DNA of 32,000 nt, taken from NCBI RefSeq assembly GCF_000014265.1, contig NC_008312.1, positions 2,970,001-3,002,000 of the forward strand, in the 5' to 3' direction. The translations under genes were made by a program, and so were the position numbers. The DNA is from Trichodesmium erythraeum IMS101. GTDB lineage: Bacteria > Cyanobacteriota > Cyanobacteriia > Cyanobacteriales > Microcoleaceae. Under the pieces are notes generated by a model. That model was not told the DNA's origin and did no database searches. It saw only the letters and a list, made by a program, of their open reading frames with translations. Shown one piece after another: positions 1-32,000 of the stretch. Position 1 is the stretch's first letter; each line of letters begins with the position of its first letter.

Positions 1-414
1 GATAACTTTAGATTAGCCCTTATTATCTATCATTTATTATTTGGAGGACATCCCTTTAAAGGAAGGTGGATAGGAACAGAAGAGCCACCCAAAATTGATG
101 AACTCATCCGACTAGGTTTCTGGTGCTATGCTCCCAATAGTAAAATTCTACCAGGACCGAGAACTATTCCCCTTGAAATAGTTCACCCCAAAATTCAAAA
201 ATGCTTCCAAAAATGCTTCAACGATGGACACTATCATCCAGAAAAACGACCCACTCCTCAGAACTGGGTTGACGCTTTAGAGAGTGCCATTAATGATTTA
301 GTACAGTGTAAAAGAGTTGATACCCATTGGTATAGTAAAACTTATGGCAAATGCTATTGGTGCGAAAGAGAAGAAAAATTAGAGGTTGACATATTTTCTG
401 ATTCCAAAACATAA
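1..414 (+). CDS. Ser/Thr protein kinase, C-terminal part (5' end lies outside the window)
   Basis: Frame 1 is open from base 1 to TAA at 412-414. The translation DNFRLALIIYHLLFGGHPFKG... fits the Hanks kinase subdomain IX-X pattern (D-x-[FW]-x-L-x4-Y-x-L-x-G-x-x-PF). It ends in a Cys-rich tail, YGKCYWCERE. Confidence 0.55.
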   Translation, partial: DNFRLALIIYHLLFGGHPFKGRWIGTEEPPKIDELIRLGFWCYAPNSKILPGPRTIPLEIVHPKIQKCFQKCFNDGHYHPEKRPTPQNWVDALESAINDLVQCKRVDTHWYSKTYGKCYWCEREEKLEVDIFSDSKT

Positions 415-429
415 CATTCCCTTGAAAAA

Positions 430-837
430 TTGCTTCAAAATAAAAAGTGGAAAGAAGCTGATTTAGAAACTAAATATATTATGCTAAAGTTTGCAGGAAG
501 AATTGATCAAGGATGGTTAGATAAATCATCCCTAGAAAATTTCCCGACTAAAGTTATTCTTCAAATAGATCAACTTTGGCGACAATATTCTGATGAACGT
601 TTTGGCTTTGCTACACAGAAGCGTATCTATTTAGAAACTGGTAATAAATTAGAACAAATAAATTGGGAAACCTATAATCATTTTGGTGAAAAAGTTGGTT
701 GGCGAGAAGGGGGAATGTGGAAAAATTACTTCGATCTAGAATTTTCTCTGAATTCACCAGAAGGTCATCTTCCATTCTGTTGTGCTGGTTTTAATGTTTG
801 CTTCATTGCTCATCTAGCCCTTCTGAAAGACTTATGA
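430..837 (+). CDS. GUN4-domain protein, probably the detached C-terminal domain of the upstream kinase
   Basis: KKWKEADLETKYIML...FPTKVILQIDQLWRQYSDERFGFATQKRIY...FGEKVGWR...GHLP matches the GUN4 porphyrin-binding domain pattern. The ORF has only a TTG start, is in the same frame as 1..414, and is separated from it by a single TAA. Confidence 0.7.
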   Translation: MLQNKKWKEADLETKYIMLKFAGRIDQGWLDKSSLENFPTKVILQIDQLWRQYSDERFGFATQKRIYLETGNKLEQINWETYNHFGEKVGWREGGMWKNYFDLEFSLNSPEGHLPFCCAGFNVCFIAHLALLKDL

Positions 838-1235
838 TCATCTACATGAATCTTTGATTTTCTCTAAATAATCAGTTCTATTCCTGCTTCACCTCGGCAA
901 CCTCAGCGTTCTCTCAAAATCTATAATTTTCTATATAAACTTTCAATTATAGTTATCGTAGTGGAAAATCTTCATATCTTAGGAAGAATATCATATCCGA
1001 ATCATCAGTGATCAAAAAGTTTTTGTTTGTAGTAAAGCGATCGCCTTATTCGCCGTAAGTGCTAATTCTCTCCTCCTGCTTTCTGCCTCCCGCCTTACCT
1101 CCTCCAAAGTGTAAGTATTGAACCTAGAGAGCGAATGCCATGTAGAGGGCGAATGCTAGAAAACCCCCACTAGATATGGGGTTTGTGTGTAAGCCCTATA
1201 AATTAACTACTTATTTGACTCTTAACCACAGACAA

Positions 1236-1446
1236 ATAGTAATAGAAGACTTAAATGTATCGGGAATCTCAAACTGTTGATTTGTGTTGCAGTCTTTACT
1301 GTTATCAGAACTTGTTTTCAATTGCAAACACTGCAATTAAAGCTCGTGAGCGATACTTGAATGCAGCCTTAAATTTAGCTACAGTTAGTCAGTTCATTCC
1401 GTGTGCCTGTGAACTAGATCGCACCGACATTGCCAGAATAAAGTAG
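1236..1446 (+). pseudogene. tnpB: Relic of an IS200/IS605-family TnpB (OrfB) transposase-associated nuclease gene
   Basis: IVIEDLNVSGISNC* (RuvC-II motif IxIEDLNVxGM) reads from 1236. After a frame change come FNCKHC (zinc-finger CxxC) and RERYLNAALNLATVS (DRDxNAAxNL motif). The protein is internally deleted and frameshifted, and no intact tnpA or tnpB is present. Confidence 0.4.
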
Positions 1447-1598
1447 GAACAAAAATAGATCAAAAATCAGATAATGATAGATTTTATGAATTTTTTGTAG
1501 ATTTCTGGGAACGGAATGAACTTGCCAAAATTGTGGTGCACACCATGACCGCCAGACACTAAATTAAAATTATAGCGCTAGTCTTTCGGTAATTTTAG

Positions 1599-2090
1599 CT
1601 AGCCACCATAATTCCAGCCTGTATTTTCTAATAACAGAGGATCTCCCTCACGATGCACACCTGCTGCAATTACTTCTCCTACATACACAGTATGATCCCC
1701 TTTTTCGACAGCACCCATAACTCTACATTCAACATAGCCAAGAGTATCAGAAATAATTGGACAACCAGTTTCCCCCAAATAAAATTCTACCTCTTCAAAT
1801 TTATTTCCCACACGACGTTGAGGTTTGAAAAACTGTTGAGCTAAATCTTTTTGCTCTGCTCCTAAGAAACTAAGGGAAAATACTCCACTAGTCTTAATCA
1901 TGGTATGGGATATAGAAGATTTATTAACACAGTTAACAATTAGGGGAGGCTTAAAAGATGCTTGCATTACCCAACTAGCTGTAAAGCCGTTTACTTCATC
2001 CCCATCTTTAACACCACAAATGTATAATCCATGGGGAATTTTACGCAGTATAGTTTTTTTTGCCTGTTCGTCTAGCAAAGTTTTACCCAC
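1599..2090 (-). CDS. Flavin reductase-like FMN-binding domain protein (DIM6/NTAB family)
   Basis: The 163-aa ORF carries GLYICGVKDGDEVNGFTASWVMQASFKPPLIV...GDHTVYVGEV, typical of the flavin reductase domain (split-barrel fold). Confidence 0.8.
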   Translation of the reverse strand: MGKTLLDEQAKKTILRKIPHGLYICGVKDGDEVNGFTASWVMQASFKPPLIVNCVNKSSISHTMIKTSGVFSLSFLGAEQKDLAQQFFKPQRRVGNKFEEVEFYLGETGCPIISDTLGYVECRVMGAVEKGDHTVYVGEVIAAGVHREGDPLLLENTGWNYGG

Positions 2091-2570
2091 TATGTACTAA
2101 GAATTTAACATTTTTTATTTTACCTGAAGTGATTAAAATTCATCTTACACTAAACATTTTCAGCGCTTACCCATACTTCACATAAGGACCCCATTTTTAG
2201 GAATGAATCGCATTTGTCCTCACGGTCATTACATAGCCGTGGGTAAGTCTTAATATTAGGATTTTAAAATTAAACTAATATCATACCTTAAAGTCTATTA
2301 TCAACAAGAGCCATAAACTAGAGCTTATTGATAGTTGCCAACTTTAAAAAATAGATAACAAGTTTTGTGGTATAATAAAAAATTTTATTAACTAATTAAA
2401 TATTTTTAATTACACATTTTTGAGTTATAAACTCTAAATATATTGTGGCACTATAGTTTTGATAATTCCTATATAGTTGATTTACACTTATGTATTTGTG
2501 AGTCAGGCAGAAATTTCGTACTCATAAAATAAAAACCGCTATAAATTCTAACCACAACAATAAATATCCT

Positions 2571-4394
2571 ATGTCTTCCCTAAACAAATTGATCCAAAAA
2601 TTCACTCATCACAAAAATTGGCCCTTCAGATTAATAATATTAACAATTGCTTCAATAGCGATCGCCTGCAACAACATCAAAACCCCCACCACAACCTCAG
2701 AAACACTCACCGCTCCCGAAACAGATACTTTAGTTTGGGCTAGATATAAAGACTCCGACACCCTTGACCCCCACAAAACAACATCACCCTTATCCAGACA
2801 AATAATAGACCAAATCTACGATACCCTGCTTACTTTCGACGACCAAGGCAAAATTCAACCTAACCTAGCCAAAGAATGGTCAGTCAACGACAATGGCCAA
2901 GAATATACCTTCAAACTCAACGAAAACATCAAATGCCACGACGGCAAAACCTTTAACGCTAATGCCGTAAAATTTACCATAGACAGAGCCATAGACCCCG
3001 AAACAGAAAATAACATCAAAGACAGTTGGGGGCCAATAGAAACAGTAGAAGTCGTAGACGATCTGACAGTTAAAGTAAAAATGACTGAACCCTTTAGCCC
3101 TTTTCCTCGTTTTCTAGCCGACCCTTACTCTAGCATGATTTGTCCCTCAGCCATAAAAACTTACAACAACAAATTTGGTATAGACGGAGTCATAGGTACA
3201 GGTCCTTTTGAATTTGTAGAATGGACTCAAGGGGAACAACTTGTACTGAAAGCTAACCCAAACTACAAAAATTATGGGAGACCCGTAGAAAATTCTGGAA
3301 CTCCTTATATCAAGAAATTAGTAATAAAAACCATTCCGGAAATAGAAGCTCGTTTAGCAGGTATTAATTCTGGAAAAATTCATTTAACTGAACCTCCAAT
3401 AGCAGAAATTTCTAATCTAAAGCAAGACTCTAATTTAAAACTTTATACTGCTAAAAATACTGGGCAAATAGTATTTTTAGAATTCGTTACTTCTCGAGCG
3501 CCTTTCAATAAAAAAAAGGCAAGACAAGCAATAGCTTATGGAATAGATGTGAAAAAAGCAACAGAAGAAATCTTAGCAAATTTAGCTAAACCTGCAGAAT
3601 GTCCCATCGTCAATGTTATGTTCCCTAATGATGGTAAACTTTGTTCAGAGTTTAGTATTAAACCAGACCCAGAAAAGGCAAAAACCCTACTAAAAGAACT
3701 TGGTTATAGTAAAGATAAACCATTAGAAGTAACTCTCCTAACTTGGAAAGGAGGAAACCGTGAAAAAATCCTCGAAAATTTTCAAACTCAACTAAAAGTT
3801 GTGGGAATAAAAGCCAATTTAGAGACAATGGATATTGGCAGTCTGAATGCCAGAATAAAACAGGAGAATAGTCAAGCAGAAGGCAGAGGTGTTATTGATA
3901 TGATGGGATGGTCTTGGTACGACCCAGATTTTCTTTATAAATTGTGGCATTCTCCCGGTTGGATGGGAGGTTATCACAGTGATGAACTTGATAAATTACT
4001 AACAGAAATGCGCACTGCAACTAATTCTAAAGAACAGCAAGAAAAAGTTGTGGCAGTTCAAAAATATTTGCTTAATAATGCTGTGATGGTGCCACTTTAT
4101 AGTCCTGGTTGGATGTGGAATTATGTTAGTAGTTTGAATGTAGAAGGTTTTAATATTGGAGCTTTTAATCGACCTTTATTTAATGATATAAAATTATCGA
4201 CTACTACGGAAAAAAAAGAAGGATTTCAGTCTCCTGCAAGTTCTGAAAAAGAAGTAGTAGAGGAGAAAATTAATTCAGAAAAAAATATCAAAAATAAAGA
4301 TTCTGTCTCTGAAAAAGAAGTAATAGAAGAGGAAGTTAATTCAGAAAAAAATATCAAAAATAAAGATTCTGTTGCTTCTCCAGAAAATGAATAG
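2571..4394 (+). CDS. ABC transporter substrate-binding lipoprotein, family 5 (oligopeptide/nickel type)
   Basis: The 607-aa ORF has an N-terminal hydrophobic segment with a lipobox-like IAIAC. The core (LAKEWSVNDNGQEYTFKLNENIKCHDGKTFNANAVKFTIDR, GTGPFEFVEW) is typical of SBP_bac_5. It has an unusual charged repeat tail. Confidence 0.85.
   Translation: MSSLNKLIQKFTHHKNWPFRLIILTIASIAIACNNIKTPTTTSETLTAPETDTLVWARYKDSDTLDPHKTTSPLSRQIIDQIYDTLLTFDDQGKIQPNLAKEWSVNDNGQEYTFKLNENIKCHDGKTFNANAVKFTIDRAIDPETENNIKDSWGPIETVEVVDDLTVKVKMTEPFSPFPRFLADPYSSMICPSAIKTYNNKFGIDGVIGTGPFEFVEWTQGEQLVLKANPNYKNYGRPVENSGTPYIKKLVIKTIPEIEARLAGINSGKIHLTEPPIAEISNLKQDSNLKLYTAKNTGQIVFLEFVTSRAPFNKKKARQAIAYGIDVKKATEEILANLAKPAECPIVNVMFPNDGKLCSEFSIKPDPEKAKTLLKELGYSKDKPLEVTLLTWKGGNREKILENFQTQLKVVGIKANLETMDIGSLNARIKQENSQAEGRGVIDMMGWSWYDPDFLYKLWHSPGWMGGYHSDELDKLLTEMRTATNSKEQQEKVVAVQKYLLNNAVMVPLYSPGWMWNYVSSLNVEGFNIGAFNRPLFNDIKLSTTTEKKEGFQSPASSEKEVVEEKINSEKNIKNKDSVSEKEVIEEEVNSEKNIKNKDSVASPENE
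4242..4373 (+). repeat. In-frame 66-bp tandem duplication (2 x 22 aa) at the 3' end of the substrate-binding protein gene
   Basis: SEKEVVEEKINSEKNIKNKDSV is followed by SEKEVIEEEVNSEKNIKNKDSV. The DNA copies start at 4242 and 4308 and differ at a few bases. Confidence 0.9.
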
Positions 4395-5423
4395 GAAGTA
4401 TAAGTTTTTCCTTGATTTGATTAAATAAATAATTTAGGGTTTGCTGATTAAATCTAAAAGCATTGACAGATAAAGGCACTTGCTTTTTTGGGGATGAAAA
4501 AAGTGCCTAGTATCGCATCTAAAACCCTCAAAAAGTTAATATTTTGGACAGAATAATTGCATAAAAATCAAAGGACAAAATATCCGACCACTTCTCCTAT
4601 AATACTCTTGAGTTGTTTTTCTAATACATATTTTAAGATTGCTTTTCTTCGCGGGTGGGTAGTCTGAGATCAAAAATGTATAGGTTGAAGGACTATAATG
4701 TTGATTAGTCTTGTAATTCTTACTTTGATGACCCTTGATGAATGTATGAATTGAATATACAGACTTTTAGAGAAATGAGAAATTAGTGTAATACTAAATC
4801 TGGTTTAGACGGGAGCTTTATTCTCAACGTAAGGCAGAGGAAAAAAGGACTTATGCTGAAAGATTAGAAAATAATTTTAAATATTAGCTTTTGATCACTG
4901 GATATGGTATTATTTACATATATGGTATTCCTAAATTTGCTTGTTCCACTAGGAAAAATAGTTAGGATTGGGAAATTTTCAAATATTTAAAAGCTTGTAT
5001 AGTAAGCTTTACAGGATTTTATCACTGAACAACAGAACAGAACAACACTTCTTCATTGACTCTAATTTTGGTTTGAGTCTTTTCTTCTGCTTCTTGAGTA
5101 CAGCTTACTTTACTAGTACTTTATTTTTGAAAAATTGTATGTAATGACTTTTGAAGTGCTTATGTAGTTAAGTCAGATTAAGGGTAATAGTCTACAAGCA
5201 GTTATTTTTGCAGTTAGGCTCCTGAAAGTGAACGAGGAGATTTAATCATCAATATTACTAAATCTGCATAATAACTATTAAGGAAGGAAAAGGAACATTA
5301 ATATTGTTATGAATCATAGTTTATGTAAAATAATAAAATACATAGATAAATATGGTAAATAATTAATAATAAATAACTATATCTAATATGGTAAAGAGCA
5401 CAAAAAAAATAACTATCTAAAAG

Positions 5424-5457
5424 ATTTGTGTTTCGCTTCCCAAAATGAAACACAAAT
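5424..5457 (-). terminator. Candidate intrinsic terminator downstream of hetR
   Basis: Perfect 11-bp inverted repeat ATTTGTGTTTC (5424-5434) / GAAACACAAAT (5447-5457) with a 12-nt loop. On the minus strand it is followed by CTTTT..., and it lies about 165 bp past the hetR stop. Confidence 0.45.
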
Positions 5458-5621
5458 CCTAGCTGCTGCTATGTAAGTCCTTTAAACATAGTTATATTAA
5501 GTATTGGATAATTTTTAGAGATGTTTATTATAAAAAAAACCTGATAGTTAAATCAAAATTACTATAAACCAGGAGTTAGAAGTTATTCTAGCTCCCAAGC
5601 TATAAAAACTTCATAATTAGA

Positions 5622-6590
<969 letters not shown>

Positions 6591-7561
6591 TTAACAATGA
6601 AAAATGTGCTGACTATGATAATCTTTAACAATACCAGAAAACCAGTCAGTTATAGATGATACACCTACCAATATATCTCTTTGAAAACTTTTTTTCATTT
6701 TGCCTTAGAGCAATAACCCTAATATGGCTTGTGAATAGTTTGTTATCTTAGTATATTTTTACACCCTGTATAGTTTTATGGAAAGACGTAATAGAAATAA
6801 TTGTACAAGTATAGTTTCTACTTGCTGTTTACGAGTTTTGGAATCTCTATAAGCTTCAATTCCCGAATATTATCAATAGGTTAATATTTTTTGATATTAA
6901 TCTATAGTTTTAAATCTCACTTCAAAAGCTCAACTCTTCCTAAAGGCCATATGATTCTAGTAAAATGGACTAAAGTTAAAATATCCAACGAGAATATTCA
7001 CAATTCTCATTCTTACTTATTTTGTTAGCTTTAACAAAAACTAAGTAATTATAACCAACCTCAACTTAATAATCATAACATAAAATTACCCAATAAAGGA
7101 AATAATTTTAACTTAATGTCAGTTCTTGATTAGAATTGGAGAAGTGACATGCTGAAGAAAAGAAAGGAAATAATTTAGCTACCTCTCCATATGATTAATT
7201 ATAGATGCTTTGTTTTGTCATGTCGATGATTGTTATCAACAACTTTCCGCGTAGTGAGAATTGGCTATTATTGATGTCTTTCAAGCCTAATAGTGTTTCA
7301 AAACCTAGCACAAAGAGGCCATACTTCAATTGATTGATTTGGTTTTTTTTCTTTCTGACTTCATCTGGTTGTTAATGAACCAGAAGCTTATAGTTTATTA
7401 ACAAAAGCTATAAATCATGTTAAAAATAGGATAAAATCGCTTAATTATAGCATGATTATTTGCAAAAAATGCACTAACTTATAAACCTTCTTATTGGATC
7501 TTCTTGATCCCAAACATTCCATTATCGAAACAGTTATTGATTGAAAAATCTTAAGAATATT

Positions 7562-7595
7562 TTTCAAATAAAAACTCGCCCGTCCATCGGGCGAG
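7562..7595 (-). terminator. Rho-independent terminator, minus strand, downstream of the patX-like gene
   Basis: GC-rich perfect 8-bp stem CTCGCCCG (7575-7582) / CGGGCGAG (7588-7595) with a 5-nt loop. On the minus strand it is followed by TTTTTATTTG. Confidence 0.7.
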
Positions 7596-7811
7596 GCTTT
7601 AAAGCTAATACTAAATCCGGGTATAAATCAGGCTTGTCCCATAGCCCAATACCTTATTTAGCAAAGGCTATAACTTTTAAAAATATCCTTTCACTAATGT
7701 GAATTTAGTATTATTTCTAGTTAAGTATTGTAAATTATCAAGGGTAAATCAAATTTGACATTTGCAAGAGGCGTAATCCTTATTTAGAAATTTAAAAAGT
7801 AGGAAACAGCC

Positions 7812-8084
7812 TCAGCGTCCACTACCACGATGAGGGATAAGATCCTGATTATCTTGCCCAGAAGTAGGAATTATACTGAAAAATTTATATTTTTTTCGGA
7901 TACCTTCTCCACTAGGAACAGTTTCTAAATCTCCATGATTGTTTACAGCATTGCCTCTACCTGCGTGTTGTGTTAAAAAATTTGCAGATAATTCAAGTTC
8001 ATTTGCAGTCATCAAAGCTTGGCTACTAGAAGTATTACCAAGTAATAATAAAAAAGAGATAATGATAGGCGTATAATTTTGCAT
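7812..8084 (-). CDS. patX: PatX-like secreted peptide precursor ending in the HetR-inhibitory pentapeptide RGSGR
   Basis: The 90-aa ORF has an ATG start and a signal-peptide-like N-terminus (IIISFLLLLGNTSSSQA). Its C-terminus is ...DLIPHRGSGR* (RGSGR codons at 7815-7829). It lies upstream of hetR on the same strand, which is the conserved PatX position. Confidence 0.7.
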   Translation of the reverse strand: MQNYTPIIISFLLLLGNTSSSQALMTANELELSANFLTQHAGRGNAVNNHGDLETVPSGEGIRKKYKFFSIIPTSGQDNQDLIPHRGSGR

Positions 8085-8471
8085 AGGTTACGTCCGTCTG
8101 AGAGTGTCTACTTTCTGATACGGACTGTTAGGAACAAATCAGGATAGTTAGGAAATAATTTGTCAGTTCAATATATAGAAAAGGCTGTAGTGTACAAAGA
8201 TATTGAGAGAAATTTTTATCAGGAGTAAATATTAACTTAGAACTTAAATAAATCTAAAGATTATTGCAATTAGCCAGTAAAATTTAAAAGTTTATTCCCA
8301 TAATTATCGGGTGTTTTACCATTAGATAGTAAATAAAAATATCAAGAACTGAATGGCCAAAAAAATATTGTTTTCTGGCAAAAAATTTGGTTAGACAATA
8401 TGTATTAACTACTAATTCACAAATACAGGTAAAATATAACTTTAGTAAAAACTAAAAAAAATCAAGCTAAA

Positions 8472-8999
8472 ATGGAAAAAGGATTTATTCTGTGGTTTAC
8501 GGGGTTAAGTGGAGCTGGTAAAACAACTATCAGCAAAATTGTGGCAGAAAAATTAAAACAAAGAGGTCGGAAAGTAGAAATATTAGATGGGGATATAGTC
8601 AGAGAAAACTTATCAAAAGGGTTGACTTTTAGCAAAGCGGACCGAGATATAAATATCCGGCGCATCGGATTTGTAGCTCATCTCTTAAGCAGGAATGGAG
8701 TAGTGGCGATAACTGCAGCAATTAGTCCTTACAAAGCAGTACGCAATGAAATTAGAGAAATGGATGAAAATTTTATAGAAGTTTATATCAATGCACCTTT
8801 AGAAGTATGTGAACAACGTGATGTTAAGGGGTTATATGGTAAAGCTAGGGCTGGAGAAATTAAAAATTTTACCGGTATTGATGATCCTTACGAACCACCA
8901 AATAATCCAGAAATTACTTGTTGCACAGATAAAGAAAGTTTAGATGAAAGTGTAGCTAATGTAATTAGTAGTTTAGAAAAACTAGGTTATTTGGTTTGA
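8472..8999 (+). CDS. cysC: Adenylylsulfate (APS) kinase
   Basis: The 175-aa ORF has GFILWFTGLSGAGKTTI (P-loop), LDGDIVRENLSKGLTFSKADRDINIRRIGFVA and ISPY, which are hallmark CysC motifs. Confidence 0.95.
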   Translation: MEKGFILWFTGLSGAGKTTISKIVAEKLKQRGRKVEILDGDIVRENLSKGLTFSKADRDINIRRIGFVAHLLSRNGVVAITAAISPYKAVRNEIREMDENFIEVYINAPLEVCEQRDVKGLYGKARAGEIKNFTGIDDPYEPPNNPEITCCTDKESLDESVANVISSLEKLGYLV

Positions 9000-9021
9000 A
9001 ATTAGAGCAAGGGAGTGATCA

Positions 9022-10677
9022 ATGAAGCAACAAGAATCAATAAATAAAGAAGATATCTTTAGCCGAAAATTATCTTTATCCCAGGTTTTAAGTTGTGGAA
9101 TAATAGTTATATTATGCATTTTTTGGGAAGTTTCATATTCGGCACTTGCTCACACCCTACTCCAGGAAGACCAAACATTATCAGAAACCTCAACCTTACC
9201 AAAACTAAGAGAATCTTGGTCTAAAGAGCAAGAACCACAACCAACTCTATTAAATCTACCTCCAGAACTAATACTGATTCCTGAAACAGAAACACCTTTA
9301 AGTGTTTCAAAAGAGTACACACTTGGTCCTGGTGATCACGTTCAAATAGATGTTTTTAATATACCAGAATATAGTGGACAAAATGGGCAACATCAAGTAC
9401 AAATTGATGGGACTCTTAATCTACCATTAATAGGTAAGGTTTATGTTCAGGGAAGGACCTTGGAAAAAGCCAAAGGGTTAATTGAAGAAAAATATGGTGA
9501 GTATTTACAAATACCTATAGTTAACCTTAACTTATTAGCTGCACGTCCATTAAGAATAGCGATCGCTGGAGAAGTTCAATATCCCGGTTCATACACAATT
9601 TCGCCTATAGTAAGTCTTGGGGGTAGTAGTAAAAGTGGGACTCAAATGCCTACAGTTACTAAAGCATTACAGGTAGCAGGTGGAGTAACAACTTCAGCAG
9701 ATATTAGACAAATCAAAATTCGTCGTTTCCAACTCAACGCCCCAGAAGAACTAATCAATATTAATCTATGGGAACTTTTGCAAAGTGGCAACTTAGTTCA
9801 AGATATTTTTTTGCTGGATGGGGATACCTTATTTGTACCTAGTATTGCAGAAATTAACCCGGTAGAGTTAACTCAACTAGCAAGTGCTAACTTTGCTGGT
9901 ACTAATAATAAACCTCTCAAAATTGCGGTGGTTGGAGAAGTAGCACGCCCTGGCCCATATATACTAGAAACAGATATTGACCAAAGTCAAGTTTTGCCTA
10001 CAGCAGAGAAATCAGACTCTAGTGAAGCAGATAGCAATATTTCACTCCGTCAGAATACTAGGCTGCATACTGTGACTAAAGCAATTAAAATGGCGGGGGG
10101 TATTACTTTAAGTGCAGATATTAAAGAAATTAAGGTGCGCCGACTAACTCGCGCTGGAGAGAAGCAAATTATTAAAGTAAATCTTTGGGAACTGCTGCAA
10201 AGTGGTGATTTAAGTCAAGATATAGTCTTACAGACAGGGGATACAATTTATGTGCCAGTAGCAAATGAAGTTGATTTAGATGAATTAGCTGAAGTTACGA
10301 CTTCAAGTTTTTCTCTAGGTCAGCTCAAAATTAATGTTATTGGGGAAGTAGTTAAACCAGGAACAATATTGATAGATCCTAATAGTACACTTAATCAAGC
10401 TTTGTTGGCAGCAGGAGGTTTTAATCCATCAAGGGCAGAAACAAAAGAAATAGAACTTATTCGCCTTAACCCTAATGGTACAGTTACTCGACGAAAAGTG
10501 CAAGTAGATTTTTCGGCAAAAGCTAATGAAGAAACAAATCCAGCTTTATTGCATAATGATGTAATTGTAGTTGGTCGTTCTAGTAGGGCAGCCTTTAGTG
10601 ATAATATAGGAGGTGTTTTAGCTCCTTTTAATCCAATTAATAGAATTTTAGGGATATTTTTTGATATTTTTGATTGA
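9022..10677 (+). CDS. Polysaccharide export protein, Wza-like (Poly_export plus multiple SLBB domains)
   Basis: YTLGPGDHVQIDVFNIPEYSG is a Poly_export motif. Three repeated modules have the form xIxVxGEVxxPGxY...TVTKAIxxAGGxTxxADIxxIKxxR...INLWELLQSG. An AGGGAG RBS precedes the ATG, which lies 22 nt after the cysC stop. Confidence 0.85.
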   Translation: MKQQESINKEDIFSRKLSLSQVLSCGIIVILCIFWEVSYSALAHTLLQEDQTLSETSTLPKLRESWSKEQEPQPTLLNLPPELILIPETETPLSVSKEYTLGPGDHVQIDVFNIPEYSGQNGQHQVQIDGTLNLPLIGKVYVQGRTLEKAKGLIEEKYGEYLQIPIVNLNLLAARPLRIAIAGEVQYPGSYTISPIVSLGGSSKSGTQMPTVTKALQVAGGVTTSADIRQIKIRRFQLNAPEELININLWELLQSGNLVQDIFLLDGDTLFVPSIAEINPVELTQLASANFAGTNNKPLKIAVVGEVARPGPYILETDIDQSQVLPTAEKSDSSEADSNISLRQNTRLHTVTKAIKMAGGITLSADIKEIKVRRLTRAGEKQIIKVNLWELLQSGDLSQDIVLQTGDTIYVPVANEVDLDELAEVTTSSFSLGQLKINVIGEVVKPGTILIDPNSTLNQALLAAGGFNPSRAETKEIELIRLNPNGTVTRRKVQVDFSAKANEETNPALLHNDVIVVGRSSRAAFSDNIGGVLAPFNPINRILGIFFDIFD

Positions 10678-11350
10678 TTTAGTAGATAGAGAATATAGAA
10701 GGAATAGAAAGGATAAATTATTATAAACTATTAGAAGTTATTATTAAATTTACCTCACAATCATCAAAAATAATATAAGGTTTTTAATAAAAAAATTTAG
10801 GTGGAAAAAATTATTTGTATTGGTTTATTTATTGCCAAAATTTAAATCTATTTTTAGTTATCATTTAAGCTTTGCCTTGAGCAATAGTTTACTATGAGTA
10901 AAATTAATTTTAATAGATAATTATAGTAGTTCTCACTTAAGTAGTCCATAATAGGGATGTTCTAAGGAAAGTACCTATAAGGGTTTTTTATTTTTAGGAG
11001 TGTGTTCCAAATTTGTTCTTAAGTGCTATTAATTTAAGGCTCAATAGGCTGCTAGTATTAAATTACATTAATTAACTATAATTCAGTAACTATTTATATT
11101 ACTTTAGACTACTAATAAAGAAGGTGATACCTTAAATAAAATAAGTTTTATGAAGAAGATTATTGTGGCACTATTCAATAAAATTTTAAGTTATACACGG
11201 AAAAAAAATTGTTTGGCAAGGAAAATAAAATTGATAAAAAGCTATAATATTGTATGATTAATTAACAATAATAAAAATGCTTTTATGTTTCCAATTTCTC
11301 CTATTTCCTGATTTTTTCCCTCAGCGAGTATTCAAAAAGATATGATATTA

Positions 11351-11376
11351 AGGTTAAGGTTAAGGTTAAAGTTAAA
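11351..11376. repeat. Hexamer microsatellite (AGGTTA)n in the wza-wzc spacer
   Basis: The sequence aggttaaggttaaggttaaagttaaa was read directly. Confidence 0.9.
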
Positions 11377-11513
11377 TGATAAACTTTTCAATAATTTTTA
11401 GTTTTGAGAAATTTATCAATTGCTTTTTCCTCCTTTAAAGGTAATAAAACTGATGCTGACTGCTGAAAACTTAGGCAATAACTGAATTTTTACTTTTAAC
11501 TTTAACTATAGAT

Positions 11514-13919
11514 ATGGAACAAAAAAAAACTTCTTGGTTATCTCTGTATAATAATCGGGATAAACCCTTGGATTCATCCCTAAGTTCTATTCCTTACTCT
11601 TTACTTCCTAACCATATATATGAAGCTAAGTTTCATGGATCGGAAGAAAAACTATCTGAAAAAGAAAATAAGATTTGGAAATTAATATGTCATTGTTTTT
11701 TCTTGATTTTTAGTGTGACAACTACTACGACAACTGGAGCATATTTCTGGAGTTTGAATCAGATTCCTATATATCAAGGAAAATTTCAAATATTGGTTGA
11801 AGGAGTTATGGTTAAGAATTCAGCTAATCATCAATTGACTATGGATAAAAAAATATTCGGCACAAATTTTGGAGAAGATTGGGAAAAACAGGCAACAAAA
11901 ATTATGGATGGTCAAGATGAAGATATAATGACTTCATATTCACATCAAAATATTATAAAAAATCCAGAGTTAAATAACTATAGCTTAGATTATAAATCAC
12001 AAATTCAAGTGCTAAAAAGTCCGCATATTATGGAGTCAATAATTGCGGAAATTCAAAGGGAGTATCCAGAAATTAATTATAATTTTTTATTTAATAAGCC
12101 AAAAAATGTTTTTTTTACTCGGGAAAAAATTAGAATTCAAAGGTTAGGTGATACGAAAATTTTAGAAGTTAGCTATAATGACTCAGACAAAAATAAAATA
12201 AAGTTTGTATTAGATAAACTGGCGGAAGCTTATATTAAATATGGTCGTGAATATAGTCAAAATAATACTGGTGAAGGGTTAAAGTTTGTTGAGGAACAAA
12301 TTCCTAAATATCAGCAAAAAATTAAAAAATTGCGACAGGAATTACAGGAGTTACAACAAGAGTATCTCTTTATTAATCCAGAAATTAAAAGTCAAGAAAT
12401 AGCAGCAGAAAGGAATCAAATTAAATCTCAAAAAATAGAAAATAAAATATTGCTTGGCCAACAGCGATCGCTCTATACTATGTTGCAAGGTCAGTTGGGA
12501 ATTAATCCTGAAGAAGCCTTGATAGCTTCAGCTTTAAGTCAAGCACAAAGATATCAATCATTATTAAGTAAATTGCAAAAACTGGAAATAACAATTGCTA
12601 TGGAGTCAGCTCGCTTTAAAGAGAAAGCACCTCAAATGCAAGTTTTATATAAAGAGCGAGAAAATTTACTTCCTTTGTTAAATGAAGAGGCCGAAAAAGT
12701 TATTGGCAGAGATATAGAACAAGTAAATAAAAATGCTTTAGCTTTTCAAGACTCTATTCGCCTAGAATTAATTCATAAAATGATATTAGCTGCAAATCAA
12801 ATAGAGGTGATTGCAGTTAGAATTAAAGTCTTGGATGAGGCTGAAGCTAAATTAAATGAATACCAAGAAAAAATGCCAGAATTAGTAAGGCGCTACAGGG
12901 AAATTCAGGAAGAATTAGCAATATTAAATAAAAGGATTAAAAATTTATTAGAAAAACAACAAATATTACAAATAGAAGTAGCTAATACAAAATTACCTTG
13001 GGAATTAATTGCTCCACCAGAATTGCTAAAAACTCAAAAAGGTGAGTTAGTAATAGTCTCTCCCAATATATTATTAAATATGGCTATGGGATTTTTAATA
13101 GGGTTAGTGCTGGGAATATTATTAGCTCTGTTGGGAGAGAAATTTAAGCAAGATGTTTTTGAGACACCAAAAGAAGTAAAAAAGTCTCTTGGTTTGCCTT
13201 TGTTGGGGGTCATTCCTATACATGAACAAAGAATGTGGATAAATGAAGAATTGAAAGAAAAGAAAAGTTCATCTTTGGTTTTATATCCCTCAGTTTTTCA
13301 AGAAGCTTTTCGGACTTTAAATACTAATATTCGTCTACTAAATATCGAAAACCCGATTAATTCTCTTGTAATTAGTTCTGCTTTACCAGGGGATGGTAAA
13401 TCTACAGTAGCGGGTCATTTAGCTAGTGCTGCTGCTGCTATGGGTCAACGAGTGTTATTAATAGATGCTGATGTACGTTGTCCACAAATTCATAATATGA
13501 TGGGATTTTCAAACCAGGAGGGTTTAAGTAGTGTAATTACTGATGGTCTACTAATAGAAGCAGCAATTCAGCGATCGCCTGTGGATGAAAATCTGTTTGT
13601 TTTAACTTCTGGACCTATTCCATCTGACCCAACAAAAATTTTGTCCTCAAGGCGAATGTCACAATTGATTCAAGAGTCAGTAAATACTTTTGATTTAGTG
13701 ATTTGTGATACTGCTCCATTATTGGGAAGAGCGGATGCTAATATATTGGCAGCTTGTACTAATGGATTACTGTTAGTAGTGGGATTGGGCAAAACTGAGC
13801 GAGAGGCTTTAAGTTTAGCTCTGGATGATTTGAGTATAGCAGGTGTGCCGATGTTGGGAATTGTGGGTAATGGCGATCGAGCTGATTCTTATTATCAGCG
13901 ATATTATGATTATGACTAA
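11514..13919 (+). CDS. Exopolysaccharide chain-length determinant / BY-type tyrosine autokinase, Wzc/GumC-like
   Basis: The 801-aa ORF has an N-terminal TM segment, a Wzz-like domain, a long coiled coil and a second TM segment (LLNMAMGFLIGLVLGILLALL). The C-terminal P-loop kinase domain has SSALPGDGKSTVA...LLIDADVRCPQIH...VICDTAPLL and a Tyr-rich tail, DSYYQRYYDYD. Confidence 0.85.
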   Translation: MEQKKTSWLSLYNNRDKPLDSSLSSIPYSLLPNHIYEAKFHGSEEKLSEKENKIWKLICHCFFLIFSVTTTTTTGAYFWSLNQIPIYQGKFQILVEGVMVKNSANHQLTMDKKIFGTNFGEDWEKQATKIMDGQDEDIMTSYSHQNIIKNPELNNYSLDYKSQIQVLKSPHIMESIIAEIQREYPEINYNFLFNKPKNVFFTREKIRIQRLGDTKILEVSYNDSDKNKIKFVLDKLAEAYIKYGREYSQNNTGEGLKFVEEQIPKYQQKIKKLRQELQELQQEYLFINPEIKSQEIAAERNQIKSQKIENKILLGQQRSLYTMLQGQLGINPEEALIASALSQAQRYQSLLSKLQKLEITIAMESARFKEKAPQMQVLYKERENLLPLLNEEAEKVIGRDIEQVNKNALAFQDSIRLELIHKMILAANQIEVIAVRIKVLDEAEAKLNEYQEKMPELVRRYREIQEELAILNKRIKNLLEKQQILQIEVANTKLPWELIAPPELLKTQKGELVIVSPNILLNMAMGFLIGLVLGILLALLGEKFKQDVFETPKEVKKSLGLPLLGVIPIHEQRMWINEELKEKKSSSLVLYPSVFQEAFRTLNTNIRLLNIENPINSLVISSALPGDGKSTVAGHLASAAAAMGQRVLLIDADVRCPQIHNMMGFSNQEGLSSVITDGLLIEAAIQRSPVDENLFVLTSGPIPSDPTKILSSRRMSQLIQESVNTFDLVICDTAPLLGRADANILAACTNGLLLVVGLGKTEREALSLALDDLSIAGVPMLGIVGNGDRADSYYQRYYDYD

Positions 13920-14382
13920 ATTTATCCTCAATATGAAGAAATTAGGTGAGCTACCCGGTTTTGAACTTATGGGTGGTTATAATGATGGGCTATGGCTTCA
14001 TTGGGGAGCTACTTACTCAAAGATCGATTACTCAATTGAGTATCAATAACTCCAAAACTAATGTAAGTTTTAGTTTCTGTAAATTGAGCACGAAGCTTTT
14101 ATCCTTTAATACTAAATCCCACGATAGTTTGCAGGTATTTGTCAGGCCTAAGGGTTCCAAACAAGCATTGCCTTTCTATCCCGAATAGTTGGGAATATTT
14201 CTGGAAAAATTGAAGTTGAGAAAAGGCAACAAGTTAAACTACATTAATAGGTCAGTGGACAAAAAATTAAAGTTCTTGTGAAAAAAAACATGATAACTTT
14301 ATGGGAAAGATATGTTGATCTTCATAAGTATTGAATTATGACTTATGAGAGAGTAATTTTGTGTTTTTGAGGAGAATAAAAA

Positions 14383-15750
14383 ATGCAGATCGCTACAGTT
14401 AATCCAGCAACAGGAGAAGTCCTGAAAACTTTTGAACAAATTACAGATACACAAATAGAGGCTAAACTAGAGTTAGCAGAAAAAACTTTTCGTGCCTATT
14501 GTCAAACTTCTATAACTCAACGTGGAGAATGGTTGTTAGCAGCAGCAGACATTTTAGAAAAAAATGCTGAGAAATTTGGTAAGATAATGACTCTAGAGAT
14601 GGGTAAAACTATAAGTGGAGCGATCGCCGAAGCTAAAAAATGTGCTCTAGTCTGTCGTTACTATGCAGAAAAGGCTACTGAGTTTCTGGCTGATGTTCCT
14701 GCACAAACTGATGCTAGTAAATCATTTGTTCGTTATCAACCAATTGGTCCAGTGCTAGCGGTTATGCCCTGGAATTTTCCTTTTTGGCAGGTTTTCCGTT
14801 TTGCAGCACCAGCTTTAATGGCAGGAAATGTGGGTTTATTGAAACACGCTTCTAATGTTCCTCAATGTGCTTTGGCTATTGAGGAAATTTTTCAAGAAGC
14901 AGGTTTCCCAGAAGGTGTATTTCAAACTCTTTTGATCAGCTCAGATAAAGTGTCTGGTATTATGATGGATGACCGGGTCAAAGCAGGAACTTTAACTGGC
15001 AGTGAACCTGCGGGTGCAAGTTTAGCGGCAACAGCAGGTAGAGCTATTAAAAAAACGGTCTTGGAACTTGGGGGTAGTGACCCTTTTATAGTATTAGAAA
15101 GTGCTGATTTAGAAACAGCAGTTACAACAGCAGTTACAGCTAGGATGCTAAATAATGGTCAATCTTGTATTGCAGCTAAACGTTTTATTTTGGCAGATGC
15201 GATCGCTGATCAATTTCAAGAGGGTTTGGTAGAAAAATTTGAGGCTTTAAAAGTAGGAGACCCTATGTTGCCAGATACTAATATTGGTCCTTTGGCAACT
15301 CCATCTATTCTTGAAGAGTTAAATGCTCAAGTGGAAGCTTCTGTGGAGAAAGGAGCGAAAATTCTCACAGGTGGTCATCTTTTATCTGACCTTCCTGGAA
15401 ATTTTTACCCTCCGACAATTTTAGCTGAGATACCAATAAGTTCTCCTGCTTATCAGGAAGAATTTTTTGGTCCGGTAGCTTTAGTCTTTCGCGTTGCTAA
15501 TATTGATGAAGCAATAAATTTGGCAAATAATACACCTTTTGGTTTAGGTGCAAGTGCATGGACTAAAGATACGGGAGAGACGGAAAGATTAATCTCAGAA
15601 TTAGAGGCTGGTGCTGTTTTTATCAACGGTTTAGTTAAGTCTGATCCACGTCTGCCTTTTGGTGGAATTAAACGTTCTGGTTATGGTCGGGAACTGAGCA
15701 GGGAAGGAATTTTGGAATTTGTCAATATTAAGACTGTTTGGGTTAAATAA
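14383..15750 (+). CDS. NAD(P)-dependent succinate-semialdehyde dehydrogenase (aldehyde dehydrogenase superfamily, Sad/GabD-like)
   Basis: The 455-aa ORF has [18 protein letters not shown], the ELGGSDP catalytic Glu motif, [11 protein letters not shown] with the catalytic Cys, and [17 protein letters not shown] lies upstream. The short (~455 aa) form is typical of SSADH. Confidence 0.8.
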
Positions 15751-15846
15751 TTATTTTCGACATGATAGGGTATTTAATATTAATTCGGTTTTGATGCTTT
15801 ATTTATACCAATGCTAACTGATTTAATATAAGGGTCTCATTCACGG

Positions 15847-15867
15847 GTGGGAGTAGGATGCTCCCAC
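15847..15867. terminator. Hairpin between convergent genes, a possible bidirectional terminator
   Basis: GTGGGAG (15847-15853) / CTCCCAC (15861-15867) form a 7-bp stem with a 7-nt loop. There is no clear U-tract on either side. Confidence 0.3.
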
Positions 15868-15898
15868 TAACCAACAAAAACAATTATCCAAACATGGT

Positions 15899-17030
15899 TT
15901 AGCTCTCACTTTCAGCAATGAGAAAATCTTCTGGGGTTAGTAAACTAGAGGCTACCCCTGAAACAAGGGCTAAACGTTGGCTGCCAGAATTAATCACTGT
16001 ATTACCTGATTCTTCGGTTAGAGTCAAATTCTCAAAAGCAATACCCCCATTAAGCTGCAATAAATCAATACCATCCTCAAAGTCCTGAATAATATTGCTA
16101 CCGTTGTCTGGAGCTAACACAAAGCGATCGCTACCCTGACCACCACTAAATGAGTCATTACCCTTGTTGCCTAAGAGGTTATTCTTACTTATACCTCCGA
16201 AAACACGGTTGGCATCTTTCCGCAAAGTAAATCTACTCCAACATCACCTGACAAAATATTGCTAAAATTAGTACCCATAATAACTTGAGCTACTTCTGGT
16301 TACTATTCTGGAGACTTTTGTGGATTTTTGGGGTCGATAATTAGCTATTCTCCTGCTTTATCTTCTGGAGTTGAGTTACCTCCATCAAATTCGCAAGTCT
16401 TTGTTAATTCATTCTCATCAGGTTTCTTTATCTGGGTAGTCTCATCATCATCTTCATCGTCTTTGATATTAAGGTTACAGTTTTTTTGATTCTGATTGAT
16501 TCAATATAAACTGTCAAACAATTGATTTTCGGGGATAATGTGCCCATCGCATTTTGCCCCACAACTGATCGCCCCGCAATAGGCCCTGTCTCAACTTCCA
16601 AATTCCAATCACTCCTAAGGACACTATTCCCCGTCAAATCATTAGAGGCAGCCACATCACGTCCAATTAACCGACTCAAGTCCTCCACAAAAGACCTATG
16701 ATTTTCAGCGCATTACATTTATACAATAGAATATCCCCACCATCAACTATAGCTTGGCCCCAGATATCTAAATGGACAATATAATCCTGCAAATTGCCAT
16801 TATCCAACTGACTATTACTCGAATGCAACACCCCTTCAGACCCGTGGGATAATATTTGGGTATTTTGAGGTTCTGCCGTTTGGCTAAAACATTAATAATG
16901 ACCTCCATACCATCCTGATGGCCATTAATCAGAATAATTTCAGTACTATTACGGTCTATTTCCTCCATTAAATGTTGGTAGTTAGAAATGCTGGTCTCGA
17001 GAAAATTAGGGAATTAGATTGGTTATGCAT
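15899..17030 (-). pseudogene. Decayed DUF4347 / hemolysin-type calcium-binding (RTX) repeat protein gene
   Basis: Three ORF fragments in different frames are collinear with one protein. These are MHNQSNSLIF then LETSISNYQHLMEEIDRNSTEIILINGHQDGMEVIINVLAKRQN (DUF4347 N-terminus), then LSRLIGRDVAASNDLTGNSVLRSDWNLE (DUF4347 end), then GNKGNDSFSGGQGSDRFV...IIQDFEDGIDLLQL (RTX nonapeptides and C-terminus). Several frameshifts and stops interrupt it, and it is far shorter than intact family members. Confidence 0.75.
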
Positions 17031-17482
17031 TACAAAACTCGGTAAGTTTTATATTTTCAATGTCAATTAAAACCCTATAAATTAAGCACTTATAATCATT
17101 AAAAAAAAATAACATTTCTAGGGATTGTAAAGTACAATTTATATTTCTTAATCCTTAGGGAAAACCCATTAGTCAAGAATCACGTTTACTACCTGGTACT
17201 TTAAGAAAAAATAGGTTAAAAATAAGGTAAATAATAAAGCTTTGTTGCACTATGGATGCCCATAGTGTAAAAATGATAGTACAATATTAAGCCGAATGAT
17301 TCAAATAGGTAAACCTAAGAATTATATGGGTTAAAATCTAGTTACTTTTTGGGGGAGTGGTTTGCCTTAGGGAGTTTGTGCGGCAGCTATATCGCCACCT
17401 TCACACAACAAAGTCGTAAATAAGGTAAAGCTGTCAATAAGGTAAATAAGGTAAAAATTTTTAACAGTAATGTTTTTACGTT

Positions 17483-17627
17483 AAAATTTACCTCTGGTAA
17501 AATATATTTTTAAAATTTACCTCTGGTAAAATATATTTTTAAAATTTACCTCTGGTAAAATATATTTTTAAAATTTACCTCTGGTAAAATATATTTTTAA
17601 AATTTACCTCTGGTAAAATATATTTTT
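17483..17627. repeat. Perfect tandem array, 5 x 29 bp, each unit holding the palindrome TTTACC-TCT-GGTAAA
   Basis: The unit AAAATTTACCTCTGGTAAAATATATTTTT starts at 17483, 17512, 17541, 17570 and 17599. There are no spacers. It lies about 340 bp upstream of the ThDP-enzyme gene. Confidence 0.95.
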
Positions 17628-17897
17628 TATTAGCGATTTTTAGTACCCTTGGTATTTCCCTTGCTAATACTGGGTTTAGAACCATTTTCGGTGTGAAAAA
17701 TCTCAAAGTCCAGCTATTGACTAAAGTTTCTCAAAAAAAAGAAGTAAAAAGAAACTTTCAAAGTTCACCTATAGTCTGTTAATGATTTAGGATTACTGTA
17801 TATCCTGTTGTTAAATTTTACAGAACTTACGTATGGCCTCTATATATAATGTATTTTTGATAATTCTTTCAGATGTTTAAACTGCAATTAGTGTTTT

Positions 17898-17913
17898 TGC
17901 GTAAGTCCTGATT
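17898..17913. repeat. Left arm of a perfect 16-bp inverted repeat flanking the ThDP-enzyme gene
   Basis: TGCGTAAGTCCTGATT lies at 17898-17913. Its exact reverse complement lies at 19730-19745. Confidence 0.9.
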
Positions 17914-17967
17914 TTTATAATGTTGATTAAGTTTTTAAATACCTTTTATGAGAGGAGAACAATAAAA

Positions 17968-19605
17968 ATGAACACTGCAGAATTATTAATCAAATGCCTC
18001 GAAAACGAAGGGGTAAAATATATATTTGGACTTCCTGGAGAAGAGAATTTGAACATTTTAGAAGCTCTGAAAAATTCTTCAATCCAATTTATTACTACCC
18101 GACATGAACAAGGTGCTGCTTTTATGGCAGATGTCTACGGTCGTCTAACAGGAAAAGCAGGAGTTTGTTTATCAACATTAGGTCCTGGTGCTACTAATTT
18201 AATGACTGGTGTTGCTGATGCTAATTTGGACGGCGCACCTTTAGTAGCAATTACAGGTCAAGTTGGTACTGATAGAATGCACATAGAATCTCACCAATAT
18301 TTAGATTTGGTGGCTATGTTTTCTCCAGTAACTAAATGGAATGCTCAAATTCTTCGCCCTAGTAATACACCAGAAATTGTTCGCAAAGCATTTAAAGTAG
18401 CTCAACAAGAAAAACCTGGTGCGATTCATATCGACCTACCAGAAAACATTGCAGCGATGTCTGTAGAAGGGAAACCCTTGAAGCAGGACAAGCGGGAAAA
18501 ATCTTATTCTGCTTATCAGAGTATGACCGAAGCAGCAGTGGCAATTTCTAAAGCCAAAAACCCGATGATTTTGGTAGGAAATGGAGCTCTTCGAGGGAAT
18601 GCAAGTGAAATTGTAACGGAGTTTGCTACACGATTAAATATTCCTGTTGCTAATACTTTTATGGGTAAAGGGGTGATTCCTTATACTCATCCTCTGTCTT
18701 TATGGACAACAGGATTACAACAACGGGATTTTATTACTTGTGCTTTTGAGCAAACAGATTTGGTGATTGCAGTTGGTTACGACTTGATTGAATATTCACC
18801 AAAAAAATGGAATCCTCAAGGTAAAATTCCAGTTATTCATGTTGGGGCAAAATATGCAGAGATTGACAGTAGTTATATTCCTATCGCTGAAATAGTAGGA
18901 GATATTTCTGATTCTTTGAATGAAATTTTGCGACGCTCCGAGCGCATAAATCAATTAAGCCCAACTGTATCAGAGATTAGAAAAAGTATGCGCTATGAAT
19001 ATGAGGGACATGGCAAGGATGATGGGTTTCCAATTAAGCCTCAAAAACTAATTTATGATTTACGTCAGGTTATGGGTCCGGAGGATATTGTCATCTCTGA
19101 TGTTGGTGCCCATAAAATGTGGATTGCTAGGCATTATCATTGTGAACGTCCTAATACTTGTTTGATTTCTAACGGATTTGCGGCGATGGGTATTGCGATT
19201 CCAGGAGCGATCGCGGCGAAGTTAGTTTATCCTGAGCGTAAGGTTGTGGCAGCTACGGGGGATGGTGGGTTTATGATGAATTGTCAAGAGTTGGAAACTG
19301 CTTTACGAGTGGGTACTAATTTTGTGACTTTGATTTTTAATGATGGTGGTTATGGTTTGATTGAGTGGAAACAGGAAAACCATTTTGGGGAGTCATCTTT
19401 TATTAAGTTCGGCAATCCAGATTTTGTTAAGTTTGCTGAAAGTTTTGGTTTGAAAGGTTATCGAGTTGAGTCTGCTGCTGATTTAATTCCTACTCTGAAA
19501 GAGGCTCTTGCTCAAGATGTTCCTGCTGTGATAGACTGCCCTATTGATTACCGAGAAAATTCTCGTTTTAGTCAAAAATCAGGTGGTTTAAATTGTTCTG
19601 TTTAG
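17968..19605 (+). CDS. Acetolactate-synthase-like ThDP-dependent enzyme, candidate 2-oxoglutarate decarboxylase of the cyanobacterial TCA bypass
   Basis: MNTAELLIKCLENEGVKYIFGLPGEENL..., HEQGAAFMADVYGRLTGKAG and the ThDP motif GDGGFMMNCQELETA...NDGGYG are present. I chose the start at the ATG at 17968, preceded by GAGAGGAG, not the upstream TTG at 17920. The SSADH gene lies nearby. Confidence 0.8.
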   Translation: MNTAELLIKCLENEGVKYIFGLPGEENLNILEALKNSSIQFITTRHEQGAAFMADVYGRLTGKAGVCLSTLGPGATNLMTGVADANLDGAPLVAITGQVGTDRMHIESHQYLDLVAMFSPVTKWNAQILRPSNTPEIVRKAFKVAQQEKPGAIHIDLPENIAAMSVEGKPLKQDKREKSYSAYQSMTEAAVAISKAKNPMILVGNGALRGNASEIVTEFATRLNIPVANTFMGKGVIPYTHPLSLWTTGLQQRDFITCAFEQTDLVIAVGYDLIEYSPKKWNPQGKIPVIHVGAKYAEIDSSYIPIAEIVGDISDSLNEILRRSERINQLSPTVSEIRKSMRYEYEGHGKDDGFPIKPQKLIYDLRQVMGPEDIVISDVGAHKMWIARHYHCERPNTCLISNGFAAMGIAIPGAIAAKLVYPERKVVAATGDGGFMMNCQELETALRVGTNFVTLIFNDGGYGLIEWKQENHFGESSFIKFGNPDFVKFAESFGLKGYRVESAADLIPTLKEALAQDVPAVIDCPIDYRENSRFSQKSGGLNCSV

Positions 19606-19729
19606 GCTTTGCTGAAAAACTTTTTGGTGAAGGGAAGCAATTGTTGACTTGACAAAAGCTTTTTGAGGTTTAACAGCAGTAAAATTTTTACGAGTTCTAG
19701 TTTCCTGAGGTACATCCAAAACTTAACTC

Positions 19730-19745
19730 AATCAGGACTTACGCA
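19730..19745. repeat. Right arm of the 16-bp inverted repeat flanking the ThDP-enzyme gene
   Basis: AATCAGGACTTACGCA is the exact reverse complement of 17898-17913. Confidence 0.9.
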
Positions 19746-19931
19746 GTGCTGCTTGGTATGGTGTGTTTTTGATAAAAATTTCATATATTTACACTATAAT
19801 TAATGCCTTTTCGTAAGTCCTTTCAATATAAAGTTTATAGGTTCAAGTTTATAGGTTATGTCACGTACCTCACTAGCTTAAAAAGCTATATATTAGTCAG
19901 TTTGATATAATTTTAAACGATAACCTGTATC

Positions 19932-21317
19932 TTACCTCTCAATATCTTCTAACACATCCTGAAATGGATTAGAAATGAAAAGGTTATCCATTCGGAAATC
20001 TTTAGCTTTTCCTTCTGCTTGCATCTGCCTGAGAATTGCTGCAGTTGCATTTACTGCTGACTGCATTGCACTTTCAATACAGCCTCCAGCAAAAGAGCAA
20101 TTATTTCCAGCTAGATATACTCATTTGTTGAGTTGCTGGTATTGCTATACCAACTTACTTGTGGCATAGTATTGCTTGAGATAATCTATCTTAAAAACTC
20201 CAGAAATCATTGGCTATTATTTCCAGCTAGATATACTCATTTGTTGATTTGTTGAGTTGCTGGTATTGCTATACCAACTGATTTGTGACATAGTATTGCT
20301 TGAGATAATCTATCTTAAAAACTCCAGAAATCATTGGCTATTCTTGCTAAACAACAGAAGCTAGACGATCATCTTCAGATTCAGAAATAGAATCTAGAGC
20401 AGCAGTTATTGGGCTATCTGAGTCCGATCCTTCCAGACCAAACTGATAAGCTTTATTCAGAAAAAAATCTGAACTCTTACTTGGGTAAATAGTCTGATAG
20501 CTCTCATAATTCCGTGTAGCCATCATCTTAGTGGAATCATCTTCCCAGTTATACCTGATGAGTATATTGAAAGCTGCATCATCTTGATCTGGATAAGGAT
20601 CAAGAAAATATATTTGTCGTGCCAGGGTATCTTTAAGAACGCATTTGATTGCTTCTCCTTCATATTCTGGCCAACCTGTGATAGCTCTACTATTTGCCCA
20701 AGGTTTCGGATCGCTCAAACCAAACATTGACATTGTTTGAGTTTTCTTGGTCTTCTGCCTGAGAGTAGTCGTCAATATCATTCCAACTGTATTTTAATCC
20801 CGGAAAAATTAGCTGTGTAGCAACAACACCGGGGCCAGGGAAATTTTTCTGTCCCAAAGTGATCTCCACCATTTGCCTCCAAAACTTTGGAAAAGTAGTG
20901 TCAAAACAGCTTGGAGTTTTCTGGAATTCTCATCGGCCCCATTTAATTCACATATTTTCTTCTATTACTTTTGAATGTAGGAGAATATGCGCGCCCACCA
21001 ACTAGGACTTGTCCATTTTTTTGTTGGCGAGCTTCATAAATTATGATATCTGTAATTCCTGCTTGATGCAATTCGTAGGTGGCTTTTGCTCCGGGAAAAC
21101 CAGCTCCTATTATGGCAACCTTTATACTTGTATCTGTCACATTTGCAAAAGGAGCAGAATTATCTCGTACTAATTGAGGATAATTATAAACAAAGGTATC
21201 TACCATGGGGGAATATCCCGTATTTAATATGTTTAGTTGCTCTGTTTTTCTAGTAGCTCTTCGACTCTTGGGCTTCAGCTTACCGAAAATACTGCCTACT
21301 CCTCTAAGGGCAGACAA
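19932..21317 (-). pseudogene. Decayed flavin-containing amine oxidase (L-amino-acid oxidase / tryptophan 2-monooxygenase-like) gene
   Basis: The N-terminal FAD fold is present (KVAIIGAGFPGAKATYEL...GGRA). Next comes YVN*MGPMRIPENSKLF*HYF with in-frame TAA and TGA, then FPGPGVVATQLIFPGLKYSW in another frame. The C-terminal FAD motif VYLAGNNCSFAGGCIESAMQSAVNA ends at TAA (19932-19934). An internal tandem duplication is also present. Confidence 0.75.
20101..20340. repeat. Tandem duplication (116 bp plus 124 bp) inside the amine-oxidase pseudogene
   Basis: TTATTTCCAGCTAGATATACTCATTTGTTG...CATTGGCTA occurs at 20101-20216 and again at 20217-20340. The second copy carries an extra 8-bp ATTTGTTG duplication and a few substitutions. 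Confidence 0.9.
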
Positions 21318-21473
21318 TGATGGAAATTATAAGTAGGCATAATTCAATTCACTACCTTACTTTACACTACAGCAACTGGATATATTATATTTACAGCTAT
21401 TTTACCACTATTTTACCATCAAAGAAAATTAAATAATAGTTAAGTTGCTATTTAAGTTTTTTGTGCGATGAAG

Positions 21474-21508
21474 GTGTTAGGTTTCAGGTATCAGGTTTTA
21501 GGTTTAAA
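21474..21508. repeat. STRR-like heptamer microsatellite
   Basis: gtgttag gtttcag gtatcag gttttag gtttaaa has period 7. Confidence 0.8.
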
Positions 21509-21634
21509 AATCAACAAATTGATCATATCTTACTACCAAGTCGATTGATTTTAGTCACACCGTTAAATCTCTATAACTTTTTACTTCAATCAATTTTCTA
21601 TCTTTGCTTTCTAACTGAAACCTAAAATTACTAA

Positions 21635-22084
21635 ACCTACTCAAACTTAAAATATTTGGGAGTGCTAATGGTCAGCTTATAAAAAATTAGAAAGAAAAAA
21701 GTCATTTACCAAAAATACCTTTTTTTGAGGTTTGTCTGATTTTTTTTAGCATCATATTTGAGCAAATATTCGTTAGCGATCGCTACCTACTCAAACTTAA
21801 AATATTTGGGAGTGCTAATGGTCAGCTTATAAAAAATTAGAAAGAAAAAAGTCATTTACCAAAAATACCCTTTTTTGAGGTTTGTCTGATTTTTTTTAGC
21901 ATTATATTTGAGCAAATATTCGTTAGCGATCGCTACCTACTCAAACTTAAAATATTTGGGAGTGCTAATGGTCAGCTTATAAAAAATTAGAAAGAAAAAA
22001 GTCATTTACCAAAAATACCCTTTTTTGAGGTTTGTCTGATTTTTTTTAGCATCATATTTGAGCAAATATTCGTTAGCGATCGCT
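21635..22084. repeat. Tandem triplication, 3 x 150 bp, of the dndD 3' end (last ~26 codons plus stop) and its ~71-bp 3' flank
   Basis: AGTGCTAATG recurs at 21661, 21811 and 21961. The copies differ by single substitutions (21720 T vs C; ATCATA vs ATTATA). Each junction falls just after a HIP1 site (GCGATCGCT|ACCTAC). Confidence 0.95.
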
Positions 22085-23988
22085 TCTAAATTACGTAGAT
22101 TTTCTACTTCTGATTTACTAATCTCAGTATCAGTAGAAAACAGAATAACTTGATGACTAGCAGCAGGGAAATAACGTTCAACTAAATTTTGACGATGAGA
22201 AGAATCTAACCTACCTAGAGGTGTATCAATAGCCACAGGTAAACGTCTACCAGAAACCCTTGCCAACCCCCATAAAAAAGAAATTGCCAAAAGTTGTTTT
22301 TCCCCTGCAGATATTCGATTTTTAGGAACAAGTTGCCCTTGATTATTATAGAGAAAAAGGGTAAAATTATCAGTATCAATAGCCACGCGATGAACTAAGT
22401 CTGATTTATGCAAAAGATAACGGAAACATTCAGTTACTTCTCTTTCTAATTTATTCAGCTTTTTCAGGGTTAACTTATGTTTAAATAGCTGTAAAGTCTG
22501 CTTAACTTTTGCAGAAGAATTAATTATATGTTGAATATTGTGACGTTCGATAGTTTCGTCAGTATAACTCAACAATTCTTTCTTAGTTTGAGTAATAGCA
22601 TCCTCTAATTTTTTAGAATCACGCTTACTATTTTCATAAGCAACTTCTGCCCTTGCTAACTCAGTTTGTGACTCTTGCAAAGTAGTTGCTAAAATTTCAT
22701 AAGCTTCTGGGGGTGCTGCAGCTGCCAATTGCTTTTCCAAAATATCTATCTCTACTTCAAAATCTTTCAGACGAGTTAAACTTTCCCGGGCACTTTTAAG
22801 AGAATCTTCAATCTCATAGCGCAATAAATTTTCTAGTAGAATTAAAGTTTCTTCATCAGCGGACAACCAAGGTTCATTAACTTGATTAATATCATCTTTC
22901 AGCGTCAAATTTTCTTGATTGAGAAACTCTTCAATTTTGCTAATTTTATCAGTAGAAATAGATAAATCATCCAGATAATTAAGTAGACGTTTATCTCTTT
23001 CCTGAAAAGCATCCAAAGCAATTTCTGCTTCATGGCGTAAAATTTCCAAATCACCCTGAGAACTTGCTTGTTCCAAAAGTGGAGAAATTAAAGCTATAGG
23101 TAAAGCTCCCCCAGCAAGTTCAACCATTTCCTGACGAGCATTATCCACATCTAGCTCTGTATCTTTCAACTCTTGTTCTAACTGACTCCTTTCCGCAGCA
23201 ATTTTCCCTCCTTCTGAGACGAATTTTCTCATTGCTTTTTTTTGCTTTTGTTGAGATTTTTTTAATTTTTTTTCCAAGTCTATTTTTTTGTCTTTTATCA
23301 ATTCTAAATCTGTTTTTTGCTGATTAATTTTTTGTTCAATTTCCTCTAGATTTGCTATTTCTTTAGTCTTAGAAAGTTGTTTCTTTTTCCGAGTAACTAA
23401 AATATCTAAATCTGCTGCCAGACGTTCCGCTAATTCTAATCCCAATAATGACTGAATTGCATCTACAACTAAAGGTGGTGGTGTTTCTAATTCAGCTAAT
23501 TCTTTTACCTGTTCTCCATCAAATAGAAATAGGTTAGAAATTCCTAAAGGTAAAAGATTTTCTATATATTCATCCCAGGTATTTGCTAAGTAATAATCTG
23601 GCCATTCTCCATCAAGAATTCCCAGAGTATCTTTGCCGTCTTTAGGATTTTTTTCCCAGGTACGAACAATACGATATTCTACAATTTGGTCATCTTGAAT
23701 ATGTTCAAAAGCTAATTCAATACGAGTTTTTTCTGTCGGTGGAGTATTCCGGTTTACGCACTGAGAAAGAAAGTCGCCATAAGTTAAATTTCCCCTAGTT
23801 GAACATTGGGCACGATGACCGTAAAGTGCAAGGCGAATGGCATCTAAAAGAGTAGTTTTTCCTCCTCCATTCATACCTCCAAATAAGATTATAGGGCAGG
23901 GGCGATCGCTAAGTGTAGGGCGAAGGTTTATTGTTTGTTTACCGAAGTACGGTCCGAAGTTTTGTAAGACGAGTTCTAAGAATATCAT
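22006..23988 (-). CDS. dndD: DNA phosphorothioation protein DndD (SMC/ABC-like ATPase)
   Basis: The 660-aa ORF has MIFLELVLQNFGPYFGKQTINL...ILFGGMNGGGKTTLLDAIRLALYG (Walker A), a long central coiled coil, a C-terminal signature (ISAGEKQLLAISFLWGLARVSGRRLPVAIDTPLGRLDSSHR) and VILFSTDTEI. This is the DndD architecture. Confidence 0.9.
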   Translation of the reverse strand: MIFLELVLQNFGPYFGKQTINLRPTLSDRPCPIILFGGMNGGGKTTLLDAIRLALYGHRAQCSTRGNLTYGDFLSQCVNRNTPPTEKTRIELAFEHIQDDQIVEYRIVRTWEKNPKDGKDTLGILDGEWPDYYLANTWDEYIENLLPLGISNLFLFDGEQVKELAELETPPPLVVDAIQSLLGLELAERLAADLDILVTRKKKQLSKTKEIANLEEIEQKINQQKTDLELIKDKKIDLEKKLKKSQQKQKKAMRKFVSEGGKIAAERSQLEQELKDTELDVDNARQEMVELAGGALPIALISPLLEQASSQGDLEILRHEAEIALDAFQERDKRLLNYLDDLSISTDKISKIEEFLNQENLTLKDDINQVNEPWLSADEETLILLENLLRYEIEDSLKSARESLTRLKDFEVEIDILEKQLAAAAPPEAYEILATTLQESQTELARAEVAYENSKRDSKKLEDAITQTKKELLSYTDETIERHNIQHIINSSAKVKQTLQLFKHKLTLKKLNKLEREVTECFRYLLHKSDLVHRVAIDTDNFTLFLYNNQGQLVPKNRISAGEKQLLAISFLWGLARVSGRRLPVAIDTPLGRLDSSHRQNLVERYFPAASHQVILFSTDTEISKSEVENLRNLEAIANEYLLKYDAKKNQTNLKKGYFW

Positions 23989-25125
23989 TTCAGTTATTAG
24001 TTATCAGTTATCAATACTTATCCCACTCAGTATTCGGCTTGAAATACTGAAGTTTATTTTTTGATTCTTAAGACTTACCTTTTTCCTGTAGAAGGTAAGT
24101 CTAACAAATAAAATTTTAATTTACCCCGTGAGAAATTTTTGCCTTTTATCCAAATTTATTTGGGAAAATATAGGTTTACCAGAAATAAACTTTTCAAAGA
24201 AAATTTTATAGTTACTCCTATATCAGTTATCAGTTATCAATACTTATCCCACTCAGTATTCGGCTTGAAATACTGAAGTTTATTTTTTGATTCTTAAGAC
24301 TTACCTTTTTCCTGTACAAGGTAAGTCTAACAAATAAAATTTTAATTTACCCCGTGAGGAATTTTTGCCTTTTATCCAAATTTATTTGGGAAAAGATAGG
24401 TTTACCAGAAATAAACTTTTCAAAGAAAATTTTATAGTTACTCCTATATCAGTTATCAGTTATCAATACTTACCCTACTCAGTATTCGGCTTGAAATACT
24501 GAAGTTTATTTTTTGATTCTTAAGACTTACCTTTTTCCTGTACAAGGTAAGTCTAACAAATAAAATTTTAATTTACCCCGTGAGGAATTTTTGCCTTTTA
24601 TCCAAATTTATTTGGGAAAAGATAGGTTTACCAGAAATAAACTTTTCAAAGAAAATTTTATAGTTACTCCTATATCAGTTATCAGTTATCAATACTTACC
24701 CTACTCAGTATTCGGCTTGAAATACTGAAGTTTATTTTTTGATTCTTAAGACTTACCTTTTTCCTGTAGAAGGTAAGTCTAACAAATAAAATTTTAATTT
24801 ACCCCATGAGGAATTTTTGCCTTTTATCTAAATTTATTTGGGAAAATATAGGTTTACCAGAAATAAACTTTTCAAAGAAAATTTTATAGTTACTCCTATA
24901 TCAGTTATCAGTTATCAATACTCACCCTACTCAGTATTCGGCTTGAAATACTGAAGTTTATTTTTTGATTCTTAAGACTTACCTTTTTCCTGTAGAAGGT
25001 AAGTCTAACAAATAAAATTTTAATTTACCCCGTGAGGAATTTTTGTCTTTTATCTAAATTTATTTGGGAAAATATAGGTTTACCAGAAATAAACTTTTCA
25101 AAGAAAATTTTATAGTTACTCCTAT
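23989..25125. repeat. Type-A tandem array, 5 x 226 bp, starting directly at the dndD start codon
   Basis: TCAGTTATCAA recurs at 24004, 24230, 24456, 24682 and 24908. Each unit holds heptamers (CAGTTAT)n, an 8-bp AU-rich hairpin followed by TTTATTTTTT, a perfect 10-bp hairpin AGACTTACCT-N12-AGGTAAGTCT, and a ~73-bp core shared with the type-B units. Confidence 0.95.
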
Positions 25126-26190
25126 TTACTATTGCACTTTTTCTGTAGAAGTTAGGTCTAACAAATAGATTTTTTTTCAACAAGAAAAAATTTTGGGATT
25201 TCATCTAGAGGATGAACTGAAAAGATAAAATTTCATATTATCTAAATTTATTTGGGAAAATATAGGTTTACCAGAAATAAACTTTTCAAAGAAAATTTTA
25301 TAGTTACTCCTATTTACTATTGCACTTTTTCTGTAGAAGTTAGGTCTAACAAATAGATTTTTTTTCAACAAGAAAAAATTTTGGGATTTCATCTAGAGGA
25401 TGAACTGAAAAGATAAAATTTCATATTATCTAAATTTATTTGGGAAAATATAGGTTTACCAGAAATAAACTTTTCAGAGAAAATTTTATAGTTACTCCTA
25501 TTTACTATTGCACTTTTTCTGTAGAAGTTAGGTCTAACAAATAGATTTTTTTTTCAACAAGAAAAAATTTTGGGATTTCATCTAGAGGATGAACTGAAAA
25601 GATAAAATTTCATATTATCTAAATTTATTTGGGAAAATATAGGTTTACCAGAAATAAACTTTTCAGAGAAAATTTTATAGTTACTCCTATTTACTATTGC
25701 ACTTTTTCTGTAGAAGTTAGGTCTAACAAATAGATTTTTTTTTCAACAAGAAAAAATTTTGGGATTTCATCTAGAGGATGAACTGAAAAGATAAAATTTC
25801 ATATTATCTAAATTTATTTGGGAAAATATAGGTTTACCAGAAATAAACTTTTCAGAGAAAATTTTATAGTTACTCCTATTTACTATTGCACTTTTTCTGT
25901 AGAAGTTAGGTCTAACAAATAGATTTTTTTTTCAACAAGAAAAAATTTTGGGATTTCATCTAGAGGATGAACTGAAAAGATAAAATTTCATATTATCTAA
26001 ATTTATTTGGGAAAATATAGGTTTACCAGAAATAAACTTTTCAGAGAAAATTTTATAGTTACTCCTATTTACTATTGCACTTTTTCTGTAGAAGTTAGGT
26101 CTAACAAATAGATTTTTTTTTCAACAAGAAAAAATTTTGGGATTTCATCTAGAGGATGAACTGAAAAGATAAAATTTCATAATTACTCCT
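25126..26190. repeat. Type-B tandem array, about 5.6 x 188/189 bp, contiguous with the type-A array
   Basis: TTACTATTGCAC recurs at 25126, 25314, 25502, 25691, 25880 and 26069. The period varies with a T8/T9 run. Each unit ends with the same core as type A (TCTAAATTTATTTGGGAAAATATAGGTTTACCAGAAATAAACTTTTCA[A/G]AGAAAATTTTATAGTTACTCCTAT). The last unit is truncated. Confidence 0.95.
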
Positions 26191-26269
26191 AACATCAGGA
26201 AATAAGTTATTACAAAAGTGTGTTGATCACTTAATAACTGAAATGTTACCTAAATATAGGATAAATTCA

Positions 26270-26533
26270 TAATAATTGGTATAACAAATAGATTTTTTTT
26301 CTTCAACAAGAAAAAAATTTTGCCTTTGGCATAAACTCAGAAAAATAAATATTTACCAGATAGAATTGTATCTCTCGGAAAAGCTTTATAAATTCCTAGT
26401 CATTATAGAATTTTATAGGTAAGAGATAAGTCTTAAAAATATAATTTTATTGTCACTATGTGAGTAATTTTTACCTTTTCTCTTGATTCCAAAAAAATAG
26501 AGGTTTACTAAACAATAAAATTCTTGCTTATTC
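26270..26533. repeat. Diverged single copies of the A/B repeat unit next to the dndC stop (older repeat generation)
   Basis: ACAAATAGATTTTTTTTCTTCAACAAGAAAAAAATTTTGCCTTT... and GATAAGTCTTAAAAATATAATTTTATTGTCACTATGTGAGTAATTTTTACCTTTTCTC...AATAGAGGTTTACTAAACAATAAA align by eye with type-B and type-A units with many substitutions. Confidence 0.6.
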
Positions 26534-28090
26534 TCACTCAGTATCTGCCGAAATTTGACGAGAAAACTTCATATTTGCCCAACTTAATTGTTTGATTTTT
26601 TCTGAAACTTTTCCTCTATCAACAGCTTCTTTGAGGTCTCTTTTATTATGAGCATTTTGAATAGCTTCTTCCTTAGAACGAGAACTTGTTTCAAAACATT
26701 GTTCAAGACTTTCATAAATCTTATACCGGTGAGACTTAATATAATATTGCCGTTCTGTGTCTAACAGTTTTGCCATAAGTTCAAGATGCATCTCATCCTG
26801 ATTACATATTTCTTCTAATACTGACCATTCATCACTACCTAAAAGACTCATTCCTGTACCAGGACGACAGTCTTGAAATTCTTCTCCTATTACTTCTTCA
26901 TATATACGAGGTAAACTATCATCAAACTCGTGTTTTTCTTCTAACCATATGCGTCTAATTTCACTAAGTTCTTCTGAAGAAATTAGAGTAATACCTCGCA
27001 TATTTTCTGGAGCATTTTCACGAATTTTGGCTTGAGCTTCTAACAATTTTCTAAGTAAAGTATCTCGCCATTCTTTTTTGTAAGGACCGGGTATTGGTTC
27101 TACAGAAACTTCACCATTTATATTCCGTTCAAAGAGTTGAACTTTTCCCCAAATTCGCCGAAAATCTCTTTTATCTCTGTCAGAAATATCTAGTTCTTGA
27201 CGCAAATTTATTAGAGGTTGTAACCATTCTTTTTCTTCATCATTTTGAATCATTGCTGACATAGATTTATCACTATCTACTAAGGTACAAACCCAACATC
27301 CAAAACGAGAACTTCCACAACTAGGAGTAGAGGTATCAACCACTAAGGGACATTCATTATCTTCTGTTGCACCTCGATACATTGCTAGTAAATCTTTATT
27401 ACTATTTTCCCAAGGATTTTCCCATTGCATTAAATATAGCCAAACTTCATCAGTTCGCCAGTCTTCAATAGGAGTATAAAGCAAAGAATTAAGGAGACTA
27501 GGATGAGGGCTTAGATGGTTTCTTAATCTACCAATTTCTCGTTTATTCATTATTGCTAAACGATTAGCACTTTCTGCTTTACGAGTTCCTAAAACAACTA
27601 TTGTTTCCCCATTATTTCTAACAACATTACGAATAAAAAGATTGGATGGATCTATTTTTAAACGGGGAGTACACCAGCGAAATGTATGACGTGGAGCTGG
27701 GTATCCTTTACCAAGTAGTCCTACCCAGTATGTTTGTTTAACTGCTGGTTTTAATAAATGACATTCTATAGGTAGTTTCTGATTTTTTGCAGACTCTTTC
27801 ATCAACTGTAAAGAGTTAGTTACCCAAGCAGAAACAATGGGATTTTCTACTAATGTATCTGTGGTAATAACGTGGATAGTTTTAATTCGTTTTTTTTGGG
27901 GAAGTTCGGCGATCGCATTCCATATAAGCTGCAATGTTGCGGTACTATCTTTACCCCCTGAATATCCAATAACCCAGGGAATAGAATCTAAACAATATAG
28001 TTCTTGAATTTCTGTAGTTAGCTTTTTTATATCTTCTACTAATTGGGTAGTAGTTCTGCTTGGAAATAAAGATTGTTGTGTACCTTTCAT
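26534..28090 (-). CDS. dndC: DNA phosphorothioation protein DndC (PAPS-reductase-fold ATP pyrophosphatase / sulfurtransferase)
   Basis: The 518-aa ORF has IGYSGGKDSTATLQLIW (SGGKDS PP-loop), WCTPRLKI, and the Cys cluster SCGSSRFGCWVCT typical of DndC. Confidence 0.9.
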   Translation of the reverse strand: MKGTQQSLFPSRTTTQLVEDIKKLTTEIQELYCLDSIPWVIGYSGGKDSTATLQLIWNAIAELPQKKRIKTIHVITTDTLVENPIVSAWVTNSLQLMKESAKNQKLPIECHLLKPAVKQTYWVGLLGKGYPAPRHTFRWCTPRLKIDPSNLFIRNVVRNNGETIVVLGTRKAESANRLAIMNKREIGRLRNHLSPHPSLLNSLLYTPIEDWRTDEVWLYLMQWENPWENSNKDLLAMYRGATEDNECPLVVDTSTPSCGSSRFGCWVCTLVDSDKSMSAMIQNDEEKEWLQPLINLRQELDISDRDKRDFRRIWGKVQLFERNINGEVSVEPIPGPYKKEWRDTLLRKLLEAQAKIRENAPENMRGITLISSEELSEIRRIWLEEKHEFDDSLPRIYEEVIGEEFQDCRPGTGMSLLGSDEWSVLEEICNQDEMHLELMAKLLDTERQYYIKSHRYKIYESLEQCFETSSRSKEEAIQNAHNKRDLKEAVDRGKVSEKIKQLSWANMKFSRQISADTE

Positions 28091-28537
28091 TTTTATAAAT
28101 ATTCTCGAATTTAGTCAAATTAATTTTCTATGATTATGATCTAAATAGGTTCTAGGGATACTATTGTCAGGTTTGTCTTCTAGATTTTTTTTTAATAAGC
28201 AACTAAAGCTGATTATCGTTCAATATTTTTTTTAATTGAATATTGTATGATTCAATCAATTACAGATAGAATAAAATCGGTTTCTTCTTGGCAATACCAT
28301 TTTTTTCTTTTTGTTGATTTCGGTAAAATGTTGACAGTAATGCGCTAATTTTTTTTCTTTTATCCCTTTTTTTTTTAATTATAAAATTAACTATAATAAA
28401 CATATTATTTTGAATAATATCAATATTTATCCCTCATTTTCTATCGGTTACTCTTGACATAATAAATATTATATGATTAGTAAAAAGAACTCTACAATTA
28501 ATTATTATAATAACTCAAAAGTTTTTAAAAACTTTTG

Positions 28538-28566
28538 TTGACAAAAATTTATATATGTAGTATTTT
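28538..28566 (+). promoter_or_regulatory. Candidate sigma70-type promoter of the dndB-like gene
   Basis: Perfect -35 TTGACA (28538-28543), a 17-nt spacer, then TATTTT (28561-28566). The ATG at 28586 lies 20 nt downstream. The promoter sits inside the TTG-extended ORF and so supports the shorter start. Confidence 0.4.
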
Positions 28567-28585
28567 TCAAAAAAAGATTAAAAAT

Positions 28586-30205
28586 ATGTCCAAAAAATTA
28601 ATGATAAAAAAGGCCAATAAACCGACATCAGAAATAGCAAAAGAAATTTTAGAAAATGATAATCGAGAAAAAGAAGCGATCGCTATCCTATTAGACAAAC
28701 ATATAGGCAAAGACAATAGATTATTAGTACAAAAAACCATGATGGGAAACACAGAAGCTTACATTGGTTCGGTCACTCTAGAATGGTTAGATAGTCGTGT
28801 ACGCTTTGCCTCTCAACTACCATTATTTAGGCAAAAATTTGACATAGAAACTGATAATATAATTCGGGATTCAGAAACAATAGATGAAATTCAACAACGA
28901 CCCTTAGACTGGTCTCGTCAAGCTCCATTAACTTTATATTTAGCAACTAGAAAATCCCATAAATTTCCGGCAGTATTAGTAGTAATTAGTCCGAGTTGGG
29001 TAGATAATCCTAAGGCAGAAGAATGGAATAAAAATGGTGAAGCAAATAAATCTGCAACTGATTTTTTTTCCCTAGATTCACAGGGAAAAGTAGGATTATT
29101 AGACCTACGTTTAGAAGTAGCAGTATTTGCCTTAGATGGTCAACATAGACTGATGGGAATTCAAGGATTAATGGAATTAATAAAAACTGGTAGATTACCA
29201 AGATATAACAAACAAAAGAAATCAGTAGGTGCAGCAATTACTATTGATGATTTAACTATAACTCATCAGATTGAATTACCAGAAATACAAAAATTAGCTT
29301 ACGAACAAATAGGAATAGAATTTATTCCAGCAGTAGTAAAAGGGGAGACAAGAGCACAAGCACGACGCAGAGTTAGGTCAGTTTTTGCTCATGTAAATTT
29401 GACAGCAGTAAAATTAAGTAAAGGGCAATTAGCATTATTAAATGAAGATGATGGATTTGCTATTGTAGCGAGAAAAATAGCAATTTATCATCCTATTTTA
29501 AAGGAGAAAGATGGTAGAAATCCAAGAATAAATTGGGATAGTGCAACTGTGGCAGCTAACTCTACTGTTTTAACTACTCTCCAAGCATTGCAAGAAATGT
29601 CTGAAAGATATTTAAAACCTCGTTATCCCTATTGGAAACCTTCAGATAGAGGTTTAATTCCTATGCGTCCTGCAGAAGAAGAGCTAGAAGAGGGGGTAGA
29701 AGAATTTATGGTACTTTGGAATTATTTGTCTAATTTGCCTAGTTATTCTAGATTAGAAAATGGCTCTGAAACTTCGGAATTAAGAAGATTTAGTTTTGAG
29801 AGAAAACCGGGAGAAGGTCATGTTTTGTTCCGCCCTATTGGGCAAATTGCTTTTGCTGAAGCTTTAGGGATTTTAATATATAAAAAAGAATTTTCTCTCA
29901 AAGAAGTTTTTCATAAATTAAATAAGTATGATGTGGATGGTGGTTTGAGTGGAATAGAATTTCCTGACTCAATTTGGTATGGGGTTTTATATGATTTTAA
30001 TCGGAAACGAATGTCGGTAGCTGGTAGAGATTTAGCAATGAGATTATTTATCTATATATTAGGTGGAGTTTCTGACAAAATGGAGCGGGCAGAAGTTCGT
30101 CGGCAGTTGGCGCAAGCAAGACGAGTTGGAGAGGATCAAGCTGTAGATTTTCAGGGTAAGTTTGTCGAATTAAAAAAAGTAGGATTACCTGAAATTTTAT
30201 ATTAA
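28586..30205 (+). CDS. dndB: DndB-like DGQHR-domain protein (ParB-fold, dnd-associated), unusually long
   Basis: VFALDGQHRLMGIQGL (DGQHR motif) and SVFAHVNLTAVKLSKGQLALLNEDD (FxxxN motif region) are present. The gene is divergent from dndC across a 495-bp AT-rich spacer. I chose the start at the first ATG (28586), giving 539 aa. Confidence 0.8.
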   Translation: MSKKLMIKKANKPTSEIAKEILENDNREKEAIAILLDKHIGKDNRLLVQKTMMGNTEAYIGSVTLEWLDSRVRFASQLPLFRQKFDIETDNIIRDSETIDEIQQRPLDWSRQAPLTLYLATRKSHKFPAVLVVISPSWVDNPKAEEWNKNGEANKSATDFFSLDSQGKVGLLDLRLEVAVFALDGQHRLMGIQGLMELIKTGRLPRYNKQKKSVGAAITIDDLTITHQIELPEIQKLAYEQIGIEFIPAVVKGETRAQARRRVRSVFAHVNLTAVKLSKGQLALLNEDDGFAIVARKIAIYHPILKEKDGRNPRINWDSATVAANSTVLTTLQALQEMSERYLKPRYPYWKPSDRGLIPMRPAEEELEEGVEEFMVLWNYLSNLPSYSRLENGSETSELRRFSFERKPGEGHVLFRPIGQIAFAEALGILIYKKEFSLKEVFHKLNKYDVDGGLSGIEFPDSIWYGVLYDFNRKRMSVAGRDLAMRLFIYILGGVSDKMERAEVRRQLAQARRVGEDQAVDFQGKFVELKKVGLPEILY

Positions 30206-30890
30206 AGTATGAGTTTATAGAAGTTATATTATTTCACGGAAGTCAAAATTTAGTATACTTTTAATTTAGATGTTGTCTAGCATTTGTATTTTAAGTGTTA
30301 ATTATCTTAGGTATTGACTTTTAATTTAGATATATGCCAACTATTTTTTAAGTAAAATATTCATCGTCTCAACTTTTTATTTTTAACTTTTGAGTTTATA
30401 TATTTAGCTATTTTAAATAAATACTTTTCCCAAAACTATTCTTAATTTTGATGATCATATTATTCTCTAGGAATATATTCAGATTAGTATCAATAACTAA
30501 TTCTTAATATTCATTTCTTGGAAGTCAAAATTTATGATATAATATTCTTTGTATAATAGTTTTTAGTAAACTAGTAATATAACAATGTTTTTATACCCAT
30601 TGAAAAGGACTAAATATTTCATAAATAAAATTTATCTAATAATTAATTAGAGCTTCCATAATTTGATATCATCTCTGAGTAAATACTATGGATATAAATC
30701 AATTCTTTATCTAAATAGATGAAATAGATGATAATCATTATCTAAGAATTGACAGACTAATTTCAGTGAAACTAATTTCACTGTATGTGGCGATTTAGAT
30801 AAACTTAATAGTATGGTCAATTGTAAGACTACGGATGTTTATTAAAATAGGTAATTTGAGAGCTAGATTAAATAACTCAAGACATATTTT

Positions 30891-31781
30891 ATGGATAGTA
30901 TTTTTATTCAAATAGTTGCTTACCGGGATTTAGAATTAGTTCCCACAGTTGAAGAGGCGATCGCTCATGCTACTCATCCCAAGCGTCTCACTTTTGGTAT
31001 TTGTTGGCAGTATGGTACGGATGAGGAAAAAGATTATATTAGTAAACTTAAAGCTATAAAAAATTGTCGTATTATTACAGTTACAGCTTCTCAAGCTCGC
31101 GGTGTAGGTTGGGCGAGGTCTCTGGTGCAAAAGTTATGGCAAAAAGAACAATATACTCTACAAATTGATGCCCATATGAGATTTTTACCTGGATGGGATG
31201 TGAAATTAATTAAAATGCTGAAAGCCTGTCCTAGTGAAAAACCGCTTTTAAGTGCTTATCCTCCTGCTTACAGACCCCCTAGAGAATTGCTTGGAGATAC
31301 ACCGAGTCGCTTAGAGCCAAGCCAGTTTGGAGATCCTGGTACTTTAACTTTAAAAGCAATAGGAGATTTGAGTAAATGCAGTACTCCGCAACTAGGAGCT
31401 TTTGTTGCTGCTGGATTTATTTTTGCAGAAGGGTCAATTATTGAAGAGGTGCCCTACGACCCGGATATTTATTTTACTGGAGAAGAGGTGTTATTTGCTG
31501 CTAAAGCTTGGACGAAGGGGTGGGATATTTATCATCCTAATTTGAGTGTTTGTTGGCATTTTTATAATACTGGTAAAAAGCGGGTTGTGCATTGGGAAGA
31601 TCATCAACATTGGTGGGTCCAAAATAAGGTATCTGAATCTCGTTTTCGTCAGATTTTGGGAATGGAAACTGCAAAGGAGGATTTTGGAATTTATGGATTA
31701 GGAAATGTCAGAAGTTTGGCAGAGTATGAAGCATTTGCCGGTGTAAATTTTCAGGAACGTTGGTTTATTCATTTTATTTAG
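30891..31781 (+). CDS. Glycosyltransferase, GlcNAc-transferase-like family (PF11397-type pattern)
   Basis: IFIQIVAYRDLELVPTVEEAIAHATHPKRLTFGICWQY...ARGVGWARSLVQKLWQKEQYTLQIDAHMRFLPGWD...PLLSAYPP matches the pattern I recall for this family (YRD...W...DSH/DAH xRF xxxWD). Confidence 0.65.
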   Translation: MDSIFIQIVAYRDLELVPTVEEAIAHATHPKRLTFGICWQYGTDEEKDYISKLKAIKNCRIITVTASQARGVGWARSLVQKLWQKEQYTLQIDAHMRFLPGWDVKLIKMLKACPSEKPLLSAYPPAYRPPRELLGDTPSRLEPSQFGDPGTLTLKAIGDLSKCSTPQLGAFVAAGFIFAEGSIIEEVPYDPDIYFTGEEVLFAAKAWTKGWDIYHPNLSVCWHFYNTGKKRVVHWEDHQHWWVQNKVSESRFRQILGMETAKEDFGIYGLGNVRSLAEYEAFAGVNFQERWFIHFI

Positions 31782-31782
31782 G

Positions 31783-31808
31783 GAAGTTAGAAGTTAAAAG
31801 TTAGAAGG
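31783..31808. repeat. STRR-like heptamer microsatellite directly after the glycosyltransferase stop codon
   Basis: gaagtta gaagtta aaagtta gaaggag has period 7. Confidence 0.8.
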
Positions 31809-32000
31809 AGGTTAATTAACTACAAGTGTGATAATTTTTTCTTATTAACTTTTTTACATTAGGTTTCTTCATAAAAGGTTTTAAAACTCTGGTTATCTAT
31901 TTCAAAATCGGTATTTTTAGATAGGTCTATTAGGTGCTTAATAATATTGAGCAACTCTACTATTTAAAAAAAATATAATTAATTCTCAAGCTGATAAATT

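What the first reader, a model, noticed from the sequence alone, without database searches (positions are those of the whole stretch)
22006..30205. Non-canonical dnd cluster: long divergent DndB-like gene plus dndC and dndD, with no visible dndE, dndA or restriction partner
DndC (SGGKDS PP-loop, CxxC cluster) and DndD (Walker A, coiled coil, signature motif) appear intact. However, no ORF of 60 aa or more that could be DndE follows dndD. That space holds the 150-bp triplication, about 320 bp of non-coding DNA with a heptamer microsatellite, and then an unrelated pseudogene. No cysteine desulfurase (dndA/iscS) and no dndFGH, pbeABCD or sspE-like restriction module lies in the window. The DGQHR protein is 539 aa, whereas canonical DndB is roughly 350-400 aa as I recall it, so it carries a C-terminal extension of unknown function (about residues 330-539). 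Three readings are possible. It may be an orphan epigenetic modification-only PT system. It may be a variant chemistry that does not need DndE. Or it may be an operon being dismantled, given the surrounding pseudogenes and repeats.
Basis: partly seen in the sequence, partly recalled or inferred. Interest (0 to 1): 0.7.

Follow-up and report, generated by a model that had tools for sequence, protein, structure and literature searches.

The report
Split cyanobacterial DNA phosphorothioation (dnd) locus
This is the ordinary, intact DNA sulfur-modification (dnd) gene set of the marine cyanobacterium Trichodesmium, whose "missing" dndE gene sits elsewhere in the genome, as a 2008 paper already tabulated, so it is neither a new chemistry nor a decaying operon.

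Summary
The genes are real. dndD (22006-23988, -) and dndC (26534-28090, -) match their curated models over full length. A 539-aa DGQHR protein (28586-30205, +) is transcribed divergently from dndC. The window holds no dndE, cysteine desulfurase or restriction partner.

The window maps to Trichodesmium erythraeum IMS101. A 2008 supplementary table already lists these three genes, plus dndE about 2.8 Mb away and an unlinked cysteine desulfurase.

I confirmed the split with tools. One Trichodesmium MAG assembly carries DGQHR-dndC-dndD on one contig and an intact dndE on another, beside thiD-ftsZ-ftsQ. Close relatives keep dndD-dndE-thiD-ftsZ-ftsQ linked, so dndE stayed at the ancestral site. All four genes show purifying selection (dN/dS 0.12-0.26).

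The long DGQHR protein is not DndB with a C-terminal extension. It is a widespread, full-length DndB paralog, found divergent from dndC in 51 cyanobacterial loci.

The finding did not mention two tandem arrays (189 bp x6, 226 bp x5) that fill the dndC-dndD spacer.

Verdict: an already known, split, restriction-less cyanobacterial dnd system. Low interest, with minor curiosities: an unlinked DndD/DndE "obligate pair" and repeat hot spots around dndD.

The parts
28586..30205 (+). Long DGQHR-domain protein, 539 aa (an upstream TTG at 28535 would give 556 aa). It is a full-length paralog of DndB in the ParB/Srx superfamily, transcribed divergently from dndC.
   Evidence: TIGR03187 193 bits (cut-off 59); TIGR03233 DndB only 17.6 bits (cut-off 328). 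Pfam PF14072 45.6 bits. Conserved end to end in 53 loci and in roughly 100 clusters at 50% identity. hhalign to canonical DndB gives 98% probability, residues 45-480 on 8-330. AlphaFold pLDDT 93. D184, G185, H187, R188, Q104 and R105 are invariant and Q186 is nearly invariant.
28091..28585 (.). Divergent intergenic region, 495 bp, between dndC and the DGQHR gene. Presumably holds both promoters.
   Evidence: Gene coordinates. The divergent orientation is conserved in all 51 loci that carry the long DGQHR gene. The promoters are inferred, not shown.
26534..28090 (-). dndC, 518 aa: PP-loop ATP pyrophosphatase / sulfurtransferase.
   Evidence: TIGR03183 685 bits (cut-off 290) and NF005316 726 bits. 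PADLOC DndC 649 bits. The SGGKDS and Cys motifs are in the translation. dN/dS 0.15-0.26 against 8 relatives.
26182..26533 (.). Unique part of the dndC-dndD spacer. Its homologs in Okeania and Dapis have themselves been amplified into arrays.
   Evidence: blastn at 68-77% identity to repeated copies inside the dndC-dndD spacers of L012, L017, L019, L020 and L047.
25050..26181 (.). Tandem array, 189 bp x 6.0, 99% identical copies.
   Evidence: TRF, sequence. It shares a module of about 63-76 bp with the 226-bp unit.
23995..25125 (.). Tandem array, 226 bp x 5.0, 98% identical copies. It ends 6 bases upstream of the dndD ATG, so dndD's immediate upstream sequence is itself repeated.
   Evidence: TRF, sequence. 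Each unit holds two hairpins, but folding is not better than shuffles (z about -1.4 to -1.6). Environmental contig L001 holds only 2.8 and 1.8 copies.
22006..23988 (-). dndD, 660 aa: coiled-coil ABC/SMC-type ATPase.
   Evidence: TIGR03185 679 bits (cut-off 246), full length. PADLOC DndD 777 bits and 'PbeC' 934 bits. No CxC motif in the sequence. dN/dS 0.16-0.24. An identical protein occurs on 12 marine metagenome contigs.
21635..22084 (.). 150 bp x 3 tandem repeat. Each unit is the last 79 bp of dndD plus 71 bp of downstream sequence. The cyanobacterial HIP1 palindrome GCGATCGC sits at each junction. The dndD reading frame is untouched.
   Evidence: TRF, sequence. There are 1, 2 or 3 copies in otherwise identical environmental contigs L001-L005, and homologous repeats of about 150 bp at the same place in Okeania and Dapis.
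21479..21505 (.). Heptamer microsatellite (AGGTTTC) x 3.9, inside 317 bp of non-coding DNA.
   Evidence: TRF, sequence.
20347..21317 (-). Three fragments of a pseudogene for an FAD/NAD-binding oxidoreductase-like protein. Unrelated to dnd.
   Evidence: Weak Pfam and NCBIfam Rossmann-fold hits. All three fragments match one intact ORF, 17843-19894, in Okeania L019.
30891..31781 (+). GlcNAc-type glycosyltransferase. A syntenic neighbour, not part of the system.
   Evidence: PF11397 234 bits. Adjacent to the DGQHR gene in most loci of the clade that extend that far.

Best explanation
This is the resident, vertically inherited Dnd DNA-phosphorothioation (modification) system of Trichodesmium erythraeum IMS101, in the split layout typical of its lineage.

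Layout (shown):
- The window carries the long DGQHR paralog, divergent from dndC. A repeat-filled 2.5-kb spacer follows, then dndD.
- dndE, the DNA-binding partner of DndD, was separated from dndD by an old rearrangement. It still lies at its ancestral site beside thiD-ftsZ-ftsQ, about 2.8 Mb away in IMS101.
- Sulfur would be supplied by an unlinked NifS/IscS-type cysteine desulfurase.
- There is no dndFGH-type restriction module.

Mechanism (inferred from established Dnd biochemistry, not shown here):
1. The desulfurase loads a persulfide onto the Fe-S, PP-loop enzyme DndC.
2. The DndD ATPase dimer and the double-RHH protein DndE, acting in trans, scan and hold the target motif.
3. A non-bridging phosphate oxygen is replaced by sulfur.
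4. The DGQHR paralog most likely plays the DndB-like role of limiting or regulating modification. Canonical dndB is absent from this clade.

Shown: gene identities, intactness, purifying selection, the conserved layout, and an intact unlinked dndE in the lineage. Inferred: enzymatic activity, the presence of phosphorothioate in the DNA, and the regulatory role of the DGQHR protein.
For: Identity of the source:
- Three gene coordinates in PMC2442094 Additional file 9 equal window coordinates plus 2,970,000.
- hetR lies in the window, and GC is 33% with 16 HIP1 sites.

Gene identities: full-length equivalog HMM hits for DndC and DndD.

Conserved layout:
- 51 of 80 cyanobacterial DndD loci have dndE a median of 265 bp after dndD.
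- All 51 loci with the long DGQHR gene have it divergent from dndC.

The split:
- None of the 17 Trichodesmium, Okeania and Dapis loci has dndE. Eleven of them have 7.7-10 kb of sequence downstream of dndD. The dndD...ALS synteny is seen in 10 of them.
- The close relative MO_207.B10 (DndD 82% identical) keeps dndD-1.3 kb-dndE-comFB-thiD-ftsZ-ftsQ.
- The Trichodesmium dndE sits beside thiD-ftsZ-ftsQ, with no dndC, dndD or DGQHR gene within 10 kb.
- Assembly GCA_023356605.1 has DGQHR-dndC-dndD on JAKQYE010000256.1 (L009) and dndE on JAKQYE010000058.1 (L108).
- Okeania KiyG1, SIO3I5 and SIO3B5 have named DndE proteins on contigs of different length from their dndD contigs.
- The Trichodesmium DndE scores TIGR03184 134.6 bits against a cut-off of 71.85.

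Selection: dN/dS is 0.12-0.26 for the DGQHR gene, dndC and dndD, and 0.12-0.13 for dndE.

Literature:
- Cyanobacterial dnd clusters are vertically inherited, often incomplete or disordered, and lack dndFGH (PMC8569181).
- IscS can replace DndA (PMC4507180; PMC10853773).
Against: - The IMS101 dndE itself could not be retrieved with the tools. The source genome appears to be withheld from the collections, so its presence rests on the 2008 table plus congeneric MAGs.
- No data here show that phosphorothioate is present in the DNA or that the genes are expressed.
- Two tandem arrays separate dndC from dndD, so co-transcription is doubtful. Promoter-like sites are not enriched: 18 found against 32 expected.
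- DndD and DndE are described as an 'always linked' obligate pair (PMC10853773). Working in trans from 2.8 Mb apart is unusual and untested.
- Canonical dndB is missing. The function of the long DGQHR paralog is unknown, and it has no structural match in the PDB.
Confidence: 0.85

Rival explanations
1. A variant phosphorothioation chemistry that works without DndE: the DGQHR protein, DndC and DndD are a self-sufficient three-gene system.
For: There is no dndE within the window or within 10 kb of dndD in any genome of the clade. Ssp systems show that PT can be made without a DndE (PMC10853773).
Against: dndE is kept intact, under purifying selection, in Trichodesmium and Okeania genomes, and it is listed for IMS101. 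DndC and DndD are orthodox members of their families, 58-67% identical to orthologs that have an adjacent dndE. The DGQHR protein also occurs next to complete dndABCDE clusters, so it is not a substitute for DndE.
Confidence: 0.03
2. An operon in decay. Repeats have broken dndC-dndD co-transcription, dndE and dndB are lost from the locus, and the genes are on their way to becoming pseudogenes.
For: A 2.5-kb repeat-filled spacer lies between dndC and dndD, and a 3'-end triplication overlaps dndD. A pseudogene lies next door. Canonical dndB is absent from the whole clade. Trichodesmium is rich in non-coding DNA and pseudogenes (PMC4143802).
Against: All three ORFs are full length here and in the loci of the 17 related genomes that contain them whole. 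dN/dS is 0.12-0.26 at dS up to 0.53. The split layout is shared by three genera, so it is old and stable. A DndD protein identical to the window's is found on metagenome contigs from several ocean samples, and the Trichodesmium-MAG DndE on many more.
Confidence: 0.07
3. The ATPase is not DndD but PbeC, a CxC-type ABC ATPase. The locus would then be part of a Pbe-like defence system rather than a modification system.
For: The best PADLOC hit is a 'PbeC' model at 934 bits, against 777 bits for DndD.
Against: The TIGR03185 DndD equivalog matches full length at 679 bits. No CxC zinc-hook motif is present anywhere in the 660 aa. That motif defines the PbeC/CxC clade (PMC10853773). There is no PbeA helicase in the window. 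Orthologs sit between dndC and dndE in 51 loci. Several PADLOC PbeC models evidently include true DndD sequences.
Confidence: 0.02
4. The long DGQHR protein is not a DndB-like regulator. It is the sensor or effector of a PT-linked defence module, so the locus is a modification-plus-defence pair after all.
For: Outside cyanobacteria the same family is preceded, in what looks like an operon, by a small GIY-YIG-type gene. In L101/L102 that gene is a 113-aa ORF with no Pfam hit. In two contexts a RelA/SpoT-like gene follows, and in three of four contexts examined dnd genes lie on the same contig (complete dndA-E in L097). The QR and DGQHR motifs of the ParB-type active site are invariant or nearly so. 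DUF262/ParB-type domains act as PT sensors in SspE (established knowledge; PMC10853773).
Against: No GIY-YIG or RelA/SpoT partner exists in the window or in any of 80 cyanobacterial loci. The gene is always divergent from dndB or dndC, which is the usual layout for a regulator and its target. No nuclease domain is recognisable, and there is no PDB fold match.
Confidence: 0.15

Closest known systems
Cyanobacterial dnd clusters as catalogued by Frangeul et al. 2008 (PMC2442094, Additional file 9) and Jian et al. 2021 (PMC8569181)
   Same: It is the very same locus. The 2008 table lists DndD ABG51186, DndC ABG51187 and the 'DGQHR motif' protein ABG51188 of IMS101, with DndE (ABG52813) and DndA (ABG53058) unlinked. 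dndFGH is absent. The clusters are described as incomplete or disordered but vertically inherited.
   Different: Those papers did not describe the tandem arrays, did not show that dndE stayed beside thiD-ftsZ-ftsQ, and did not separate the long DGQHR family from canonical DndB.
Canonical dndABCDE of Streptomyces lividans and dptBCDE of Salmonella enterica Cerro 87
   Same: Orthologous DndC, DndD and DndE. A cysteine desulfurase supplied in trans is also known from E. coli and Salmonella (IscS).
   Different: dndE is not in the operon. There is no canonical dndB (TIGR03233). A divergently transcribed 539-aa DGQHR paralog is present instead. dndC and dndD are 2.5 kb apart rather than translationally coupled. 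There is no dndFGH.
DndB / DptB, the ATP-modulated repressor of dndBCDE (TIGR03233, PF14072)
   Same: Homologous over essentially the whole DndB length (hhalign 98%). Shares the QR and DGQHR motifs of the ParB/Srx fold and lies next to dndC.
   Different: Only 23% identity in the profile alignment, and it fails the DndB equivalog model. It is about 175 aa longer and sits on the opposite strand. It co-occurs with true DndB in many genomes, so it is a paralog and not the ortholog.
Split dnd clusters in toxic Microcoleus and Microcystis (PMC8546630)
   Same: A precedent for cyanobacterial dnd genes being spread over distant sites while remaining intact.
   Different: In Microcoleus the break lies between dndBC and dndDE, so the D-E pair stays together. 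Here the break lies between dndD and dndE.
Tery_0080-associated tandem repeat array of T. erythraeum (Pfreundt et al. 2014, PMC4143802)
   Same: A tandem array in the same genome whose units include a duplicated 3' part of the adjacent gene. The 150-bp dndD-end triplication is built the same way.
   Different: That array has units of 736-973 bp and yields the most abundant ncRNA in the cell. No transcription data are available for the dnd-flanking arrays.

Membership tests
Dnd phosphorothioation modification system | DndC: PP-loop (SGGKDS) PAPS-reductase-like protein matching the TIGR03183 equivalog | tested here: met
   685 bits against a cut-off of 290, residues 25-468 on model 2-446. Motifs read in the translation.
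Dnd phosphorothioation modification system | DndD: coiled-coil ABC ATPase matching the TIGR03185 equivalog, without a CxC hook | tested here: met
   679 bits against a cut-off of 246, full length. The only cysteines are four isolated residues and there is no CxC.
Dnd phosphorothioation modification system | DndE (TIGR03184) encoded in the genome | tested here: inconclusive
   Absent from the window. Present and intact in Trichodesmium MAGs and Okeania (134.6 bits against 71.85). For IMS101 itself the evidence is only the literature (ABG52813).
Dnd phosphorothioation modification system | DndD and DndE form a linked operonic dyad (the 'obligate pair' of PMC10853773) | tested here: not met
   No dndE within 10 kb of dndD in the window or in the 11 clade loci that have long downstream flanks. 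dndE lies on a different contig of the same assembly.
Dnd phosphorothioation modification system | Cysteine desulfurase (DndA or IscS/NifS) available | not testable with these tools
   None in the window. The 2008 table lists ABG53058 at 6,249,775, and similar homologs occur in cyanobacteria that lack dnd, which marks it as a housekeeping enzyme.
Dnd phosphorothioation modification system | Phosphorothioate linkages present in genomic DNA | not testable with these tools
   Needs LC-MS/MS or iodine cleavage.
Canonical DndB (TIGR03233 equivalog) | Score at or above the curated cut-off; about 355-370 aa; same strand as dndC and upstream of it | tested here: not met
   17.6 bits against a cut-off of 328. 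539 aa, on the opposite strand. True DndB (348-427 bits to a reference) occurs in 28 other cyanobacterial loci and in none of this clade.
DGQHR-domain family (TIGR03187) / Pfam DndB PF14072, ParB-Srx superfamily | Domain model above its cut-off, with conserved QR and DGQHR motifs | tested here: met
   193 bits against 59. PF14072 45.6 bits against 29.1. Q104, R105, D184, G185, H187 and R188 are invariant and Q186 is nearly invariant (at least 90%) among 70 family members.
PT-dependent restriction or defence partners (DndFGH, PbeABCD, SspE, TIGR04095-type enzyme) | At least one such gene adjacent to the modification genes | tested here: not met
   No PADLOC hit other than DndC and DndD (including the PbeC-labelled models) and a weak DndB match among the 14 window ORFs scanned. 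The flanks are a glycosyltransferase and an acetolactate synthase. The rest of the genome was not searchable.
PbeC / CxC ABC ATPase | CxC zinc hook at the coiled-coil apex, with PbeA helicase-nuclease and small partner proteins adjacent | tested here: not met
   No CxC motif and no PbeA, despite the PADLOC 'PbeC' top score.

The most novel reading that the evidence does not exclude
Two things together remain possible.

(a) The roughly 540-aa DGQHR family may be an uncharacterised dnd-associated sensor or effector. Elsewhere it is paired with a small GIY-YIG nuclease and sometimes a RelA/SpoT-like enzyme. Cyanobacteria may have kept it alone as the sole DndB-like controller.

(b) The copy-number-variable tandem arrays that abut the dndD start codon and overlap its stop may act as a population-level dial on dndD dosage. 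The clade has also uncoupled the supposedly obligate DndD-DndE pair. Together these would make genome phosphorothioation tunable or phase-variable in bloom-forming Trichodesmium.
Probability: 0.1. Interest if true: 0.6.

Novelty: already known. Interest (0 to 1): 0.22.

Why it matters
As a dnd system it adds little. The gene inventory of this exact locus, including the unlinked dndE and the lack of restriction genes in cyanobacteria, is already published.

Three side points may interest specialists:
1. A multi-genus clade (Trichodesmium, Okeania, Dapis) keeps DndD and DndE unlinked, with both under purifying selection. Coleofasciculus also has dndE more than 10 kb from dndD. This is a counter-example to the recent generalisation that the two are always an operonic dyad. 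It implies the pair can assemble in trans.
2. The 'DndB' of cyanobacteria is a distinct long paralog. Its relatives outside the phylum travel with a GIY-YIG-type gene near dnd clusters, which is a lead for an uncharacterised PT-associated module.
3. The dndC-dndD spacer and the dndD 3' end are recurrent hot spots for tandem amplification, and copy number appears to vary in natural populations.

Tried and rejected
- DndE homolog search with an Agrobacterium DndE returned only close alphaproteobacterial relatives.
- The same search with the L025 cyanobacterial DndE, plus a cluster look-up and the context of P0223, found no Trichodesmium sequence.
- The search succeeded only after I ranked hits by AT-biased amino-acid composition. 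That led to the close relative MO_207.B10, whose DndE was used as the query.
- The source genome itself never appeared in any collection. The best DndD locus was 89% identical, so it seems to be withheld.
- Rfam at gathering thresholds found nothing in the window.
- PDB sequence search and Foldseek against the PDB found no relative of the DGQHR protein, despite a model with pLDDT 93.
- tblastn of the DGQHR protein against plasmids gave 4 weak hits.
- The promoter/terminator scan of 21300-28700 found fewer promoter-like sites than shuffles and gave no support for array-borne promoters on the dnd strand.
- RNA folding of the 226-bp unit on either strand was not better than shuffles, so I dropped the idea of a structured ncRNA array.
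- The supplementary TSS table of the Trichodesmium primary-transcriptome paper is not held, so expression could not be checked.
- The PbeC reading was considered and rejected (see the rival explanations).
- The GUN4-domain hit to PADLOC PD-T4-6 at 430-837 was judged a shared-domain artefact.

Full report
WHAT IS IN THE SEQUENCE.

The region holds three large intact ORFs.
- ORF 22006-23988 (-) is DndD. It scores TIGR03185 679 bits against a curated cut-off of 246, with residues 1-659 on model positions 1-650.
- ORF 26534-28090 (-) is DndC. It scores TIGR03183 685 bits against 290 and NF005316 726 bits. The SGGKDS PP-loop and the CGSSRFGCWVC cysteine motif are readable in the translation.
- ORF 28586-30205 (+, 539 aa from the ATG; 556 aa from an upstream TTG) is a DGQHR-domain protein. 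It scores TIGR03187 193 bits against 59. It fails the DndB equivalog model TIGR03233 at 17.6 bits against 328. Pfam PF14072 scores 45.6 bits.

No DndE is encoded anywhere in the window.
- An HMM built from 120 DndE sequences detected DndE at 160-186 bits in 51 other cyanobacterial loci. In the window it found nothing at E<=10 with filters off.
- tblastn with 51 cyanobacterial DndE sequences gave only noise.
- There is also no DndA or GmrSD.
- The other window ORFs are GUN4, a flavin reductase, an ABC solute-binding protein, hetR, APS kinase, Wza- and Wzc-like exporters, an aldehyde dehydrogenase, RTX and DUF4347 fragments, and acetolactate synthase. None gave a meaningful defence-system hit.

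1. The 150-bp triplication (21635-22084) overlaps the last 79 bp of dndD rather than merely following it. The cyanobacterial HIP1 palindrome GCGATCGC sits at each unit junction.
2. dndC and dndD are not adjacent. They are 2.5 kb apart, and the gap holds a 189-bp x6 array and a 226-bp x5 array. The second array ends 6 bases before the dndD ATG.
3. The '330-539 C-terminal extension' is not correct (see the DGQHR section below).

WHERE IT COMES FROM, AND WHAT WAS ALREADY KNOWN.

Additional file 9 of Frangeul et al. 2008 (PMC2442094) lists these genes for Trichodesmium erythraeum IMS101 (CP000393):
- DndD ABG51186 at 2,992,006
- DndC ABG51187 at 2,996,534
- a 'DGQHR motif' protein ABG51188 at 2,998,586

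These equal window coordinates 22006, 26534 and 28586 plus exactly 2,970,000. hetR in the window, 33% GC and 16 HIP1 sites agree with that source.

The same table lists DndE ABG52813 at 5,784,151 and a DndA-like desulfurase ABG53058 at 6,249,775. The desulfurase has similar homologs in cyanobacteria that have no dnd genes, so it is a housekeeping enzyme. The table shows unlinked or distant dndE also in Lyngbya PCC 8106, Microcystis, Crocosphaera and Coleofasciculus PCC 7420.

Jian et al. 2021 (PMC8569181) describe cyanobacterial dnd systems as vertically inherited, with incomplete or disordered clusters and no dndFGH. Split dnd clusters are also reported in toxic Microcoleus (PMC8546630).

TOOL-BASED TEST OF THE SPLIT.

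A scan of one genome per species with the window's DndD returned 80 cyanobacterial loci. The source genome itself was not among them. My HMM and phmmer scans of these loci show one conserved layout:

long DGQHR (-) | optional canonical dndB (+, about 365 aa) and/or a third 431-aa paralog (-) | dndC | dndD | dndE

- dndE follows dndD in 51 loci, with a median gap of 265 bp and a maximum of 2.6 kb.
- None of the 17 Trichodesmium, Okeania and Dapis loci (DndD 78-89% identical) has dndE. Eleven of them have 7.7-10 kb of sequence downstream of dndD.
- Where the flanks extend far enough, this clade shares the synteny GT-DGQHR-dndC-dndD-...-acetolactate synthase. The rearrangement therefore predates the divergence of these genera.
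- Several Coleofasciculus and Symploca loci also lack an adjacent dndE. The Coleofasciculus H7-2 DndE appears to lie on the same 131,662-bp contig as its dndD, judged by equal contig length, but more than 10 kb away.

The key step was finding a close relative that still has the linked state. This is Microcoleaceae MO_207.B10 (DndD 82% identical, 35% GC). It carries DGQHR-dndC-dndD-1.3 kb-dndE-comFB-thiD-ftsZ-ftsQ. The dndE-thiD-ftsZ-ftsQ linkage is also present in Microcoleus and in L025.

Using that relative's DndE as the query retrieved named DndE proteins from four Okeania genomes and four Trichodesmium MAGs.
- The Trichodesmium protein (P0436, indexed in 241 blocks of the public-assembly collection, several of the contigs read being marine metagenomes) lies beside thiD-ftsZ-ftsQ.
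- No dndC, dndD or DGQHR remnant lies within 10 kb of it.
- In assembly GCA_023356605.1 it is on contig JAKQYE010000058.1. DGQHR-dndC-dndD is on JAKQYE010000256.1.
- It passes TIGR03184 at 134.6 bits against a cut-off of 71.85.

So dndE stayed where it was, and the other genes were separated from it.

IS IT DECAYING?

No.
- Against eight relatives, dN/dS is 0.16-0.24 for dndD, 0.15-0.26 for dndC and 0.12-0.21 for the DGQHR gene, at dS up to 0.53.
- For dndE it is 0.12-0.13.
- The ORFs are full length in every locus that contains them whole.
- A DndD protein identical to the window's occurs on 12 metagenome contigs, several of them from Tara Oceans samples.

WHAT THE LONG DGQHR PROTEIN IS.

- It is conserved from end to end in 53 cyanobacterial loci.
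- An exhaustive search of 1.84 billion cluster representatives found 593 relatives. About 100 of them are full-length proteins of about 520-580 aa, down to 27-30% identity, and their alignments run to residue ~535.
- Q104, R105, R111, D184, G185, H187 and R188 are invariant and Q186 is nearly invariant. These are the ParB/Srx-type active-site motifs.
- Profile-profile comparison with canonical DndB gives 98% probability. Residues 45-480 align with DndB 8-330 of 365.
- The extra length therefore comes from an N-terminal helix, insertions at about 75-100, 137-150, 201-240 and 345-360, and a tail of about 55 aa. It is not a 200-residue C-terminal module.
- AlphaFold gives one compact, confident model (pLDDT 93, pTM 0.88). 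It has no PDB sequence or fold relative.
- It is a paralog and not the ortholog of DndB. It coexists with true DndB in 28 cyanobacterial loci and next to complete dndA-B-C-D-E clusters elsewhere.
- In all four non-cyanobacterial contexts examined, a small gene of 111-133 aa lies immediately upstream and looks like an operon partner. In three it has Pfam GIY-YIG hits (some only weak or faint); in L101/L102 it has no Pfam hit and my GIY-YIG call rests on reading its sequence. In two contexts a RelA/SpoT-like gene follows, and in three of the four dnd genes lie on the same contig.
- No such partner exists in cyanobacteria.
- A DPT-restricted 'DGQHR domain protein' was already noted by phylogenetic profiling in 2011 (PMC3226654). 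GIY-YIG/URI nucleases in dnd neighbourhoods were noted in 2024 (PMC10853773).
- In the Trichodesmium clade it is the only DndB-like gene and is always divergent from dndC. A DndB-like regulatory or limiting role is therefore the most economical inference, but it is only an inference.

THE PbeC LABEL.

PADLOC's best hit for the ATPase is a 'PbeC' model, at 934 bits against 777 bits for DndD. PbeC is the CxC-hook sister clade of DndD (PMC6459918; PMC10853773). The window protein has no CxC motif and no PbeA neighbour. Its orthologs sit between dndC and dndE. It is DndD.

THE REPEATS.

- The clade's dndC-dndD spacers range from about 170 bp to 3.6 kb. Most carry tandem arrays with periods of 71-445 bp and about 2 to 11 copies. 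These arrays are built from sequence homologous to the window's unique spacer.
- Repeats of about 150 bp that include the dndD 3' end recur in Okeania and Dapis.
- Environmental contigs otherwise identical to the window carry 1, 2 or 3 copies of the 150-bp unit and fewer copies of the large arrays. This could be real polymorphism or short-read assembly collapse.
- Pfreundt et al. 2014 describe an analogous array in this genome whose units duplicate the 3' part of Tery_0080.
- I found no Rfam family, no excess of promoter-like sites and no unusual RNA stability. Function is open. Slippage-prone local amplification in a repeat-rich genome is the default reading.

VERDICT.

This is an orthodox, restriction-less cyanobacterial Dnd modification system in a lineage-specific split layout, and it was already tabulated in 2008. 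The 'DndE-independent chemistry' and 'dismantling' readings are not supported. The 'modification-only' reading is reasonable.

The residual interest is modest:
- an unlinked DndD/DndE pair, against the stated rule of obligate linkage;
- an uncharacterised long DGQHR paralog family;
- repeat hot spots flanking dndD.

Noticed in passing
window 23995-26181; also L010-L012, L017-L021, L024 and L047 between dndC and dndD: The dndC-dndD spacer is a recurrent site of tandem amplification across Trichodesmium, Okeania and Dapis. Periods are 71-445 bp, with about 2 to 11 copies, built from homologous spacer sequence. In the window the 226-bp array ends 6 bases before the dndD ATG.
   Followed up: partly
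window 21635-22084; L001-L005, L010, L012, L016, L019, L047: The 150-bp unit (the dndD 3' end plus its flank, with HIP1 at each junction) is present 1, 2 or 3 times in environmental contigs otherwise identical to the window. Homologous repeats of about 150 bp occur at the same place in Okeania and Dapis. This is either copy-number polymorphism or assembly collapse.
   Followed up: partly
L097 335-3275; L098 446-2451; L099/L100 938-3881; L101/L102: Outside cyanobacteria the ~540-aa DGQHR paralog is preceded by a small GIY-YIG-type gene (111-133 aa; in L101/L102 a 113-aa ORF with no Pfam hit). In two contexts a RelA/SpoT-like gene follows, and in three of the four contexts dnd genes lie on the same contig (complete dndA-E in L097). 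This may be an uncharacterised PT-associated module.
   Followed up: partly
L027, L033, L038, L039, L043, L054, L055, L078, L080, L085, L089: A third DndB-like paralog (about 400-431 aa, opposite strand) lies between the long DGQHR gene and dndC in several cyanobacteria. In L089 it is the only DndB-like gene in the stretch fetched, next to a compact dndCDE and a GmrSD_N gene.
   Followed up: no
L108 1265-3013 (and L109-L113): In Trichodesmium a 582-aa ORF with no Pfam, NCBIfam or PADLOC match lies directly upstream of the relocated-context dndE, at the presumed rearrangement breakpoint.
   Followed up: partly
window 5622-6554 (-): hetR (Peptidase_S48 plus the HetR C-terminal hood domain), the heterocyst regulator homolog known from non-heterocystous Trichodesmium. 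Useful as a taxonomic marker for the window.
   Followed up: no
window 17481-17627: A perfect 29-bp x 5.1 tandem repeat (100% matches) in the AT-rich intergenic region upstream of the acetolactate synthase gene.
   Followed up: no
window 4242-4372: A 66-bp x 2 in-frame repeat (93% identical) duplicates a Ser/Glu/Lys-rich segment in the C-terminal tail of the family-5 solute-binding protein.
   Followed up: no
window 15899-16688 (-) and 430-837 (+): Likely gene fragments: an RTX calcium-binding repeat piece, a DUF4347 piece, and a GUN4-domain ORF of 135 aa. The GUN4 ORF also matches the C-terminal part of PADLOC model PD-T4-6 through the shared domain only.
   Followed up: no
window 22006-23988 (PADLOC result): Several PADLOC v2 'PbeC' models score a bona fide DndD higher than the DndD models do. 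A pipeline that takes top hits would mislabel cyanobacterial DndD as PbeC.
   Followed up: yes

Follow-up and report, generated by a model that had tools for sequence, protein, structure and literature searches.

A compound tandem-repeat array at the dndC–dndD junction of Trichodesmium erythraeum IMS101, a probable locus-specific satellite

What is the repetitive DNA that separates dndC from dndD in Trichodesmium erythraeum IMS101, where does it come from, and does it serve the two genes that it keeps apart? The locus lies in a 32-kb stretch of the genome (32,000 nt; hereafter, the window), in which three genes of the DNA phosphorothioation (dnd) cluster were recognized:

28535–30205, plus strand: dndB-like DGQHR gene (PF14072, TIGR03187), divergent from dndC
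26534–28090, minus strand: dndC, DNA phosphorothioation sulfurtransferase (ABG51187.1; TIGR03183, 5e-206; PF01507)
22006–23988, minus strand: dndD, SMC-like ATPase (ABG51186.1; TIGR03185, 6e-204)

Both dndC and dndD are intact. DndC scored 684.7 bits against TIGR03183 (cutoff 290.4), and DndD, which is 100% identical to the IMS101 protein, scored 679.1 bits against TIGR03185 (cutoff 245.9) over profile positions 1–650 of 650, which identifies them as orthologues, DndD at full length. The identical DndC protein is encoded on at least 23 environmental contigs, and the dN/dS of dndC and dndD (0.14–0.27) indicates that both genes evolve under purifying selection. DndE, which is essential for phosphorothioate modification (PMC8569181), had no match next to dndD or elsewhere in the window when two cyanobacterial DndE sequences were used as tblastn queries, another location in the genome being possible. 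Likewise, no cysteine desulfurase gene (dndA) was found within the 32 kb, and neither dndFGH nor SBD-HNH partner genes were found near the cluster; the SBD-HNH gene that relatives have between dndB and dndC is missing from the IMS101 cluster. In Dapis, Okeania, and the other Trichodesmium lineage, too, dndD has no dndE next to it, so that the gene was missing there before the T. erythraeum array arose.

The gap between the two genes (23989–26533) measures 2545 nt. That it is filled with compound repeats had been claimed in a preliminary description of this DNA and was borne out by Tandem Repeats Finder (TRF), BLAST, and the gene profiles; the repeats are homogenized. From dndC towards dndD, the array is composed as follows:

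26182–26533, minus strand: old, diverged copies of an ancestral ~150-nt unit (352 nt; BLAST identity to A and B 72–91%)
about 26328–26478, minus strand: old copy D1 (64–66% identity to Okeania and Dapis units)
towards 26182, minus strand: old B-like copy D2 (BLAST)
25125–26181, minus strand: B array (TRF period 189, 99% matches), the unit being the ancestral one plus about 40 nt
25125–25312, 25313–25500, 25501–25689, 25690–25878, and 25879–26067, minus strand: full B units (188, 188, 189, 189, and 189 nt)
23995–25124, minus strand: A array of five 226-nt units, the unit being the ancestral one plus about 78 nt from the dndD leader
23995–24220, 24221–24446, 24447–24672, 24673–24898, and 24899–25124, minus strand: A units (TRF)
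24146–24220, minus strand: first instance of the core shared by A and B (75 nt; repeat-family and BLAST comparison)

TRF called A at 23995–25125 (period 226, 5.0 copies, 98% matches) and B at 25050–26181 (period 189, 6.0 copies, 99% matches). Set in the phase of A, the B array holds five full units and a 114-nt partial unit, that is, 5.6 copies; TRF arrives at 6.0 because it also counts the shared core with which the last A unit ends. These coordinates agree with the five A units of 226 bp and the roughly 5.6 B units of 188/189 bp proposed beforehand. The common core, then put at ~73 bp, is 75–76 nt long at 96–99% identity, and beyond it A and B are 84–90% identical over 30–37 nt; its 75-nt form occurs 11 times across the array, at a spacing of 226 or 188/189 nt. 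The A copies are 96.9–99.1% identical to each other and four of the B copies are 100% identical; the old copies are 72–78% identical to A and 88–91% identical to a 43-nt piece of B. Neighboring copies do have variants in common, GTACAAGG and AAAAGATAGG both occurring in units 2 and 3. The proposed age gradient, from old copies at dndC to young ones at dndD, held only at its old end: the diverged copies adjoin dndC, but the youngest are the central B units (four at 100%) and not the dndD-proximal A units (97–99%). That the dndD leader is itself repeat sequence was correct, the final A copy stopping 6 nt short of the dndD ATG.

The array does not have the layout of a CRISPR, as its units abut without unique spacers; no cas domains were found in the ten window ORFs scanned, which included all those flanking the array. 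In ToxIN-like (type III) toxin–antitoxin arrays, the RNA repeats are short (~36 nt), and a terminator and the gene for an endoribonuclease toxin come after them. Here, units are 150–226 nt long, no terminator was found, and the downstream gene encodes DndD, an SMC-like ATPase. A coding reading was rejected as well, the only ORFs in the array being 34–63 aa long and restarting in each unit; those on the plus strand contain SVISYQ, a known reverse translation of TAACTGA (PMC4679880). That a second copy of the dndC 3′ end is contained in unit A may be conjectured from a common 10-mer, ATACTGAGTG, and 18/22 matches by eye; the best local alignment, though, falls on a different segment.

The preliminary description had expected dndC and dndD to abut. 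This fails in the cyanobacterial relatives: none of those examined has the two genes contiguous, the gap ranging from 178 nt to 3.6 kb, and in Okeania SIO1I7 and Lyngbya, other genes lie in between. In Okeania sp. KiyG1, the 3.6-kb gap contains 22.5 copies of a 150-nt unit (82% matches) with a higher-order period of 299 nt. The gap is 530–571 nt in Dapis; in strain M172, TRF reported 2.2 copies of 148 nt, BLAST self-matches and motif spacing gave about three, and a homologous tandem unit lies at the junction of M229, the two strains having ~3 copies each. Microcoleaceae MO_207.B10 has a gap of 959 nt. At the junction of Okeania SIO1I7, there is an HNH gene and no unit, and in the Trichodesmium sp. 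MAG_R02/St5_bin2_1 lineage, an unrelated, non-repetitive spacer of 178–180 nt separates an intact dndC from an intact dndD. Comparing the junction in related strains and metagenome-assembled genomes (MAGs), as the preliminary description had suggested, thus located the array in T. erythraeum populations, Okeania KiyG1, and Dapis, and showed it to be absent in others. As far as alignments tell, it is a satellite of the dndC–dndD junction in three genera, at 3 to 22.5 copies.

Alignment with the Okeania and Dapis units derives A, B, and the old copies all from a unit of ~150 nt, and the insert of A relative to these units is seen in the MAFFT alignment. The notion that B is a derivative of A was therefore right about their relationship but not about their descent: both go back to the 150-nt unit, A with about 78 nt and B with about 40 nt added. 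Nor can amplification be assigned to the recent past of T. erythraeum, as had been supposed, because a homologous unit is repeated at the Okeania and Dapis junctions and the A/B architecture is common to all sampled T. erythraeum-like populations; the near-identity of the copies would thus reflect ongoing homogenization as much as youth. Several linear blocks recur across genera (GG(T/G)AAACCT.T.TTTTCCC, AAAGGCAAAAATT, and ATTTGT.AGACTTACCT.CTAC). Between genera, units are 64–66% identical, and dS between these taxa is 0.18–0.53; on such rough identity figures, the divergence would be about that of neutral drift, and no selection on the unit was discernible, its inter-genus identity not exceeding the synonymous-site expectation.

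BLAST found no match to the ~150-nt unit in the remaining 29 kb of the window. Another 177 kb of Dapis-like contigs matched just the cassette part of A (see below), and collections of plasmids and phages had no match. A search for exact words of the core yielded 0 matches in metagenome contigs, 0 in viral contigs, and no more than 3 in species-representative genomes; the latter were in unrelated Bacteroidota MAGs and presumably arose by chance, the IMS101 genome itself not being among the matches. Among the sequences searched, the unit thus matches dndC–dndD spacers only and is no MITE/REP-like repeat dispersed over many unrelated loci. Judged by these searches, it is locus-specific within the collections covered, which speaks against the generic selfish repeat at unrelated sites that had also been considered.

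Other young arrays, unrelated to this one, lie in the window at 17481–17627 and at 21635–22084 (TRF):

21635–22084, minus strand: tandem array of three 150-nt units (TRF, 99% matches), the unit including the last 79 nt of dndD

This array has one, two, or three copies in other assemblies. Its homology to the dndC–dndD unit was rejected, the alignment z-score staying below 3 against shuffles.

One part of unit A has a wider distribution. It corresponds to the dndD leader:

23989–24102, minus strand: dndD leader with heptamers, two hairpins, and a 24-mer (sequence and folds)

The TAACTGA-type heptamers lie at 23990–24015, a short hairpin at about 24028–24056, an 11-bp hairpin at 24071–24102 (both in the MFE and centroid folds), and the 24-mer AAAAAATAAACTTCAGTATTTCAA at 24039–24062 on the minus strand. 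Except for its last 6 nt (23989–23994), the whole leader recurs in each A unit, the internal copies carrying the heptamer tract without an ATG. The stretch ACTGATAACTAATAACTGAA-ATG at 23988–24008 contains at least two tandem TAACTGA units in forward orientation a few nt upstream of the start codon, and direct TAACTGA heptamer repeats are known to sit just upstream of start codons (MacGregor, 2015; PMC4679880, the main text of which does not mention Trichodesmium). Like those repeats, the dndD tract reads (TAACTGA)n, forward, ends 4 nt before the ATG, and has stops in all three frames. Unlike them, it makes up no more than about 20 nt of the 226 nt in an A unit and belongs to a conserved cassette of greater length, which has hairpins and was itself copied into a larger tandem unit. 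The 24-mer was found on 33 other contigs with conserved flanks, and a further cassette copy occupies a non-dnd site on Trichodesmium contig L032; within unit A, only this part behaves as a dispersed repeat. To judge from these matches, the “heptamer and hairpin” part of A represents one copy of a hairpin-plus-TAACTGA cassette that is dispersed in relatives, where it lies upstream of many genes. Rfam searches of ten cassette-bearing loci (E up to 1) returned nothing relevant, and RNAalifold gave no structure on a cassette alignment with gappy columns; as to the structure of the cassette, a hand-drawn fold was counted instead of the RNAalifold output. The cassette copied into the A units may merit study as a mobile 5′ leader element.

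With its head-to-tail, near-identical units, the array resembles a tandem non-coding RNA array, and one potential promoter element was found in it by pattern scan:

24098–24106, minus strand: extended −10-like motif TGTTAGACT, 118 nt upstream of the dndD ATG

One TGTTAGACT is present per A unit (first bases on the minus strand at 24106, 24332, 24558, 24784, and 25010); it is a candidate dndD promoter, and its count is not enriched over shuffles. On the plus strand, TTTATTTTTT comes after an AT-rich hairpin in each A unit. Sigma70-like sites in the array numbered 16, compared with 32.7 expected from shuffles. The terminator scan found none in the array, terminator-like sites not being enriched, and Rfam at gathering thresholds returned nothing relevant for the window. 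RNAalifold on 27 cross-genus units, doubled for structures spanning unit boundaries, gave no consensus (−0.5 and −1.0 kcal/mol on the two strands), so that by these three methods no RNA structure or terminator was found per unit; single-sequence fold z-scores were between −1.6 and −2.4.

These signals bear on the possibility, akin to the repeat-borne promoters and the copy-number switch of the preliminary description, that the array is transcribed, a start site in each unit or in each A unit giving rise to nested dndD leaders or to sense and antisense non-coding RNAs, with copy number as a dial. There are precedents in a seven-unit array of the same genome with one start site per repeat (PMC4143802) and in NsiR1 of Anabaena (PMC6596454). 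The 220 nt nearest to dndD are duplicated in the A units, with one TGTTAGACT in each on the dnd strand, and the plus-strand hairpins with TTTATTTTTT would fit as well. In IMS101, start sites are dense in spacers, 26.7% of the total being intergenic, and the most abundant RNA comes from a tandem array (PMC4143802), which makes transcription of the dnd units quite possible. What speaks against a regulatory array of this kind, beyond the deficit of sigma70-like sites and the lack of terminator enrichment, is that neither strand of the unit shows a conserved secondary structure, that the −10-like motif is lost in the B units, Okeania, and Dapis, that lineages with intact dndC and dndD do without the array, and that its divergence looks neutral; we therefore consider it a serious but rather unlikely explanation. 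Alternatively, the unit might act as DNA, as an iterated site bound by a regulator such as DndB, or by a nucleoid or SMC-like protein; the nucleoprotein structure built in this way would control dndD or mark the locus. Linear blocks recurring across genera without RNA structure and the locus specificity of the unit would agree with this, as would the role of DndB/DptB, a repressor of dnd transcription. (This role is also mentioned in PMC8569181.) However, block conservation is not above the neutral expectation at dS 0.2–0.5, the dndB–dndC promoter spacer has only weak, low-complexity matches to the unit (69–76% identity), and related clusters that keep dndB, dndC, and dndD lack the array, which renders such a binding array improbable.

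That the array or its copy number was mis-assembled in the IMS101 reference had to be considered, since 98–100% identical copies over 2.2 kb are hard to assemble, and every short-read assembly collapses or breaks here (gaps of 698–1404 nt, 100-N scaffold gaps, or contig ends); for the same reason, metagenome assemblies give no estimate of copy-number variation. Yet independent environmental assemblies of the same species have the same order of old copies, B, A, and dndD and resolve up to three A and three B copies with the same internal variants, and homologous arrays exist in Okeania and Dapis. An artefact is thus very unlikely, the uncertainty being confined to the exact copy number in IMS101. 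Least credible is the suggestion, already made in the preliminary description, that the repeats mark a dnd cluster being lost. The window does lack dndE and a cysteine desulfurase gene, and the SBD-HNH gene of relatives is missing; however, dndC and dndD match their equivalog profiles at full length and far above the cutoff, their dN/dS is low (0.14–0.27), identical proteins recur in many ocean samples, and the absence of dndE beside dndD predates the T. erythraeum array.

On balance, the IMS101 array is probably, though by no means certainly, a locally amplified, dispensable, locus-specific satellite (minisatellite) that is kept by unequal recombination, with dndD transcribed alone. Its ancestral ~150-nt unit already formed tandem repeats in this spacer when the dnd clusters of T. 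erythraeum, Dapis, and Okeania had not yet diverged, or else did so within a cassette exchanged among them. T. erythraeum has two unit types derived from it, B with a gain of about 40 nt and A with a gain of about 78 nt of dndD leader; both were presumably amplified, and are presumably held nearly identical, through unequal recombination or slippage during replication. Without a demonstrated sequence-specific function, the array may be something that the gene pair can do without, as suggested by the intact dndC and dndD of the Trichodesmium MAG_R02/St5_bin2_1 lineage, which lacks it, and by Okeania SIO1I7, which lacks the unit. Its main effect would be physical, in that translational coupling of dndC and dndD is made impossible; for dndD, a promoter of its own in the leader or the last unit is the most likely source of transcription, in which case each A unit bears a spare copy of the leader. 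Against a neutral satellite, it may be held that persistence at one junction in three genera could reflect function rather than inertia. The array might then be a lineage-specific Dnd accessory, its units transcribed or protein-bound and setting the DndD:DndC dosage with copy number (3 to 22) as the dial, or else a recombination hotspot for allele shuffling; to this we accord a small chance.

A satellite of three genera would be a tractable case for the birth, homogenization, and loss of bacterial intergenic arrays, and it adds one further instance, at a defined gene junction, of the tandem-repeat expansion behind the unusually large non-coding fraction of Trichodesmium. As dnd genes are routinely kept apart by long spacers in this family of cyanobacteria, rules that call dnd clusters by their operon structure will misjudge them. 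Compared with the canonical dndBCDE operon of Streptomyces and Salmonella, IMS101 likewise has DndB, DndC, and DndD orthologues, with dndB divergent from dndC, but it differs in the 2.5-kb non-coding array at dndC–dndD, in having no dndE or dndA within 32 kb, and in having no dndFGH or SBD-HNH nearby.

In heterocystous cyanobacteria, hetF is preceded by NsiR1, a tandem array of sRNAs (Ionescu et al, 2010, cited in PMC6596454); its unit combines a promoter, a small structured RNA, and a terminator, none of which was found in the dnd array, so that the resemblance is one of layout only. The sufB, sufCD, and sufS genes of T. erythraeum are split by long spacers with separate start sites (PMC4143802). 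As at the dnd locus, long spacers break up a set of genes that is normally compact, and the independent transcription of the suf genes may be likened to that which is probable for the dnd genes; unlike the dnd spacer, the suf spacers are not called tandem arrays in the text of PMC4143802. The closest parallel is the >6-kb array of seven tandem repeats beside Tery_0080 in IMS101, which includes a duplicated gene 3′ end and for which no similarity elsewhere was reported (Pfreundt et al, 2014; PMC4143802). Both are young, near-identical, locus-specific intergenic tandem arrays of the same genome, and the inclusion of a piece of a neighboring gene has its counterpart in the A units (dndD leader) and in the 150-nt × 3 array (dndD 3′ end). 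The Tery_0080 units are longer (736–973 nt), and each has a mapped start site leading to a ~260-nt RNA, the most abundant in the cell, whereas the dnd array is known from sequence. Unlike the Tery_0080 array, the dnd array is situated within a functional gene cluster, and other genera have homologues of it.

The 2545 nt separating dndC from dndD in T. erythraeum (23989-26533) fall into three parts, and re-measurement upheld the preliminary description of this gap as an array of A units, B units, and diverged copies.

The dnd locus (window positions)
22006-23988, minus strand: dndD (ABG51186.1; NCBIfam equivalog DndD, 679 bits, cutoff 246, full profile)
23995-25124, minus strand: five A units of 226 nt, 96.9-99.1% identical
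25125-26181, minus strand: B units of 188/189 nt, five full and one partial, four of them 100% identical
26182-26533, minus strand: diverged (old) copies, 352 nt
26534-28090, minus strand: dndC (ABG51187.1; NCBIfam equivalog DndC, 685 bits, cutoff 290)
28535-30205, plus strand: DGQHR/DndB gene, divergent from dndC

DndD is 100% identical to the annotated IMS101 protein. The core common to A and B, claimed to be ~73 bp, measures 75-76 nt at 96-99% identity, and the internal variants cited before are present. The youngest copies, however, are not on the dndD side, as had been supposed; judged by mutual identity, they are the central B units. The view that dndC and dndD should adjoin does not hold in this family: the wide gap is real, and the two genes are contiguous in none of the relatives examined.

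The dndC-dndD junction in relatives
Trichodesmium sp. MAG_R02/St5_bin2_1 lineage: gap of 178-180 nt
Dapis M172: gap of 530 nt
Dapis M229: gap of 571 nt
Microcoleaceae MO_207.B10: gap of 959 nt (and a dndD-dndE gap of 1.3 kb)
Okeania sp. KiyG1: gap of 3.6 kb
Okeania SIO1I7: HNH gene in between
Lyngbya: two genes in between

The main new result is that homologous arrays occupy this junction in relatives. The Okeania KiyG1 gap carries a tandem array of 150 nt × 22.5 (82% matches, 299-nt higher-order period), and that of Dapis M172 about three tandem units of 148 nt; BLAST and alignment show homology between the two sets of units, and of both to D1 (an old T. erythraeum copy at about 26328-26478) and to A and B. 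On shared columns, identity is 80% between A and B, 77% between Dapis and Okeania units, and 59-66% between A or B and D1, Dapis, or Okeania units, a pattern that marks A and B as a T. erythraeum subfamily within an older array. A consists of the 150-nt unit with about 78 nt added, and B of that unit with about 40 nt added. The MAG_R02-type and MO_207 spacers are non-repetitive and unrelated to the 150-nt unit; judging from these sequences, the array appears dispensable, since sister lineages keep dndC and dndD intact without it. In the short-spacer Trichodesmium lineage (L068, 4945-5122), an extended −10-like TGGTAGAAT lies ~25 nt past the dndC stop, a candidate in keeping with dndD having a promoter of its own in that lineage.

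That the array is an assembly artefact is hardly credible, as its compound order (old copies, B, A, dndD) and the internal variants of IMS101 recur in contigs with identical DndC or DndD from Tara, other ocean samples, and several MAGs. This recurrence in independent ocean assemblies indicates that the array is present in natural populations. The environmental contigs resolve at most three A and three B copies, which is not a copy-number measure; almost every one of them has 100-N scaffold gaps or a contig end within the array, and the smallest collapsed form of the gap is 698 nt. A generic selfish repeat at many unrelated sites was not borne out either: among the sequences searched, the 150-nt unit matched dndC-dndD spacers only, with no match elsewhere in the window (29 kb), in a further 177 kb of contigs from a Dapis-like genome, or in plasmid or phage collections. 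Exact core words had 0 matches in metagenome and viral collections and three in species-representative genomes, all in unrelated Bacteroidota MAGs and presumably by chance; IMS101 itself, whose coverage there is uncertain, was not returned.

The portion of A that holds the heptamers and the hairpin belongs to a dispersed element. The 24-mer AAAAAATAAACTTCAGTATTTCAA, located some 50-75 nt before the dndD ATG, has an identical counterpart in Dapis M172 and occurs on 33 different metagenome contigs, which belong to a Dapis-like MAG that carries the label Trichodesmium sp. MO_231.B1. The flanks of its copies align as a cassette of about 95-150 nt with three hairpins, the invariant 24-mer, and a (TAACTGA)n tract, in the order TGACC-A6TAA-GGTC, CCTCCCCTT-TTAA-GGGGATG, 24-mer, CAGTA...CCTCTGG-loop-CCAGAGG-TACTG, (TAACTGA)n.

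Cassette copies
Window 23989-24102: the dndD leader
L031 5861-5979
L032 4786-4809: non-dnd site on a Trichodesmium contig
L034-L066: the 33 metagenome contigs

In a hand-specified four-helix structure, 85.8% of cells are paired versus 32-50% with partners slid, and the inner helix shows compensatory changes, with double changes at 6/7 pairs; ten cassette-bearing loci matched no Rfam family. Roughly half of the copies have a co-directional gene 50-210 nt downstream, the terminal ATG being the start codon in some (e.g., biotin carboxylase, solanesyl diphosphate synthase), and others adjoin the 3′ end of a convergent gene. The cassette is possibly a mobile 5′ leader. Because it makes up the extra part of A, unit A points to a duplication spanning the last 150-nt unit and the cassette; internal A copies end ...ACTGATA|TAGGAG, without ATG. 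In Dapis M229 and Okeania, dndD is preceded by sibling leaders that carry different heptamers (CCCTATT, ACTTCTG). A second dndD type, 88% identical (MAG_R03-type Trichodesmium; L024-L026, L032), sits at another locus between genes for a polysaccharide pyruvyl transferase and a group II intron reverse transcriptase, with no adjoining dndC; TAACTGA-type heptamers still reach its ATG.

On balance, we lean toward reading the array, which is real, as a dispensable, locus-specific satellite. It predates T. erythraeum as a 150-nt-unit array at the dndC-dndD junction; duplication would have joined its last unit to the leader cassette, giving unit A, unequal exchange would keep the copies homogenized, and the array would enforce separate dndD expression and multiply the dndD leader. 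A transcribed or regulatory array is rather unlikely, since RNAalifold yields no conserved structure for the 150-nt unit on either strand (−0.5 and −1.0 kcal/mol) and sigma70-like sites in 21400-28600 number 16 versus 32.7 expected. Stretches of two units have only a small folding advantage over shuffles (z −1.6 to −2.4), which comes from two local cassette hairpins. Each A unit has one extended −10-like TGTTAGACT on the dnd strand, the nearest 118 nt before the dndD ATG; it is just as frequent as shuffles predict and is lost in B, Okeania, and Dapis. Terminator-like sites are not enriched in 21400-28600, with none inside the array, and the only ORFs of the array are short, each restarting per unit. 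That the array serves to bind a protein seems more doubtful still; inter-genus unit identity (64-66%) would be roughly the level for unconstrained sequence, and the array bears no sign of a dedicated function in its sequence.

Operon decay, also proposed earlier, is very improbable, as dN/dS values of 0.14-0.27 place dndC and dndD under purifying selection. For both genes, dS from T. erythraeum is 0.18-0.28 to Dapis M172, 0.25-0.42 to Dapis M229, and 0.48-0.53 to Okeania. By dS, M229 dndC is nearer Okeania (0.26) than M172 (0.38), and M229 dndD groups with M172 and T. erythraeum (0.20-0.25); the two flanks thus differ in ancestry, which implies recombination with a breakpoint inside the spacer or close to it. 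With two cyanobacterial DndE proteins as tblastn queries, no dndE was detectable in the 32-kb window. The gene is absent beside dndD in T. erythraeum, Dapis, Okeania, and the other Trichodesmium lineage, and follows dndD in Lyngbya (0.1 kb) and MO_207.B10 (1.3 kb). In Dapis, an SBD-HNH (ScoMcrA-like) gene separates dndB from dndC, and in Okeania KiyG1 and Lyngbya such a gene lies upstream of dndC; the 444-nt dndB-dndC spacer of T. erythraeum has none.

Other repeats and a neighboring ORF in the window
4241-4372: 66-nt × 2 repeat (33-nt sub-period) within the 607-aa ORF 2571-4394, hence an in-frame coding repeat
17481-17627: perfect 29 nt × 5.1 repeat of TTAAAATTTACCTCTGGTAAAATATATTT, ~290 nt upstream of the gene for the large subunit of acetolactate synthase (17920-19605)
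20097-20345: two direct copies of about 99-124 nt (93-96% identity), a further local duplication, upstream of the 144-aa ORF 20347-20781 (minus strand)
20943-21317: 124-aa ORF with an N-terminal FAD/NAD-binding motif only
21635-22084: 150 nt × 3 array, 99% identical, its unit taking in the last 79 nt of dndD

The arrays at 21635-22084 and 17481-17627 are young, close by, and unrelated to the dndC-dndD array. The former, with no sequence relation to the dndC-dndD unit, places two pseudo-3′ ends after the real dndD stop; across the species' other assemblies, its copy number is 1, 2, or 3 with no N gaps, a difference that may reflect either collapse or genuine polymorphism, and it is missing from St16_bin4-tuft/MAG_R01-type contigs. 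The 124-aa ORF resembles what is left of a truncated gene of the amine-oxidase type; Okeania (L067) has a 683-aa Amino_oxidase gene ~6 kb beyond dndD.

TAACTGA direct repeats directly upstream of start codons are already known; they provide stop codons in each of the three frames, and a role in translation has been proposed (PMC4679880). The cassette enlarges this observation into a bigger structured element. In the primary transcriptome of IMS101, a >6-kb, 7-unit array whose repeats hold the duplicated 3′ part of the adjacent gene has one start site per repeat, and the suf genes are split by long spacers with their own start sites (PMC4143802).
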